Shown here in pieces: positions 1-64,000 of a DNA stretch of 64,000 nt. A model generated the notes under the pieces. It was not told where the DNA came from. It ran no database searches and worked only from the letters and a program-made list of their open reading frames with translations. Source of the stretch: Vicinamibacterales bacterium (GTDB lineage Bacteria; Acidobacteriota; Vicinamibacteria; Vicinamibacterales; UBA8438); NCBI GenBank assembly GCA_965207615.1, contig CBDBMZ010000003.1:6463972-6527971 (forward strand), read 5' to 3'. A program made the position numbers and the translations under genes. Within the stretch, counting starts at the first letter, position 1; each line of letters starts with the position of its first letter.

Positions 1-1
1 C

Positions 2-1951
2 ACCGCTACCGACAATGCCTCCTTCCGCCTCACCTGGCAGGCGGGCGAGAGCCACAAGGTCACCAGCTACCGGGATCAATTCTGGCGTTACCAATCGCAC
101 ATGCGGGGCACGGCGACGACCGACTGGTCGACGGTGCCGGAGAGATACTTGCGCGGCACTCAGTACGTGTGGCCCACGAAGTGGACCCACACCGCAACCA
201 ACCGGCTTCTGCTCGAGGCCGGTTTTCAGCACTGGCAGTACCAGAACAGATTCTTCATTCCACAGGTGGGCACGCATTTCGAAGCTCCCGAGACGTGGGC
301 GGGGCCGCCCGAGACGCAGACCACGCCGTGGTACGCGAACGCCGGCCAAGTCCATCTTCCCGGGAACTACGTGACGAAGGCGTCAGACCGCGGCTACTGC
401 TGCCGGGACTCGAGACAGCCGGCCTACGTCTACCTGGCCACCGTGGCGTACGTGACCGGTTCGCACAGTTTCAAGGCGGGCCTTACGGGTCGCTGGGGAC
501 ACGAGCAATCGTCACACGAGGCGCACAACGGTTCGCTCGTACAATGGTACCTCGATGGCAACCCTTTCCGGGTGCTGGTTTCGCCCAACCCCTCCGAGAT
601 CAGGACGGAGGTCAACCGCGACCTTGGGATCTACGTGCAGGATCAGTTGACGCTCGACCGCTTCACGTTCAACGCCGGCGTCCGCGTGGAGCATTTCAAG
701 GGCGGCATCGGAGAGAGCTCGTCGCCACGCGGCCGCTTCGTGCCAGCGCGCCGGGCCCAGGGGGCCGAAGTACTCGACTTCACTGACGTGTTGCCCCGCT
801 TCAGCGTTGTCTGGGACCTGTTCGGTAACGCGCGCACGGCGCTCAAGTTCAGCGCCGGACGCTATGTGGGAGCGCTGGGGGTCTTTGCGCTGCGGCCCTA
901 CAGCCCTGTCCGGCGAAGCGGCGAATACCGCAGCTGGTTCGACCGCGACCTCGACGGCCGTGACCTCCCGACGAATGGGGACGACATCGCGCAGGACAAC
1001 GAGATTGTACCCAGCAGCGACCCGCAGTTCGGGGTGCGCGCCGCACGCCGGCCCGATCCGAACCTTCAACGCGAGGACAGTTGGGACTTCTCGTTCGGCG
1101 TGCAGCGGGAGCTGGCGGCCGGCGTATCGCTCAACGTCGCCCACTATCACTCCACCGAGGGGAGGCTGTGGGCGTTGCGCGACATTGGAGTGTCGCCGGA
1201 CGACTACCGGCGGTTCGACATCGCCAATCCGCTGGACCCGAGCGAGAGGATTCCAGTCTACGATCTCATACCCGGCAGGGAGATCGGAGACGTGGTCGAG
1301 CGGTCGTCGGACCTCAACAAGCGCAGCTATCACGGGGTCGAGGTCAGCGTGCAGGCTCGGCTTGCGGGGGGCGGCACAATCGTCGCCGGCTGGTACGCCG
1401 ACCGGCAACTGGCCACCGACTGTGACACGCACGAACCGAACCGCTTCCGCTTCTGCGACGAGACGGGAGAGCTGTTCCAGGAACACGGCGTCGTGGACCC
1501 GATCGCCTTCCGGCACGAGTTCAAGCTCGCCGCCTCCCGCGAGCTGCCGGGTGGGCTCGAGGGCGCGGTCTCGTTCATCAGCTATCCGGGCGCCGGCAGC
1601 CGGCCGGCGGCCCCTTTTCCGCCGACGGACAATACCGACCCGCGGTGGAGGGACGTGGTGTACCCCGTGCCGCACCGCCTGTTTCCCGATGGAAGGCCTA
1701 CCGTGCCGATCGACGACGTCCTCCTGCTCGCTCCCGGTGCGCAGTATCTCGACCGCTGGAACCAGATCGACCTGAGCATCAAGCGGCGTTTCAGCGTCGG
1801 CGGCGTGGAGTTCCTGCCGGCGCTCGACCTCTTCAATGTCGGCAACTCCAGCCCGGTGCTGGCCGAGATCGAGACGTACGGCGCCGCCGGCAAGCCGCTG
1901 GCGATTCTCGGCGGCCGAATGCTGCGTCTCGGCGTGCTTGTGTTGTTCTAG
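2..1951 (+). CDS. TonB-dependent receptor, C-terminal beta-barrel part (5' end outside window)
   Basis: The frame is open from nt 2 (TATDNASFRLTWQ...) into the listed 101..1951 ORF. It has barrel-like strands (SHSFKAGLTGRWG, FTFNAGVRVEHF, LKFSAGRYV) and ends ...LRLGVLVLF with a terminal Phe, as in TonB-dependent receptors. Confidence 0.8.
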   Translation, partial: TATDNASFRLTWQAGESHKVTSYRDQFWRYQSHMRGTATTDWSTVPERYLRGTQYVWPTKWTHTATNRLLLEAGFQHWQYQNRFFIPQVGTHFEAPETWAGPPETQTTPWYANAGQVHLPGNYVTKASDRGYCCRDSRQPAYVYLATVAYVTGSHSFKAGLTGRWGHEQSSHEAHNGSLVQWYLDGNPFRVLVSPNPSEIRTEVNRDLGIYVQDQLTLDRFTFNAGVRVEHFKGGIGESSSPRGRFVPARRAQGAEVLDFTDVLPRFSVVWDLFGNARTALKFSAGRYVGALGVFALRPYSPVRRSGEYRSWFDRDLDGRDLPTNGDDIAQDNEIVPSSDPQFGVRAARRPDPNLQREDSWDFSFGVQRELAAGVSLNVAHYHSTEGRLWALRDIGVSPDDYRRFDIANPLDPSERIPVYDLIPGREIGDVVERSSDLNKRSYHGVEVSVQARLAGGGTIVAGWYADRQLATDCDTHEPNRFRFCDETGELFQEHGVVDPIAFRHEFKLAASRELPGGLEGAVSFISYPGAGSRPAAPFPPTDNTDPRWRDVVYPVPHRLFPDGRPTVPIDDVLLLAPGAQYLDRWNQIDLSIKRRFSVGGVEFLPALDLFNVGNSSPVLAEIETYGAAGKPLAILGGRMLRLGVLVLF

Positions 1952-2571
1952 TGGACCGTCGTATATAAACGTTTTTCGGTCGGCTGTCGTCTTCTACATA
2001 TATGTCGTTTGAAGGACAGCCGATTCACCTGACCAACGCACAGCGCGATGACCTCCAGGAGATCGCCCGCTCGAGCGCCTTGCCCGCCAGATTCGTCCAG
2101 GGCGCCAGGATCGCGCTGCTTCTCGCCGACGTCGTTTCCGCACGGGCGGTGGAGACGAAGCTCGACGTGTCGCGACCGACCATCGCGAAGTGGCGCCGCC
2201 GGTTCTTGGAGCACGGCGTGGAGGGTTTGACCAACCGCCACCGCGGCCGGCGGCCGTGGAAGTTGACCGCGCGGCTGCGCGCCCGCCACAAGACGAAGCT
2301 GGTGGAGGCGTTCCTGGACGAGCATCCGAACGTGACGCTGCACTTCACGCCGACGTATTCGTCGTGGCTGAATCAGGTCGAGCTGTCGGTTCTCGAAGGT
2401 TCAACGGGACGTGCTGTCGCGGGGCGTCTTCACGTCGACGGCGGACTCGGCGCGGAAGCTGCGGCGGTACATCGACGCCTACTCGAAGCGTGCGAGGCCC
2501 TTCCGCTGGAAGTATGCCAACCCCGCGAAGCGCATCACTCATGGGGAGCTTTCTTCAGCGACAGTCCACTA
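1949..2571 (+). mobile_element. IS630-family internal-deletion derivative (MITE-like) bounded by terminal inverted repeats and TA
   Basis: Left end is TA|GTGGACCGTCG (1949-1961). Right end is CGACAGTCCAC|TA (2559-2571). These form an 11-bp inverted repeat with 1 mismatch, flanked by TA on both sides, as expected for IS630/Tc1-mariner target duplication. The interior holds only a gutted transposase. Confidence 0.7.
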
Positions 2572-2572
2572 G
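2002..2572 (+). pseudogene. IS630-family transposase remnant (HTH N-terminus fused to extreme C-terminus, DDE core deleted, frameshifted)
   Basis: The N-terminus (LTNAQRDDLQEIARS...SRPTIAKWRRRFLEHGVEGL) runs directly into HFTPTYSSWLNQVE. After about nt 2390 a second frame reads FSKVQRDVLSRGVFTSTADSARKLRRYIDAYSKRARPFRWKYANPAKRI...*. Compare the full-length paralogue at about 14.9-15.9 kb. Confidence 0.75.
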
Positions 2573-2829
2573 TTCGACTCTCCCCGAAGGTGACAGCCAC
2601 ATGGAAATCGGGCCTGACGAGCTGGACGATCCGCAGTGCCGGAAGCTGCTCGGGGCGCAGGGCATCCTCGAGGAGCGGTTCGCTCGCGGTGTCGCGACGC
2701 TCCGGGACCGGCTAGCCGTGGTCGCGCTGCATGAGCTTCCCGACGAAAGCGACGAGGCGCCGGTACGGACGGCGGGCCCCCGGGGGCCGCTCCGTGGCGG
2801 CTGCCGGCGAAGCCGGCGCCCCGTCCCGG

Positions 2830-3435
2830 TCACGGATCGGGCATGGCGGCGAGCAGGCGCACCAGCGCCCGCCCCACCGCTTTGCGGGCCGCATCGGGGC
2901 TGAGCAGGCGTTCCGTGAACGCGAGCTGGCGGTAGCTGTAGCCGAGCTCGGCGCGGCCGACGATGAGCCGCCGGTCGCGGGCGTTCAGCCGCTTCAGACC
3001 CTGCAGGTACCGTTCCCAGGCCTCGTCGTCGACGACCTGCCTGAACTGCGCCGTGGCCTCGTCGGTGATCCGGACCGGGTCGTCCGGCACGACGGCGCTC
3101 AGGCGAAACGCGGCCCGACGCATCTCGTCGCGGATGCGGTTGACGACCGCCCGCCGCAGGTAGGCCCGCAACGCGCCGGCGTGCTCGGGCTCGAACTCGG
3201 GGAGGCGCGAGAACGTGTGATGCAGCGAGTCCTGCACGAGATCGCTGGTGTCGACGGCGCCGCGCACCCACCGCGGCAGGCGGCCGTGCGTCCATCGCCG
3301 GAGCCAGGACGAGTAGCGCGTGAACAGGGCGCCGACGGCCGACGGGCTGCCCTCGCGCGCGCGCTCCAGGAGATGCCACTCGGACGTGGAGGTACCGGGC
3401 GGCGTTTCGACGGGTGCTCTAGAGGGCCTAGGCAT
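2830..3435 (-). CDS. ECF-type RNA polymerase sigma-70 family factor
   Basis: Region 2-like DLVQDSLHHTF and YLRRAVVNRIRDEMRR; region 4-like NARDRRLIVGRAELGYSYRQLA. ATG at 3435 chosen (MPRPS...). The listed ORF extends to 3492. Confidence 0.8.
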   Translation of the reverse strand: MPRPSRAPVETPPGTSTSEWHLLERAREGSPSAVGALFTRYSSWLRRWTHGRLPRWVRGAVDTSDLVQDSLHHTFSRLPEFEPEHAGALRAYLRRAVVNRIRDEMRRAAFRLSAVVPDDPVRITDEATAQFRQVVDDEAWERYLQGLKRLNARDRRLIVGRAELGYSYRQLAFTERLLSPDAARKAVGRALVRLLAAMPDP

Positions 3436-3619
3436 GCGTACCGGGGATCGTACACGCGGCGACCGATTCCGTGTCCGGTGTTGGGTTCTCATGCGTTATC
3501 CGTCGTGATGTTGGGGGAGCTGCCGGCGGATCGGCCTCGCGCAGGCCGTTCGGACTGGTGGCGAACGCGCCGCGGCCTCCGAGCCGGCGGCGGTCAGCGA
3601 GCTCGGAGGAAACCTGGAC

Positions 3620-5374
3620 ATGGCATCCAACGTTGGCTCGGCTCGTCGGGATATGCGCTACGAGCCCGACGAGAGGCCCCCCAACCTGCTGTCCCTCGGA
3701 CTCGGGCTGCAACACGCGATGATCGTCGTCCCCGGCATCGTGCTGAGTCCCGCGCTCCTGATCGAGTCCGCGGGCGGCAGCGAGGCGTACGTGATGTGGG
3801 CGGTGTGCACTGCGCTGGTGATCTCCGGCGTCACCACCGCGGTTCAGGCCGTGCCCGTCGGGCGCATCGGCGCCGGCTACGTGATGATGATGGGCACCAG
3901 CAGCGCCTTCCTCGCCATCAGCGTGTCGGCGCTGGAGCAGGGCGGGCCCGGGCTGCTGGCCACCCTGATCATCGTTTCGTCCCTGTTCCAGTTCGCCCTC
4001 GCGGCCAGGCTGTCGGCGCTGCGGCGGATCTTCACGCCCACGGTCGCCGGCACCGTCCTGATGCTGATTCCGGTGACCCTGTCTCCGATCTTGCTGCGAA
4101 GGCTCGGCGACGTGCCGGAGGCGGCCTCGCCCGCCGCGGCGCCGGTCACCTTCAGCCTGACGCTGCTCGTCGTCGTCGTGACCGCGTTCCGCGGCTCCGG
4201 AATGTGGCGCCTGTGGGGGCCGGTCCTCGGGGTGGTCGCGGGCAGCTTGGTCGGGGGGCTCGCATTCGGCATCTACGATGCGTCGGGCGTCCGCGAGGCG
4301 AGCTGGATTGGCGTGCCGCCGCTCGTCTACCCCGGGCTCGATCTCGGCTTCGGACCCGAGTTCTGGGCCCTGCTGCCGGCGTTCGTGCTGGTGACGCTGG
4401 TGGGCGCGATGGACACCCTCGGCGACGGCGTCGCCACCCAGCGGGTGGCGTGGCGCCGGCCGCGCGCCATCGACTTCCGGTCGATCCAGGGGGCGCTGTC
4501 GGCCGACGGCCTCGGCAACCTGCTGTCGGGTCTTGCCGGCACGCTTCCCAACACGACGTACGCCTCGGGCATCTCCGTCGTGGAGCTGACCGGGGTGGCC
4601 GCCCGTTCGGTCGGCGTCGCGATCGGGCTCATCTTCGTCGTCGTCGCGTTCCTGCCGAAAGCCCTGGCGGCGGTCATCGCGATTCCCGGCCCGGTGGTCG
4701 CCGGCTACTTCGTTCTCCTGTTGGCCAAGCTCTTCACCTTCGGCCTCGAGATCCTCCAGCAAGAGGGCCTCGACTACCGGAAGAGCCTGGCCGTGGGTCT
4801 CGCGTTCTGGCTCGGCCTCGCGTTTCAGCTCGACTGGATCTTCCCCGAGTACTTCCAGGGGCCGTGGAGCGAGATGCTCGGCAACGGCATGACGGTGGGC
4901 GGCCTGATCGTGGTCGGGCTGACGCTGTTCGAGGAGCTGACGGGTCGGCGCCGCCGGCGGCTGCGGGTGACGTTGGGCGAAGACGCCTATCCGAAGACGG
5001 ACGCGTTCCTGGCGAAGCTCGGCGCCGCGAGGCGGTGGAACGAAGTAATGACCGAGCGGGTCCGAGCTGTCGGCGAAGAGACGCTCCTGCTGCTGATGCG
5101 GAGGGAGGACGAGCGTCCGGCGGCGGACAAGAGGCGTCTGCTGCTGATCGCGGGCGGCGAGGGCGATACGGCGGTGCTGGAGTTCATCGCGGCGACCGAC
5201 GAGGCGAACCTCGAAGATCGGTTGGCGGTGCTGAGCGAGCAGGTGGCGGGCGCACGGATGGAGCAGGAGGTGTCGCTGCGGCTGCTGCGGCACTATGCCT
5301 CGTCGGTGCGACACAACCAGTACCACGACACCGACGTGGTCACGGTTCACGTGGATCCGGCCGGCGCCCGGTGA
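3620..5374 (+). CDS. NCS2 (xanthine/uracil permease) family transporter with ~130-aa C-terminal cytoplasmic extension
   Basis: LGLGLQHAMIVVPGIV and AIPGPVVAGYFVLLLAKLFTFGLEI are NCS2-type motifs, and there are many TM helices. The soluble tail starts after the RRRRRLRV motif. Confidence 0.75.
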   Translation: MASNVGSARRDMRYEPDERPPNLLSLGLGLQHAMIVVPGIVLSPALLIESAGGSEAYVMWAVCTALVISGVTTAVQAVPVGRIGAGYVMMMGTSSAFLAISVSALEQGGPGLLATLIIVSSLFQFALAARLSALRRIFTPTVAGTVLMLIPVTLSPILLRRLGDVPEAASPAAAPVTFSLTLLVVVVTAFRGSGMWRLWGPVLGVVAGSLVGGLAFGIYDASGVREASWIGVPPLVYPGLDLGFGPEFWALLPAFVLVTLVGAMDTLGDGVATQRVAWRRPRAIDFRSIQGALSADGLGNLLSGLAGTLPNTTYASGISVVELTGVAARSVGVAIGLIFVVVAFLPKALAAVIAIPGPVVAGYFVLLLAKLFTFGLEILQQEGLDYRKSLAVGLAFWLGLAFQLDWIFPEYFQGPWSEMLGNGMTVGGLIVVGLTLFEELTGRRRRRLRVTLGEDAYPKTDAFLAKLGAARRWNEVMTERVRAVGEETLLLLMRREDERPAADKRRLLLIAGGEGDTAVLEFIAATDEANLEDRLAVLSEQVAGARMEQEVSLRLLRHYASSVRHNQYHDTDVVTVHVDPAGAR

Positions 5375-5395
5375 GTCGACCGGCTTTCGAGCCCG

Positions 5396-5606
5396 GCGAC
5401 GGTGACGCGAGCTCGGCGCGGCCGACGAGCAGCCGCCGGTTGCGCGCGTTCAGCCGCTTCAGACCCTGCAGGTAGCGTCCCCGGGCCTCGTCGTCGACGA
5501 GCCGCCTGAACTGCGCCGTGGCCTCGTCGCTGAGCCGGACCGGTTGGTCCGGCGCGACGGCGCTCAGGCGAAACGCCGCCCGACGCATCTCGTCGCGGAT
5601 GCGGCA
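5396..5606 (-). pseudogene. Truncated duplicate of the ECF sigma gene 3' part
   Basis: MRRAAFRLSAVAPDQPVRLSDEATAQFRRLVDDEARGRYLQGLKRLNARNRRLLVGRAEL parallels residues of the 2830..3435 product. The DNA is alignable by eye to 2945-3135, then jumps to a copy of 3464-3570 at 5606-5710. Confidence 0.7.
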
Positions 5607-5902
5607 GATTCCGTGTCCGGTTTTGGGTTCTCATGCGTTTATCCGTAGTGAGGTCGGGCGAGTTGCCGGCGGATCGCCGTCGCGCAGGCCGTCCGGATTC
5701 TGGTCGCCGGGGGGCTTCTCGTACCGCAATGCCCTCGACAAGGAGCGTACCGATGCTCAGGCCGGCCGTCACCCGCGGGGAGCGTCACCGACGGGGGTGC
5801 CTGAACGGCGCGGAGGCAGAGCTTCTTCGAACGGCCACCGCACCACCGCCGGCGCGTGCAGGTGCCCGGAGTCGTCGAGGTGGAGAGCCGGTCCTTTCGG
5901 GT

Positions 5903-6298
5903 ATGCGCGGAGGCGGCGGGACGAGGGGAATCGCGCTCACTGCGCTGGCGGCGGCGACGATCGCTCCGGCCGATTCGGCAGCGGCCCAGACCGTGCACTG
6001 GTCCGCCGTTGCGAGTTCTTCGGCTACTGGCGCAGCGTCTTCGGCAGTCTCCGGGGTCCTCGCGAGTTTCGAGTACGACGGCGCGCCCTACACCGCCCGT
6101 CTGTTTTACATCACGAATGAGCCCCGCTCCCTGCTGGTCGGGCTCGAGAAGCGGGGGAGAATCTCTGTCAAGACTGGGCTGGTCGGGAACCGTGGCGTGA
6201 GGTGTTCCATAACGCCCGCCTCTACGCGCCCCCGCGGACCGGCGCTCAGCCGCGGACGGCGGGGTGGGAACCCAGTCTGTTACAGGTGCCCGGGATGA
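5903..6298 (+). CDS. Hypothetical secreted protein (weak call)
   Basis: Internal ATG of the 5633..6298 ORF gives a signal-like start, MRGGGGTRGIALTALAAATIAPADSAAAQ. No recognisable domain. The C-terminal part looks compositionally odd. Confidence 0.3.
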   Translation: MRGGGGTRGIALTALAAATIAPADSAAAQTVHWSAVASSSATGAASSAVSGVLASFEYDGAPYTARLFYITNEPRSLLVGLEKRGRISVKTGLVGNRGVRCSITPASTRPRGPALSRGRRGGNPVCYRCPG

Positions 6299-6825
6299 AG
6301 CTTGCGAGGTCCCTCCTCGTTGGGGTGTCAACGCTGGCCGTGTTCGTGTCGGTGCCCGTGGCGGTCGCCGCGACCACCGGGACCGGCGTGCAGCCGGAGA
6401 CAGCGGCAACCGCTGCTGGCGCACGGGCCCCGGCGGTAGTCGAAGCGTCACCGGGTCCCGACCGACCCGCGCGGCGACTGATTCAGCAAGGGCCTCGCAA
6501 CGACGTCGTCGCTCGGGCCTTCGCCGACCAGAAGTCCATGACCCGCCACGCCTCAGGCCTCGTCCATCGACGCAGAGACGGCCGGCCGCGGGTGTCGTCG
6601 AGCATGGCGCCGTACACCGCCGCCAGGATGCGCTCGAAACGCGTCTTGGTCCTCCATGAAGATGCTGCCCTCGTCAGGAAAGAGGCCAACGCATGCCGGA
6701 ACACTCGGGAATTGACAAACAGCGCAACCCGATGTACTAACGCGGTGACAGTCGACGAGGTCCAACCCCGGTCAGGCCGCTACGCTTGCTCCGGGCTCGC
6801 TTGCCCGAGGCCGGAGGAGCGATGA
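6295..6825 (+). CDS. Hypothetical; N-terminus is a truncated paralogue of the downstream PG-binding protein
   Basis: MKLARSLLVGVSTLAVFVSVPVAVA signal, then VVEASPGPDRPARRLIQQGPRN, which matches AVEASLGLDRSARRLIQHGLRN of 6822..7538. Similarity ends near nt 6500, before the PG-binding motif. Confidence 0.4.
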   Translation: MKLARSLLVGVSTLAVFVSVPVAVAATTGTGVQPETAATAAGARAPAVVEASPGPDRPARRLIQQGPRNDVVARAFADQKSMTRHASGLVHRRRDGRPRVSSSMAPYTAARMRSKRVLVLHEDAALVRKEANACRNTRELTNSATRCTNAVTVDEVQPRSGRYACSGLACPRPEER

Positions 6826-7538
6826 AGACCTCCACCACGAGGATTCCGGCGGAACCCACGACTGTTGGAAATGTCCGGATGAAGCTCGTAAGCCTCCTCA
6901 TCGTTGCCGTGCCGACGGTCGTGGTTCCGTCGGCGCCGGTGCCGTTCTCCGCGACCAACGCCACCGCAGCGCGACCGCAGCACGAGACGGCTGCAACCGC
7001 TACCGCGCAGGACCCGGTGGCGGTCGAGGCGTCGCTGGGTCTGGACCGATCCGCGCGACGGCTGATCCAGCACGGGCTTCGGAACGAAGGCTTCGACCCG
7101 GGCACGCCGGACGGCCTGTTCGGTCCTCGCACCCGGGCGGCGATTCGGCGCTGGCAGGACGCTCGCGGGACGCCGTCGACGGGCTACCTGGACGACGCCA
7201 CCGCCCGGCTCCTGCGCGCGGCCGCCGCGCCGCCCAGCCCTTCGTCGCCGACAGCCGTTTCCGGGGCCAACGCCACCGCCGAGTCTTCCGCGGCCGCGCC
7301 GCAGCCTCCCTCCTCGGTGGCGACCGCCGCTCCCCTTGCAGCTGAAGTCGCCGCCGAGCCCCATCGGGCAACGAGTCCCGCCGCAGGGCGGCAGCCACCC
7401 GCTCAGGTGGCGGCCACCTCTCAACTACCGCCCGAGATCGGTGCGGTTGGCGGACCCAGCCCCCCGGCCCGGCAGCTAACAGAGAACCGCCTTGTTGGAC
7501 CCACCCCCCCCAGGCGGACGCACCCGTCCTCATCGTGA
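6822..7538 (+). CDS. Secreted peptidoglycan-binding (PG_binding_1-like) domain protein with Ala/Pro/Ser-rich tail
   Basis: LIQHGLRNEGFDPGTPDGLFGPRTRAAIRRWQDARG is the classic PG-binding repeat. GGAGGA lies 4 nt before the ATG at 6822. An alternative start at 6879 (MKLVSLLIVAV) matches the paralogue's start. Confidence 0.7.
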   Translation: MKTSTTRIPAEPTTVGNVRMKLVSLLIVAVPTVVVPSAPVPFSATNATAARPQHETAATATAQDPVAVEASLGLDRSARRLIQHGLRNEGFDPGTPDGLFGPRTRAAIRRWQDARGTPSTGYLDDATARLLRAAAAPPSPSSPTAVSGANATAESSAAAPQPPSSVATAAPLAAEVAAEPHRATSPAAGRQPPAQVAATSQLPPEIGAVGGPSPPARQLTENRLVGPTPPRRTHPSSS

Positions 7539-7682
7539 CTTTTTGCAGGATGGGTGCATGTACAACTTCGGCCCGCGTGGCACCGTTCCCCGACCGATAC
7601 TCCTGGAGCACCCGTGTCCGGGCCTTCACACATCGCGGCCACCCCACGTTGACCTTAGCATCACAGTCTGAGGGATCATCAA

Positions 7683-8012
7683 ATGCAACTGAACTCCTCG
7701 GTAGAAGTGTTTCTTGTCGGCACGTTTGGCGGCGTACTACTCGAACTCCTTCACTGGTATAAACTACGCCGTGGTGAGCGTTGGCCGCACTACATCAGTT
7801 CTCCTCGCTACTGGTTTCTTTCTTTGGCCATGGCTCTCGTCGGCGGCGTTGTTGCAGGGCTTTACTTTGGGGCTCGCGCGGACGCTCACCTGGTGTTACA
7901 CACCGGACTCTCCACGCCGCTCATCCTGGAGAAGGCCACCTCAACCCTGGCGCTTCAACCCGGAGTCAAAGGCCGCGGTAGCCGGGAATGGATTCGTTTC
8001 CTCGATTGGTAG
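7683..8012 (+). CDS. Small multi-pass membrane protein (109 aa), first gene of the caspase-like cassette
   Basis: GAGGGA (7670-7675) lies 7 nt upstream of the ATG. Hydrophobic helices: VEVFLVGTFGGVLLELLHWY and YWFLSLAMALVGGVVAGLYFG. G+C is lower than the flanks by eye. Confidence 0.65.
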   Translation: MQLNSSVEVFLVGTFGGVLLELLHWYKLRRGERWPHYISSPRYWFLSLAMALVGGVVAGLYFGARADAHLVLHTGLSTPLILEKATSTLALQPGVKGRGSREWIRFLDW

Positions 8013-8022
8013 AGCTTCCCTC

Positions 8023-10668
8023 ATGAAATGCGCCTCAGTTAGCGTGGGCATCGCCCGCTATTCGCAGCCTCACTACAACGCCAGTGCCTTGCGACTCAAG
8101 TACGCAGCTAGCGACGCAAAGGCCTTTCATCAATACGCATCGACGGCCTGGGACGACCGTCAGAGCGTGCATCTCCTGTACACGGATTACGACGCTAGCG
8201 TTGCGTCCGTGCGCGACGCTCTCAACCGGGTTCGAAACGCTGGCCGCTTCGATGTTTTTATTTTGTACTTGAGTGGTCACGGAGAGCTAGACACCGATCG
8301 CCAATGCGGATCGTTTTGTCTCGCCGATGCTCGGAAAGGCGTATCCAGTCTGGACGGACCGACTCTGGATGAAATGCTCGCTGGAATTGATGCGGATACA
8401 ACCCTGTGTCTTCTGGACTGCTGTCACGCCGAAGCAATTACATCTGGAATGGAGTTTTTTGCCAGACTTCGCCCGGGCCAGCGCGCCCGGGTCTTCATTG
8501 CATCCTCCCGGACGAACCAGCACTCCTGGGAGACTGACCGGCTGAAACGTTCTGTGTTTTCCGACGTCCTGCTGCGCGCGTTGTCCAACTCGAGTGACAT
8601 CGCTGACGCCCATGGTTGGGTAGATCTTGAAGCCTCGCTGCTACCGAGATTGCGGGAACAAGTACCGCTCAACACCCTGGCGGGCATTAGCGCTACGGGG
8701 CAGGATCCAGTCGCCGGCGGCGTGTGCGTGAGTGCGACCAAGCTGCCGACTGTTACAGCCGAATCCCTCGGACGGGAGCTGAAACTTGCCGATACTGTTC
8801 GTCGTCGGGTACGTGGCGTAGTGAGAGGCCTTATGATGGGCGTGGCCGCCACTCTCGTCGCTCTTGACGTAATGTGCTTTCACTTGATTACGACTGGTAG
8901 TGGAGAGATTGCGATACGACCGGGCCTTCGTGAGACATACTCGCTTATGCCGTTTCACCTGGGACGCCAACTCGATAGCGGTTTTACACTCCAAGACATC
9001 GATCCGGAACAGATCGAGCTATTGCGCAACTTGCGTAGTGGTTCTATCTGGGGATTCTGGAGTCATCGCGATCAGTATGGACTAACGCCGTGGCTCCAGG
9101 GGGTGCAGCATGGCATGGTCGGGGCCAGAACTTTCTTTGTGTCTGCCATGGCAAGTGGTGTGGTTAGTCAACGTAATGAGCCGAGGCCGCCTTTGCACGA
9201 AGCAGTGTTTTTGGCCGAGCTGCACGGGATGCCGATTGCGGACGTTGCGAGCGGGATCTACAACGGTCTTAATGACATAGTGGACGCGGTGAATTGCGAG
9301 CCTGGATCTATGGATTTTGGGCTATTTGATGCGGATACACAAGTGTTCGGGCGAGACATGGCGTGGTTAGCGACTACCGCTTCTGATGCGCCTGTGCGGC
9401 GCGCGCAACTTCTCGGACAATTGGTTGTGCGAGCCGCCCATAGGGCCGGGCATGAGGACAGCGTCATCGTGGCGGAGCAAGACTATCGTCACTTTGCGAG
9501 AGCGCTCCGTATGCTCGCGGGCGCACAGCGTGGGAGTGCGGCAAGTAGCGCGTTCTTGACGGAATCCAGAAGGCGCTTGGTTGGTCTGGAGCGGGGATGG
9601 TGTACTCCACACTCGATACTTGCACAGGCTTTGGTGCTTGGCGAGAGAGGTAGAGCGGAGGCCTATTTCGTGAACCGGATGAAGTGGGGGTACGCAGACG
9701 CGCTCGACTATGAGTTGGCAGAGGTCGTCAAGCGAACATCGAAGGTAGCACTTGAAGAAATGGCGGCTGCGAGCCCGATAGGGGATGATGCGCTCACAGA
9801 GCTTGAAGCGTTGGCACGCGATAGATGGCGCGACGCGGACGCGGACGTGGACTTTTCGTTGCCAGACGAGGCCATCGGGACGCTCAGAGCTATCTCGCGG
9901 ACACAATCTCTGGGAAGCAAACTGACGCGGGACGCGGTAGCGAGGATGGAAGCGGCGCCGGTTGGCGGGTTCGATATGGCACCGCTCGCGGCGTTCAGCG
10001 TTCTCGCTGGGAATGCTTGTGCTGATCGCGAGCTGTACGAACGACTCCGCGAGTGGGCATCGGGACAACGGCAAGTACAAGGGGGCATGTCGGACTTTCA
10101 GGAGGGGTTGGGGTATCTCTTGCGCTGTGCGGAGGATGGCTCTTGGCGCGAAGAGCAGGCCGCGCTTCTCGTGGAACGGCTGTCGCCGGGGACCCGCCTA
10201 GTGCCGCCAGCGGTCGGGTATCGAGGGGAGATTGTGGTTGCGTCATGGGGTGATGAGATTGCGGTGGCTCTGGGCAGAGCCCTCCAGGGGAATGTCAGGC
10301 TGCGCTCGGAGACGCTTGCGGTTCTGGTCGACATTGCGATGGGCCGTTCAGAAATGAAAGAAAGAGAGGAAATTCTCCGCGGGCTGGGTGACGTGTGGTT
10401 TCAGGATTCGGAACTAAGACAATTGGCTAGTACCATCCGGCAACGGGCGATTGCGGCGCGGGGCGACGCTATGAGAAGAAGAGTGGAGAGTGAAGTAGCA
10501 GCTGTCTACATCGCGGGGCTGGGGGAGGGGATGAGGAGCCGTACGGTTGCGGGACTGTTGGACGAGTGGCGGGCGAGTTCGGATCCTGAACTTCGAATCG
10601 CCTTGGCAGAGACCGTGAGTTTGGCGGAGATTGCCCTGTTGAAAACAGCGAAGATAGACGGTTCGTGA
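8023..10668 (+). CDS. Caspase-like (peptidase C14-type His/Cys dyad) protein with a TM helix and ~590-aa uncharacterised C-terminal domain
   Basis: VSVGIARY..., FDVFILYLSGHG (His codon 8278-8280) and TLCLLDCCHA (Cys codons 8419-8424) fit the caspase/metacaspase pattern. TM helix GLMMGVAATLVALDVMCFHLI (~8827-8889). Start taken at ATG 8023; the listed ORF start at 7714 overlaps the upstream gene in another frame with junk-like sequence. Confidence 0.7.
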   Translation: MKCASVSVGIARYSQPHYNASALRLKYAASDAKAFHQYASTAWDDRQSVHLLYTDYDASVASVRDALNRVRNAGRFDVFILYLSGHGELDTDRQCGSFCLADARKGVSSLDGPTLDEMLAGIDADTTLCLLDCCHAEAITSGMEFFARLRPGQRARVFIASSRTNQHSWETDRLKRSVFSDVLLRALSNSSDIADAHGWVDLEASLLPRLREQVPLNTLAGISATGQDPVAGGVCVSATKLPTVTAESLGRELKLADTVRRRVRGVVRGLMMGVAATLVALDVMCFHLITTGSGEIAIRPGLRETYSLMPFHLGRQLDSGFTLQDIDPEQIELLRNLRSGSIWGFWSHRDQYGLTPWLQGVQHGMVGARTFFVSAMASGVVSQRNEPRPPLHEAVFLAELHGMPIADVASGIYNGLNDIVDAVNCEPGSMDFGLFDADTQVFGRDMAWLATTASDAPVRRAQLLGQLVVRAAHRAGHEDSVIVAEQDYRHFARALRMLAGAQRGSAASSAFLTESRRRLVGLERGWCTPHSILAQALVLGERGRAEAYFVNRMKWGYADALDYELAEVVKRTSKVALEEMAAASPIGDDALTELEALARDRWRDADADVDFSLPDEAIGTLRAISRTQSLGSKLTRDAVARMEAAPVGGFDMAPLAAFSVLAGNACADRELYERLREWASGQRQVQGGMSDFQEGLGYLLRCAEDGSWREEQAALLVERLSPGTRLVPPAVGYRGEIVVASWGDEIAVALGRALQGNVRLRSETLAVLVDIAMGRSEMKEREEILRGLGDVWFQDSELRQLASTIRQRAIAARGDAMRRRVESEVAAVYIAGLGEGMRSRTVAGLLDEWRASSDPELRIALAETVSLAEIALLKTAKIDGS

Positions 10669-10799
10669 ACGTGGGCAGATTGCGCACCTGCGGTGGCCGT
10701 TGGTCCTGGTGGCGTGCGATTTCGGACGCGGAGCACAATGGCAGATACTCGAGTCGCTCTCCCTCTGCCGATAGCCGCCCGCGCGTCCGTTTCTGGAGC

Positions 10800-11335
10800 G
10801 CCGAGCTACGGCGCCAGCGAGAGGACCGGCGGCGCCCCCTTGGTGACGACGTGCTTCGGGCCGCGGACGGCCGCGGCTGGGTTCACCGACAGGACCTGTG
10901 GTGGGCGCGAGGCCTCGGACTGCGCGACGTCTCTCCGCTCCACGTGAGCCGCCTACATCCGGACCCACCCGGGATAGGTCCCGACCGTGAAGCAGCACCC
11001 GGCCGCGAACCGCATGCTCGGCGACTGGCTCGTCGTCAGCCACCCAGGAATTGTCCCACCGCCGGTCCGTACGCCGCCCGCGTCCTCACGTTCGCGATTC
11101 TTCCGGCGAAGAACTCCGGGAACCGCGCCACCGCCGACGGCCCCGTGTCGACGGTCACCTGCGGCAGGACGATCTCTTCTCTCCCGCCGCGATCGCCGGC
11201 TCCGCGACCGGCACCAAGACCTCCGTCGTCATCCGGTCACCACTTCTCCCCCGCCCGCTCAACGACCAGGGCGCGCACGTCTATCCACCTCGACGCGGAA
11301 CGCGGGTCGCCCGCGGTGCTTCTTGAGCTGCTGCA
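10800..11335 (-). pseudogene. Truncated, rearranged copy of the tyrosine integrase gene plus part of its upstream partner gene
   Basis: DNA is alignable by eye with 13,590-14,300. The catalytic C-terminal half is missing. Segment 10,899-11,040 is inverted relative to the second copy (reads ...RDVSPLHV..AYIRT...PTVKQHPAANRMLGDWLVVS on the + strand). The partner gene carries a deletion. Confidence 0.7.
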
Positions 11336-11933
11336 GGTTTCACCAGCCCGTGCCGCGGCCGACGCCCCGGGACGAGGAACGCGACGGGGAGCAGGAACCG
11401 GCGGTCGCGCACCTGCTGGTGTTCCACCGTCGCGAGGACAAGTCCATGTGGTGGGAGTTCTTCCACCGGTGCGGCTTTAACGAGGAGGGGCACGTTGAGA
11501 GCCGGGCCACGCTCGGGGCGCTGACCTTACGCCGGCGAGGCGGGACAGGTGTCATCCACAGCTACCGCTTGCCCGAGCAGCCGCACGAGATCGAGGTCGG
11601 AGACTCGGCGAAGAACCCCGACACCGCGGAATCCGATGAACTCAAGCGGGAGTTCTGCGGGACGGTGGTCGCGAGCCCCGCCTTCGCCGGCCCCGACGTC
11701 GAGCCGCACGGACAACCGGCCAGGCGCGGCCACAGGCGCGTCGGACGACAGGTCGACGTCCTGGCCGGCGGCGGCCGCGAGAACCTGTCGCGGCGACGGG
11801 CGAAACCCCGCGCGGCGTCGGTCGCCCGCGCCTCTGCCGAGGGTCAGCGACGGCGGCTGCGGACGCGACCGCCTCGGACTCGCTGCCGCGACGTCGTGGC
11901 CGGTGGCCGCGGACGGCGGCGAGGCCGCTCCGA

Positions 11934-12542
11934 TCAGCCGCCCATCTCGCGGCGTATGGGCTCAACGTAGTCGCACCACTTCCGGACGTAGCCACCCTGC
12001 CAGCGATGGAAATGCTCGGTGATCCAAGGTTCGAAGTCGTACGGTGCGATGCGTCTGCTGAGCGCCGTGAGGGAGGTCCACTTTTCTCGCGAGAGGTCGA
12101 CAGCGGGGGTGGAAACTTCGACGTTGATCCGTACCATAAAGCGAGCCGGTTCCTGCGGCGTTGGCTCGGCACGATCGCTAGGATCGTCGAGAGGGATTTC
12201 GACGCCGATCTCCAAGGTGTCGGTCGGAGTTCTCAGCTCGCAGGGAATGGGCGGAGGGTTCCACTGAGCGTGGGGATGCGCCCGGCTCAGGTCCGATCCG
12301 CGGGCGACGTGGACGCCGACGCGATGGACGATCATCGGGATCGAAGTTGCGGGCTGAACCCTCGCCACTGTTGCGGCGGAGTGGCCTAGCCGCGAGCTGA
12401 CGGAGCCCCAGTCGAGCCGGAGAATCGGCAGGCGGTTCGCGCGGAACTGGCGCTCGATGCTGCGGGCCATCTTCAGGGTGGCGATCGCCAAAATCAGGGT
12501 GATGAGCACGAGCGTGCCAGAGATTACGGCGTCTATACCCAT
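11934..12542 (-). CDS. Hypothetical membrane-anchored protein (202 aa)
   Basis: ATG at 12542 preceded by GAGAAAG. N-terminal TM helix GIDAVISGTLVLITLILAIATL, then a soluble domain (…FEPWITEHFHRWQGGYVRKWCDYVEPIRREMGG). G+C locally lower. No family recognised. Confidence 0.5.
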   Translation of the reverse strand: MGIDAVISGTLVLITLILAIATLKMARSIERQFRANRLPILRLDWGSVSSRLGHSAATVARVQPATSIPMIVHRVGVHVARGSDLSRAHPHAQWNPPPIPCELRTPTDTLEIGVEIPLDDPSDRAEPTPQEPARFMVRINVEVSTPAVDLSREKWTSLTALSRRIAPYDFEPWITEHFHRWQGGYVRKWCDYVEPIRREMGG

Positions 12543-12689
12543 CTTTGCTTTCTCGGTCCTTGCGCGCGACCTCACGGCCCGCCGCCGGCCAGCCCGGGAC
12601 CCCCGACAAGACGGGTCCGCGACCTGTCCGACGCGGCGCCGCGCGCATCGCGGCTGGTCAGCCGCACGCTCCCGGTCCTCGCCGCGCGC

Positions 12690-12940
12690 AGCGCCGGCGC
12701 GACCCCGTTGTCGGGCGACACCCGTGATGCAGGCGGTCAGGCCGACGCTGACCACGGCGAACCCGAGCACGGTGGGGTTGATCGCCAGGGGCGATAGCCC
12801 ACGAGGCGAGGACGACGCCGAGGGCGCCCGCGCCGAGCCCGAGCACCGCCGCCTCCACCAGGAACTGCCGCGCGATCCGCCAGCGTCCCGCGCCTGGCCC
12901 TGCTGCTGCTCATCGCCTGCGTCAACGTCGCGACAGGGCG
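12690..12940. pseudogene. Head-to-head fragments of an ADOP/FtsX-type permease gene
   Basis: The minus strand reads GPGAGRWRIARQFLVEAAVLGLGAGALGVVLASW, then (frameshifted) GLSPLAINPTVLGFAVVSVGLTACITGV. The plus strand from ~12,894 reads LALLLLIACVNVA. Both are motifs of the permeases at 20.6-26.2 kb. The junction is at ~12,895-12,903. Confidence 0.55.
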
Positions 12941-13034
12941 CGCGTGCGCGGCGACACCCTGCCACGTCCGCGCGCCAGTCCCTCGACGGTCGAGAAGTCC
13001 TACGCCTGCGCGGGCCGCGGGGGAACGTCCACGT

Positions 13035-14017
13035 TCAGATCACGATACGCTCGATCTCGTCGACAGTCACCGTATCCGCCGTCCGGTCGTAGAGCTTCGT
13101 CGTCTTCGGCGACGCGTGCCCCGCGATCTGCTGCGCACGCTCAAGCGTCCCCCCGTTCGACAGGTACGCCGTGATCCCAGTCGCCCGGAACGTGTGGCAG
13201 CACGTCGACGGCGGCAGCCCCGCGGCCGCGGCACGCCGCTTGATCATCGCCAGGACGAGGCGCCGGTCGAGCGCCCGGCCGGTCAGCCGCCGCCCCGCCG
13301 GGTCGAGGGTCTGGAAGAGCGCCGCCTTCGGCTCTTCGAGCCCGCCCACTTCGACGTAGGCGTCGAGGGCCGCAGCCGCACGGTGGTGGGCCGGCACGTC
13401 GTGCCGCTTCCCGCCTTTCTCGTGGAGCCTCAACCAGCCCCGGCTCCCCTGCCCGAAATAGTCCTGCCGCCGCATCCCCAACACCGCGCTCACCCGCGCG
13501 AAGCTGTAGAGCATCACCGAGAGCAGCGCCCGGTCCCGGAGCCCGGCCAGGGCGCCCGTGTCGATCGACGCGAGGAGCTTCCTCGCCTCCGCCGGCGAGA
13601 GGACCGGCGTCGCGCCCTTGGTGAGGACGTGCTTCGGGCCCCGCACGGCCGCGGCGGGGTTCATTGGGAGGACCTGGCTGACGACGAGCCAGTCGCCGAG
13701 CATGCGGATCGCGGCCAAGTGCTGCTTCACCGTGGGGGCCGATCCGGGATGGTCCGGATGTAGGCGGCCACGTGGAGCGGCGAGACGTCGCGCAGCCGGA
13801 GGCCTCGCGCCTCGCACCACCCCAGGAATTGCCCCACGGCCCGCCCGTACGCCGCCCGCGTCCTCGCGTTCGCGATCCGCCCCGCGAAGAACTCCAGGAA
13901 CCGCCCCACCGCCTGAGGCCCCGGGTCGACGATCACCTGCGGCAGGACGATCTCCCCTCCCCCGCCCGTCGCGATCGCCGGCTCAGCGGCCGCCGGCGCC
14001 AGGGCTTCCGTCGTCAT
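13035..14017 (-). CDS. Tyrosine recombinase / phage-type integrase (apparent frameshift at ~13,734-13,738)
   Basis: C-terminal part (13035..13820 ORF): RDRALLSVMLYSFARVSAVLGM, WLRLHEKGGKRHDVPAH, HTFRATGITAYLSNGG, GHASPKTTKLYD. N-terminal SAM-like part (MTTEALAP...TRAAYGRAVGQFLGWCEARGLRLRDVSPLHVAAYIRTIPDR) is in another frame, joined at a G5 run. Confidence 0.8.
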
Positions 14018-14530
14018 TCCGTCACCACCTCGCCTCCGCCGGCTCCCCTGTCGACGAGCGCCTCGAACCGCTCGTAGTCGTTCACGAGCGCATGCGCCAA
14101 CGCGTAGAGCTGCTCGACGGCGTTCTTCGCGCCGTCGAAGCGCACCTCGATCCGGTCCCGTTCGACGGTGACGCCGTCGGGCAGGCTCGCGAGCTTCGCG
14201 CCGAGGGGACTCGACGGGCAGCTTCACGCGGATCCCGGTCAGCCGCGCCTGCCGGAGTTCGCCGACCAGGCGCTGGCGACGTTCCTCCTCGACGCGGAAC
14301 GCGGCACGGCCGCGGTGTTTCCGGAGCTGCTGCCGGAGCTTCGTCCTCGGCAGCGTTCTCTGGTTGCCGGTGAGCTCCGCCCCGAAGGTCTGCATCAGCG
14401 TCGCCGCCCTGGCCTTCGACACGCCGAAGAGCCGCTCGACATCGCGCCGCGTGAGCAGGGTCCGGTCGAGCTGCTCGAGTTGGCTGATGGCGTCGGGGAT
14501 GGCGAGGAGCCACCGGGGCTTCGCGGGCAC
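14014..14530 (-). CDS. Integrase-associated hypothetical protein, possibly DNA-binding (apparent frameshift at G4 run 14,205-14,208)
   Basis: PAKPRWLLAIPDAISQLEQLDRTLLTRRDVERLFGVSKARAATLMQTFG... continues after a 1-nt shift as LGAKLASLPDGVTVERDRIEVRFDGAKNAVEQLYALAHALVNDYERFEALV...*. The stop overlaps the integrase ATG (ATGA). GTG start at 14530 is a guess. Confidence 0.4.
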
Positions 14531-14952
14531 GGTGCAGGTCCTCAACGCCAGTGGTCCGCCGTGCCGGCTGGCAGCGGCGTGAACGGGTTCGCGCGGGCGA
14601 TGTCGGCCTGGGTGTCGACCTGCCGCCTGATGCGCCGACGGCCACGCTCGGCGGCGGCGGTCCGGGCCGGCTGGAGGCCTCCGTCTCGACGACGTCGGCC
14701 GGCGCGGTCGCGGCGAGTTCGACGGCCACGCCGACGGCGGCGCGCCCCGGGCGCCCGAGGGTCGCGACGAGCTCGTCGACGTCGGCTGGCGGACCTCCAG
14801 ACCCGCCCGGCGCCGCCGCTGCCGAGGCGGCAGTTCCTGGGGCGAAGAACCTCCGAACCCCCGCCCTCGAGGCCCTCGGAGGCCTCGCCGCGGTCCTCGC
14901 CGGAACCGACGCCCTGACGAAGTGGGCTCGCAGTGCAACCGCGCCGTATCGG

Positions 14953-15942
14953 GTGGTGACCCACGCGAAGGCCTTGCTGATGGCCGGTGACGGCGTGGCG
15001 AACAGTCGCATCGCGGCCAGGCTGGGCATCAGCCGGCCGACGGTCTTGAAATGGCGATCGCGGTTTGGGTCCGATGGACTGGATTCGGTGGGCGAGATAC
15101 GCCCCGGCCGCGGACGGAAACCCGAGATCACCGCGCGTCAGGTACAGGCCATCGTGCAGGCCACTCTGGAGGAAACGCCGCCGGGTGTCGCCCACTGGAG
15201 TTGTCGTTCGATGGCCAAGGCGGCCGGCGTGAGTCACTCGACGGTCCAGCGCATCTGGCACGCGCACGGGTTGCGGCCGCGCGGGGCAACGTCATTCAGG
15301 TTGTCGGCGGACTTGGCGTTCGTCGCGAGGGTGACCGATGTCGTGGGGCTGTACCTGAACCCGCCGGACAGGGTGGTCGTGTTGTGCGTCGACGAGAAGA
15401 GCCAGATCGCGGCTCTGGAGCGCACGCAGACGGGTCCGCCGGCGAAGCCGGCCTGCTCGGACACGATGAACGCCGGCGGCGAGCGCGCCGACGAGACGAT
15501 GTTGCTCGCCGCGTTGAACGTGCTGACGGGCCGGCTCATCGGCGAGTGTCACGGGCGCCGGCGGGATCAGGAGTTCCTGAAGTTCCTGCGGCGTCTCGAC
15601 CGTGGCTTCCCCCGAGACCTCGTTCTGCACGTGATCCTGGACGACCACGGAACCCCCAACCGAGAGACGGTTCACAAGTGGCTGGCCGGGCATCCACGAT
15701 TCAGGTTGCACTTCACGCCCGCCGGTGCCTCGTGGCTGAATCTCGTCGAGAGCTGGTTCAGCGGGTTGACGCAGCACCTTCGTCGTGACGCCCTCTGCAG
15801 CGTGCACGAATCGGTCGCGGCCATCGAAGAGTACATGATGCACGACGACGCCGACGTGGGGCCGTTCGTGTGGAGCACCACCGTCGACGCCGTACTCGAC
15901 AGGGTCCGCAACCGTGGAGCCGCCCTCGAGTCGAGCCGCTAG
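14953..15942 (+). CDS. IS630-family transposase (full DDE core; N-terminal boundary uncertain)
   Basis: SRPTVLKWRSRFGSDGL HTH; VLCVDEKSQIAALER; HVILDDHGTPN; HFTPAGASWLNLVESWFSGL. Homology to the 2002 copy extends upstream to ~14,866 without an obvious ATG/GTG/TTG. I could not define the IS ends. Confidence 0.75.
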   Translation: MVTHAKALLMAGDGVANSRIAARLGISRPTVLKWRSRFGSDGLDSVGEIRPGRGRKPEITARQVQAIVQATLEETPPGVAHWSCRSMAKAAGVSHSTVQRIWHAHGLRPRGATSFRLSADLAFVARVTDVVGLYLNPPDRVVVLCVDEKSQIAALERTQTGPPAKPACSDTMNAGGERADETMLLAALNVLTGRLIGECHGRRRDQEFLKFLRRLDRGFPRDLVLHVILDDHGTPNRETVHKWLAGHPRFRLHFTPAGASWLNLVESWFSGLTQHLRRDALCSVHESVAAIEEYMMHDDADVGPFVWSTTVDAVLDRVRNRGAALESSR

Positions 15943-16739
15943 AAGTCGACGGCCATCCCGACGTGCACGCTCAGCAGGTCGACCGCCGATCGCGTCGGCT
16001 CCAGCGTCACCCCGCCCTCGTGGCGATTCACCGCACCCTTCGTCAGGTACTCGACGTCGCCGCCCGTGAAGTAGCGGACGCCGAGGTCGAGATTCAGCGT
16101 CGCGTGCGGTGTCGAGACGAGACCGACGGCCACGCCGCCGCCGGCCCCGGCGCTCGGCGCAAGGTCGCCGAGCAGGGTCGAGCCGGGGCGCCCCTCGTCG
16201 GGAACGATCGAGGTGCGCGTGAACACGTAGCGGAATCCCAGCAGGCCCTCGGCGTACGGCCGCACCCGTCCGGTCTGCGGCTGCAAGCGGACGAGGGCGT
16301 GCGTCTGCAGGAAGTGGTTGGTGGTGTTCACGTCGGACAGCACCTCGGGCACGGCCGGGGTCAGGGACAGGCGCCGCGTTTCCTTGCCGTACTGCAGGTA
16401 GCCGAGCTCGGCCCCGACGGCGATCGGCGTCCGGCCGATGTGGCTCGTGAAGTCCAGGCCCAGGCCGGGACTGGTGCCGACGCGGTCTCCGAAGTCGCCG
16501 ATGGGGATGCCGCCGAGCGGCCTCGCGGCGAAGCGGTAACGCCGGAAGGCGGTCGGGCCGGCTCCCGGCGGGGCGGGCGGCGCCGGCTGCCCGGCCGTCG
16601 GCGGCGCCGTGCCGGGCACGGGCTGCCCGAGGGCCGGTGACGCGCACGCGAGCAGCAGACAACCGGCGAGACCGCCGATGCAGCCGGTGATGCGCGCCAG
16701 GTGTGACCGGTGACTCGCTGACCAGGGATGTTCTCTCAC
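15939..16739 (-). CDS. Outer-membrane beta-barrel protein (OmpW/porin-like small barrel)
   Basis: Signal with lipobox-like LLLACAS, Pro-rich linker, alternating barrel strands, terminal ...VHVGMAVDF. The stop overlaps the IS630 transposase stop by 4 nt. Confidence 0.65.
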   Translation of the reverse strand: MREHPWSASHRSHLARITGCIGGLAGCLLLACASPALGQPVPGTAPPTAGQPAPPAPPGAGPTAFRRYRFAARPLGGIPIGDFGDRVGTSPGLGLDFTSHIGRTPIAVGAELGYLQYGKETRRLSLTPAVPEVLSDVNTTNHFLQTHALVRLQPQTGRVRPYAEGLLGFRYVFTRTSIVPDEGRPGSTLLGDLAPSAGAGGGVAVGLVSTPHATLNLDLGVRYFTGGDVEYLTKGAVNRHEGGVTLEPTRSAVDLLSVHVGMAVDF

Positions 16740-17082
16740 GGCGACCTCCCTCCTGCGACCTCGCGGGTGGACACAGAGCCTCGGTCACCTGGAGCAGCAA
16801 GGCCCGTGCCACCAGTCCAGGGAGCATCCAAGTCCCGTGCTGTGAACAGGTTGGCCCCGGTTGGGGGTGTCGGCGTCGACGAGGCCGGGTGACCTGTTCA
16901 GGCGACGGTCCTCGTCCTCTTCCTGCACCGCTCTTCAGAAGCTCGACCGTTTCACGTTGCTTCCACGCCCGATCTTGACATCGGGGGGCACGACCATCAG
17001 GATGCCCCGGGCGGGGACGCGTCGGAGCCGTTGACGGCGACCGACGCCCGAGTCGCCATTCGAGTCATGCAGAGGTGATTCC

Positions 17083-18708
17083 ATGTTCCGGAACGTGACG
17101 GGCAGCGTGTTCGCTAGTGGTCTCGCATTGGTCGTCGTCTGTCTTGCCGGCGCCGGAGCGGCGCCCGCGGTGGGCCAGGACGCCGGCGGGGTCGTGATCG
17201 TCGAGGGCGGGCAGCTCGCGGGGGCGCCGTCGCCGATCGGCGAGGAGGTCATGGTCTACCGGGGCGTGCCGTTCGCGGCGCCGCCGGTGGGCGATCTGCG
17301 CTGGCGTCCCCCCGAGCCGCCCGCCGCCTGGGAGGGTGTGCGCGACGCGACCGAGGCCGCCCCGGCGTGCATGCAGAACCCGCTGCCCGCCGCGGTGAGG
17401 ACGTTCTACGACGCGGGCGTCGACCGCATGGACGAGGACTGCCTCTACCTGAACGTCTGGACGGCGGCGGGGCCGGACGACCGCGCCCCGGTGCTGGTCT
17501 GGATCCACGGCGGCGGGCTGTCCATCGGCAACGGCGCCGACATCACCTACGACGGGACGAGGCTGGCGCAGCGCGGCGTGGTGCTGGTCACCATCAACTA
17601 CCGGCTCGGGGCGTTCGGCTATCTCGCCCACCCGCTGCTGAGCGCCGAGTCCGGGCACGGGGCGTCGGGCAACTACGGCCTCCTCGACCAGGTCGCGGCC
17701 CTCGGCTGGGTGCAGCGGAACATCGCGGCGTTCGGGGGCGACCCGTCGCGCGTCACCATCTTCGGCGAGTCGGCCGGTTCGTGGAGCGTCAACCAGTTGA
17801 TGGCGACGCCGCTCGCGCGCGGCCTCTTCCACGCCGCCATCGGCGAGAGCGGCGGCGGCTTCGGCCCGCGGGGCGGGGCCGCGCCCAGGGCCGAGATCGA
17901 GTCGGCCGGCGGGCGCTTCGTCGAGGCCCTGCTCGGCGACGAGGCGGCGCCGTCGCTCGAGGCGATGCGCGCCGCGAGCGCCGACGCGGTGCAGGGCGTG
18001 GCGCCCGACTTGGTCCGGTCGACGGCGAACGTCGACGGCTGGGTCTTCCCCGACACCGTCTACGACATCTTCGCGGCGGGGCGGCAGCACGACGTGCCGG
18101 TCATCGTCGGCTCGAACGCCGACGAGATGACGATGCTCGGCGGCGCGGCGGGGGCCGAGACCGTCGAGCAGTACCGCGAGACGATACGCAACGAGTACGG
18201 CGAGCACGCCGACGCGCTCCTCGCGACTTTCCCGGCCGCGACCGACGAGGAGGCGCGGCAGGCCCGGATGGCGAGCGGCACCGACGCCACCTTCGGCTGG
18301 GAGATGCGGACCTGGGCCCGCATGATGGAGACGGTCTCGTCGCCGGCCTATCTCTACTTCTTCAGCCGCGTGCCCCCGGCGCCCGACGCCGACCGCTACG
18401 GCGCGTACCACACGGCCGAGATCCCCTACGTGTTCGACAACTTCGGGGTCAGCCCCCACCCCTACGCCAACCGCGACTACAGCGACACCGACCGGCGGCT
18501 GTCCGACATCCTCGCCTCCTACTGGGTCAACATGGCCGCCAGCGGCGACCCGAACGGCGAGGGCCTGCCGGAGTGGCCCGCCTACGACCCCGAGGCCGAC
18601 GCCGCCCTCCACATCGGCGACACCATCACCGTCGAGCGGGGCATCCGCAAGGAGCGCCTCGACTTCTTCGACCGCTACTACGCGGCGCAGCGCGAGGGGG
18701 GCGAGTGA
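17083..18708 (+). CDS. Secreted carboxylesterase type B (para-nitrobenzyl esterase-like)
   Basis: GAGGTGA RBS and a signal peptide. EDCLYLNVW, VWIHGGG, FGESAGS nucleophile elbow, and a C-terminal YFDRYY-type tail. Confidence 0.9.
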   Translation: MFRNVTGSVFASGLALVVVCLAGAGAAPAVGQDAGGVVIVEGGQLAGAPSPIGEEVMVYRGVPFAAPPVGDLRWRPPEPPAAWEGVRDATEAAPACMQNPLPAAVRTFYDAGVDRMDEDCLYLNVWTAAGPDDRAPVLVWIHGGGLSIGNGADITYDGTRLAQRGVVLVTINYRLGAFGYLAHPLLSAESGHGASGNYGLLDQVAALGWVQRNIAAFGGDPSRVTIFGESAGSWSVNQLMATPLARGLFHAAIGESGGGFGPRGGAAPRAEIESAGGRFVEALLGDEAAPSLEAMRAASADAVQGVAPDLVRSTANVDGWVFPDTVYDIFAAGRQHDVPVIVGSNADEMTMLGGAAGAETVEQYRETIRNEYGEHADALLATFPAATDEEARQARMASGTDATFGWEMRTWARMMETVSSPAYLYFFSRVPPAPDADRYGAYHTAEIPYVFDNFGVSPHPYANRDYSDTDRRLSDILASYWVNMAASGDPNGEGLPEWPAYDPEADAALHIGDTITVERGIRKERLDFFDRYYAAQREGGE

Positions 18709-18779
18709 GGTCGCCGGCAGACGGATGAGCCGAAGGTTGCGGGCAGGGAGTGACGGAGGAGTGCGGGCCGCGCCGCCGG

Positions 18780-19073
18780 TCAGCGGCCCAGCTCGTCCTG
18801 AACTATCGACGGCCGCTTGTCGATCAGCGCGAGGAGCACGCGCGCCGGCCCCTCCGGGCGGCGGCGGCCCTGCTCCCAGTTCTTGAGCGTGCCCAACGCT
18901 ATGCCGATGCTCCGGGCAAAGGCCGGTTGCGAGAGCCCGGTCTTGCTTCGGATGGCGACGACGTCGGGACAGGGCACGTCGATCTCATGCACGGCGAATC
19001 CTGCACGGTCTCCCTTCAGGTACGCGCGGGCGTCGTCGAGCCCGGCCATGATCTTGTCGAATGCCTCGGTCAC
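18780..19073 (-). CDS. HigA-like XRE-family HTH antitoxin
   Basis: IRSKTGLSQPAFARSIGIALGTLKNWEQGRRRPEGPARVLLALI is the typical antitoxin HTH. The GTG start overlaps the TGA of a short upstream reading frame. Confidence 0.75.
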   Translation of the reverse strand: MTEAFDKIMAGLDDARAYLKGDRAGFAVHEIDVPCPDVVAIRSKTGLSQPAFARSIGIALGTLKNWEQGRRRPEGPARVLLALIDKRPSIVQDELGR

Positions 19074-19193
19074 GACTTTCTCCCGTATTCCGCTGCGAGC
19101 TCCTTGGCCGCGGCAATCATCGCCGTCCGCTCGAATACAGTCGACGCTTGTTCAAGGTTCCCGCCGACCCTGACCGCCGCAACCGGACCGAGC

Positions 19194-20105
19194 TCACCGC
19201 AGCTTCTCGTCGAAGAACGCCAGCACGCGCGAGCGGTACAGCTCGGGGGCGGCCGACCAGACGCGGTCGTGGCTCGCCCCCGGGAAGATCCAGAGGTCCC
19301 AGACGGCTGGGCCGGCCGCGGCGGCGATGCGGCGGGCGTGGTCGACGGGGATCAGCCGGTCCGCCTCGGCGTGGATGACGAACAGCGAGCGGGGCGGCAG
19401 GCCCGCGACCGCCTCCACCGGGTTGAGCACCCGCGTGTCGAGGCCGAACAGCTCCCGGCCGAAGTAGAGGATGGCGGGGTTGAAGAAGCCGGGCAGGCCG
19501 CTCTCTCTCGGCAGCTCCCGCGCCAGCAGGTCCTCGAGGCGGGCGAAGCTGCTGTCGGCGACGATGGTGCGGACGTCCGGCGAGGCGCCGGCCGCGAGGA
19601 GCACGGTGGCCGCCCCCATCGAGTGCGCCCAGAACCCCAGTCGGTCAGCGGCGAACCCGCGGCTCTCGAGATACGCGACGGCCCCCAGCACGTCCCCCTG
19701 CTCGTCCGCGCCCAGCGTGTAGCGCGTGCCGTCGGACAGCCCGTGGGCGCGGAAGTCGAACAGCAGCACGTTGTAGCCGCCGTCGACGAGGGCGGCCGCC
19801 TGCGCCACGAGCTCGCCGTTGTCGCCGGTGCGGGACGAGCTGCGGCCGTGGACGACGAGCACGGCGCGGTAGCTGCCTTCCGCCGGCAGGAACCAGCCCC
19901 GCAGGGTCGTGTCGTCGACCGTGCTGGAGAAGGTCACGTCCTCGTGGGCCAGGCCGAGGGCGGCCGGCGACGAGGCCAGGGGGCGGCGGTACGGCTTGGT
20001 CAGCCGGTCGGCGACGACCATCGACACAGCGATGTAGCTGGCGATGACGACGGCCATGCCCACCGACAGACCGACCACGAGGCGGGCCGCGCGGGTTCTC
20101 ACCAT
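19194..20105 (-). CDS. Membrane-anchored alpha/beta hydrolase
   Basis: N-terminal TM helix, HGRSSSR oxyanion region, GFWAHSMGA nucleophile elbow, C-terminal GASHD. Confidence 0.8.
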   Translation of the reverse strand: MVRTRAARLVVGLSVGMAVVIASYIAVSMVVADRLTKPYRRPLASSPAALGLAHEDVTFSSTVDDTTLRGWFLPAEGSYRAVLVVHGRSSSRTGDNGELVAQAAALVDGGYNVLLFDFRAHGLSDGTRYTLGADEQGDVLGAVAYLESRGFAADRLGFWAHSMGAATVLLAAGASPDVRTIVADSSFARLEDLLARELPRESGLPGFFNPAILYFGRELFGLDTRVLNPVEAVAGLPPRSLFVIHAEADRLIPVDHARRIAAAAGPAVWDLWIFPGASHDRVWSAAPELYRSRVLAFFDEKLR

Positions 20106-20232
20106 CGAAGCGGATTCTAGCGGACGCTGTGGTCATCCATCGTCGGGACTTTCCCAGACGTCTCTGCGGCGCGACGACGGGGCCGTGGCCCGGGAGGGGA
20201 GCGAAGGTCATCGACGGATGCGCATTCTCTTC

Positions 20233-20262
20233 TTGACAGGCCACGGGTCCCGGCCCCATATT
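20233..20262 (+). promoter_or_regulatory. Putative sigma-70-type promoter of padR (would give a leaderless or near-leaderless mRNA)
   Basis: TTGACA (20233-20238), an 18-nt spacer, then CATATT (20257-20262). The GTG/ATG of padR are at 20268/20271. Confidence 0.35.
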
Positions 20263-20267
20263 CCTGT

Positions 20268-20621
20268 GTGATGACCATAGGAGAGGGGCGGACCGACGTG
20301 CTCCAGGGCACGCTGGACCTGATGGTGCTGAAGACGCTCGACGTCATGGGGCCGCAGCATGGCTACGGCATCGCCCGGCGCATCGAGCAGGTCAGCGACG
20401 ACCTGCTCCACCTGAACGAGGGCACGGTGTACGCGTCGCTCCTGCGGCTGCGGCAGCAGGGCTGGATCGAGGCGAGCTGGGGGCGCTCGGAGAACAACCG
20501 GCGCGCCCGGTTCTACGCCATCACGGCGGCGGGCCGGCGGCGGCTCGCGGCCCAGACGGAAGACTGGGAGCGCATCGCCGGGGTCATGGCGCGCCTCCTG
20601 CGGCTGTCTCCGGACCCATGA
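20268..20621 (+). CDS. PadR family transcriptional regulator
   Basis: LDLMVLKTLDVMGPQHGYGIARRIEQVSDDLLHLNEGTVYASLLRLRQQGWIEASWG...RRARFYAITAAGRRRL. 4-nt overlap with the next gene. Confidence 0.9.
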   Translation: MMTIGEGRTDVLQGTLDLMVLKTLDVMGPQHGYGIARRIEQVSDDLLHLNEGTVYASLLRLRQQGWIEASWGRSENNRRARFYAITAAGRRRLAAQTEDWERIAGVMARLLRLSPDP

Positions 20622-21962
20622 GCCCGTGGCGAGCCGTCGTCGCGTTCGTGTCGCGCCTGCGGGACCTGCGCGGGCGACGCCGCCTCGCGCGGGAGGCGGA
20701 GCAGGAGATCGAGATGCATCTCGACCTGCTCGCCAAGCGGTACGTTCGCGCCGGCCAGCCCCCGGCCGAAGCACGCCGGCTGGCCCGCGCGAAGTTCGGC
20801 GGAGTCGCGCAGGTCCGGGAATCGCTCAGGGACCAGGCGGGGTTCCCGATGCTCGAGTCGATTCTGCACGACGTCCGGTACGCGGCGCGCTCCCTGGTCC
20901 GGCAGCCGGGGGTGACGGCCCTGACGGTAGGCATCCTCGCCCTGGGTCTGGGCCTGAACGCCGCGGTGCTGGCCGTCGCCTACGGCGCCCTGTGGCGCCC
21001 GCTGCCGTACCCGGCCGCGGACCGGCTGGTCACGGTGGCCCAAGTGCATCTGGAACACGGCAGGGAATCCGCGGTATGGCTCGACCGCGTCGACGAATGG
21101 AACCGCCGTCTCAGGACGGTCCGGGTGGCGAGCTACCACACGCGGGAACGCGTGCTCCGCGGCGCCGGGCCGATCCGCGTCACGGAGGTGGCCACCGTCA
21201 GCGATGGTTTCTTCGCGGTCGTCGGCGTGCCGGCGGTCGAGGGCGCGGTGCCGCGCCTCGCGGGCGGCGACGGCCGGGCCGTGGTGAGCGCGGCACTGGC
21301 CCGCGCCGTCGAGGACGAGACGGGCCGACCCGCCGTCGGTCAGGCGGTGGCGCCGCGAGCCCCGCGTACTTCATGTCGTCGACGACGGCGATGACCGGCG
21401 ACTCACGTGCGATGTCGAGAGCATCGATGTCGCCGTACCACATCGGACGGCCGATCGGGTCCCTGTTCGGGTGGATGAATCGCGCCGCGGTCTCGCTACC
21501 CTGAACCCGTCGCTGCCCGCCCCGGACGTGCGGTCCCTGGAGGACCACGTCGCGGGCTCGATCGCCGAACGGCGGCTGCGCGCCCTGCCGGCGGCGGGCT
21601 TCGCGGCCCTCGCGCTGGCGGTCGCGATGGTCGGCCTCTTCGGCGCCCTGGCCCGGGCCGTCGCCGAGCGCCGGCAGGAGCTGGCCATCCGCGCCGCCGT
21701 CGGAGCGTCGCCCGGCCGGCTCGTTCGGCTCGTCCTGCGGAACGCCGTCGCCGTCACCGGGGCGGGGCTGGCGGCGGGGCTGCCGGCGGCGGCCGCGACC
21801 GGCCGCGGTCTCGCCTCGCTGCTCTACGGCGTCGGTCCCTACGACGCGGCCACGTTCGCGGCGGTCGCCGCCGGCGTCGTCCTTACCGCGCTGGCCGCGT
21901 CGGCGATTCCGGCGCGCCGGGCCGCCCGGCTCGACCCTGTGGTCGCCCTGCGGGCGGATTAG
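20618..21962 (+). pseudogene. ADOP-type FtsX permease #1, internally deleted with an inverted internal segment
   Basis: N-terminus (EQEIEMHLDLLAKRYVRAGQPPAEARRLARAKFGG..., TM1) runs to ~21,350. Segment 21,352-21,505 reads on the minus strand: ETAARFIHPNRDPIGRPMWYG...VIAVVDDMKYAGL. The C-terminal FtsX helices (RRQELAIRAAVGASPGRL...LDPVVALRAD) resume in another frame from ~21,505. Confidence 0.65.
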
Positions 21963-22045
21963 CAGTCTGCGCCCGTGGAACGGCGCGGACTCCAGGAGGG
22001 TCGGTTGGGCGCCAAGGGGGCCGAGGGCGACGATTGCGGGCCAGG
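21961..22045 (+). repeat. Hairpin-containing intergenic repeat, copy A
   Basis: AGCAGTCTGCGCCCGTGGAACGGCGCGGACTCCAGGAGGGTCGGTTGGGCGCCAAGGGGGCCGAGGGCGACGATTGCGGGCCAGG. It starts at the TAG stop of the preceding gene. Confidence 0.8.
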
Positions 22046-22310
22046 TAACGCCGAGCGTGCCGGCAAGGGCCGACGCGCTCGGACAGGTGTTGGAGCGGAC
22101 GGACGCGTCAATGCTCGATTATCGACTTGGGTGGGGACCCTTGGGTCTGCCGATTCCGAGGGTCCTCGACCTCACTTCGTTGAACGGGTGGACCTCGCTC
22201 GCATCCCGCCCTGCGCAAGTTGCGCCGTAGGCCGGATAGCGCGGGGTGGCGATTGGTCCGCGGGCTGTCGCGGGCCTTCCCGACCTCCCGCGGACTGACG
22301 GAGACCGGTC

Positions 22311-23557
22311 ATGCTTCTCGAGCGATGGCGGTGCGCATGGCGGGTCCGGCTGGGGATGCTCTTCGACCGGCGTCGTGCCGACCGAGAGTTGGAGGAGGAG
22401 CTGCGGCACCACGTCGCGCTTGCGACGGAGGCCCGCCGGGCGCGGGGAGTCCCGCCGGCCGAGGCGCGACGGCAGGCGCTGGTGAGCCTCGGGGGTCTCG
22501 AGTCGGCCCGGAACCACGTTCGCGACGCGCGGTTCGCCGCGGCCCTCATGACGAGCTGGCAGGATCTCCGCTTCGCGGCTCGCGGGCTCGTTCGCCGACC
22601 GCTAGCCTCGGCGGTTGCCGTCGGCACGCTGAGCCTCGGCCTCGCGTCGGTGACGGCGCTGTTCGCGGTCGTCGATGCGGTGATTCTCCAGCCGATTGGC
22701 AACGACGACTCCCGACTGGTCCGGATATGGAAGGACGACGTCGAACGGGGCGGCGGGCTCCTGTTTCCGATCCCGATCGTGCGCGGACGCGCCTTCGCGC
22801 GCACCGACACCGCCGATGCGCAGCGCGTGGCGATCGTGAGCGAGAGCGCCGCCGCGCGCTACTGGCCTGGCGAGGAGCCGGTCGGCAAACGGGTCCGCCT
22901 CGGCCCGCGATTCGAGTGGACGACGGTGGTGGGGGTCGCGGCCGACCTGAGGTACCGCGAGCTCACCAGCAACTGGATGACGGTCTACTATCCGGCCGCG
23001 CAGTCGTTCCACTTCCAGCCCGGCAACCTCGCGATTCGCACCGGGCCGCCGCCGTCGACGCTGTTGTCGGCCGTCCGCGGCGCGATTCAGGCCATCGAGC
23101 CGGCGATACCGATGGAGACGCTGACGCCGATGGACGAGCTGCTCGCCGTGGAGCTCGCCCGGCCACGACTCGCGATGCGGATCTCGATCGCCTTCGGACT
23201 GGTGACGCTCGCGCTGATCGCGGTGGGCCTGTTCGGAACGGGTCGTTCGACGCCGGGCAGCGGCGGGTCGAGATGGCGATACGCTCGGCGCTGGGAGCGA
23301 GCCCGCGCGCGCTGCGGCGTCTCGTCGCGGGGCGGGGGCTGCGGATCGCGGCGGCTGGCGTCATCGCGGGCCTCGTGGCGACCGCCTTGGGAACGCGCGC
23401 GCTGGCCGCGGTGCTTTTCGGCGTCGCCCCGCTCGATCCGGTCACGCTGGCGACGGTCTCGGGCGGGCTGGCGCTCCTGGCCGTCGTGGCCAGCTGGCTT
23501 CCCGCCCAGCGGGCGGCGTCCACCGACCCCGCGGAGGCGCTCCGAAGTTGCGAATGA
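22311..23557 (+). CDS. FtsX/MacB-type permease #2 with ADOP-like N-terminus (apparent frameshift at ~23,240)
   Basis: ELEEELRHHVALATEARRARGVPPAEARRQALVSLGG; VAIVSESAAARYWPGEEPVGKRV; TVVGVAADLRY. After the G run the frame of the 22220..23557 ORF continues: SFDAGQRRVEMAIRSALGASPRAL...STDPAEALRSCE*. Confidence 0.65.
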
Positions 23558-23562
23558 GACCC

Positions 23563-26222
23563 ATGAGCCCGTGGCGAGCTGTCGTCGCGTTCGTGTTGCG
23601 CCTGCGGGACCTGTGCGCGCGCCGCCGCCTCGCGCGGGAGGCGGAGCAGGAGATCGAGTTGCACCTCGACCTGCTCGCCGCGCGGTATGTCCGCGCGGGG
23701 AACGCTCCCGCGGAGGCGCGCCGGCTGGCCCGCGCGAAGTTCGGCGGGGTCGCGCAGATTCGCGAGTCGCTCCGGGACCAGGCGGGCTTCCGAGGCTCGA
23801 GTCGTGGGTTCGCGACGTGCGGCACGCGTCGCGGGGACTGCTGAGGGACCCGGGCTTCAGCCTGGTCGTCGTCCTGACCCTGGGGGTCGGGGTGGGCGCG
23901 AACGCGGCGGTCTTCAGCTTCGTCGACGCGGTGCTGCTGCAGCCGCTGCCCTACGTCGAGGCAGGCCGGCTGGCGGCGGTCCAGGAGACCAGTCCTCCCG
24001 CGCCCTTCCTGGTCACGCCGGGCGACTACGTCGACTGGAGGGAGCGCAACGAGGTCTTCGAGACGCTGTCCGGGTACCTGTACAGCGTGGCGGGGCTGAC
24101 CACGCCGACCGGCGACGCCGAGCTGCTGTACACCGTCGCGGTGTCGGCCGACTTCTTTCGGACCCTCCGCGCGCGGCCCCTCCTGGGGCGGACGTTCCTG
24201 CCCGACGAGGACCGGCCGGGCCGCGACGAGGTAGCGGTGATCGGTCACGGCCTCTGGACGCGCCGGTTCGGGGGAGAGCCGGACATCGTCGGGCGCGAGA
24301 TCGCCTTGGACGGGCGCCCGTTCACCGTAATCGGCGTGATGCCGCCGGAGTTCGAGTTTCCCCCCGGGGGCCGCGACGTGTGGACCCCGCTGGTGCTTAC
24401 CGAGGCGGACCGGAACGACCGGCGGAATCACAGCGTGGTGACGGTGGGCCGGCTCCGGGCCGGGGTGACCCTCGAGCGGGCGCGCGCCGCGATGGCGGCG
24501 CTCGGCGACCGCCTCGCGGCGGCCCATCCCCGGACCAACACCGGCCGCGGCGTCGAGGTCGTCGAGCTTCGGCACCAGCAACGCGGGGTGACGGGTCCGT
24601 TTCTCCTCCTCGGCCAGATCGCGGCCGTGCTCGTGCTGCTCGTCGCGTGCGCCAACGTGTCGAACCTGCAGTTGGGCCGCATGACCTCCCGGGCCCGCGA
24701 GATGACGGTCCGCGCCGCGCTGGGCGCCGGGCGATGGCGCATCGGGCGGCTGGTCGCGGTCGAGTCCCTGCTGCTGGCGCTCGCCGGCGGCGGCATCGGC
24801 ATCGGCGTCGCGGCGTGGGGCGTCGGGGTGCTCAAGGACAGCATCTCGCCCGAGATGGCGCGGTGGATCCAGGGCTTCCGCGACATCGGCGTCGACTGGC
24901 CGGTCCTCGCCTTCTCGCTCGCGGTGGCGGCCGTCGCCGGTGTCGTGTTCGGCCTGGCCGCGGCGTCCGCGGCGTGGCGGCCCGCGGTGATGGACGCGCT
25001 CCGGGAAGGGGCCCCGACCGGCACCGCCCGACGGGCTGCGCTACGGCGCGTCCTCGTTGCCGCGGAGGTGGCGCTGGCCGTCGTGATCACCGTCTCGGCG
25101 GGGCAGGCGGTGCAGGGCTTCCGCGCGCTCCACGCGGGCTCGCGGGGCTTCTCTCCGCAGGGCGTCGGGACGATGCTCATCCGGCCGCCGGATGCGCGGG
25201 TCGAGGACTCGCGCCGGGTCATCGAGTTCTACGACGACGTGCTGGCGCGGGCGTCGGCCGTCCCCGGCGTCGAGAGCGCGGGCCTTGTCTCCCAACTGCC
25301 GGCCAGCCTCAGGCACGGTCCGACCGTCGAGCTCCGGATCGAGGGGCGGCCCGAGTCCGCACCCGGCGAGACCCCGCTGGCCGACGTGCTCGTCGCGAGC
25401 GGCGGCTACTTTCGCACGGCGGGCATTCCGCTCCTCGACGGGCGCCCGTTCGACGCGCGGGACGAGGCCGGGGAGGACGGCGGCTTCGCGGTCGTGATCG
25501 GCGAGCGCCTGGCCCGGCGGTACTGGCCTGACGGAAACGCGCTGGGGAAACGGCTGCAGGTGCCCGCCATCGCGGCCGGCGGGGCGTGGGCGAGCGTGGT
25601 CGGTGTCGTGGGAGACGTCCGACAGAACTGGTTCGAGTCCGAGCGCCCTTTCCTGTACCTGTCGGCCGGTCAGGTCGCGAACCGCCAGATGTACCTGACG
25701 GTCCGCGGACGGGGAACCGTGGAGCGCCTGCTGTCCGATACCGCCCTCGCCCTCAGGCGCATGGACCCCGCCCTGCCCATCTTCGAGGGAAGGCCGCTGA
25801 GCGTCGCGGTCGATACGGGGGTGGCGGGGGTTCGGGAGGTGGCCGCCGTCATGGGCGTGTTCGGTGTGCTGGCGCTACTGCTGTCGGCCATCGGTGTCTA
25901 CGGCGTGATGGCGTACTCCGTGGGTCAGCGCGAGCGGGAGCTCGGCATCCGCATGGCGCTGGGCGCCGCGCCCCGCGCAGTGCTCGGCGCGGTCGTGAGG
26001 CAGGGCCTGGGAACGGCGGCCGTCGGCCTCTGCATCGGCGTTCTCGTGGCGATGGCCACCACCCGCCTGTTCGCCGGCCTGCTGTTCGGGACCAGCGCCG
26101 ACAGCGCGGCCGTCACCGCCGTGGTGACGGCGCTGGTCTTCGCGACCGTGCTCGTGGCCTGCTGGCTGCCCGCCCGGCTCGCGGTGCGCGTCGATCCCGT
26201 GCGGGCCCTCCGGGCCGACTAG
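23563..26222 (+). CDS. ADOP-type duplicated FtsX permease #3 (full length; apparent 1-nt deletion at ~23,790)
   Basis: MSPWRAVVAFVLRLRDL...RESLRDQAGF is near-identical to #1. It then shifts into the frame of the 22311..26222 ORF. There are two MacB-like periplasmic domains and two FtsX helix bundles (LLVACANVSNL; GIRMALGAAPRAV); it ends VDPVRALRAD*. Confidence 0.75.
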
Positions 26223-26270
26223 ACTGGACGCGAAGCCGCTGACGACCTCGCCGGCCCCGGCCCCGTGATG

Positions 26271-26400
26271 CCGATCGAGACCGCCGCGCGACTCGTCTAC
26301 CCGGACGAGGACGCGGTCGGCCGTCCGATGTACTACGGCGACGTGCCCGCGCCCGGCATCGCGCGTCGCGCGCCGATCGCGATGGAGTTGCCCGATCCCA
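26271..26400 (+). pseudogene. Isolated fragment homologous to the inverted segment in permease #1
   Basis: IETAARLVYPDEDAVGRPMYYGDVPAPGIARRAPIA is alignable at the DNA level (by eye) to the reverse complement of ~21,380-21,500. Confidence 0.5.
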
Positions 26401-26481
26401 CTCGGGTGCAGTCCTTTTCCGTTTGCGCGCCTGACACCCGGCAGGGATCCGTCACCATCCTGACCGCCAGACCCGGATCAC

Positions 26482-29235
26482 ATGCACAGCGAGAACCGTC
26501 GCACCGGCAACGTCTTCCACGCCGCCCATCCCGAGTCCATCGTCCGGGACCCGGGCAGCGAACTCTCTGCCGACGGGCGACCGCGAGACACTCCCGAAGC
26601 ACATTCGCAAGAGCACGTGCTCACCTGGGACCAGGCGTTCGCGGCCGGCCCCGCGGCGGCCGGGGGCAAGGGCTGGAACCTCGCCCGGCTCGCGCGATAC
26701 GGCTTCGCGGTGCCGCGCGGCGGCGTCGTGGCCGCGTCCGTCTACGCCGAGCTGTTCCGCACGCCGGACGTCGCCGCCCTAGCCGCGCCGCTCGCGACGG
26801 TGACCCCGGACGAGGTCGGCAACGACGACGTGCAGGCACGTCTCGCCGCGCTTCGCGACCTCGTCGTTCGGACGGGCCCGCCTCCGGCCGCCCGCGAGGC
26901 GGTGGGCCGCTTCCTGAGCGAGGCGGGGCTGGAAGGCCGGTCTTTCGCGGTCCGCTCCTCCGCCGCGGCCGAGGACGGGGCCGGCGCCGCGTTCGCCGGC
27001 GTTCACGAGAGCTATCTGGGCGTGACCGGGCTCGACGCGGTGTGCGAGGCCGTGTCGCGCTGCTTCGCGTCGCTGTGGACGCCGCGCGCCGTCGCCTATC
27101 GGCGGCGGCTGGGAGTCGCCGACGACGCCACGCCGTGCGCGGTGGCGCTCTGCGAGATGGTCGGCGACCCGCGGGACGGCCCCGAGGCGGCCGGCGTCGC
27201 CTTTTCGTGCGACCCGGTGACGGGAGAGCGGCAGGTCGTGGCGATCGAGCTGGCGGCGGGGCTGGGCGACGCCGTCGTCCGGGGGACGGTCGCGCCGCAG
27301 CGGTACGCGGTTCGCCGGTCCGGCCCCGACGCCGAGGTCAACCGGGTGGATGCCGCGGGCGGCGCCCCCGTCCTCGACGACCGCGAGATCGAGGCGCTGG
27401 CCGCCGTCATCGTTCGCGTTCATTGGGCGCTCGGCGACGGCGACACGCCGCAGGACGTGGAGTGGGCCTGGGACGGTCGGACGTTCTGGATGCTCCAGTC
27501 CCGCCCCGTCACCCGGCTGCCGCGCTGGACCTTCCCCGGCGTTCCCACCGCGACCCCGACGTGGTCTGACGCCAACATCCGGGACTCGCTTCCCCGGCCG
27601 CTGACCGTGGCGACCTGGTCGATGCTCGACGGGAGCGCGCAAGCCGTCGTCTACGCCTCGGCGCGGGTGGTGGGCTATCCGCTGCCGCCGGGCATGCGGG
27701 TGTTTCGTCGGTTCGGCGGGCGCCCCTACTTCGACCTCGACAGCCTGCAGTGGAGCCTCTACGACTCGATCGGGATTCTGCCGGCCGAGACGAACTTCAC
27801 CCTGGGCGGATTCCAGCCCGAGATCCCGGTGCCGGACGGGCACCCGCTCCTCGGGCGCGCCGGCCTTGCGCGCCTGCGACGGTCCCTGCGGCTGCTGCGC
27901 CGCCTCTGGCGCTTCCACCGGGAAGCCCCGCCCCGGATCGACGCGCTGATCCGGCGGTGCCGGGAGGGGCGCGCGACCGATTTCTCGACCCTGGACGACG
28001 ACGTTCTGCTGGCGCGGTTCCGGGACCTGCTGCGGCTGGGGGTCGACTATCAGCCGGTCCTGCAGCTCGCGGCCACCTACTACGGCGCCTGGGTGAAGCT
28101 GTTGACCGACGCTCTCGACCGGGTCACCGATGACGCACGGTCGCTGGTCACACGTCTCCTGGCCGCGTCGGGAGAGGTCTCCAGCGCCGAGCACGGGTAT
28201 CGCGTCCGCGAGCTCGCCGACGGCGCCGCGGGCGACCCCGCCGCGGCGGCCTCGCTGCGCGACCCCGACCCGTTCGCCTGGCGCAGGCTGCCGGCGGACG
28301 CCCCGTTCCGCATCGCGATGGAGGACTACCTGGACCGGTTTGGTCACCGGGCGGTCTTCGAGATGGAGATCGCCGGCCCCCGCTGGGCCGACGATCCGGG
28401 CTACGTGCTCGAGCAGGTGCGCTTCCACCTCGACCACCCGCCGGCGCGCGACCCCCGGTCGCGAGCGGCCGAGGTGCGGCGGCGGGCGGAAACGGACCTG
28501 GCCGCGGTTCCCGCCTGGCTCCGGCCGGTCGCGCGGCGGATGCTGGCTCGCGCCCGGCGCGGCGCCGCGCTACGGGAGAACGCCAAGTCGGGGTCGGCGG
28601 CGGCCTTTGCCCTCGTCCGGCAGATCTGGATCGAGGTGGGGCGGCGAATGCAGGCGGCGGGCCGCATCGACGCCGCGCGCGAGGCCTTCCACCTGAGCCT
28701 CTTCGACATCGAGGCGTGGCTGACGGGGGCCTGGGACGGAACCGGCGCGCGCGCGCTGGTCGGCGACCGCGAAGCGACCCTGGCGGCCCAGCAGGAGATG
28801 GAGCTTCCCGGCGTGATCGAGGAATCGCCGTCGGCGGCGCCGGGCGCGCACCCCGGGGGCGCCGCGGCGCCGGCGCCCGCGCCGGACGGCGACGCGTGGG
28901 ACGGCGTGGCGGCGGCGCCTGGCGCAGCCGAGGGCGTCGCCTGCGTGCTGCGCACGCCCCACGACGGCGGCCGCATGCGCCGGCATGACGTGCTCGTGGC
29001 GCCCTCCACCGACCCCGGCTGGACCCCGCTGTTCCTGCGCGCCTCGGCGGTGGTGACGGAGACCGGCGGCTACCTGTCCCACGGCGCCGTGGTCGCCCGC
29101 GAGTTCGGGCTGCCGGCGGTGGTCAACGTGCGCGACGCCATGCGCCTGATCGCCGACGGCGACCGGCTCCGCGTCGACGGCGACGCGGGCCGGGTCACCC
29201 GCGCCGATCGAAGCTCGCCTCGAGGCAGCCCTTGA
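26482..29235 (+). CDS. PEP/pyruvate-binding plus PEP-utilising mobile-domain enzyme (rifampicin phosphotransferase / PEP synthase-like)
   Basis: N-terminal ATP-grasp region: GGKGWNLARLARYGFAVPRGGVV, FAVRSSAAAEDGAGAAFAG, DVEWAWDG. C-terminal swivel domain: VLVAPSTDPGWTPLFLRASAVVTETGGYLSHGAVVAREFGLPAVV. The start may be later (GTG ~26,617). Confidence 0.8.
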   Translation: MHSENRRTGNVFHAAHPESIVRDPGSELSADGRPRDTPEAHSQEHVLTWDQAFAAGPAAAGGKGWNLARLARYGFAVPRGGVVAASVYAELFRTPDVAALAAPLATVTPDEVGNDDVQARLAALRDLVVRTGPPPAAREAVGRFLSEAGLEGRSFAVRSSAAAEDGAGAAFAGVHESYLGVTGLDAVCEAVSRCFASLWTPRAVAYRRRLGVADDATPCAVALCEMVGDPRDGPEAAGVAFSCDPVTGERQVVAIELAAGLGDAVVRGTVAPQRYAVRRSGPDAEVNRVDAAGGAPVLDDREIEALAAVIVRVHWALGDGDTPQDVEWAWDGRTFWMLQSRPVTRLPRWTFPGVPTATPTWSDANIRDSLPRPLTVATWSMLDGSAQAVVYASARVVGYPLPPGMRVFRRFGGRPYFDLDSLQWSLYDSIGILPAETNFTLGGFQPEIPVPDGHPLLGRAGLARLRRSLRLLRRLWRFHREAPPRIDALIRRCREGRATDFSTLDDDVLLARFRDLLRLGVDYQPVLQLAATYYGAWVKLLTDALDRVTDDARSLVTRLLAASGEVSSAEHGYRVRELADGAAGDPAAAASLRDPDPFAWRRLPADAPFRIAMEDYLDRFGHRAVFEMEIAGPRWADDPGYVLEQVRFHLDHPPARDPRSRAAEVRRRAETDLAAVPAWLRPVARRMLARARRGAALRENAKSGSAAAFALVRQIWIEVGRRMQAAGRIDAAREAFHLSLFDIEAWLTGAWDGTGARALVGDREATLAAQQEMELPGVIEESPSAAPGAHPGGAAAPAPAPDGDAWDGVAAAPGAAEGVACVLRTPHDGGRMRRHDVLVAPSTDPGWTPLFLRASAVVTETGGYLSHGAVVAREFGLPAVVNVRDAMRLIADGDRLRVDGDAGRVTRADRSSPRGSP

Positions 29236-29516
29236 GGGCTCGGCCTGCCGTCGGGGGAGGGTGCGTCTCCGCCGCGCGCGACCGTCGTCCCGCGGGAATG
29301 CGCGTCGGTCCCATGCAGCGGTGCTCTTGCCGGTCTCTCGGCGGACTGTCGCAGCCGGCGCGGAGAAGCCAGGGTGCCCGCCGCGGGGATGGCGGGTCCG
29401 CGAGACGCCTCGTGACCTGAGAAGTGGACAGTGCCGACCCGTCGTGCCTCACGGTTCCTCGCAGCTCGGCCGTTCGCGCGTTTCCCCGCCGGGCGGTTCG
29501 GCCCCAGGCGGACGTC

Positions 29517-29545
29517 TTGACATCAATAGTGGTGGCCATCATGAT
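29517..29545 (+). promoter_or_regulatory. Putative promoter giving a leaderless vapB transcript
   Basis: TTGACA (29517-29522), a 17-nt spacer, then CATGAT (29540-29545). The vapB ATG is at 29552. Confidence 0.4.
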
Positions 29546-29551
29546 GCGTGC

Positions 29552-29812
29552 ATGAGAACGACGTTGACCCTGGACGATGACGTGGCCGATTTCCTCAAGG
29601 CACAGAGCCGGCTGCACGACAAGCCGTTCAAGCAGGTCGTGAACGAGGTGCTGCGCCGTGGCATGGCGCCTGCGTCGGCCAGGTCGCGACCGCCGCGATT
29701 CCGGGTGGTTCCCAACCGTAGCGGACTGGCGCCGGGTGTGGACCCGTTGAGGCTCAACCAGCTCAACGATCAACTCGAAGTCGAGGACTTCGTCGCCGAG
29801 AGCAAGCGATGA
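29552..29812 (+). CDS. vapB: VapB-type antitoxin
   Basis: MRTTLTLDDDVADFLKAQSRLHDKPFKQVVNEVLRRG. ATGA overlap with the PIN gene. Confidence 0.8.
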   Translation: MRTTLTLDDDVADFLKAQSRLHDKPFKQVVNEVLRRGMAPASARSRPPRFRVVPNRSGLAPGVDPLRLNQLNDQLEVEDFVAESKR

Positions 29813-30234
29813 TCGTGCCGGACACCAATCTGATCGTCTACGCCTACAACGACGCGGCACCGTGGCACGAGGCGGCCAGACGCTGGTGGGAGGGGCTGGT
29901 CAACGGCTCGGAGAGAGTCGGCGTGCCCTGGGTGGTTTCGACCGGCTTCGTACGGCTGATGACGCATTCGCGCGTGCTGGCGTCGCCCATCACCGTCGCC
30001 GACGCCGTCGGCCACGTCAGGGACTGGTTCCGGTACACCCACGTCACTCCGATCAACCCCGGCGCCGAACACCTGACGCATGTGCGGCGGAGTCTCGACG
30101 CCTGCGGGGTCGGAGGCGATCTGGTGACCGACGCCCATGTCGCGGCGCTGGCCATCGAGTATCAGGCGGAAGTGCATTCCAACGACTCGGACTTCGCGCG
30201 GTTCCCGGGCCTCAGATGGCGCAACCCCCTCTGA
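29809..30234 (+). CDS. vapC: PIN-domain toxin VapC
   Basis: MIVPDTNLIVYA (first acidic residue), DAHVAALAIEYQAEVHSNDSDFARF (C-terminal acidic residues). Confidence 0.9.
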   Translation: MIVPDTNLIVYAYNDAAPWHEAARRWWEGLVNGSERVGVPWVVSTGFVRLMTHSRVLASPITVADAVGHVRDWFRYTHVTPINPGAEHLTHVRRSLDACGVGGDLVTDAHVAALAIEYQAEVHSNDSDFARFPGLRWRNPL

Positions 30235-30581
30235 GCGGCAGTGCGAAGGCCATGCCCACCGACAGGCCGACCAGGGAGGCGGGCCGCGCGGTTCCTCGCC
30301 ATGGAAGGGGATTCCAGGGTTATCCGGGAATCGCCGTCGCCGGGCGGTCCCGGGGCCGGGAGAAGGGCTCCGTGGAGGGCGGTGTCACCTGCCCGACACG
30401 TGTTGCGTAACGCCGGTCGTCGACAAGCTCGGGCGGGCCCGCGCGGAGCGGGTGACCTGCTCGATGCCGATCCGGCCGGCGCGGCACCGTACACGGCGCC
30501 CCGGCGGGCACGATGTTGCCGAGGCGGCCGACCAGGCCCGGTGACGCGCGAGTGGTTTCGGCCAGAGTCGCGGGTGGTCTC

Positions 30582-31202
30582 CTACGGCCACAGCATCAGC
30601 CACTCGGCGATGTACTCGGCCCGTCCCCAGGCGACACGGAGCGTCCCGGAGGGGACGGCTCCCTCTTCCGCCGGCAGGTCGGGTTCGAGCGTGACCGCCA
30701 GGCTCCGGACCGGCTCCGCCAGCTCCCGCCGATGGATCGGCGTCCGGCCGTAGTCGAACGACGGGTCGTAGTCGGTGCCCCACTGCCGGGTCTGGCGGCT
30801 GACGATCAGCTCGCCGCCGTCCTCGCGCGGGAGTATGAACAGCGTGTACTCCCCCCGCGGCACGTCGAGCTCGCCGAAGCGGACGTCGAAGTCGAGGGTC
30901 AGCCGGGTGGCCCAGTTCGCCCCCAGGCGCCAGACCTCGCCGTACGGCACCAGCCCCCCGAAGATCGCGCGGTCCCGCGCGTGCGGCTGGCCGTAGTCGA
31001 TGGTGATGCGCGACGGGCCCGAGTGGGACGGCGTGTAGGTGAACCACGCGCCGTCGCGCAGGACGCGCCCGTCGAAGGTCACGCTCGTCGTGACCCGTCC
31101 GCTCGGCGCGACCTTGGGGACGGGGCCAGCCCCGTCCTGGGCGGCGAGCGGGGTCGCGATCAGGAGGACGGTCAGCGCGGCGCGACGGCGCAAGGTGCAC
31201 AT
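30582..31202 (-). CDS. Secreted DUF2911-family protein
   Basis: Signal peptide. ITIDYGQPHARDRAIFGGLVPYGEVWRLGANWATRL and VPRGEYTLFILP match my recollection of DUF2911. Confidence 0.7.
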   Translation of the reverse strand: MCTLRRRAALTVLLIATPLAAQDGAGPVPKVAPSGRVTTSVTFDGRVLRDGAWFTYTPSHSGPSRITIDYGQPHARDRAIFGGLVPYGEVWRLGANWATRLTLDFDVRFGELDVPRGEYTLFILPREDGGELIVSRQTRQWGTDYDPSFDYGRTPIHRRELAEPVRSLAVTLEPDLPAEEGAVPSGTLRVAWGRAEYIAEWLMLWP

Positions 31203-31594
31203 GGCGTCATTCTACGGCCAGTCGCCTGCATCGGTGCGCGGGCGTAGGGATGGGGACCGCGTTTCGGCGGGCTCCCGGCGGCGACTGGCCCGCACCTCGG
31301 CCGGACCAACCGGCGCTGGCCACCGCTTCGTGCGCCGTGCCGCAAGCAGCGGGGCGGGCAGCACTCGGTGCCGGGGCGGCGCTGGCCGCGGCCGGCCGCG
31401 CCGTCGAGGTGGTCGTCGTGGGACGCGACCCGGCGCGAGCATGCTCGCCGCGGCTTGCGGCGGAAGCCGCAGTCACGGGCGGCGATCGCGAGCGGACGGA
31501 CGTGGCGCTCGAAGCGGGTGCCGGAGTGGATCGAATCGGCCGGATCTGACACAGTACGCGCAGTCTTGGCCTCACATCAGAGCGCGAGGCGCCC

Positions 31595-32824
31595 ATGCGA
31601 TTCCTGCTGCGATTCTTGATCTGTGTAGCGTTCTGCCAAACCGCCGCGGCCCAGGATGGTCCAAGCCGGGGAATTCACGAGACTGTCGCCGCCTACTTGG
31701 AACAGAGCGCCCTCGAGGTCGCCCTGAGTGCCGAGGGAGGGCTCGAAGGGCCTGCGGCGGAGTGGTTTCGCGCCGAGGCGGCCGAGGCCCAGTTCGTATT
31801 CATCGGCGAGGAGCATGATGTCCGGGAGGTCCCGATTCTGGTGGGCGCTCTCTGGCGGGAGCTCGTCTCTCTGGGTTACAAGCACGTAGCCATCGAAGCT
31901 GGCCCCTGGCTCGGCGACAGGCTCGACAAGTTCGCAAGATTCGGCGATCGACAGGCCCTTGCTCATTTCCGGGGGGCAACGTTGCCTCGTCTGCCGAACA
32001 ATAGCGTGCCGCCGATCTCGGAGGAGGACGTTGCCTTCTACGAGATACTCGGCAGCGTCAGCGGCCCACACCGCAAGTCGGCAGCGCCCTTGATCTGGGG
32101 AGTGGATGCCGAGTATCGAGCTGCTCCATTGCTGAAGAGGCTGGCGGAGCTGTCGCCGCGGCCCGCGAAGCGACAGGCGGCACAGTCCTTGTTGGAGCGA
32201 GTCGCGGCGGCGGAGGGAAGCGGCGATTACGACACTCGTGCCTTCCGAGATGCCATCGAGCAAGTCATTCAACCGGTGCAAGCCGGGCCGGAGACCGAGC
32301 AGGGCTACATACTCGACGCGTTGCGTTGGCGAATTGCCGCCCCCCGGGAACACGCGAGCCGGAGCCTCAAGAAGGAGCTCTTCTTGCGCCAATACCAGGC
32401 TGCGAAGGAAGAAGACGAACCGAAGCCGCGCGTGATGCTCCGGCTCGGCGCCTACCATGCCGCCCGCGGATTGATGCACGATTTCGGCTCCTCCACCCTC
32501 GCGAATTTTGTCGCGGAATTGGCGATCGTTGAGCGAACAGGGATGCTGAACCTCGCGATTATCAACTGCCAGGATACTTCTCCCGGGGACTTTCCCAGAC
32601 CTTGCACCTGGGAGCAGCAGAGAGCGCTACGGCCATTTCGCTCCGCCGCCGTAGCGGACTGGACATTGTTCGACCTTCGAGGGCTGCGGGCCCCGCTGAG
32701 GCAAGCGCGACTGAACGCATTGCAGTCCTATCCGGCCGGGTGGGAGTATTGGAATCTCGTGATGTCGTTTGACGCCGTGGTGCTCTTGGGCCGTTCGGAG
32801 CCAAGCCGGCTTCCAGGCGAATAG
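31595..32824 (+). CDS. Secreted hypothetical protein; possibly of the erythromycin-esterase/ChaN/Tiki superfamily (tentative)
   Basis: Signal MRFLLRFLICVAFCQTAAAQ. FIGEEHD and a later LGAYHAARG resemble the GE-x-H / G-x-x-H motifs of that superfamily. G+C lower than neighbours by eye. Confidence 0.6.
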   Translation: MRFLLRFLICVAFCQTAAAQDGPSRGIHETVAAYLEQSALEVALSAEGGLEGPAAEWFRAEAAEAQFVFIGEEHDVREVPILVGALWRELVSLGYKHVAIEAGPWLGDRLDKFARFGDRQALAHFRGATLPRLPNNSVPPISEEDVAFYEILGSVSGPHRKSAAPLIWGVDAEYRAAPLLKRLAELSPRPAKRQAAQSLLERVAAAEGSGDYDTRAFRDAIEQVIQPVQAGPETEQGYILDALRWRIAAPREHASRSLKKELFLRQYQAAKEEDEPKPRVMLRLGAYHAARGLMHDFGSSTLANFVAELAIVERTGMLNLAIINCQDTSPGDFPRPCTWEQQRALRPFRSAAVADWTLFDLRGLRAPLRQARLNALQSYPAGWEYWNLVMSFDAVVLLGRSEPSRLPGE

Positions 32825-32904
32825 GGAGTCGAGGCGAGGGTCCTCGGTCGCGCCCTCCGCGATCTGCGGTCCCGCCGTCTCGCGCACGTCCGCCCCGAGG
32901 CCGC

Positions 32905-34419
32905 CTACGGGAGAAGCCGCAGGAAATCGGCGGCGACCTCCGCGGGGTCGGCGCCCCGCTCGTCGACGGCCAGGTTCATCTGCCGCATGGCGGGGGCGTC
33001 GATGGCGCCGTCGAGCCGGCCGAGGGCGGCCAGCACGTCCGGCGCCCCGCGGGCGAGGCGGGCGCTGACCAGGACCATGGCGTCGTAGGGCGGAATCGCC
33101 CCGCGGTCGTCGTCGAGCAGGGTCAGATCGTACGCGGTGATGCGCCCGTCGGTGGTGAAGGCGCTGATCAGGTCGACCGCGCCCTCGGCCGCCGCCTGGT
33201 ACATCAGGGCCGGGTCCATCGGGCGCCGCTCGCGAAGCTGCAGCCCGTAGGCGTCGCGGATCGCGGTCCACTCCGGCCGCGAGAAGAACTCGTAGTCGCC
33301 GCCCATCGCCAGTTGCGGCGCGACGGGGGTCAGCTCGCTCAGGCGGGTCAGGCCGCGCGCCGCCGCGTCGTCGGCGCGCATGGCCACCGCGTAGGCGTTC
33401 TCGAACCCTAGGGTCGCCGCCACCACGATGCCGTAGGCGTCGCGCAGATGGTCGGCGACCCCCGCGAGCACCGCGGCCCGGTCGGCGCCCGCGGTGTCGC
33501 GGCCCAGCTCGTTGGCCCAGAGGGTGCCGGAGTAGTCGACGTACACGTCGACGTCCCCCGCCGCGAGGGCGTCGAACACCACCATCGACCCGAGCGACTG
33601 CAGCTGGGTCGTCTCGCGCCCGGTCTCCTCCTCGATCAGCCCGCCGATGAGGTTGGCCAGGATGTACTGCTCGGTGAAGGTCTTGGCGCCGATGGCCACC
33701 GGGCGCTCGCCGCGGGGCGCGAGGGCCGCGGCGAGGGTGATGCCGGCGTAGAGATACAGCGCGGCGACGGCCGCCGCGGCCGCCGCCTGGCGCGTCCGGC
33801 CCCCACGGCCCTCCGCCGCGAGGCCCCGCACGAGCCCGTCGAGGACGAGGGCGAGCACCGCGGCGGCGACGCATCCCACCAGCACCGCCGTGTAGTTTCG
33901 GGTCTGCAGGCCGCTGAAGATGTAGTTGCCGAGGCTCGTCGCCCCCACCGGGGTGGAGAGGGTCGCCACCCCCACCGTCCACACCGTGGCGGTGCGCAGC
34001 CCGGCCACGATGACGGGCATGGCGAGGGGCAGCTCGACGCGGCGCAACTGCTGCCACGGGGTCATGCCGACGGCCCGCGCCGCCTCGGTCAGGGCGGGGT
34101 CGACGCCGGCGATGCCGGTGACGGTGTTGCGCAGGATGGGCAGCACGCCGTAGAGCGTGAGGCCGATGAACGCCGGGAGAAAGCCGATGCTCTGCACGCC
34201 CAGTCCCGCCAGAAGCGGCACCATGACCGCGAGCAGCGCGAGGCTCGGCACGGTCTGGATGACCGCGGCCGCCCCCAGTACCGGCCGTTCCAGCCACGCC
34301 ACGCGGGTCACCGCCACCCCCGCCGGCAGGCTCACCGCGGTGCTGCAGAGCAGCGCGAGCAGCGTCAACTGCAGATGTGCGGTCAGGTAGCCGGGCAGCA
34401 GTGCGAGCTGTTCGCTCAT
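32905..34419 (-). CDS. Glycine betaine/choline-type ABC transporter, fused permease plus substrate-binding protein
   Basis: Permease part: IQTVPSLALLAVMVPL, EAARAVGMTPWQQLRRVELPLAMPVIVAGLR. Substrate-binding part: VAIGAKTFTEQYILANL, DVYVDYSGT. ATG at 34419 (MSEQLALLPGYL). Confidence 0.85.
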   Translation of the reverse strand: MSEQLALLPGYLTAHLQLTLLALLCSTAVSLPAGVAVTRVAWLERPVLGAAAVIQTVPSLALLAVMVPLLAGLGVQSIGFLPAFIGLTLYGVLPILRNTVTGIAGVDPALTEAARAVGMTPWQQLRRVELPLAMPVIVAGLRTATVWTVGVATLSTPVGATSLGNYIFSGLQTRNYTAVLVGCVAAAVLALVLDGLVRGLAAEGRGGRTRQAAAAAAVAALYLYAGITLAAALAPRGERPVAIGAKTFTEQYILANLIGGLIEEETGRETTQLQSLGSMVVFDALAAGDVDVYVDYSGTLWANELGRDTAGADRAAVLAGVADHLRDAYGIVVAATLGFENAYAVAMRADDAAARGLTRLSELTPVAPQLAMGGDYEFFSRPEWTAIRDAYGLQLRERRPMDPALMYQAAAEGAVDLISAFTTDGRITAYDLTLLDDDRGAIPPYDAMVLVSARLARGAPDVLAALGRLDGAIDAPAMRQMNLAVDERGADPAEVAADFLRLLP

Positions 34420-34448
34420 GAGTCCGCGTCTCCCGAGCCCGACGCTGG

Positions 34449-34533
34449 GTGTCGGCGCCGTGGAACGGCGCGGACCCCTGGAGGGTTGCTTGGGGCGCCA
34501 AGCGGAGCCGAACGCGACGATTGGCGGGCCAGG
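34449..34533 (+). repeat. Hairpin-containing intergenic repeat, copy B (left arm degenerate)
   Basis: GTGTCGGCGCCGTGGAACGGCGCGGACCCCTGGAGGGTTGCTTGGGGCGCCAAGCGGAGCCGAACGCGACGATTGGCGGGCCAGG, between the ABC ATPase and permease genes. Confidence 0.75.
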
Positions 34534-34594
34534 ACGGCGTCGACGAGCCGGACGTCTCCGCACGGCGTGTCGACCAGCGTCGTGAGCCGTTCCG

Positions 34595-35368
34595 TCACGA
34601 GCCGTCCCCTCCCGAGGCGAGGAGCGAATCGACGAGCCGGGCGTCGCGGCACGGCGTCTCGACGAGCTGGCGCACGTAGTCGTCGGCCGGCGTCCGCATC
34701 AGCGCCGCCGGCGTCGCGACCTGCACGAGCCGGCCGTCCCGCATGACCGCGACGCGGTCGCCCAGCATCAGCGCTTCGACCATGTCGTGGGTGACGAAGA
34801 CCACGGTCACCGAGAGCCGGCGGCGGATGCGCACGAACGACTCCTGCAGCCGCTGCCGGGTCAGCGGGTCGAGGGCCCCGAACGGCTCGTCGAGCAGCAT
34901 CACGCGGGGCCGGGCGGCGAGGGCGCGGGCCACCCCCACGCGTTGCTGCTGGCCGCCCGAGAGCTGGTCCGGCCGCCGGTCGCGGACCGCCGCCGGATCG
35001 AGCTCGACCAGCTCGAGCAGATCGTCGACCCGGCGCCGTACGTCCGCCTCGCTCCAGCCGAGCAGGGTCGGGGTGACGGCCACGTTCCCGGCGACGCTCA
35101 TGTGGGGGAACAGGCCCACCTGCTGGAACGCGTAGCCGATCCGACGGCGCAGCTCGTGGGGCGGCAGCGCGCTCACGTCCGCGCCGTTCACGCGCACGCG
35201 GCCGCCCGACGGCTCGATCAGCCGGTTGATCATCTTGAGGGTCGTCGTCTTGCCGCTCCCCGACCCGCCGAGCACCGCCAGCAGCTCGCCCTCGGCCACC
35301 GACAGCGACACGTCGTCGACGACGGTCTGGTCGCCGTAGCGCTTGGTCAGGTGCTGAAGCTCGATCAT
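34595..35368 (-). CDS. ABC transporter ATP-binding protein (osmoprotectant-type)
   Basis: Walker A GGSGSGKTT, signature LSGGQQQRV, Walker B MLLDEPF. ATG at 35368 (MIELQHLTKRYG). Confidence 0.9.
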   Translation of the reverse strand: MIELQHLTKRYGDQTVVDDVSLSVAEGELLAVLGGSGSGKTTTLKMINRLIEPSGGRVRVNGADVSALPPHELRRRIGYAFQQVGLFPHMSVAGNVAVTPTLLGWSEADVRRRVDDLLELVELDPAAVRDRRPDQLSGGQQQRVGVARALAARPRVMLLDEPFGALDPLTRQRLQESFVRIRRRLSVTVVFVTHDMVEALMLGDRVAVMRDGRLVQVATPAALMRTPADDYVRQLVETPCRDARLVDSLLASGGDGS

Positions 35369-35578
35369 GTTCGCCCGGCGATCAGCGCCGATTCGCCGCC
35401 CTGCCGACCCCGCTACCGTCCGTTCCCTTCGCGACAGCGATGATTGCCCGCCGCCGCCGCCGCGGTTCCGGTTGCCAGCCAAGCAGCCGATCCCGTTCCA
35501 CGACCTCTGTGCCGGTCCTCGGTATCGGCGCCCCCGCTCGATGGCTCCGTGGAGCAACATCCGGGGAGTCTGACCGTA

Positions 35579-36949
35579 CTATGGCGCAGATCCCGGGGGC
35601 TCGGGCTCCCCGTCCGGCTTCGCCGTGCCCTGCAGCTCGAGCAGCAGCGGGTGCTCCAGCCGCTCGGCCACCCACCGCAGGAAGCGCACCGCGTCGGCGC
35701 CGTCGATGAGCCGGTGGTCGTAGGACAGCGACAGCGGCAGCATCGGCCGGGGCTCGAACCGGTTGCCGGCCCAGACCGGCGCCGGCGCCGACCGCGACAT
35801 CCCGAGGATGGCCACCTCGGGGTGGTTGACGATGGGTGTGAACGCGGTCCCGCCGAGGCCTCCGAGGTTGGTGATGGTGAACGTGCCGCCCTCGAGGCGC
35901 TCGCGCGGGAGCCCGGTGGTGCGCGCCGCCGCCGCCACCTCGGCGATCTCCGTGGACAGGGCCGCGAGGCCCTTGCGGTCGGCCTCGGGAATGACCGGCA
36001 CGATGAGCCCCCGCTCGGTGTCGACGGCCACCCCGATGTTGACGTACCGCTTGTAGACGATCTCGCCGCGCGCGATGTCGATGGACGCGTTGAACTGCGG
36101 GAACTCCCTGAGCGCGGCCGCGCAGACGGCCACCGCGAACGCGGTGACGGTCAGCGGCAGATCGGGCGTCGTACGCTTGAGGGTCCGGCGCACCGCCTCG
36201 AGCTCGCCGACGTCCGCGCGGTCGTGCTGCGTGACGTGCGGCACCGTCTGCCACGACGTGCTCATCCGGCGCGCGACCGTTCGGCGCACGTTGCGCATCG
36301 GCGTGCGCTCGATCGGTCCCCACCGGGAGAAGTCGGGCAGGGCGGGGGCCGGAGGCTGCGCGGGAGCGGGCGGCTGCCCCGGACCGGCAGGCTGGGGCGC
36401 AGGCGAGCGCAACTGCTCCATCGCCCGTCGGGCGTGCGCCTTGACGTCGTCGAGGCTCACCCGGCCGTTGGCGCCGGAGCCCTCCACGGCGTCGATGTCG
36501 ACGCCGATCTCTCGCGCCAGCTTGCGCACCGACGGGGCGGCCAGCGCACGGCGCCGGGGTGTCGTGGACTGCGGTTCGGGGGGCGTCGGCGCGGCCGGGG
36601 AAGGAGGCGTCGGGCCCGTCGCCGGGCTCGGTGCGGGCTCGGCGACGGGCGTCTCCGCCGCCGGTGCCTCGGCCCCGGCCTCGGTCGGCGCATCCTCTAC
36701 CGGTCCGTCTCCATCCGCGTCGAGGGAGGCTATCAGCCCCCCGACGGCGAGGGTAGCGCCCGCCTCGGCTGCCACCTTGGTGACGGTGCCCGCCACCGGA
36801 GACGGCACCTCAACCGTCGCCTTGTCGGTCTCGATCTCCAGCAGCGCCTGGTCGACCGCCACCGTGTCTCCCGGGGCCACCAGCACCCGCACTACGTCGG
36901 CGCGTTCCACGCCTTCGCCCAGCTCCGGCAGCCTGACCTCTGTCGCCAA
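35579..36949 (-). CDS. aceF: Dihydrolipoamide acetyltransferase, E2 of the pyruvate dehydrogenase complex
   Basis: Lipoyl domain [16 protein letters not shown]3-binding [21 protein letters not shown], catalytic [20 protein letters not shown] start with GGAGAAAG RBS. Confidence 0.9.
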
Positions 36950-36988
36950 CCGTCTTTCTCCGTGCGAGTGCGCCGTCCCTGCCGCTCG

Positions 36989-39646
36989 TCAGCTCACAGC
37001 GGGGTCCGGCTTGTCCGGGTCGATGTCGAGATCCGCGATGGCCCGCGCCACGACCGCCGGCTCCACCGCGCCGTCACCGGCCAGGCCCTGCAGCGCCGCC
37101 ACCGCGATGAACCGCGCGTCCACCTCGAAGAACTCGCGCAGCGCCTCGCGGGTGTCGCTGCGCCCGAACCCGTCGGTGCCCAGCGTCACCAGCCGCGCGT
37201 CGAGCCACCGCCCGAGGGCGTCGGGCAGCGCCTTGACGTAGTCGCTCGCCGCCACCACGACCCCCGCCGACGGGCCGAGGCACTGCGTCAGCCAGGGCAC
37301 GCGCGGCGCTTCGAGCGGGTGCAGCCGGTTCCAGCGGTCGCACGCGTGCCCGTCGCGGTGGAGCTGCCCCCAGCTCGTCACGCTCCACACGTCGGCGGCC
37401 ACGTCGTAGCCCTCGAGCAGCGTCTGGGCCGCGAGGGCCTCGCGCAGGATCGCCCCGCTGGCGAGGAGCTGCGCCCGGTGCGTCCTCGGCCCGGGGGCCG
37501 GCCGCAGCCGGTACAGCCCCCGCAGGATGCCCTCGCGCGCCCCGTCGGGCATCGCCGGCATCGGATAGGCCTCGTTCTCGACCGTCAGGTAGTAGAACAC
37601 GCTCTCGCCGTCGACGTACATGCGGCGCATGCCGTCCTCGACGATGACGGCCAGCTCGTAGGCGTAGGCCGGGTCGTAGGCGAGCAGGTTGGGCACGGGG
37701 CTCGCGAGCAGGTGGCTCTGGCCGTCCTGGTGCTGCAGGCCCTCGCCGGCGAGGGTCGTGCGGCCCGCCGTGCCCCCCACCAGGAACCCCCGGCACCGCG
37801 AGTCGGCGGCGGCCCAGATGAGGTCGCCGACGCGCTGCAGCCCGAACATCGAGTAGAAGATGAAGAACGGGATGGTGTTGACCCCGTGCGTCGCGTAGGC
37901 GGTGCCCGCCGCGATGAACGACGACATCGACCCCGCCTCGGTGATGCCCTCCTCGAGAATCTGCCCGTCCTCGCCCTCGCGGTAGTAGAGCAGGGTGGCG
38001 TGGTCGACCGGCTCGTAGAGCTGCCCCGCGTGCGCGTAGATGCCCACCTGCCGGAACAGGGCCTCCATCCCGAACGTCCGCGCCTCGTCGGGCACGATGG
38101 GCACGATCAGCTCGCCGACGTCGGGGTCGCGCAGCAGCCGGCTCAGCAGCCGGGCGAACCCCATGGTCAGCGACGCCTCGCGCCCGCCGGTGCCCGCGTG
38201 GAGCTCCGTGAACGGCTCGGCCGGCACCTCGCGCAGGGGCGCGGCCCGCGACCGCCGCTGCGGGACGGGTCCGCCGAGGGCCTCGCGGCGGCTCCGCAGG
38301 TAGGCCATCTCCGGCGTGTCCGGGCCCGGCGCATAGAAAGGCAGCTCGGCGATCTCGTCGTCCGACAGGGGGATGCCGAACCGGTCGCGGAACGCGCGCA
38401 GCTCGTCCTCGTTCAGCTTCTTCTGCTGGTGGGTGATGTTGCGGCCCTCGCCGCCCTCGCCGAGCCCGTAGCCCTTGATGGTGCGGGCGAGGATGACGGT
38501 GGGGCTGCCGCGGTGGGCCGCCGCCGCCGCGAACGCCGCGTGGACCTTGGCGGGGTCGTGCCCCCCGAGCCGCAGCTTCTTCAGCTCGCCGTCGGTCAGG
38601 TGGTCCACGCGGTCCTGCATGCCCGCCCAGAAGTGGTCGCGCATGTACGCGCCCGACTCGACGGCGTACTTCTGGTACTGCCCATCGACCGTCTCGCTCA
38701 TGCGGCGGACGAGCTGCCCGTCCCGGTCGTCGGCGAGGAACGCGTCCCAGTCGCGCCCCCAGATCACCTTGATGGCGTTCCAGCCCGCCCCGCGGAACGC
38801 CGCCTCGAGCTCCTGGATGATCTGCCCGTTCCCCCGCACCGGCCCGTCGAGCCGCTGCAGGTTGCAGTTGACGACGAAGATCAGGTTGTCGAGCTGCTCG
38901 CGCGCGGCGAGGGTGATGGCCCCCAGCGACTCGGGCTCGTCGGTCTCCCCGTCGCCCACGAACACCCACACCTTGGCGTCGGACGGCGGCAGCAGGTCCC
39001 GGTCCTCGAGGTACCGCTGGAACCGGGCCTGGTAGATGCCCATGATCGGCCCGAGCCCCATCGACACGGTGGGGAATTCCCAGAAGTCGGGCATCAGCCA
39101 CGGGTGCGGGTACGACGACAGGCCCGGCCCCCGCAGCTCGCGCCGGAAGTTCTCGAGCTGCCCCGGGGTGATGCGCCCCTCCAGGTAGGCGCGGGCGTAG
39201 ACCCCCGGCGCCGCGTGGCCCTGGTAGTAGACGAGGTCGGCGGGCTGGGTCTCGGTGGCGGCCCGGAAGAAGTGGTTGAACCCCACCTCGTAGAGGGTCG
39301 CGGCCGACGCGTAGGTCGAGATGTGCCCGCCGATGCCGTCCGCCTCGCGGTTGGCGCGCACCACCATCGCCAGCGCGTTCCAGCGGACGAGGCTCTTCAG
39401 CCGCTGCTCGAGGTCGCGGTCGCCGGGATAGGCGGGGTCCTCCTCGGCCGGGATGGTGTTGACGTAGGGCGTGTTCGCCGTGAACGGGAGCTGCACCCCG
39501 GCGTGCTCCGCCCGGCGGGTCAGCTCCTGCAGCAGCCTACCGGTCGCGGTCAGCCCGTGGTGGTCGATGACGGCGTCGAGCGAGTCGAGCCAGTCGCGTA
39601 TCTCCTCCCGGTCGAGCTCGGGAAGGTCCCGTGTCGTGTCGGTCAT
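36989..39646 (-). CDS. aceE: Pyruvate dehydrogenase E1 component, homodimeric type
   Basis: 885 aa. GGHISTYASAATLYEVGFNHFF, VFVGDGETDEPESLGA, GEGLQHQDGQSH. Confidence 0.95.
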   Translation of the reverse strand: MTDTTRDLPELDREEIRDWLDSLDAVIDHHGLTATGRLLQELTRRAEHAGVQLPFTANTPYVNTIPAEEDPAYPGDRDLEQRLKSLVRWNALAMVVRANREADGIGGHISTYASAATLYEVGFNHFFRAATETQPADLVYYQGHAAPGVYARAYLEGRITPGQLENFRRELRGPGLSSYPHPWLMPDFWEFPTVSMGLGPIMGIYQARFQRYLEDRDLLPPSDAKVWVFVGDGETDEPESLGAITLAAREQLDNLIFVVNCNLQRLDGPVRGNGQIIQELEAAFRGAGWNAIKVIWGRDWDAFLADDRDGQLVRRMSETVDGQYQKYAVESGAYMRDHFWAGMQDRVDHLTDGELKKLRLGGHDPAKVHAAFAAAAAHRGSPTVILARTIKGYGLGEGGEGRNITHQQKKLNEDELRAFRDRFGIPLSDDEIAELPFYAPGPDTPEMAYLRSRREALGGPVPQRRSRAAPLREVPAEPFTELHAGTGGREASLTMGFARLLSRLLRDPDVGELIVPIVPDEARTFGMEALFRQVGIYAHAGQLYEPVDHATLLYYREGEDGQILEEGITEAGSMSSFIAAGTAYATHGVNTIPFFIFYSMFGLQRVGDLIWAAADSRCRGFLVGGTAGRTTLAGEGLQHQDGQSHLLASPVPNLLAYDPAYAYELAVIVEDGMRRMYVDGESVFYYLTVENEAYPMPAMPDGAREGILRGLYRLRPAPGPRTHRAQLLASGAILREALAAQTLLEGYDVAADVWSVTSWGQLHRDGHACDRWNRLHPLEAPRVPWLTQCLGPSAGVVVAASDYVKALPDALGRWLDARLVTLGTDGFGRSDTREALREFFEVDARFIAVAALQGLAGDGAVEPAVVARAIADLDIDPDKPDPAVS

Positions 39647-39868
39647 TCAGCTCAGCGGCTTGCTGGGGGCGGGTGGGGGTCCATGCTCCGACAGGTATCG
39701 ACGCAGCGCTTCGTTGACCGTAGCCGAGTCGCGGAACAGGCGGGCGACATCCGGCTCCAGGAGCACGACGTTGGTGCCCTGTCGGTAGCGCCGGAAGTAC
39801 TTTCCTCGGACACCTCCGCGCAGGTCGTACTCCGGCCTCATGTCGTGTTCGTCCGACTCGTCACTCAC
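39647..39868 (-). CDS. Small antitoxin-like protein (73 aa)
   Basis: RPEYDLRGGVRGKYF...VVLLEPDVARLFRDSATVNEALRRYL resembles the 'EYDFSxxxRGKY ... LDxDV..F' pattern of small type II antitoxins. Its stop directly abuts the aceE start codon. Confidence 0.5.
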   Translation of the reverse strand: MSDESDEHDMRPEYDLRGGVRGKYFRRYRQGTNVVLLEPDVARLFRDSATVNEALRRYLSEHGPPPAPSKPLS

Positions 39869-39875
39869 GTTCTCC

Positions 39876-40046
39876 TCAGGATCCGTAGGCGTCGTCGAGG
39901 TGCCGATCGTGATTCTGGGCTACCCGGGTCTCGCCGCGTGGGTCGCGGTACTTGCCGCAGACGGCGAGCGCCGCCCGTACGCGATCATCGCGCGACGGCG
40001 CCGTCGTTTCGCGGTCCTCGGCAAGCTGTCCCTGAGTACGCACCAT
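39876..40046 (-). CDS. Small hypothetical protein (56 aa), antitoxin-like C-terminal motif
   Basis: MVRTQGQLAEDRE...RVRAALAVCGKYRDPRGETRVAQNHDRHLDDAYGS. It lies 7 nt upstream of the 73-aa gene. The call rests only on ORF and context. Confidence 0.3.
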   Translation of the reverse strand: MVRTQGQLAEDRETTAPSRDDRVRAALAVCGKYRDPRGETRVAQNHDRHLDDAYGS

Positions 40047-40223
40047 GACGGCCAGTGTAACATCGGCCGATGAGGCCCCCACCGACCGCGGGCGCGCGGG
40101 CACGTCACGCCTCTGACGCGATCGGCACGCCGGTGACGAGCGGGTCTTGACGAAGCGGATGTCCTCGTCGAGCGTCCCTTCGCGGCCGCTTCCTCCGGTC
40201 CGAAACCGGTGCGTCAGATGGGA

Positions 40224-40259
40224 TTGCACAAATTGAAAGTAGCACTTTCAATTCAACAC
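40224..40259 (+). promoter_or_regulatory. AT-rich perfect palindrome overlapping a promoter-like TTGCAC-N17-TTCAAT
   Basis: AATTGAAAGT-AGC-ACTTTCAATT (40231-40253) has 10-bp perfect arms. It lies 29 nt upstream of the GTG of the AAA/DUF4143 gene, in otherwise GC-rich DNA. Confidence 0.5.
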
Positions 40260-40281
40260 CGATTCGCCTAGCATCACCTTC

Positions 40282-41484
40282 GTGGTCCCCCGCACGATCG
40301 CGCCGCTGCTCGAGGATCTGTTCCGCCGGTACCCGTTCGTCACGGTCACCGGCCCGCGGCAGTCGGGCAAGACGACGCTCTGCCGGACGGCCCTGCCCGA
40401 CCTCGCCTACGTCAATCTGGAATCGCCGAACCACCGGCAGTTCGCCGAGGAGGACCCGAAGCGGTTCATCGCGACGTGGCCGGGCGGCGTGATTCTCGAC
40501 GAGATCCAGCGCGTCCCGTCGCTGCTCTCCTGGCTGCAGGTGTTCGCCGACGAGCACGGCGGGAACGGCCTCTTCGTGCTGACCGGCAGCGGGCAGTTCC
40601 TGCTGTCGGACCGGATCGACCAGTCCCTCGCGGGCCGCATCGCCCTCCTGCGGCTGCTGCCCTTCTCGCTGGACGAGCTTCGGAAGGCGGGTGCGGCTAC
40701 CGGCGTGGACGACCTGCTCTTCGCCGGCTTCTATCCCCGCATCCACGACCAGGGCCTCGACCCGACCCAGGCCCTGGGCGACTACGTCGAGACGTACGCC
40801 GAACGCGACGTGCGCCGCATGCTGGAGATCAGGAACCTCACGGCGTTCCAGCGGTTCTTGCGCCTATGCGCGGGCCGGGTCGGACAGTTGCTCAATCTCT
40901 CCTCCCTCGGCGCCGACGCGGGGGTGTCGCACGCGACCGCGCGGCACTGGCTCTCGGTGCTCGAAGCCAGCTACATCGTGTTCCGTCTGCCGCCGTACCG
41001 CGGCAACCTGAGCAAGCGGCTCGTCAAGTCGCCCAAGCTCTACTTCCACGACGTCGGGCTCGCGAGCTGCCTCCTGGGCATCGAGAGCGTCCGGCAGGTG
41101 CGGACGCATCCCCTGCGCGGCGCCCTCTTCGAGAACGTGGTAGTGGCGGAAGCCCTCAAGCACGGCTACAACCGCGGGCGCCGGCCCGAGCTCTCCTTCT
41201 TCCGCGACAGCCGCGGCCTCGAGTGCGACCTGTTGTACCCCTCCGGCGGCCGCCTGCTGGCGATCGAGATCAAGTCTGGGGCCACCATCGCGTCGGACTG
41301 GTTCGGCGCCCTCGGGCGGGTCGTGCCCCTGCTGCCCGGCTGCGACACCGGCGCTGTCGTCCACGGCGGCGACGAACGCCAGACCCGCGCCGCCGGCGAG
41401 GCGGTCCCTCTCGCCGACTTCAGCCGCCTGCTCGCGCGCTTCGACGCAGCCGACGCACCAACGAGTGAAGATCGTCTCTCATAG
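40282..41484 (+). CDS. AAA-family ATPase with C-terminal DUF4143 domain
   Basis: VTGPRQSGKTTL Walker A, ILDEIQRVP Walker B, LFVLTGS, then the ERDVRRM...FQRFLRLCAGRVGQLLN region typical of AAA_14/DUF4143 proteins. Confidence 0.85.
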   Translation: MVPRTIAPLLEDLFRRYPFVTVTGPRQSGKTTLCRTALPDLAYVNLESPNHRQFAEEDPKRFIATWPGGVILDEIQRVPSLLSWLQVFADEHGGNGLFVLTGSGQFLLSDRIDQSLAGRIALLRLLPFSLDELRKAGAATGVDDLLFAGFYPRIHDQGLDPTQALGDYVETYAERDVRRMLEIRNLTAFQRFLRLCAGRVGQLLNLSSLGADAGVSHATARHWLSVLEASYIVFRLPPYRGNLSKRLVKSPKLYFHDVGLASCLLGIESVRQVRTHPLRGALFENVVVAEALKHGYNRGRRPELSFFRDSRGLECDLLYPSGGRLLAIEIKSGATIASDWFGALGRVVPLLPGCDTGAVVHGGDERQTRAAGEAVPLADFSRLLARFDAADAPTSEDRLS

Positions 41485-41806
41485 CGTCGACCGTCTTCGA
41501 GTTCGACGCGCCGGTCCGCGAGTCCCGATGGGGCGGGATCCGCTCGCCGAACTTCTTGGAAAGCGGCATGCGGATCCCAGTCGTCCAGCGGCCGAAACGC
41601 CTCGTCGTCCGCCACCAGCAGACGCGGGGTCGTCGTCATGCAGCGGCGCCAGTCGGGGCGCCCCGTCGGCAGGAGCCGCGCCACCTCCGCGCCGTTCCTG
41701 TTACAGAACGCTCGCGACGCCGCGCAGGCGGGTGCCCTGCCAGCCAGCGTCGCTGATGTCGCGACGGAGCAGTGTGAACCATAAATACGGTATCCTGTGA
41801 AGCCAT

Positions 41807-42052
41807 ATGAAGACCACCATCGAGCTTCCGGACGATCTCTTCATTGCCGCGAAGAAGCGGGCCGTGGAATCACGAACGACGCTGCGCGCCCTGGTCGAGC
41901 GCGGTCTCCGCCAAGAGTTGCGCGGCTATCGGCCCGGCGGTCGGGCGGCGCGATCGAGCATTCGGTGGGTGACGGTCGATGGCGGTCTGCCGCCTGCAGT
42001 CGAGCCGGGTGACCGCGCATCGATGAGCGACTGGATTCGCAGGAATCGATGA
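41807..42052 (+). CDS. vapB: VapB-type antitoxin (second pair)
   Basis: MKTTIELPDDLFIAAKKRAVESRTTLRALVERGLRQEL. ATGA overlap with the PIN gene. Confidence 0.8.
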   Translation: MKTTIELPDDLFIAAKKRAVESRTTLRALVERGLRQELRGYRPGGRAARSSIRWVTVDGGLPPAVEPGDRASMSDWIRRNR

Positions 42053-42513
42053 TCGCGCTCGACACGAACCTTCTGGTCTACGCGCATCGGTCGGCCGTTG
42101 CCGAGCATCGCGCGGCGCGCCGGGCCATCGTCCGGGCGCGTGCATCGTCTGCCGGATGGGGCTTCAGCCTGCCCGTCGTCGGCGAGTTCTGGAGTGTGGT
42201 GACGCATCCGACGGCGGCGGGCCGGCCCTCGGCGCCCGAGGAGGCGCGCCGCTTCGTCGTCGCGCTCGAGTCGGCCGGGGCCGAGATCTGGACGCCTGGC
42301 GTCGGTTTCGCGGCGCGCCTGACCCAACTGGCGATCGATCTGTCCGTCACCGGCCCTCGGATCTTCGATCTGCAGATCGCCCTGATGGCGTTCGAAGGAG
42401 GAGCGACCGAGCTGTGGACGGCCGACCGCCGTTTCGTCTCGGTGCCCGGGCTTCCGGTCGTGTCTGCGTTCGAAGCTGCTGTGAAACCAGATGAAGACCA
42501 TGACAACGACTGA
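42049..42513 (+). CDS. vapC: PIN-domain toxin VapC (second pair)
   Basis: MIALDTNLLVYAHR, VVGEFWSVVTHP, IFDLQIALMAFEGGATELWTADRRF. Confidence 0.85.
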   Translation: MIALDTNLLVYAHRSAVAEHRAARRAIVRARASSAGWGFSLPVVGEFWSVVTHPTAAGRPSAPEEARRFVVALESAGAEIWTPGVGFAARLTQLAIDLSVTGPRIFDLQIALMAFEGGATELWTADRRFVSVPGLPVVSAFEAAVKPDEDHDND

Positions 42514-42553
42514 CGCCGAGCGCCGCGCGCGGGACTCGGGGAAAGGAGAGTGG

Positions 42554-43021
42554 ATGGAGATACGCATCGACGACGGCGGAGTGGCAAACGGGCTTCCGGC
42601 CATCCTGATCGACGGCCGCGAAGCGGGGCGGCTCATCCCGACGCCGACCGGCTTCAAGGCCAGGATGTCGCGCTGGCTGGCGTACGACGACGAGGAGTTC
42701 GGGAACATCACGAACGCGCGGGCGTTCTTCGAGCGCGAGTTCGCCGACGTTGAGACCAGCGAACCCGTACCGGAACGCGAGCGCACGAACATCGTCCTCT
42801 CGGCCGGCGACGGGGGGATTCCGGCCCGAGGGAGTGGATCCTCACGGCCGACGGTCGCGAGATCGGACGGCTCGTCCCGTACGGTCGGAAGGGTGCCCTG
42901 ATGGCGCGGATGAGCCCTGTGGACGGCGTACGACGGGACGACGTTCGCCGATGCCGACGCCGCGCGCATGTACTTCGACACCGAGTTCAACGGCACGCCG
43001 CAGGAGGCGGCGACGCCATGA
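42554..43021 (+). CDS. Hypothetical protein made of two tandem ~65-aa repeats (needs two compensating frameshifts)
   Basis: AAAGGAGAG RBS before the ATG at 42554. Repeat 1: EWMEIRIDD...DGREAGRLIPTPTGFKARMSRWLAYDDEEFGNITNARAFFEREF. Repeat 2 is spread over two frames: EWILTADGREIGRLVPYGRKGALMARMS / LWTAYDGTTFADADAARMYFDTEF...*. Shifts at G6 (42812-42817) and C3 (42915-42917). The stop overlaps the next ATG. Confidence 0.45.
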
Positions 43022-43293
43022 GGATAACCATCACCGACGACGAGGGCGAGGTGTTGGCCATCCACGAGGTGGGCCAGCAGGCCGCCGCCTACCTGGGACA
43101 CCTGATCGAGCCCCGCTCGTTCCCGGCCCCGGTCCCCGAGACCCAGCCGGAGGACGCCGACGCGCAGGAGGTTCTCGACGACATCCTGACGGCCTGCCGC
43201 AACGAGATCAACGATTCCCGCCACGGCGCGACAACGCCCTACGAGGACCCCGAGCAGCGGCCCGGCTGGGCCAGCCCACGGCCGAGTGGATGA
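43018..43293 (+). CDS. Hypothetical acidic protein (91 aa)
   Basis: MRITITDDEGEVLAIHEVGQQAAAYLGHLIEP.... ATGA overlaps with both neighbours. No recognised domain. Confidence 0.5.
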   Translation: MRITITDDEGEVLAIHEVGQQAAAYLGHLIEPRSFPAPVPETQPEDADAQEVLDDILTACRNEINDSRHGATTPYEDPEQRPGWASPRPSG

Positions 43294-44282
43294 CTCGACG
43301 ACGCCTGCTGGAGGCGCTCGGGCGGCTCAACGTCTGGCATCAGGGCGACAGGCGGGCGCCGCACAAGCCGCTGCTTCTGTTGCTGGCGTTGGGTCGGGTG
43401 GGGCGCGGCGACGGGCGGTTCGCGTCGTACGAACACGACGTGCACGAACCGCTGGCGAAGCTGCTCAGAGACTTCGGGCCGCCGGTCAAGGGCGGTGTCG
43501 CACCCGATCGTCCCTTCTGGCACTTGCAGTCCGAACGGCTGGAGTCCGGCGAAGGCGCCGCGGGCAGTGCACTCTGGCAGGTCACCTTCGACGACGAGCG
43601 TTTCTCACCTGCGTTGTCGGAGAAGCCGCGAGCGGCGGCGCTGAAGCGTCACGGCGCGATGGGTGGCCTGGCGGAGCCGCTGTACCGGCGGCTGCGCCGG
43701 GACCCGGCGCTGGTCGAGGCGGCGGCGGAGTTGCTGCTGGACGGGCATTTCCCGGAGTCGATGCACGACGCCATCCGGGAGCGGGTGGGGCTGCGGCGGG
43801 AGACAGCAGGCGGGGCGTCGTTGGTGCGTGAGGAGCGGGAGGCCGACGATGCGGCAGTCCCGCGTCGGCCGCGCGATCCCGATTTCCGCGACGCGGTGCT
43901 GCGGGCCTACGAGCGGCGCTGCGCGGTGTGCGACTTCGACCTGCGCATCGCCGACGACCTGTTCGGCCTGGAAGCGGCGCACATCAAGTGGCATGCGGCT
44001 GGGGGACCGGATCGCGTGCCGAACGGCCTCGCGCTCTGCACCCTTCACCACAAGGCGCTCGACCGGGGCGTCATCGGTCTGGAGCCCCGATCCCGTGAGT
44101 ACCGCCTGCTCGTGTCCAACGAGTTGACGGGGCGAAGTGCGGCTTTCAGCGACGTGCTCGGCCTGCGCGGCCGGCCGCTCCGTCCGCCGCAGGAAGAGGA
44201 TCTGCAGCCCGATCCGCGCTTCGTCGACTGGCATCGCCGCGAGGTATTTCGCGGTGAGCCTCGGCGGCGGCCCCGAGCCTGA
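43290..44282 (+). CDS. HNH endonuclease with N-terminal modified-DNA (phosphorothioate?) sensing-type domain
   Basis: N-terminus RRAPHKPLLLLLALGRV...PFWHLQSE. C-terminus FRDAVLRAYERRCAVCDFD...LEAAHIKWHAAGGPDRVPNGLALCTLHHKALDRG (HNH). I recall this architecture as the 'phosphorothioated DNA-binding restriction endonuclease' type; from memory, unverified. Confidence 0.7.
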   Translation: MTRRRLLEALGRLNVWHQGDRRAPHKPLLLLLALGRVGRGDGRFASYEHDVHEPLAKLLRDFGPPVKGGVAPDRPFWHLQSERLESGEGAAGSALWQVTFDDERFSPALSEKPRAAALKRHGAMGGLAEPLYRRLRRDPALVEAAAELLLDGHFPESMHDAIRERVGLRRETAGGASLVREEREADDAAVPRRPRDPDFRDAVLRAYERRCAVCDFDLRIADDLFGLEAAHIKWHAAGGPDRVPNGLALCTLHHKALDRGVIGLEPRSREYRLLVSNELTGRSAAFSDVLGLRGRPLRPPQEEDLQPDPRFVDWHRREVFRGEPRRRPRA

Positions 44283-45711
44283 AGATGCGGTGGCCGCGCA
44301 CGGTCACGCCATGGGCGGCAAGGGCGGCGAGCCATCCGTCGCGGGTGCCGATGGTGCTGGCGGCGTCGAGTAGCCTGAGGCGCTCCTCGCGGGCGGTCAG
44401 GCGTGCGAAGCGGGGGCGGGCGGGGTAGTCGTCGGCCACGAAGCGCTCCTTGCGGTGGAGCACCGGGGGATTGGCGGAACGCGTATAGTCGCGGAAGTGC
44501 AGCCGGAGGCCCTTGAGGTCGGCGACGATGCTGCTCTGCAGGGCGGGGTGGGCGACCCGGTCGAACGACTCGTAGACGAGGTACGACACGCGGGGCCGGC
44601 GGCGGGAGAGCTTGACGAGGGTCAGCCCGTCGACGGTGCCGGCGAGCTGGCGGGCGCAGCCTTCGTAGACGCGCAGCACCGGGGGAAGCTGGGCGACGGC
44701 GGTGTGGTGGACGTAGAGGGCGTCGGGCAGCAGCTTGCCGACCGGCGCACGGCGGCACGCGCGGTCCACCGCGTCCTGGTCGCCGGCCGAGAACAGCAGC
44801 GCGTCGGCGGCGGCGCAGCCGGACTTGTAGGACCCGAAGAAGGCGCGGATGTCGAGGCGAAGCGCCTCGGGGAGCGCGCCGAGGCGGGGGCGCTTCGGGA
44901 ACGCGGCGAGGGCGAGGTACACGAGCAGGTCGTCGTGGCCGTGGGCCCGGAGCGCGTCCCAGCGTTCGGCGCCGGTGGCCCGCCGGAGCAGGGAGAACGC
45001 CCGGGCGACGCTGCCGAACGCGCGGTCGAGCTGCGGGGCGGTCGGGAGCTCTCCGGGGGCGGGCAGGCGCCCGCGCGCGGTGAAGAACGCGACGAGGGGT
45101 TCGAGCAGGTCCGCGTGTTCGGCAACGAGCTCACGGCATTCGTCGATGCCGGAGGCGCGGCGGCGGCGCGAGACGCGGCCGATGGCGAACGACTGCTCCT
45201 CGGCCTCGTCGCGGAACACGTAGAAGATGCCGGGCGCGGCGGCGACGGGGCGCCGGCCGAGGACCCGTTCGATCCACGTGCGCAGCTCCTCCTGCGTGAA
45301 GAACTTCTGGAAGGTGCGCCGGCCGGTGACGATGCCGTCGCCCTGGAAGTCGACGGCGGCGTCGGTCGCCTCCCAGTCGAGGCGGGCGGACACGACGAGG
45401 ACCCGCCGGGCGAGCTCCCACGCGGCAGCCAGAACGACGGCGCGCTCGTCGGGGTCTTCGACGACGTTGACGACGTAGCCGAGGTTCACGACGTCGGCCG
45501 GCGTGCGCTCTTCGTCGGGGAAGAAGGCGGGGTCCCAGCCCGAGACCGGGACTCCCAGGCGGTGCAGCCGCAGCAGGTCGCCGCCCCGACCGCAGCCATA
45601 GTCGAAGAACGTCCGGTCCTTGCGGATGACGTCGTCCTGGAGGGCGAGCGCGGCCGGCCGCGACAGCGAGGTCCGGCGGATGGCGGTTCGGTCCGACCGC
45701 GTCGCGCTCAT
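44146..45711 (-). CDS. SAM-dependent methyltransferase of the family annotated 'DNA phosphorothioation-associated putative methyltransferase'
   Basis: RTAIRRTSLSRPAALALQDDVI...FFDYGCGRGGDLLRLHRLGVPVSGWDP (SAM motif I) plus a long C-terminal domain. ATG at 45711. The last ~42 codons run antisense through the HNH gene's 3' end and may not be genuine. Confidence 0.65.
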   Translation of the reverse strand: MSATRSDRTAIRRTSLSRPAALALQDDVIRKDRTFFDYGCGRGGDLLRLHRLGVPVSGWDPAFFPDEERTPADVVNLGYVVNVVEDPDERAVVLAAAWELARRVLVVSARLDWEATDAAVDFQGDGIVTGRRTFQKFFTQEELRTWIERVLGRRPVAAAPGIFYVFRDEAEEQSFAIGRVSRRRRASGIDECRELVAEHADLLEPLVAFFTARGRLPAPGELPTAPQLDRAFGSVARAFSLLRRATGAERWDALRAHGHDDLLVYLALAAFPKRPRLGALPEALRLDIRAFFGSYKSGCAAADALLFSAGDQDAVDRACRRAPVGKLLPDALYVHHTAVAQLPPVLRVYEGCARQLAGTVDGLTLVKLSRRRPRVSYLVYESFDRVAHPALQSSIVADLKGLRLHFRDYTRSANPPVLHRKERFVADDYPARPRFARLTAREERLRLLDAASTIGTRDGWLAALAAHGVTVRGHRIFRLGAAAEAHREIPRGDASRRSADRAADPLPAADGAAGRAGRARR

Positions 45712-45939
45712 GGGGGCGATTCCCGTCGGCGATCCCGAGTCGGCGGTATCGTCGAGTTCGGCCTGCGGCGCCGCCTCGCCTTCGAGCCCGGCCGTGGCCC
45801 GGGCTCCGCGGTCGGGGCCTACCCTGGTCGTTCGCCCAATGTACCATCGTCGGACGAGAGCGGTGGCGCCGGTCAGCGTCACCCTCAGCGGCCCGAACCG
45901 CGGCGCGAGGGGGACGGGCGCGCCTGCCGTGAACGTCGT

Positions 45940-46374
45940 TTACCCCACTCGCTTCTGCAGGCACGCGAAGAAGCGGTCCATCATCATCTTCGAGACGCTG
46001 CCGAGCAGGCGCTGGCCGACGCGGGCGATGGTGCCGCCGACCTGCACGGTGCCTTCGACGGTCACCTCGGTAGCGCCGCCGGTGTCGCGGAGCGCGATTG
46101 AGGCGCCGCCGTTGACGAACCCGGGCTTGCCGCGACCTTCGACGGCGAGGCGGTAGGTCTTCGGCGGGTCGAGGTCCTGCAGCTCGACGGTGCCCTCGTA
46201 GCGGCCGGTGACGGCGGCGATGCCCATGGTGAGCACCGCGCGGTACTTGTTCTCGCCGGTGGGCTCAAGGGACTCGAGGCCGGGCAGGCAGGCGGCGACG
46301 GCGTCGATGTCGACGAGGAGGTCCCAGACGGCCTGGGGGGGCGCGTCGAAGGTGTAGGTGGCGTTGATGTTCAT
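45940..46374 (-). CDS. coxG: CoxG-like SRPBCC protein
   Basis: FDAPPQAVWDLLVDIDAVAACLPGLESLE...YRAVLTMGIAAVTGRYEG...GGTIARVGQRLL. Confidence 0.85.
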   Translation of the reverse strand: MNINATYTFDAPPQAVWDLLVDIDAVAACLPGLESLEPTGENKYRAVLTMGIAAVTGRYEGTVELQDLDPPKTYRLAVEGRGKPGFVNGGASIALRDTGGATEVTVEGTVQVGGTIARVGQRLLGSVSKMMMDRFFACLQKRVG

Positions 46375-47852
46375 GGCGATTCAGGCGCGGTTTCCGACGC
46401 GCCGCGGGCCGGCCGCGTGACGGTGCCTGCCCGGCCCGCGGTCCCCGTCGGCGAGAGCTGGCGGCGGGCGGGCCGGCGGTCGACCAGCCGGTTCAGGTGC
46501 GTGGCCAGCGACTCGAGGCTGGCGAGATTGTGCACCGGGAGGAAGTCGTCGATCCAGGGCAGGGCCGCCTGCATGCCGCGGGTCAGGGGGCGGTAGCGCG
46601 GGGAGCCCAGCAGCGGGTTCAGCCACACGAGGCGGTGGCAGCTTCGCTGCAGCCGCGCCATCTCGCGGCCCAGGCGCTCGGGCTCGCCGCGGTCCCAGCC
46701 GTCCGAGATGAGGAGCACGATGGGGGCGTGGCCCATCACCCGGCGCGCCCAGTCGAGGTTGAAGCGGCCCAGGGCCTCGCCGATGCGGGTGCCGCCCGAC
46801 CAGTCCGGGACGTGGCGGGGCAGGGTCGGCACCACGTCGTCGACCCCGCGCCGCGCGAGGCGTTTCGTCACCCGGGTCAGGGTCGTCGAGAAGAGGAACG
46901 TCTCGACCGTGTCGAAGCCGCGGGCGAGGGTGTGCACGAAGTGGAGCAGCATGCGGCTGTAGCGTTCCATCGATCCGCTGACGTCGCAGAGCAGCACGAG
47001 GGGGCGCGTGCGGGTGCGGCGGGCGCGGCGGGGGAGGACGACGAGCTCGCCGCCGAAGCGCAGGTTGTGCCGGACGGCGCGGCGGACGTCGATGGTGGGC
47101 CCCGCCCCGGGCCGCCACCGGCGGGTGGTCCGGGTGGCGGGGGCCCACTCGAGGGCGGACATGAGGGCGCGGGCGTCGGCGATCTCGGTGTCGGTGAAGG
47201 TGGCGAAGTCCTTCGTGCGCGATACCTGGCGCGCGCTGTAGGTCATGGCCGCCACCTGCTCGAGCCGCAGCAGGGCGTCCTCGCCCGCGTCGGGGGCGCC
47301 GGGCGCGGGCGCGTCGGGGGGGAGGTCGACCTCGGGGGGCGCGAAGCGGCGGCGCTCGCCCATCGCCCGCAGGTCGCGGGCGGTGCGCTCGCCCCGCGGG
47401 GGGCGCCAGAACAGGCGGAACGCCTCGTCGAAGATCGGGAGGTCCTGCGCCCGGCGGACGAGCAGGGTCTGCAGCGTGTGGTAGAAGTCGGCCCGCCGCC
47501 CGACGTCGACGTGGCCGAGCGCCTCCGCCACGTCGAGCATGCCGCCCGCCTGCACGTCGAGGCCGAGGGCGTGCAGCAGGCGGCCGAACCGGAGGAGGTT
47601 GCCGAACAGGTGGCCCGCCGCGCGCGGGTCGTCGGGGCTCAGCTCCGGCGGTCGGCCGGCTTCGGAAGCGCTCGGCCGCGCCCCTTCGGTCGCGGGAACG
47701 CCGGACTGCGGTCCCTCGGTCACGGGGACGGCAGGAAGCCCGCCGGCGGTTGCGCGGCGGTCCCGGCCGTCGGCGGTCATGCCGTCCCGTGGGCTGCCGT
47801 TCGTGGCCCCCTGGCGGTTACCGGCAATCCGGTCCCCGCCCTCGCCGCTCAT
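46371..47852 (-). CDS. coxE: VWA-domain protein CoxE-like
   Basis: LVLLCDVSGSMERYSRMLLHF (MIDAS), LLISDGWDRG, VWLNPLLG. ATG at 47852 overlaps the coxD stop (ATGA). The listed 730-aa ORF is an upstream over-extension. Confidence 0.85.
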   Translation of the reverse strand: MSGEGGDRIAGNRQGATNGSPRDGMTADGRDRRATAGGLPAVPVTEGPQSGVPATEGARPSASEAGRPPELSPDDPRAAGHLFGNLLRFGRLLHALGLDVQAGGMLDVAEALGHVDVGRRADFYHTLQTLLVRRAQDLPIFDEAFRLFWRPPRGERTARDLRAMGERRRFAPPEVDLPPDAPAPGAPDAGEDALLRLEQVAAMTYSARQVSRTKDFATFTDTEIADARALMSALEWAPATRTTRRWRPGAGPTIDVRRAVRHNLRFGGELVVLPRRARRTRTRPLVLLCDVSGSMERYSRMLLHFVHTLARGFDTVETFLFSTTLTRVTKRLARRGVDDVVPTLPRHVPDWSGGTRIGEALGRFNLDWARRVMGHAPIVLLISDGWDRGEPERLGREMARLQRSCHRLVWLNPLLGSPRYRPLTRGMQAALPWIDDFLPVHNLASLESLATHLNRLVDRRPARRQLSPTGTAGRAGTVTRPARGASETAPESP

Positions 47853-48787
47853 GCGCCCCCGGCCGCGCCGGCCGGCAGGAGGCTGCGCTCGAACAGCGCC
47901 TGCGCCCGTTCGCCGCGAATCGCCTCCAGGTCCTCCTGGGTCTTCAGCACGAGGCCCAGGGTCTCGTCGATGGTCGCCCCGTCGAGCTCGCGGCGGTCGA
48001 GGGCGACGAGGGCGGCTATCCAGTCCAGCGTCTCGGAGACGCCCGACACCTTGTAGAGCTCGGCCGTGCGCAGTTCCTGCACGAAGCGGGTCACCTGCTC
48101 GGCGAGGCGGGCCGGCGCCTCGGGCACCTTGCCGGTGACGATGCGGTACTCCTTCTCGAAGTCCGGGTAATCGATCCACCAGTAGAGGCACCGCCGCTTC
48201 AGGGCGTTGTGCAGCTCGCGGGTCCGGTTCGAAGTGATGACCACGACGGGCGGCGTCGCCGCGCGCACCGTGCCCAGCTCGGGGATGGTCACCTGGAAAT
48301 CGGACAGCAGCTCGAGCAGGTACCCCTCGAACTCCTCGTCGGCGCGGTCGAGCTCGTCGATGAGCAGCACCGGGGCACGCGCGCCGGTCGTCTCGAGGGC
48401 GCGCAGCAGGGGGCGCTTGATGAGGAAGTCGGGGCCGAAGAGGTCCCGGGCCACCGCCGCACGGTCGACCGGCCCCGCCGCCTCGCGCAGCCGGATCTCG
48501 AGGAGCTGGCGCGCGTAGTTCCACTCGTAGACGGCGTGGGTGACGTCGAGGCCCTCGTAGCACTGCAGCCGGATGAGCTCGGCCCCGAGGCCCGCGGCGA
48601 GGACCTTCGCGACCTCGGTCTTGCCGACGCCGGCCTCGCCCTCGAGGAGCAGGGGGCGGCCGAGGCGCAGGGCGAGGTAGATCGACGTCGCGAGGCCGCG
48701 GTCGGCGACGTAGGCCTCGCGGGACAGCAGCGCCTGCAGCTCGTCGATGGACGCCGGCAGGGTCGATGCGGTGGAGGTGTCGGTCAT
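47849..48787 (-). CDS. coxD: MoxR-type AAA ATPase CoxD-like
   Basis: LLLEGEAGVGKTEVAK Walker A, VLLIDELDRADEEFE Walker B. Confidence 0.9.
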   Translation of the reverse strand: MTDTSTASTLPASIDELQALLSREAYVADRGLATSIYLALRLGRPLLLEGEAGVGKTEVAKVLAAGLGAELIRLQCYEGLDVTHAVYEWNYARQLLEIRLREAAGPVDRAAVARDLFGPDFLIKRPLLRALETTGARAPVLLIDELDRADEEFEGYLLELLSDFQVTIPELGTVRAATPPVVVITSNRTRELHNALKRRCLYWWIDYPDFEKEYRIVTGKVPEAPARLAEQVTRFVQELRTAELYKVSGVSETLDWIAALVALDRRELDGATIDETLGLVLKTQEDLEAIRGERAQALFERSLLPAGAAGGA

Positions 48788-48800
48788 CCCAAGCGCGGGT

Positions 48801-49733
48801 TTACGACCCCCAGGGCCACCACCCGCCGCCGCCGGAGCCCGACCCCTCGGACGAGGGCGGGGGCGAGGCCGGAGCCGGTCGGAGCGCCGCCGTCAGGGCC
48901 CGCTTCACGCAGACCGGGGCCATCGCCCGCCGGTACTCGGCCGACGCGTAGATGTCGCCGATGAGATCGTCGCCGAGGTCGTTCGAGACCGCCGCCGCGG
49001 CGGCGGCGACGGCCTCGGCGGTCGGCGCCTGGCCGGACAGGGCCTGCTCGACCGAGCCGGCTCGCACCGCGGCCGGCACGAGGCCGCCCAGCGCTACGGC
49101 GACGCTGCCCACGGTGTCTCCCTGCCGCTCGACGGCGGCCGCCACTCCGATCACCGCGTAGCGCGAGGCGGGGTGCGAGAACTTCTCGTAGGCCTGGCCC
49201 TGGCCGCCCGGCCGCGCCGGCACGTCGATGGCGGTCACCACGTCGTGCTCGCCGAGGGCGGTGGCCATCATGCCCTGGAAGAAGTCGCCGGCCGCGATGC
49301 TGCGCTCGCCGTCGTTGCCGGCCACCGCGAGCGAGGCCCCGAGGGCCACGAGCACCGTCGGCAGGTCCGACGCGGGGTCGGCGTGGGCGACGTTGCCGCC
49401 GATGGTGCCGCGGTTGCGGACGGCGGGGTCGCCGATGACCCCGGCCGCGGCGGCCAGGGCCGGGGCGTGCGCGGCCACGTCGGCCGACGCCGCGATCTCG
49501 GCGTGGGTGGTCAGCGCGCCGATGCGCACCCGGCCGTCGGCGACGGCGATGCCCTTCAGCTCGGCGACGCGGCCGATGTCGATGAGGGCCGTCGGCGAGG
49601 CGAGCCGGAGCTTCAGCAGGGGAATCAGGCTGTGCCCGCCGGCCAGCAGCTTGGCGCCGGGGTGGGCGCGCAGTAGCCGGCCGATCTCGGCCACCGAGTC
49701 CGCCCGGTAGTATGCGAAGTCTGGTGCGTACAT
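48801..49733 (-). CDS. coxM: FAD-binding medium subunit of a xanthine dehydrogenase/CO dehydrogenase-family enzyme
   Basis: LLAGGHSLIPLLKLR, RNRGTIGGNVAHADPASD, ASAEYRRAMAPV. ATG at 49733 (MYAPDFAYY). Confidence 0.85.
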   Translation of the reverse strand: MYAPDFAYYRADSVAEIGRLLRAHPGAKLLAGGHSLIPLLKLRLASPTALIDIGRVAELKGIAVADGRVRIGALTTHAEIAASADVAAHAPALAAAAGVIGDPAVRNRGTIGGNVAHADPASDLPTVLVALGASLAVAGNDGERSIAAGDFFQGMMATALGEHDVVTAIDVPARPGGQGQAYEKFSHPASRYAVIGVAAAVERQGDTVGSVAVALGGLVPAAVRAGSVEQALSGQAPTAEAVAAAAAAVSNDLGDDLIGDIYASAEYRRAMAPVCVKRALTAALRPAPASPPPSSEGSGSGGGGWWPWGS

Positions 49734-49830
49734 CGCCCTGTCCTTTCGCTTGTGCCGGCCCCCCGGCAATCGCCGCGTGGCCGCTCCGCCTCGGCGGCGC
49801 CGCTCCTGCCTCCGGCAAGTCTGCGCAGTA

Positions 49831-52188
49831 CTATGACGCGGACCCCTTGGCGTCCTGAATGGCCTGCCACACCCGTTCCGGCGTCAGCGGCATCCGGACC
49901 GACGTGACCCCCAGCGGCCGGAGGGCGTCCATCACCGCGTTGTAGACGGCGGCGGTCGACGCGATGGTGCCCGCCTCGCCGATGCCCTTCACGCCGAGGG
50001 GGTGGTGCGGCGACGGGGTCACCGTCGACAGCACCTCGATTTCGGGGAGCAGGTCGGCGCGGGGCAGGGCGTAGTCGAGCATGCTGCCGGTCACGAGCTG
50101 GCCGCCCTCGTCGTAGACGGCCTCCTCCCACAGCGCCTGGCCCACCCCCTGCACGACGCCGCCGTGCACCTGCCCCTCGACGATCACGGGGTTGATCTGG
50201 GGGCCGCAGTCGTCGAGCGCGACGTAGCGCTTCAGGGCGACGGCGCCGGTCTCGGCGTCGACCTCGACCACCGCGAGGTGGGCGCCGAAGGGGAACGTGA
50301 AGTTGGGCGGGTCGTAGAACGTCGAGGCCTCGAGCCCCGCCTCGACCCCCTCGGGCATGTTCCACGCCACGTTGGCCATGAGGGCGATGTCGCCGATGGT
50401 CTTGCTCTGGTCGGGCGCCCCCTTGACGAAGAACTTGCCGTCCTCGTACTCCATGTCCTCGACCGCGGCCTCGAGGAGGTGCGCGGCGATGACCTTGGCC
50501 TTGTCGCGTATCTTGCGCGCGGTCAGGGCGAGCGCCGCCCCGCCGACGGCGGTGGTGCGGCTGCCGTAGGTGCCCCAGCCCATCGGCGTGTTGTCGGTGT
50601 CGCCGTGGAAGACCTTGACGTCCTGGGGGTCGACCCCCAGCTCGCTGCCCACGATCTGGGCGAAGGTCGTCTCCTCGCCCTGGCCGTGCGGCGAGGCCCC
50701 GATGAACACGTGCACCTTGCCGCTCGGGTGGAAGCGGACGATGGCGCTCTCCCAGAGGCCCCCCTGGAACCCGATGGCCCCGGCGACCTGCGACGGCCCG
50801 AGGCCGCAGATCTCGACGTAGGTGGCGAGGCCGAGGCCGGTGTAGGTGCCGTTGGCCGGGCCCGCCTTCTGCTTCGCGCGCAGCCCCACGTAGTCGGCGT
50901 GGGCCATCACCTTGTCGAGGGCGCCGGGATAGTCGCCGCTATCGTAGTTCAGGGTCGTGACGACCTCGTGGCCGTCGTCGAACTTCGGGATGAGGTTCTT
51001 CTTGCGGACGTCGGCGGGGTCCATGTCGAGCTTCGCGGCCAGCACGTCCATCATGCGCTCGAGCATGAACGTCGCCTCGGGCCGCCCCGCCCCGCGGTAC
51101 GCCTCGACCGGCACGCCGTTGGTGTAGACGCCGTAGACGTCCTCGTGCACCGCCGGCAGCGTGTACACGCCCGACAGCATCAGCCCGTGCAGGATGGTGG
51201 GGATGCCCGGCGCCGCCGTCGACAGGTACGCGCCCATGCCCGCGTACACGGTGCAGCGCAGGCCGAGGAGGGTGCCGTCGTTCTTCGCGGCCAGCTCCAC
51301 GTGCTGCACGTGGTCGCGGCCGTGGGTCGTCGACTGGTAGTTCTCGCTGCGGGTCTCCGTCCACTTGACGGGGCGCCCGAGCTTGCGGCTGCAGAACATC
51401 GTGAGGAAGTCGGCGGGGTAGGCCGCGATCTTGCTGCCGAAGCCGCCCCCCACCTCGGGCGCGATGACCCGTATCTTGTCCTCGGAGATCCCCAGCACCA
51501 GCGAGGTGAGGAAGCGCACGATGTGGGGGTTCTGGGTGGTGTTCCACACCGTCAGCTCGCCCGTCGCCCCGACGAAGCTGGCGAGGGCCGCCCGCGGCTC
51601 CATCGCGTTGGGGATGAGCCGCTGCTGGATGATGCGGTCCTTCACCACGACGTCGGCCCCGGCGAACGCCGCGTCGACGTCGCCGCCCGCGACCTTCCAG
51701 TGGAACGCCTGGTTGCCGTCGATCTCGTCGTGCAGCTTCGGGGCGCCCTCGGCCGCCGCCGCCTCGGGGTCGGTCACCGCGGGCAGCGGCTCGTACGCGA
51801 CGTCGATGAGCTCGAGGGCGTCCTCGGCCTGGTAGCGGCTCTCGGCCACCACCACCGCCACGATGTCGCCGACGAAGCGCACCACGTCCTTGGCGAGGCA
51901 GTGGTAGCTGGCGATCTTGAGGTCCGAGTCGGGCAGGAGCCACGCGCACGGTGCCGGCTGCAGCCCGCCCTCGGTGTCGGCGTGCGTGTACGCCGCGATC
52001 ACGCCGGGGGCGGCCGCCGCCTTGCTCGTGTCGATCGAGGTGACGCGCGCGTGGGCGTGGGGGCTCCGCAGCATCGCCGCGTGCACCATGCGCGGCAGCG
52101 TCAGGTCGTCGGTGTAGGTGGCGCTGCCGGTGATGAGGCGCGGGTCTTCCCGCCGGCGGATGCCTGAACCGAAGATGCGTGTGCTCAT
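49831..52188 (-). CDS. coxL: Molybdopterin-binding large subunit, form-II CoxL-like (AYRGAGR motif)
   Basis: [41 protein letters not shown] at 52188 overlaps the coxS stop. Confidence 0.9.
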
Positions 52189-52661
52189 GGCTGACCTGCC
52201 GTGGTTCCGGCGGCCTGGTGGACCGCCCGCACGATGTTCTGATAGCCGGTGCACCGGCACATGTTGCCCTCGAGGCCGTGGCGGATCTCGGCGTCGCTCG
52301 GGTCAGGCGTGATCCGCAGCAGCTCGTGCGCCGCCATGATCATGCCCGGCGTGCAGAAGCCGCACTGCAGCCCGTGCTTCTCCCAGAACGCGTCCTGCAG
52401 CGGGTGCAGGGCGTCGCCGTCGGCGAGCCCCTCGATGGTGGTCACCTCGGCGCCGTCGGCCTGGACGGCGAGGGCGGTGCACGACTTCAGCGAGGTGCCG
52501 TCCATCAGCACCGTGCACGCCCCGCACTGGCTGGTGTCGCAGCCGACCTTGGTGCCCGTCGACCCGATGACTTCGCGCAGGAAGTGCACCAGGAGCAGCC
52601 TCGGCTCGACCTCGCGGTCGTACCGCTGTCCGTTGACGGTGATCGAGACGGGGACAGTCAA
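52185..52661 (-). CDS. coxS: [2Fe-2S] small subunit
   Basis: [12 protein letters not shown] and [11 protein letters not shown]...CRCTGY cysteine clusters. Confidence 0.95.
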
Positions 52662-53071
52662 CCCGCACCTCCCTGGCGTCGGAGACGCCCGCTGGTCTTG
52701 GATGTGACGGAATTATAGCGCCGTTTCGGAAGGGCACGCCGATGCCGATGGGTATGGTCCAGTCTCGTCGTCCCCTGCGCTTGCCGTCGAGCATGGCGGC
52801 CGATGCGCTCCGAGGACATGAGCGAGCACACCCACGCCGAGTTCGACGCCCTCAGGGCTCAACTCGCCCGCGAGCGGGCAGTCGGACCCGCCGCCTACGC
52901 CGACCGAAGGGCCAGAGGCGCTGACCGCATCGCCCGGTGGGTACTCGGGATCGCGATCGCTCTGTGGCCCTCATCGTGGTCCAACTGCTCACCATGGAAC
53001 AACGCATCACCACCGCAGTGGTCGATCGGTTGGCCCCGCTCGTCGCACCAGCAACGCCGACCGGCGGGTAG

Positions 53072-56000
53072 TCAGAACGGCACGCCGGCCCCCACGTAGA
53101 AGACCCGGCGCCACCGGGGGCCTTCGGCGGGGGCGCCGGGCGTGGCGTCCGGGTCGGGGACCGCGGCAAGCCCGAAGCGAAGCCGCAATGGAGCCTGGTG
53201 GACGAAGGCGAGCACGTCCGTCGTCAGCTCGACGCCGAACGACGTCAGCGGGCGCCGTCCCGCCGGTGCGTCCGGGGCGAAGGCCGCGCCGGCGCCCCAC
53301 GCGTCGCCGGCGTCGACGAAGGCCGAGGCGAACAGGCGGTCGAGGTGCAGGCCCCACGTGCCGGCGCCGCGGTTGACCAGGGCCAGCGGCGCGCGGACCT
53401 CGACCGATGCGGACCACGCACGACGCCCCGCCCGGGCCGCGATGTCGTGGCCCCGGACCGCGAACTCGCCGAGGTCGCCGCCCGCCGAGAAGTACCCCGT
53501 GTGGGTCGCCGGCCCTCGCGCCGCGCCCCCGCTGGCGCGGACCGCGAGCACGGGGGCCGCGAATCCCGGACCCGGCAGCGGCAGGTAGGCCCGGAACCTG
53601 CCGACGAGGTCGTCGGCCGAGCGATCGGCGTCGGTCGCGCCCGCGAGCCCCGCCGGCACGTCGAGATCGCGGCGGGTCCGGGCCCGCAGGTCAATCGCGG
53701 CGCCGCGCGCGTTTCCCAGTTGGAACGCGTGCGGTCGCGCGGAGGAGACGTTCAGCGCGACGGCGAGCTCGCTCGAGGTTGCGCCCGGCCGCGCGAGCCG
53801 GTAGCCGCCGCTCGCCTGGAGGTCGGTGTCGAGCACCTCGCGGTCGCTCCGGACCACCCCGGCCGAGAACGTCAACCCGACGAACGTCCGGTAGCCGCGG
53901 CGTTGGATGCGCACCGACGTCGCCACGCGCCGCCGCCGCTCGAGGACGAAGAACGTCTCCGGCGGGCCCTCCGCCCCCGCCGCGTCGCTCACCCGGACGC
54001 CGTCGTGCCCCCAGCCCTGTGACGCCGCGAAGCCGATCGTCGGGTTTCCCAGTCCCCGATACTCGTACGAGACGTCTCCCGCGCGCCTGCCCGACCTGGA
54101 GAATCTGGCCCCGCCGGCGTAGGCGTGCCTGCCCACCACGTCGAACATCGCGGTACGGCCGCCGAACGCGAAGCCGAGAAGCTCGGTGCGCGGCGTCTCG
54201 ACGTCCCCGACGGTCGTCTTCGCGACCGCCACCGGCGGGCGAATGTCGGGGACCCAGTACGTGGGCCACAGGGTCGAGACCGGCGAGTAGCCCCGCACCG
54301 CGTGGTCGGCGCGGCCCGTCCCGCGTTCGTCGCCGGCGTCGTCGGCCTGCGCCGCGCGGCCCGCGTCCCGCGACGCGGTCGCCTCGTTCTCGGATGCCGG
54401 CGTGTCGTCCTGGAGCGTGCTCGAGGCGTCCTCGGATGCCGGCGCGTCGGCCGGCGGTGTCGACGCGCCGGCTGCGGCCCCGGGCGCGTCGTCCGGTCCC
54501 GGGTTCGCGGCGACATCGGCGGCCGAGGCCGCGGGTGCGTGGTCCCGGGCCGTGTTCGCGGCGGCCGTGGTCGCCGGCGCGTCGTCGGCAGGGGCGCTCG
54601 CCAAGTTGAGGTGGGCGCCGGCGTCGTCGTCGAAGCGTGCGGCCGGCTCGGGCGCGGGCGGGGCGCGGTCGGGCGCGAACGGGACGCGCTCAATCTCCCA
54701 GCCGTCGACGTGGTAGCCCGAGAAGTAGAGCCACTCGCCGGCGGGGTCGACCCGCGGGAACGCCGCCCCCGTCCGCACGTTGGTCAGGAGGCGCGGCGGG
54801 CCGGCGGCGCCGGTGCGGGGGTCGATCTCGACCGCGAGGACGTTGGGGATGCCGGTGCGGTCGGACGACCAGACGAGGTGCCGGCCGTCCGCGCACCACG
54901 CCGGGGCCATGTCGAGGGCCCGGTCGCGGGTCACCGCGTGGACGAGCCGCCCGTCCGCGTCGAGGATGACGACGTCGTGCCGGCCCCCGGCCCAGCGGCT
55001 CGCCGCGATCCAGCGGCCGTCGGGAGACACCGCGGGCCAGGCCCAGTACGTGTCCGCGGCCGGAGCGACGATCTCCTCCAGCGCGCCGTTCCCGAGGTCG
55101 ACCCGCACCAGGCCGTTGGTCCCCCCGCCGTCCATCACCGCGACGGCCCGGCCGCCGTCGGGCTCGGCCGACGGCGACGCGACCCGGGCGCCCTCGGTGA
55201 CGCGCCGCACCGACCCCTCGGCGGTCAGGACGTAGAGGTCGCTGTAGTGACGGTAGCGATCCGTGAACTCGCGCTGCGAGAACACGATCCCGCCGTCCGG
55301 CAGGAAGTCGAACCGCGTGAGGTGGTTCGTTCGCGCCAGCGTCGACGCGTCCCCTCCGGCGGGCGGCACGGCCACGAGCCTCGGGTCGGACCGTCCGTCC
55401 GATCGGACGTAGGCCAGCCGGCCGCCGTCGGGCGAGACCGCGGGATGCAGCGCCTGGCGGGCGCCGCCGGTCAGCGACTCCGGCTCGGTGACGGGGCCGA
55501 ACGCGGCGAGCTCGTCGTCCAGCCGTTCGACCCGGGCGCGCATCTCTTCGCGCCACGTGTCCCACTCGCCCGTCAGCGAGACGTCGTCGAGGACGCGCCG
55601 GGGCAGCCCCCCGTTGCGCGCGACCTCCTCGACGAACCGCGGCATGGCGTCGCGCCCGTGCTTGTCGAGCAGGTACTCGAAGAACAGCGACCCGTAGATG
55701 TAGCGGCGTCCGCCGCCGGGCCACTGGGGAGAGTAGCCCCCGGCCGTGCCGAGCGACTCGAAACGCCCCTCGAGCGCCGCCGTCCGCAGCACCATCTCGT
55801 GATAGGTGCCGCGCACCCGGCCGCCTCGGGTCAGGTCCGACTCGTACCAGGTGGCGAGCCCCTCGATCACCCACCCCGGGACGTTCGTGCCGGGGAAGGC
55901 GAGGATGGACCCGGGCCACGGCAGGCGGCCGAAGAGAGTGCGGAAGAACCGGCCGAACCACCCGGTGTAGTCGAGGTGGAAGACGTGCGCGAGCTCGTGG

Positions 56001-56389
56001 ACGACGAGCTGCTCCAGCCAGTCGTCGAAGTAGCCCAGCGCGAGGTGGTCGGGCGGAGGGCGCGCGTAGAGCACGATGCGGTTCGAGGGCGATACGCGGG
56101 CGTAGCCGTTCGAGACGTCGACGTGGTCGGTCAGGACGATGTCGATGGTTCCCCCCGGGCCCGCGCGGAACCCCGCCGACAGGGCCTCGTGCGCCCGCTC
56201 CGCTACGGCCGCGGTCCTCGCCCCCAGCGCCGCGAGGTGCTCGGGGAAGGTGATGCGGAAGTGCTCGGTCTCGAGGGTCCGCCACGCCTCGTCCGGGGGA
56301 ACTTGGGCCGCTGCGGGCCCCGGCGCCGCCGCGCCCAGGCTCACGATCGCCGCCATCAGGAGGGGACGAGCTCCCGCCAGGCGGGGCAT
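53072..56389 (-). CDS. Large outer-membrane protein: HExxH peptidase-like domain, TolB/PD40-like beta-propeller repeats, low-complexity linker and C-terminal Omp85-like barrel
   Basis: Signal MPRLAGARPLLMAAIVSLGAAAPGPAAAQ. VVHELAHVFHLDY (~55,985-56,002). Repeated PAVSPDGGRLAYV / PAVSPDGRWIAAS / PAWCADGRHLVWSS. Ala/Asp/Pro-rich stretch (~54,290-54,640). Barrel-like C-terminus ending YVGAGVPF. Confidence 0.7.
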   Translation of the reverse strand: MPRLAGARPLLMAAIVSLGAAAPGPAAAQVPPDEAWRTLETEHFRITFPEHLAALGARTAAVAERAHEALSAGFRAGPGGTIDIVLTDHVDVSNGYARVSPSNRIVLYARPPPDHLALGYFDDWLEQLVVHELAHVFHLDYTGWFGRFFRTLFGRLPWPGSILAFPGTNVPGWVIEGLATWYESDLTRGGRVRGTYHEMVLRTAALEGRFESLGTAGGYSPQWPGGGRRYIYGSLFFEYLLDKHGRDAMPRFVEEVARNGGLPRRVLDDVSLTGEWDTWREEMRARVERLDDELAAFGPVTEPESLTGGARQALHPAVSPDGGRLAYVRSDGRSDPRLVAVPPAGGDASTLARTNHLTRFDFLPDGGIVFSQREFTDRYRHYSDLYVLTAEGSVRRVTEGARVASPSAEPDGGRAVAVMDGGGTNGLVRVDLGNGALEEIVAPAADTYWAWPAVSPDGRWIAASRWAGGRHDVVILDADGRLVHAVTRDRALDMAPAWCADGRHLVWSSDRTGIPNVLAVEIDPRTGAAGPPRLLTNVRTGAAFPRVDPAGEWLYFSGYHVDGWEIERVPFAPDRAPPAPEPAARFDDDAGAHLNLASAPADDAPATTAAANTARDHAPAASAADVAANPGPDDAPGAAAGASTPPADAPASEDASSTLQDDTPASENEATASRDAGRAAQADDAGDERGTGRADHAVRGYSPVSTLWPTYWVPDIRPPVAVAKTTVGDVETPRTELLGFAFGGRTAMFDVVGRHAYAGGARFSRSGRRAGDVSYEYRGLGNPTIGFAASQGWGHDGVRVSDAAGAEGPPETFFVLERRRRVATSVRIQRRGYRTFVGLTFSAGVVRSDREVLDTDLQASGGYRLARPGATSSELAVALNVSSARPHAFQLGNARGAAIDLRARTRRDLDVPAGLAGATDADRSADDLVGRFRAYLPLPGPGFAAPVLAVRASGGAARGPATHTGYFSAGGDLGEFAVRGHDIAARAGRRAWSASVEVRAPLALVNRGAGTWGLHLDRLFASAFVDAGDAWGAGAAFAPDAPAGRRPLTSFGVELTTDVLAFVHQAPLRLRFGLAAVPDPDATPGAPAEGPRWRRVFYVGAGVPF

Positions 56390-56578
56390 GGCGGCTCGAT
56401 GCCGCGGCCGACGCGGGTCCTCGTCCGGGCGGTTCTTCGAACCGCGCGGCGCCCCGGGTCGCATGTGCCGACCGTGTCCTTTTTCCGGACGCCCGCTGGA
56501 GAGGACCCTACCTTCGCGAACCGCCAGGCGCCTCGGATCGTCCGCGTCGACAACAGCCATTCCTGAACGGCATTCTCG

Positions 56579-57442
56579 TCAGCGTCCGTGCCCGGGCGGT
56601 TCCTCGAACCGCGCGGCGAGGGCCCGGGTCTCGTCCACGCCGATCAGCTCGTTGAAGCTGTCGAAAGCCATGATCCGGTCGTCGGCGCCGCGGGTGGCGC
56701 CGGTGTCGTGCAGGTGCCGGTAGACGGCGGTCAGGGCCTGCGCCGACGCGTAGAGCCCTGCGACCGGGTACAGGATCAGGTCGAAACCCAGCGCGGCCAG
56801 CTCCGACCGGCCGAGCACCGGGGTCCTTCCCTGCTCGACCATGTTGGCGACCGTCGGCCGCGGCGCCCGCCGGCCGATCTCCCGCAGCTCGTCGAGCGAC
56901 CGCGGGGCCTCGACGAAAGTGGCGTCGGCGCCGGCCTCGCGCGCCGCCTCGGCCCGCGCGAGCGCCTCGTCCAGCCCCGCCGCGGCCAGCGCGTCGGTGC
57001 GCGCGACGATGAAGAAGTCGCGGCCGCCCCGGGTGTCGACCGCGGCCCGGATCTTCTGGAGATAGCTCTCCCGGTCGACGACCCGCTTGCCCTGCATGTG
57101 CCCGCACCGCTTCGGCCACACCTGGTCCTCGAGGAAGCAGCCGGCCGCTCCGGCGTCGATCAGCGCGCGCACGGTGCGGACCACGTTCAGGGCGTTGCCG
57201 TAGCCGGTGTCGGCGTCGACCAGGATCGGGATGTCCACCGCACCGCAGATCTGGCGCGCCCGGTCGACGATCTCGGTCTGGGTGAGGAGGCCGAGGTCGG
57301 GCTGGCCGATGAACGTGGCGGAGACCGCGTAGCCGGAGACGAAGGCGAGGGGGAACCCGGCCCGCTCGGCGATCTTCGCCGACAGCGTGTCGTAGACGCC
57401 GGGGAAGACCAGGGCGCCCCGCTCGTCGAGGATCCGCCGCAC
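56579..57442 (-). CDS. Isocitrate lyase/PEP mutase family enzyme (methylisocitrate lyase / carboxyvinyl-carboxyphosphonate phosphorylmutase-like)
   Basis: VFPGVYDTLSAKIAERAGF, ILVDADTGYGNALNV, EDQVWPKRCGHMQGK, IVARTDA. GTG at 57442 chosen because the longer ORF overlaps tRNA-His. Confidence 0.85.
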   Translation of the reverse strand: MRRILDERGALVFPGVYDTLSAKIAERAGFPLAFVSGYAVSATFIGQPDLGLLTQTEIVDRARQICGAVDIPILVDADTGYGNALNVVRTVRALIDAGAAGCFLEDQVWPKRCGHMQGKRVVDRESYLQKIRAAVDTRGGRDFFIVARTDALAAAGLDEALARAEAAREAGADATFVEAPRSLDELREIGRRAPRPTVANMVEQGRTPVLGRSELAALGFDLILYPVAGLYASAQALTAVYRHLHDTGATRGADDRIMAFDSFNELIGVDETRALAARFEEPPGHGR

Positions 57443-57459
57443 GCGGCCGGGGTCGGGAT

Positions 57460-57535
57460 TGGGGTGAGTGACGGGGTTTGAACCCGCGACATCCGGAGCC
57501 ACAGTCCGGCGCTCTACCACTGAGCTACACTCACC
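57460..57535 (-). tRNA. tRNA-His (GTG anticodon)
   Basis: The reverse complement GGTGAGTGTAGCTCAGTGGTAGAGCGCCGGACTGTGGCTCCGGATGTCGCGGGTTCAAACCCCGTCACTCACCCCA folds as a cloverleaf by hand. It has the extra 5' G(-1) typical of tRNA-His, anticodon loop CTGTGGC, and an encoded CCA. Confidence 0.9.
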
Positions 57536-57685
57536 ATGCGATACTGCGAGGAGCTTCCGGCGCCGGGAAGCGCCGGTGGCGCAAGGAGCGCACTTCCCAC
57601 CATTCTATTCCCCTTCGCGGCGTTCCGTCCACCGGCCCGCCCCGGCTAGAATGGTACCTGAACCCCGGCTCTCCCGGGCGCGCCG

Positions 57686-58939
57686 ATGACCCATCCTCAG
57701 CCGGTTCTCGAGACCACCTGCACCGACGAGGCGCTGCGCGCGGTCCGCGTGCTCGTCGACGCCTACCGGCTCACCGCCGACTCGCGCGACGCCGACCGGA
57801 TTCTGAACGGCATCCTCGACTGCGTGGCCCGGCTCGTCGAGTACGACTCGGCCGCCGTCTACGTGCTGGGCAGCTCGGGCCGCCACGTGCGGCATTTCTG
57901 GTGGCGGGACGATTCGGGCGCCGTGCCCTGCCACGACGGCGCCCTGGAGGAGGGTCGGCCCGTCGCCCGGGCCATCGACTCCCGCGAGCCGGTGCTGCTG
58001 GACGAAAGCATCGATCCGGCGGAGGGGGGGCCGTGCCACCGGTCCGGGCTCGTCGTCCCCCTGGTGGGGCTCCACGGGGTGATGGGCGCCATCGAGCTCC
58101 ACTCGCGGCGCGCGAAGGCCTACGACGCTCGCGCCGTCGAGATGCTGCGGCTGCTCGGCACCCTCATCGCCGGCACCATCGAGCGGTCCCGCATGCAGGA
58201 GGAGGTGCGGGCCAAGCGGCGCATCGACGCCGAGATGCTCGTGGCCCGGCAGGTGATGGAGGACCTCGTCCCGCGCGACATCCCCACCCTCGAGGGGTTC
58301 GACATCGCCGGCGTCAACGAGGCGTCGTTCGAGGTGGGCGGCGACTACTACGAGTTCATCCCGCTGCCGGAGGACCGGTGGGTGATCATCATCGCCGACG
58401 TGGCCGGCAAGGGCATCGCCGCCGCCCTCCAGGTCTCGGCCATCCGGGCCTCGATCTACTCGCTCGTGGGGCGCGAGCTGGCGATCCGCGCGGTCATGCG
58501 CCACGCCAACCGCTTCTTCCACGACTCGGTCGACGCCGGCCGCTACGTCACCCTCTTCTACGCCGTCCTCGACGTGCCGACCCGCCAGCTCATCTACGTC
58601 AACGCCGGCCACCAGCCGCCGCTCCTCGTGCGCCCCGACGGGGCCGCCGACAAGCTGTGGAGCGGCGGGGTCCCCATCGGGATGTTCGAGTCGCCGCGCT
58701 ACTTCGAGGGCGGCGCCCGGCTCCGCCCCGGGGACCTTCTCGCCTTCTACACCGACGGCATCGTCGAATCGGCCAATGCCCACGACGAGGAGTACGGCCA
58801 CGACCGGCTGGCCACGACGATGCACGGGGCGAGAGGGGAGAGCGCGGAGACGATCTGCCGGCGCGTCATGGACGACGTGCACCGGTTCTCCTTCGGCAGC
58901 CCCGACGACCGGACGCTGCTCGTCCTGAAGTCCACCTGA
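57686..58939 (+). CDS. GAF-domain PP2C-type (SpoIIE/RsbU-like) serine phosphatase
   Basis: N-terminal GAF-like region (ILDCVARLVEYDSAAVYVL...GAIELHS). FEVGGDYYEFIPL, IIIADVAGKGIAAAL, YVNAGHQPPLL, AFYTDGIVE. Confidence 0.85.
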   Translation: MTHPQPVLETTCTDEALRAVRVLVDAYRLTADSRDADRILNGILDCVARLVEYDSAAVYVLGSSGRHVRHFWWRDDSGAVPCHDGALEEGRPVARAIDSREPVLLDESIDPAEGGPCHRSGLVVPLVGLHGVMGAIELHSRRAKAYDARAVEMLRLLGTLIAGTIERSRMQEEVRAKRRIDAEMLVARQVMEDLVPRDIPTLEGFDIAGVNEASFEVGGDYYEFIPLPEDRWVIIIADVAGKGIAAALQVSAIRASIYSLVGRELAIRAVMRHANRFFHDSVDAGRYVTLFYAVLDVPTRQLIYVNAGHQPPLLVRPDGAADKLWSGGVPIGMFESPRYFEGGARLRPGDLLAFYTDGIVESANAHDEEYGHDRLATTMHGARGESAETICRRVMDDVHRFSFGSPDDRTLLVLKST

Positions 58940-59106
58940 GGACGGCGTTCCGCCCCCGCCGGCGCCTCCGCGCGGCAAACAGGCCTCACTCCAGAGGGTG
59001 AACTCGGGGATGGACAGGACTTCCCGAATGTACGGCAGGACCGGGCCGACCGGTTTTCGACCGGCCCACCCGGCACGTGTGCGCGAGCCGTACCGTGCGA
59101 TGCGGG

Positions 59107-59175
59107 CCAGGAGTCTGCGCCGCGGAAACGGCGCGGACTCCTGGAGGTAGCCGCGGGCGACGATTGGCGGGCTAG
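59107..59175 (+). repeat. Hairpin-containing intergenic repeat, copy C (internal deletion)
   Basis: CCAGGAGTCTGCGCCGCGGAAACGGCGCGGACTCCTGGAGGTAGCCGCGGGCGACGATTGGCGGGCTAG. Its last bases supply the stop codon (reverse strand) of the DUF3500 gene. Confidence 0.8.
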
Positions 59176-60209
59176 TCCGCGTTGCGCGTGCCGTGGTCGT
59201 ACTGCCGGTAGTGCTCGGCCAGCAGGTCGCGGCCGAAGTCGCCGGCGAAGTCGCGCCACACGCTGTGCACGTGGTTGGCGTTGCCCTGGGTGTTGTCGTA
59301 CTCGATCAGGAACGTCGGGCCCTGGATGCGATAGTAGTGCGGCTCGCCCTGGGCCTCGCCGCCCATCCAGACGAACCGGATGCCGTCGAGCCCGGCGTCA
59401 CGCACCTCGGCCAGCCGCTCGTCGGCGACGGGGCCGGGCTGGGCGGTGGCGTACTCCTCGATGATCGACCACAGGGCCGCTTGCTGGTCGGCGTCGAGGT
59501 CCTTGTGCGTCACTCCGAAGTCCTCGAGCAGGGTGACCCGCTGCTGGGCGCGGGTGAGGATGTCGCTGGGCGCCTCGTCGGAGAGCTTGGCCGCCTTGCG
59601 CTGCTCGTCGTTCAGCGACTTGAGCAGGTCGCGGGCCTGGTCCTCCTCGCTGCCGAGGACCCGCAGGCCCTGCCGCGGCCCGCCGCGCACCTCGGCCGGG
59701 TTCGAGCCGAAGAACTGCGGCGTGGCCGCGATGGCGCTGCCGTCCACGATGGTCCAGTTCTGCGAGATGTGGTGCCCCTCGTAGCGCCAGCCCCACGTGT
59801 TGCCGTCGCCCGGCTCGCCGAAGATCATGAAGAAGTAGAGGTCGGGGTCGCGGATGTCGCGGCCCTCCTGCTCGTACAGGATCTGCTCGAGCTGGCGGAT
59901 GATCTCCGACTTCGTGAACCCTTCCTCGCTCAGGCCCGTGCGCACGAGGTCGAGGGCGGCGGCTCGTTGCGAGCCCGACATCATCTTCAGCGAGACGCCC
60001 TTCCGCTCGCGCGGGATGAAGTGCCAGTCGAAGCGGTCCTCGCCGTCGAAGGGAAACCGCGTCGCGGCCTCCTGCTCGTCGTCGAGCGTGTCGAGGAAGC
60101 GCACCGCGGCTTCCGCCATCGCCGACGCGGGGTCGGCGGGCTGTTGAGAGAGCGTGATCGTACCGAGCAGCACGACGAGGCAGGCGACGTTGAAGATGGT
60201 GCGAGCCAT
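59172..60209 (-). CDS. Secreted DUF3500-family protein
   Basis: Signal MARTIFNVACLVVLLGTITLSQQ. FDWHFIPRERKG, WGWRYEGHHISQNW, PHYYRIQGPTFLIEYDNTQGNANHVHSVWRD. Confidence 0.8.
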   Translation of the reverse strand: MARTIFNVACLVVLLGTITLSQQPADPASAMAEAAVRFLDTLDDEQEAATRFPFDGEDRFDWHFIPRERKGVSLKMMSGSQRAAALDLVRTGLSEEGFTKSEIIRQLEQILYEQEGRDIRDPDLYFFMIFGEPGDGNTWGWRYEGHHISQNWTIVDGSAIAATPQFFGSNPAEVRGGPRQGLRVLGSEEDQARDLLKSLNDEQRKAAKLSDEAPSDILTRAQQRVTLLEDFGVTHKDLDADQQAALWSIIEEYATAQPGPVADERLAEVRDAGLDGIRFVWMGGEAQGEPHYYRIQGPTFLIEYDNTQGNANHVHSVWRDFAGDFGRDLLAEHYRQYDHGTRNAD

Positions 60210-60355
60210 GACCTTCCTTACCCCCTTACGCCGCCCCGCGGTGCCCGAGCACCCCGCGCGCGGCGTGCAAGACCGGATTCCGAGCGAGAGCCGGAGCGTA
60301 CCTCCCGGGGGAGGGCGAGTCAAGATGGTGCGCCGGGGCGGCGGCGGCAGCGGTC

Positions 60356-60470
60356 CAGGAGTCCGCGCCGTAGAACGGCGCCGCCTCCGGAGGAGGCGCA
60401 GACTCCCTGGTGGGCTGTTTGGGCGCCATGCGGAGCCGGAGGCGACGATTGGCGGGCCGGCGAGCGGCGG
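60356..60470 (+). repeat. Hairpin-containing intergenic repeat, copy D (extra palindromic insert)
   Basis: CAGGAGTCCGCGCCGTAGAACGGCG-CCGCCTCCGGAGGAGG-CGCAGACTCCCTGGTGGGCTGTTTGGGCGCCATGCGGAGCCGGAGGCGACGATTGGCGGGCCGG. Confidence 0.8.
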
Positions 60471-60640
60471 CGGACTGCCCCGGCCCGGACCACCGCGCCC
60501 GGAGGCAACCCGGCGACTACTCGGGCGACTGGGCGTGACCGGGCGATCGGCCGGGTACGATCGGGAACGGGCTCCGGTAACGAACGGACCGGGAGACCGG
60601 AGCCGGACATCGTCCGCGAGATCGGCAAGAGGCCTGAAGC

Positions 60641-62029
60641 GTGAACGAGGCGCAGTTGCTCACGGCGGAGCTCACCGCCACCGCCTACGGATCGATCCTG
60701 TTCGCGGCGGGGCTGGCCCTCGTGGTCAGCGGATTGATTTTCCGGCCGAGGGGCACGCTCGAGGTGCCCGCGTTCGGCGCGGCCATACTGCTGCACGGCA
60801 CCCGGGCGCTGGGGGAGATCCCGGCCGTCCGGACCGCGTCGGAGCTGCCCGAGGAGCTGTTCGCGTTCAGCGGCGCGATCTGCTTCTACTTCATCTCGGC
60901 CGCGTCGTACCTCTTCATCGACCAGTACTGGGGGCCGGGCCTCTGGAAGTCACTCCGACGGGTCTGGCAGTTCCACCTCGTTTTCGCCACCGTGGCCGCG
61001 GCGATCGACTTGTACAGCGGCACCCCGGGGGGCTTCATGGACGCCTCGGCCACGCTGGTGGTCGTCTACCGCGTGATCCTGCTCGGGAACATCGTGACGA
61101 GGTCGCTCGAGACCCGCCGGGAGGACATCTACGTGCTCTACGGCATCGACGTCGTCCTCGTCTGCACGGTCCACGACGTTCTCGCCAACGCCGGTGTGCT
61201 GCCCTGGACGCTGGAGGCGAGGCCGATCGGCATCGTGGCCGTGATGGCAGCCCTCGCTTGCTCGATCCTCCTGCGGGCGAGGGCCGACGACCGGCAACTC
61301 GGGACCCTGTCGGCCCAGTTGAGCACCGCCCGGGAGATACAGAAGTCCCTGCTGCCCCCGAAGAGCCTGCACCCCGCCGCGTGCCCGCACGCCGTCCGCT
61401 ACATCCCGATGGACGCGGTCGGCGGAGACCTCTACGACTTCATCCGGATCGACGACGACCGCTTCGCGGTGCTGGTTGCAGACGTCACGGGCCACGGCAT
61501 CCCCGCCGCCCTCCTCGCCAGCATGCTCAAGACCGCCGCCGCGGCGCAGAGCCACGTCGCCGGGGAACCCGGCCGCGTCGTCGAGGAGATCAACCGGCGC
61601 CTCCACGGGCAGCTCGACGGCTACCTGGTGACGCTGGTGTACGCGGTCGTCGACACGCGGGCGCGGCAGCTCGCGCTGAGCAACGCCGGCCACCCCGCGC
61701 CGTTGCTCCGGCGCCGGAGCGAGCTGGCGGCGGCCGAAATCGGGAGCGCCGACGCCGCCATCGGCGTGATCGGGGACGAGTCGTACGCGACGACGCGGGT
61801 CGGACTGGAGCGCGGCGACCGCCTCGTCTTCTACACCGACGGGCTCACCGACGCGGAATCGCCCGACGGAGAACCGTTCTCCGTCGACCGGGCGAGAGAG
61901 CTGCTCGCCGAGGACCGGGAGAGCGACGTCGAGCCGTGGACCGAGGCCCTACTGGAGCGTGTGAGGCGCTGGCGGGGCCGGGCCGAGCTGCAGGACGACC
62001 TGACCGTCGTGGCCCTGGACATCCCCTAG
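60641..62029 (+). CDS. Membrane-bound (multi-TM sensor) PP2C-type SpoIIE/RsbU-like phosphatase
   Basis: About 6-7 N-terminal TM helices. Then AREIQKSLLP, VGGDLYDFIRI, VLVADVTGHGIPAALL, LSNAGHPAPLL, VFYTDGLTD, DDLTVVALDI. GTG start. Confidence 0.85.
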   Translation: MNEAQLLTAELTATAYGSILFAAGLALVVSGLIFRPRGTLEVPAFGAAILLHGTRALGEIPAVRTASELPEELFAFSGAICFYFISAASYLFIDQYWGPGLWKSLRRVWQFHLVFATVAAAIDLYSGTPGGFMDASATLVVVYRVILLGNIVTRSLETRREDIYVLYGIDVVLVCTVHDVLANAGVLPWTLEARPIGIVAVMAALACSILLRARADDRQLGTLSAQLSTAREIQKSLLPPKSLHPAACPHAVRYIPMDAVGGDLYDFIRIDDDRFAVLVADVTGHGIPAALLASMLKTAAAAQSHVAGEPGRVVEEINRRLHGQLDGYLVTLVYAVVDTRARQLALSNAGHPAPLLRRRSELAAAEIGSADAAIGVIGDESYATTRVGLERGDRLVFYTDGLTDAESPDGEPFSVDRARELLAEDRESDVEPWTEALLERVRRWRGRAELQDDLTVVALDIP

Positions 62030-62114
62030 GAGTCTGCGCCGTAGAACGGTGCAGACTGCTAGCAGGGTTGGTTGGGCGCCCGGCGGAGCCGAAGGCGACG
62101 ATGGGCGGGCTAGT
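62029..62114 (+). repeat. Hairpin-containing intergenic repeat, copy E
   Basis: GGAGTCTGCGCCGTAGAACGGTGCAGACTGCTAGCAGGGTTGGTTGGGCGCCCGGCGGAGCCGAAGGCGACGATGGGCGGGCTAG. It starts within the TAG stop of the phosphatase gene. Confidence 0.85.
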
Positions 62115-62286
62115 CCCTGGTGGACTGTTCCGGAGCCGACTTTGCCGCCCTGTCGCCGAGTCGCGCCGGCAAGTGCCGCGAAGACGTCCCGCGGGGTGGG
62201 CAGCCTTCTCGAGGGACGGTCCACCAGCGGCCCGTGGCTGTTCCGCGTGGACTCTCGCCGCGGGTTTCCGGCCGGGCCCGAAACGG

Positions 62287-62661
62287 CTAGGAACCGACCG
62301 CGACGGCGCCCGGCTGATCCAGGGCGTCGTCGAGGGTGGGCCGAATGTCGAGGATGCGGTAGAGGCCGGTGACCCGGAAGACCTCGGAGACGTGCGGGAT
62401 GAGACCGGCGACCCTGAACACCCGCCCCTGGGCCTTGGCGGACCTGGCGCCCAGGATGAACGCGCGCATGCCCGAGGAGGCCACGAACAGCAGGCCGGCG
62501 CAGTTCACGACCACGTTGGAGCCCGCCTCCGTCAGATGCAGGATCGACTTCTCGACCTGATGCGCGTTCGCGGAGTCCAACCGGCCCGCGAGCTCGACGA
62601 CTTGGAACTCCGTCGCCTCGGCCGTGACGCGTCGGGTCGACAACCGGAGAGCCTCGGTCAT
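62287..62661 (-). CDS. STAS-domain anti-sigma-factor antagonist (RsbV/SpoIIAA-like)
   Basis: FQVVELAGRLDSANAHQVEKSIL...VVVNCAGLLFVASSGMRAFI (phosphorylatable Ser context) ...LYRILDI. Confidence 0.85.
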   Translation of the reverse strand: MTEALRLSTRRVTAEATEFQVVELAGRLDSANAHQVEKSILHLTEAGSNVVVNCAGLLFVASSGMRAFILGARSAKAQGRVFRVAGLIPHVSEVFRVTGLYRILDIRPTLDDALDQPGAVAVGS

Positions 62662-63206
62662 TGCACACCATCCCCGGGCGAGTGGGCGCCTTCCGCCGCC
62701 TCTCGCGGCGGCAGGGCCATGACGGAGCGGTCGCGGTCGTAGCGCCGCTCGAACACCACGACGTTCCGATCGCCGTCGCGGCGGTAGCGCATCTCCTGAG
62801 CGAAGGCCTGCACCAGGCAGAGCCCCAACCCCCCGACCGGCACGTCGTCGAGATGGGATCGATCGTCGAAATCGGGCGTCACGAACGAAACCGGATCGAA
62901 GGACTCGCCCGGCCAGTCGAACACGAGCCCGACGCTGTCGCCCGAGAAGGCGACCGAGATCTGGAGCAGCGCGCCGGGGTCCGGCCGGGCATGGCGAACC
63001 ACGTTGGCGACCAGCTCGTCGACGACCACGCTGAGGCCGTAGACGACCGCGCCCGGCGCGTCGTGCCAGCGCCCGACGGTCTCGATCATCGTGATGAGGG
63101 GGCCGATCTCGCCGAGCCGGGCGGGAAACCGAACGGAGAACTGATCGCCGGCCACGGTGGGCGAAACGGGGCTGACACGGTCCGGAACGGCAGGAGTCGT
63201 GTTCAC
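62658..63206 (-). CDS. Anti-sigma regulatory factor, Ser/Thr kinase (RsbW/SpoIIAB-like, HATPase_c_2)
   Basis: LSVVVDELVANVVRHA (N-box), VGGLGLCLVQAFAQEMRY (G-box). ATGA overlap with the STAS gene. GTG start. Confidence 0.8.
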   Translation of the reverse strand: MNTTPAVPDRVSPVSPTVAGDQFSVRFPARLGEIGPLITMIETVGRWHDAPGAVVYGLSVVVDELVANVVRHARPDPGALLQISVAFSGDSVGLVFDWPGESFDPVSFVTPDFDDRSHLDDVPVGGLGLCLVQAFAQEMRYRRDGDRNVVVFERRYDRDRSVMALPPREAAEGAHSPGDGVQ

Positions 63207-63214
63207 GGATACAC

Positions 63215-63302
63215 CTGGCCCGGAGAGCGTCGCCTACGGCTCCGCTCGCCGCCCAACCAACCCTGCCAGGAGTCTGCACCGTTCTACGGCGCAGACTCCT
63301 GG
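63215..63302 (-). repeat. Hairpin-containing intergenic repeat, copy F (inverted orientation)
   Basis: The reverse complement reads CCAGGAGTCTGCGCCGTAGAACGGTGCAGACTCCTGGCAGGGTTGGTTGGGCGGCGAGCGGAGCCGTAGGCGACGCTCTCCGGGCCAG. It begins 9 nt upstream of the RsbW-like start. Confidence 0.8.
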
Positions 63303-63667
63303 TGTCACGGAAACCGACCGGCACGACTGGCCGGCGGCGAACACCGAAACCGCAGTATACGACGGATGCCGCCGGTGACGGCCCCGGGCGGGCAGCGGCG
63401 CTCCGGTCGAAGCGAGCGTCCCCGACGCTCGGCCCGTCGGCGCCGTGACGGCGCCGGCGCGGTTGACGCCAGGCGCGAAGGCCGTGGTACGCTTGCAGTC
63501 GCGTGCGCCGGTCTGCCGTTCGTTCGTCGCGTGACGCCGCCGGCCGGACGGGCCGTTGCCCGTGCTGGTCCAGCCGCGTGGCGAGCACGGGGCCGGGCCG
63601 CGATTTGGCTGGCAGAACCGGCCGGCAGGGTCGAAAGGGTTGCCGTAGGTCGTTTGTTCCAAAGCAC

Positions 63668-63744
63668 GCGCCCGTAGCTCAGCTGGATAGAGCATCGGCC
63701 TTCTAAGCCGAGGGTCGCAGGTTCGAATCCTGCCGGGCGTGCCA
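63668..63744 (+). tRNA. tRNA-Arg (TCT anticodon)
   Basis: GCGCCCGTAGCTCAGCTGGATAGAGCATCGGCCTTCTAAGCCGAGGGTCGCAGGTTCGAATCCTGCCGGGCGTGCCA. Cloverleaf folded by hand, anticodon loop CTTCTAA, CCA encoded. Confidence 0.9.
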
Positions 63745-63751
63745 ACTCTCC

Positions 63752-63787
63752 AGGCCCTTTTCTGCACGGAAAAGGGCCTTTTTTGTT
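63752..63787 (+). terminator. Rho-independent terminator after tRNA-Arg
   Basis: AGGCCCTTTTC-TGCACG-GAAAAGGGCCT followed by TTTTTGTT. Confidence 0.85.
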
Positions 63788-64000
63788 GGGTTTTCTCTCG
63801 ATTGCCCGCTTCGAGCCCGGTGTGCCGGTCCGGTCAGAAACGGTCAGAAATTGCCACAAAGCGCCCCGATGGGGCATCAAAAGTTAGCAATAAAGTTAGC
63901 GCCACCGCGAGAGCAGTGCCAGGGACCCGAGGGGCGGCTCAGAGAGCCTGAACGCAGGCGGACCACCTCCTGGAACATCGGCGGCCGCTCGTCGATGGCC

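Follow-up and report, generated by a model that had tools for sequence, protein, structure and literature searches.

Between positions 59107 and 63302 of the 64-kb window (the whole stretch of DNA analysed here) a minus-strand DUF3500 gene, a 7TM-PP2C (SpoIIE) gene (60641-62029) and a STAS gene (62287-62671) with its RsbW-like HATPase_c_2 partner (62658-63206) are accompanied by four copies of a short intergenic repeat, and two further copies lie elsewhere in the window. An earlier reading of this DNA from its letters (the sequence-only reading) had claimed at least six copies; a nhmmer profile of the repeat recovers exactly six, at E values of about 3e-7 to 1e-22, and a seventh is absent from the 64 kb. 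Each complete copy is a hairpin, H1, followed by a second hairpin, H2. The copies are all present where that reading had placed them, with the ends of some shifted by a few bases on refinement, as follows:

Copy A, 21959-22044, plus strand: H1 21959-21996, H2 21997-22044 (nhmmer E = 5e-17)
Copy B, 34445-34532, plus strand: left arm degenerate (nhmmer E = 4e-20)
Copy C, 59107-59175, plus strand: intact H1 59107-59144, H2 remnant 59149-59175 (nhmmer E = 2e-7)
Copy D, 60355-60460, plus strand: extra palindrome in the 3' arm of H1 (nhmmer E = 2e-14)
Copy E, 62026-62113, plus strand: H1 62026-62062, H2 62064-62113 (nhmmer E = 8e-23)
Copy F, 63215-63302, minus strand: H1 63302-63266, H2 63264-63215 (nhmmer E = 2e-22)

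Pattern counts in the window also exceed those in shuffled sequence: 10 matches to the H1 arm (shuffle mean 3.0), 6 to the H1 loop (0.08) and 4 to a 27-nt degenerate H2 pattern (0.03). The three variants that had been described by eye are all confirmed, namely the degenerate left arm of B, the internal deletion in C, which removes the 5' half of H2, and the additional palindrome in D, which the alignment resolves as an insert of ~18 nt (GCCGCCTCCGGAGGAGGC, about 60381-60398) within the H1 3' arm. The D palindrome was considered as a recurrent third module and rejected, as it occurs in D alone.

The contacts with stop codons claimed for A, E and C were likewise borne out. The TAG at 21960-21962 in copy A is the stop of an upstream FtsX-type permease ORF (Pfam of flanking ORFs), copy E was inserted straight after CCCTAG and the PP2C gene stops at the TAG at 62027-62029, and the minus-strand DUF3500 gene takes its CTA stop (59172-59174) from the CTAG that terminates copy C. 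Copy B is antisense between two minus-strand ABC-transporter genes (ATPase, 34595-35560, and a permease/OpuAC fusion, 32905-34419, by Pfam), and copy D is in the divergent region between the DUF3500 and PP2C genes. The end of copy F and the GTG start (63206) of the RsbW-like gene downstream of it are 8 nt apart, a position that would place this copy within the sense 5' leader of the RsbW-STAS operon. It had been stated that a copy separates every gene from DUF3500 to RsbW; this is true except for the STAS and RsbW-like genes, which overlap and have no copy between them.

The repeat unit is ~88 nt long and bipartite. The sequence-only reading saw a 16-bp-stem hairpin followed by a tail; the hairpin stands (stem 16-17 bp), and the tail forms a further conserved hairpin of its own. 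CYAG and CTRG delimit H1, a near-perfect 37-nt hairpin with the loop AGA within GTAGAAC. The second hairpin, H2, has ~50 nt and comprises an outer stem, then CG, a GA-GA internal loop and GCC-GNA-GGC, and it terminates in CGGGCYAG. Among 163 copies the element ends (CYAG...CGGGCYAG) are sharp and the flanks random; position 1 of the left tetranucleotide is C in 133 and G in 25 of them, and in one subfamily the right end is fixed as CGAG. The modules are mostly found joined but also occur separately (165 H1+H2 sites, 37 H2-only and 26 H1-only), and the H2-only units are preceded by CTAG, CCAG or CTGG. There are no terminal inverted repeats, as the start, CYAGGAGTCTGCG, and the reverse-complemented end, CTRGCCCGCCAATCG, have only the tetranucleotide in common.

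Both stems are maintained through compensatory changes. In the structure alignment 92.1% of cells are paired, compared with 32-41% when the partners are slid, both sides have changed in 16 pairs, and the covariation score of 0.183 (at most 0.065 for slid partners) was reached by none of 500 shuffles. The left consensus C-Y-A-G pairs with the CTRG of the H1 3' arm and co-varies with it, and is therefore part of the structure. Folding of individual copies gives z = -4.2 for C (-44.9 kcal/mol), -4.4 for E and -6.4 for F. The stems are strand-asymmetric, with 606 G·T and 137 A·C cells on the top strand. The compensatory changes and the near confinement of G·T pairs to one strand favour the idea that the repeat is an RNA structure kept by host selection (acting in 3' UTRs as a terminator or stabiliser, or else as a small RNA or an attenuator), which is multicopy because it is useful and whose copies around the partner-switching genes regulate them. 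On all of the evidence below we regard this reading as unlikely.

Copy number was determined by nhmmer, which gives 446 hits in 1.52 Mb of sampled Vicinamibacterales-genome and soil-metagenome DNA. A genome scan found at least 114 stretches with the element, nearly all of those listed being from Vicinamibacterales or Vicinamibacteria MAGs, a metagenome scan found 108 stretches, 100 of which nhmmer confirms, and viral contigs contained no match. A single pattern match in Actinomadura has no nhmmer match and was discarded as a chance hit. One full copy is present on a 3.7-kb contig of a 'Gammaproteobacteria' MAG, the only such case; this contig is probably mis-binned. The copies are mostly extragenic (a called gene is overlapped by >25 nt in only 8 of 183), and 123 of 158 (78%) are downstream of a same-strand gene, many of them beginning exactly at its stop codon. 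This preference, together with copy F in the sense 5' leader, is what an RNA function would lead one to expect; against it, ~22% of the copies are antisense or in divergent regions, copy B is antisense inside an ABC-transporter operon, and the genes that copies adjoin elsewhere are unrelated housekeeping genes in both orientations. Orientation relative to the replication arm (chromosome coordinates, local GC skew) shows no clear switch and is confounded by gene orientation. Identity among copies is 0.816 within genomes and 0.805 between genomes, and values so alike give no sign of a recent burst.

Are the copies a fixed part of the loci in which they are found? An exact look-up with the window PP2C protein finds no record, and homologues were used for comparison. 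In the ortholog locus L116 the five genes stand in the same order and the PP2C protein is 88% identical to that of the window, yet the locus contains zero copies across 11.4 kb. The site of copy E is empty there (CCCCTAG followed directly by CTGGATTAC), as is that of copy F in both L116 and L117, where CCTG is found. Since L116 is syntenic and copy-free, copies C to F are lineage-specific insertions, and the absence of all four weighs against an RNA that serves these genes.

Eight or nine pairs of filled and empty ortholog sites differ by the element plus 4 nt, and the orthologous sites retain one tetranucleotide, usually xTAG or xxAG. The empty and filled sites read ACGG and ACAG...CTAG in L170/L196 (flanks 98% identical), GTAG and GTAG...CGAG in L091/L050, and GTAG and CTAG...CCGG in L028/L128. 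As read from the junctions of the closest pairs, the left tetranucleotide appears to follow the target and the right one to be the element's own. In two pairs, L036/L026 and L026/L036, the left tetranucleotide and the empty site disagree at 3 of 4 positions, which makes any account of the insertion chemistry provisional.

These junctions bear on a second alternative, that the repeat is a classical MITE moved by an IS630/Tc1-type DDE transposase. Such transposases target CTAG and duplicate TA, and most copies do have CTAG or CYAG at both ends; moreover, the window contains IS630-like ORFs at 2002-2715 and 14551-15942 and an IS630-like remnant (1948-2572) bounded by CTAGTGGACCGTCG and CGACAGTCCACTAG, and there is a weak correlation between the Y of the left tetranucleotide and that of the right one (TT 26, CC 18, CT 15, TC 8). 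However, the element ends are unlike the IS630-like repeat TAGTGGACCGTCG, the right tetranucleotide is not copied from the target in L170/L196 and L091/L050, one subfamily has the fixed CGAG right end, and the left CYAG belongs to the H1 structure. Because inverted repeats and duplication are both missing, we reject an IS630-type MITE and give it little chance of being correct. Of the earlier suggestion of a REP- or MITE-type element, the REP part is supported by high copy number, sharp ends, filled and empty sites and arrays (below), and the classical MITE part falls with the lack of inverted repeats and a clean duplication.

The element tends to land on TAG stop codons. Gene stops that were called with confidence and lie in or at a copy number 67, of which 64 are TAG and 3 TGA, compared with 397 TGA, 248 TAG and 20 TAA among background stops. 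The upstream stop overlaps the element by 3-4 nt in about 37 copies and by 17-18 nt in 13; the H1-loop TAG shares the reading frame of the first one, and a change of CTAG to CCAG gives termination 5 codons later. In a further 13 copies it is the 3' CTAG that provides a convergent gene with its stop, and a CTAG end keeps a stop available when the copy is inserted in reverse. Where two same-strand copies adjoin, their overlap is exactly 4 nt in 45 of 54 cases: the 3' end of the element regenerates CYAG, so new copies stack head-to-tail with a 4-nt overlap, and part of the arrays could have grown by duplication. Inverted neighbours are few (only 13), 250-2000 nt apart, and enclose ordinary genes.

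Arrays with 4-nt overlaps and TAG-specific junctions are traits of insertion and not of RNA genes. The element also lacks the T-tract signature of a terminator, and a consensus scan found no canonical intrinsic terminators or sigma-70 promoters at the copies. Rfam at the gathering threshold reports only two tRNAs in the window, and at E up to 10 nothing that overlaps a copy in the region 58900-63500, so the element matches no known Rfam family. With the copy-free ortholog locus and the unrelated flanking genes, these observations weigh against the proposal of an RNA dedicated to regulating the partner-switching genes; a 3'-UTR hairpin effect is possible as a secondary consequence of inserted copies.

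A third alternative, that the repeats are site-specific recombination sites (integron attC-like or Xer/dif-like) separating gene cassettes, draws on the fact that they are folded, imperfectly palindromic and intergenic, that four of them separate consecutive genes, and that the window has tyrosine-recombinase genes (e.g. 13035-13820). The flanking genes are nevertheless conserved, syntenic chromosomal genes of mixed orientation that are repeat-free in L116, the unit is two separate hairpins and not one long bulged attC hairpin, no GTTRRRY / RYYYAAC core pair could be found by eye, and there are hundreds of dispersed single copies as well as head-to-tail arrays. The recombination-site reading was rejected on this anatomy and context, and we attach almost no likelihood to it.

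The sequence-only reading had proposed a search for a RAYT or IS200/IS605 transposase, and none was found in the DNA sampled. Phmmer, seeded with the TnpA of IS608 and the TnpA-REP of E. coli (verified against PDB 2A6M and 4ER8), detected no Y1/HUH transposase in 1.5 Mb of flanking DNA, a five-sequence Y1 profile had no match among all ORFs translated in six frames from the window and 222 loci, and no H1...H2 pair encloses a Y1 ORF in the sampled loci. Ten small ORFs bracketed by copies are HU, HIT, bactofilin, AtpF, PIN and similar (Pfam), and those between inverted copies are ordinary genes; one such ORF appears from its translation to encode an FmdB-like zinc-ribbon protein.

We consider it probable that the six repeats are copies of a high-copy, small, non-autonomous, REP/BIME-like element of Vicinamibacterales (Acidobacteriota) that is mobilised as a single strand by an HUH/Y1-type enzyme. 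One strand would be the folded, active form, and movement would depend on a RAYT- or class-3 TnpA-like enzyme encoded by a single gene elsewhere in the genome. Once inserted, sense copies would be transcribed as stable 3'-UTR or 5'-leader hairpins, which may act as E. coli REPs do, by protecting or terminating transcripts or by slowing ribosomes at termination; REPs no more than 15 nt from a stop cause ribosome stalling (PMC12306157). On this reading copies C to F are recent lineage-specific insertions and no conserved part of the partner-switching module, and the clustering near these genes looks like a local accumulation of insertions. We offer more tentatively the possibility that the element is a minimal two-hairpin single-strand transposon adapted to stop codons, which inserts after xTAG, keeps a host stop in either orientation through its spare TAG and its CTAG, and serves the uncharacterised class 3 HuH/Y1 endonucleases of Acidobacteria as their mobile partner. 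Were this true, Vicinamibacterales would be a natural high-copy system for the function of class 3 enzymes, and the influence of such elements on 3'-end formation could be tested in a phylum where canonical terminators are few.

The Vicinamibacterales, bacteria abundant in soil, have hardly any genetics. A density of about one copy per 10 kb extrapolates to hundreds of copies per genome, at which the element fills a notable share of intergenic space and marks TAG stops, and can extend or re-terminate reading frames and confuse gene callers, binning and repeat-sensitive assembly. It is a marker of recent genome change among close lineages and, as a DNA substrate, could help to identify and test the enzyme by which non-GTAG REP-like repeats move in Acidobacteria. 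The copies beside the RsbU/RsbV/RsbW-like genes are insertions, and to annotate them as a conserved regulatory element of that module would be unwarranted.

Among known systems, bacterial MITEs (Correia, ERIC, RUP, IS630-derived) resemble the element in size, copy number, intergenic location, TA- or CTAG-containing junctions and effects on neighbouring transcripts, but not in its lack of terminal inverted repeats and of a faithful target-site duplication. With IS200/IS605 ends and PATEs it shares a different subterminal hairpin at each end, strand-specific folding, no inverted repeats or target duplication, insertion by a short specific target and a 3' end that resembles this target. The ends of IS200/IS605 elements usually resemble each other, whereas H1 and H2 are dissimilar, and no full-length parent with tnpA or tnpB was present in the sampled loci.

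REP/BIME elements of Proteobacteria, which RAYT/TnpA-REP enzymes mobilise, are similarly short GC-rich hairpins in hundreds of intergenic copies, mostly at gene 3' ends, with a conserved xTAG tetranucleotide at the 5' foot that is often a TAG stop. They likewise have stems with G·T pairs and subfamilies in which the stems have changed in a compensatory way, form mosaic clusters, lack terminal inverted repeats and have persisted for long across species (PMC3733652, PMC6006769). REP termini of the form GTAG often provide TAG stops, and G·T pairing is known in REP stems (PMC3733652). The present element differs in its tag, which is C[CT]AG in about 80% of copies and stem-paired (the canonical tag is GT[AG]G, and G is first in ~15% here), in its unit of two different hairpins (88 nt) in place of one REP or an inverted REPIN doublet, in its head-to-tail clusters with a common 4-nt junction, and in having no RAYT near the sampled copies (1.5 Mb of flanks).

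In Acidobacteria and Planctomycetes, hairpins that contain a GA/GA internal loop, such as CGGAGCCGCGACCGTAAGGGAGCG, flank the class 3 TnpAY1 genes, and Solibacter usitatus has about 600 copies of class 3 hairpins (PMC6006769). The H2 core CG-GA-GCC-GNA-GGC-GA-CG contains an invariant octamer, CGGAGCCG, that is the start of one Solibacter motif; however, the CnGA of the class 3 motifs is an unpaired 5' foot and the CGGA of H2 spans stem and internal loop, so this shared octamer is not structurally homologous. H2 also bears an extra outer stem and is joined to H1. The class 3 hairpins (Acidobacteria, Planctomycetes and Legionella; PMC6006769) nonetheless match the element in host phylum, high copy number, a non-GTAG tag and the succession of GC stem, tandem GA-GA internal loop, 2-3 bp and G(T)NA loop. 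The repeat family is new, and its kind, REP-like small mobile DNA, is already known.

The six copies (A to F) of the ~88-nt element are real: they are visible on direct reading of the sequence and are backed by shuffle controls and a profile search. In the window, the arm of the first hairpin (H1), CCAGGAGTCTGCGCCG, has 10 matches with ≤3 mismatches where shuffles give 3.0 ± 1.8, a 32-nt stretch of the sequence following that hairpin has 3 matches against 0 in the control, a degenerate 27-nt pattern of the same part has 4 against 0.03, and the H1 loop pattern has 6 against 0.08. A profile built from four copies recovered all six (E = 3e-7 to 1e-22) and found no seventh in the window. Their refined coordinates are as follows.

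Copies of the element in the window
21959-22044, plus strand: copy A
34445-34532, plus strand: copy B, degenerate left arm
59107-59175, plus strand: copy C, first half of second hairpin missing
60355-60460, plus strand: copy D, ~18-nt palindrome within the 3' arm of the first hairpin
62026-62113, plus strand: copy E
63215-63302, minus strand: copy F

The internal deletion of C, the extra palindrome of D (unique to that copy) and the degenerate left arm of B are as the sequence-only reading described them, and A and E do begin on TAG stops and C does end on one. The element is real and well delimited. The stretch after the hairpin, which had been taken for a tail, is indeed conserved, but it is a second hairpin (H2) rather than a plain tail. 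A consensus drawn from 146 distinct full-length copies reads CCAGGAGTCTGCGCCGTAGAACGGCGCGGACTCCTGG AGGG TTGGTTGGGCGCCAAGCGGAGCCGCAGGCGACGATTGGCGGGCTAG, in which H1 is a 17-bp stem whose loop, AGA, lies within a conserved GTAGAAC, and H2 is built of an outer stem (UGGUU with GGCYA, including two nearly invariant U·G pairs), a variable stem inside it (CGCCAA with UUGGCG) and an invariant core, CG / GA / GCC-GNA-GGC / GA / CG.

Both hairpins appear in single-sequence folds of B, C, D, E and F (z-scores -2.5, -4.2, -1.8, -4.4 and -6.4, respectively; degenerate copy A scores -0.7). The structure was tested on an alignment of 99 copies, built without reference to structure and holding at most one copy per locus except for four from the window. 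Standard pairs fill 92.1% of its cells, against 32-41% when the partners are slid by 1-3 columns, and the covariation score is 0.183, against ≤0.065 for slid partners. Sixteen pairs (117 cells) have changes on both sides, the clearest being 64:86 (AU 40, CG 27, GC 17, GU 7), and 0 of 500 shuffles reach any of the structure measures. The non-Watson-Crick cells are strongly one-sided: the strand shown has 606 G·T cells, against 137 A·C cells that would read as G·T on its complement. This excess argues that one strand, as either RNA or single-stranded DNA, would be the folded and selected form.

How common is such an element? A genome scan with the H2 pattern, one genome per species, gave at least 114 stretches; among the matches listed, nearly all come from MAGs of Vicinamibacterales or Vicinamibacteria, spread over many species. 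A single Actinomadura match has no profile match and is due to chance. JGI metagenomes gave 108 stretches, 100 of them confirmed, and viral contigs no matching stretch. The 1.52 Mb of retrieved DNA holds 446 profile matches (323 at E < 1e-6), a high copy number. If the copy through which each locus was retrieved is not counted, there is about one copy per 9-10 kb, as in the window, which by extrapolation means hundreds of copies per 6-7 Mb genome. Identity is alike within genomes (0.816) and between them (0.805), as would suit repeats that have persisted for long and are inherited vertically rather than a recent burst. One full-length copy (E = 4e-17) lies on a 3.7-kb contig of a 'Gammaproteobacteria' MAG (JAPOYV010000115.1), probably a mis-binned Vicinamibacterales contig, so the element could serve as a binning marker. 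It belongs to no Rfam family and is, as far as the searchable literature shows, a new and undescribed one.

The ends of the element are abrupt, with conservation running from C-Y-A-G-G-A-G-T-C to C-G-G-G-C-Y-A-G between random flanks, and neither end is an inverted repeat of the other. Comparison of flanks among the retrieved loci gave, besides the window itself, eight pairs of orthologous sites with and without the element, and in all of them the filled site is longer than the empty one by exactly the element and 4 nt. Tetranucleotides at the empty sites are CTAG and GTAG (twice each), ATAG, CCAG, CCTG, ACGG and CCGA. In the closest pairs the left tetranucleotide follows the target and the right one is the element's own.

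Closest pairs of loci (empty site, then filled site)
L170/L196 (flanks 98% identical): ACGG, ACAG...CTAG
L091/L050: GTAG, GTAG...CGAG
L028/L128: GTAG, CTAG...CCGG

The L026/L036 pairs (both directions) do not fit this pattern simply. The closest pairs show no target-site duplication, their right tetranucleotide not being copied from the target, and the junctions read as insertion 3' of a short target by an element that carries a target-like 3' end. IS630-family elements use CTAG, and the window holds a remnant bounded by CTAG-embedded inverted repeats, so a MITE of the IS630 type is an attractive reading, but the element has neither inverted repeats nor a faithful target duplication. Its anatomy and context do not fit attC-like recombination sites either. 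At all three of the element's junctions (e.g. window 62026-62030, 62058-62062 and 63215-63219) the tetranucleotides lie within CCWGG-type (Dcm-like) motifs; speculatively, deamination of 5-methylcytosine would produce the CCAGG/CTAGG and CCTGG/CCTAG polymorphisms.

Copies also adjoin one another, with an exact 4-nt overlap in 45 of 54 adjacent same-strand copies. The array at locus L058 has members from different subfamilies, which points to growth by successive insertions at the 3' CYAG of a copy already in place and not by simple duplication; the nearly uniform array at locus L029 could have arisen by duplication. The two hairpins behave as modules: 165 sites have H1 and H2, 37 have H2 only and 26 have H1 only, and the H2-only units are preceded by CTAG, CCAG or CTGG, the tetranucleotide with which H1 also ends.

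Genes were called with a custom codon-statistics caller. The upstream gene is on the same strand for 123 of the 158 copies that lie between two called genes. About 37 copies overlap the upstream gene's stop by exactly 3-4 nt, the TAG of CTAG being the stop, and 13 overlap by 17-18 nt, the stop being the H1-loop TAG, which is in frame with the first TAG (CAG GAG TCT GCG CCG TAG). Such read-through is seen at locus L026, where the ortholog without the element ends ...GGA TAG and the one with it ...GGC CGG GAG TCT GCG CCG TAG. In thirteen copies the palindromic 3' CTAG serves a convergent gene as its stop. Where genes were called with confidence, stops within or adjoining a copy are TAG in 64 cases and TGA in 3, against a background of TGA 397, TAG 248 and TAA 20. 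A sense insertion always keeps a stop and a reverse one does so only with a CTAG 3' end, a geometry that would explain part of the sense bias.

Contigs carrying homologues of the PP2C protein were retrieved for synteny comparison with the window's partner-switching genes.

Partner-switching genes and neighbours
57686-58939: GAF-SpoIIE (Pfam)
59172-60209, minus strand: DUF3500 (Pfam)
60641-62029: 7TM-SpoIIE/PP2C (Pfam)
62287-62671, minus strand: ORF without a Pfam match, whose ortholog in L116 is STAS
62658-63206, minus strand: HATPase_c_2, RsbW-like (Pfam)

The syntenic locus L116 (PP2C protein 88% identical) matches the window in all five genes and in their order and has no element copy in its 11.4 kb. 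In alignment with it, E was inserted directly after CCCTAG, F lies where L116 reads CCTG, 11 nt before a conserved GTG, C adjoins a CTAG already present in L116, and D falls within a diverged stretch. A copy had been thought to separate every gene from DUF3500 to RsbW; this holds except for the overlapping STAS and RsbW-like genes, which have none between them. Because L116 has this gene order without the copies, the cluster of four in 4.2 kb appears to reflect insertion history and not conserved regulatory design. A more distant ortholog, L119/L120 (63% identical PP2C), has an H1-only hairpin at 6392-6426, CCAGGCGTCCGCTCCGTAGAACGGGGCGGACGCC, with compensatory stem changes; it lies at the stop-codon position of copy E, the gene ending on the loop TAG, and is absent from the closer L116. 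Either a hotspot was hit independently or an old copy has since been lost elsewhere.

Between a REP-type mobile element and a conserved RNA, the filled and empty sites indicate mobility and the structure is also kept; a host-selected regulatory RNA is contradicted by the emptiness of L116, by neighbours that are unrelated, by copies lying antisense and by junctions of the insertion type, and could at most be a secondary effect. F gives the RsbW-STAS operon an 88-nt structured leader, and E and C place strong hairpins at three gene ends, which could alter neighbouring expression. A hairpin ≤15 nt from a stop slows terminating ribosomes (PMC12306157); by analogy only, inserted copies might do the same, or provide 3'-end protection or termination.

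Directly after E, 172 nt (62114-62286) form a long imperfect hairpin, CCCTGGTGGACTGTTCC...GGGACGGTCCACCAG, absent from L116, whose 3' CTAG is the STAS gene stop. Relatives (~74% identity) lie at L016 2066-2178, adjoining an element copy, and L029 3898-4004, and this is probably a second family of small repeats associated with CTAG. Two tRNA genes flank the partner-switching cluster (57463-57534, minus strand, and 63668-63741, plus strand; Rfam 70.9 and 72.1 bits).

Elsewhere in the window, the IS630-like remnant (1948-2572, ~620 bp; HTH and partial DDE_3 ORF at 2002-2715) is bounded by CTAGTGGACCGTCG and CGACAGTCCACTAG, with TA inside CTAG at both ends, and a fuller IS630-like transposase gene lies at 14551-15942. 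Segments at 10.6-11.5 and 13.5-14.4 kb are 79-88% identical in direct and inverted arms, with a Phage_integrase-family gene (13035-13820) in their midst, which suggests a pair of tyrosine-recombinase genes, or else a mobile element that has been rearranged. The 86-92% identical pairs 2938-3139/5403-5604 and 3459-3554/5601-5697, ~2.1-2.5 kb apart, point to duplicated gene ends and upstream regions. Codon-usage signal at ~5.6-13 kb is weaker than elsewhere in the window, and this may be acquired DNA, and ORFs there include a 984-aa caspase-domain protein (Peptidase_C14, 7714-10668) and PG_binding_1 (6786-7538). Paralogous MacB/FtsX-type ABC permease genes occupy 20268-26222: MacB_PCD (20618-21394) is split from FtsX (21471-21962), each having its own ORF, next comes a 1303-aa ORF in which as many as three MacB_PCD and two FtsX matches fall, and 20613-20846 and 23558-23791 form an 88% repeat. 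An imperfect tandem repeat (54354-54584, period ~42 nt) lies within a 1162-aa minus-strand ORF (53072-56560).

What might move the element? It is mobile, with junctions adjoining xTAG/xxAG and neither inverted repeats nor duplication, it evolves strand-specifically while conserving its structure, and its arrays are modular and self-targeting. We infer that its folded top strand would be mobilised by an HUH/Y1 endonuclease. Set against replication arm, copy orientation shows no clear switch, in a comparison that gene orientation confounds. The genes bracketed by copies are housekeeping genes, and of transposase or recombinase genes the window has only IS630-like DDE genes and tyrosine recombinases. 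A search of 1.5 Mb of flanks with PDB-verified Y1 seed sequences and a profile found no cognate Y1 transposase; at one enzyme gene per several hundred copies ~1-3 such loci are expected in this sample, which makes the negative a weak one.

Among systems already described, the nearest is the class 3 TnpAY1 group of Acidobacteria and Planctomycetes, whose flanking hairpins (stem, GA-GA internal loop, short stem and G(T)NA loop, e.g. CGGAGCCGCGACCGTAAGGGAGCG) number ~600 copies in Solibacter usitatus (PMC6006769). The H2 core has the same architecture and the same octamer, CGGAGCCG, but the octamer is placed differently in the H2 fold, so the likeness is a lead and not a test. More broadly, IS200/IS605 elements and REPs likewise go in on the 3' side of a short target and have a 3' end that resembles it, and REPINs are likewise described as long-lived, vertically inherited repeat populations. 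The new family belongs to a known kind, the REP/BIME-like small structured mobile repeats, within which its two-hairpin unit, CYAG junctions, TAG-stop targeting and in-frame spare stop are distinctive.
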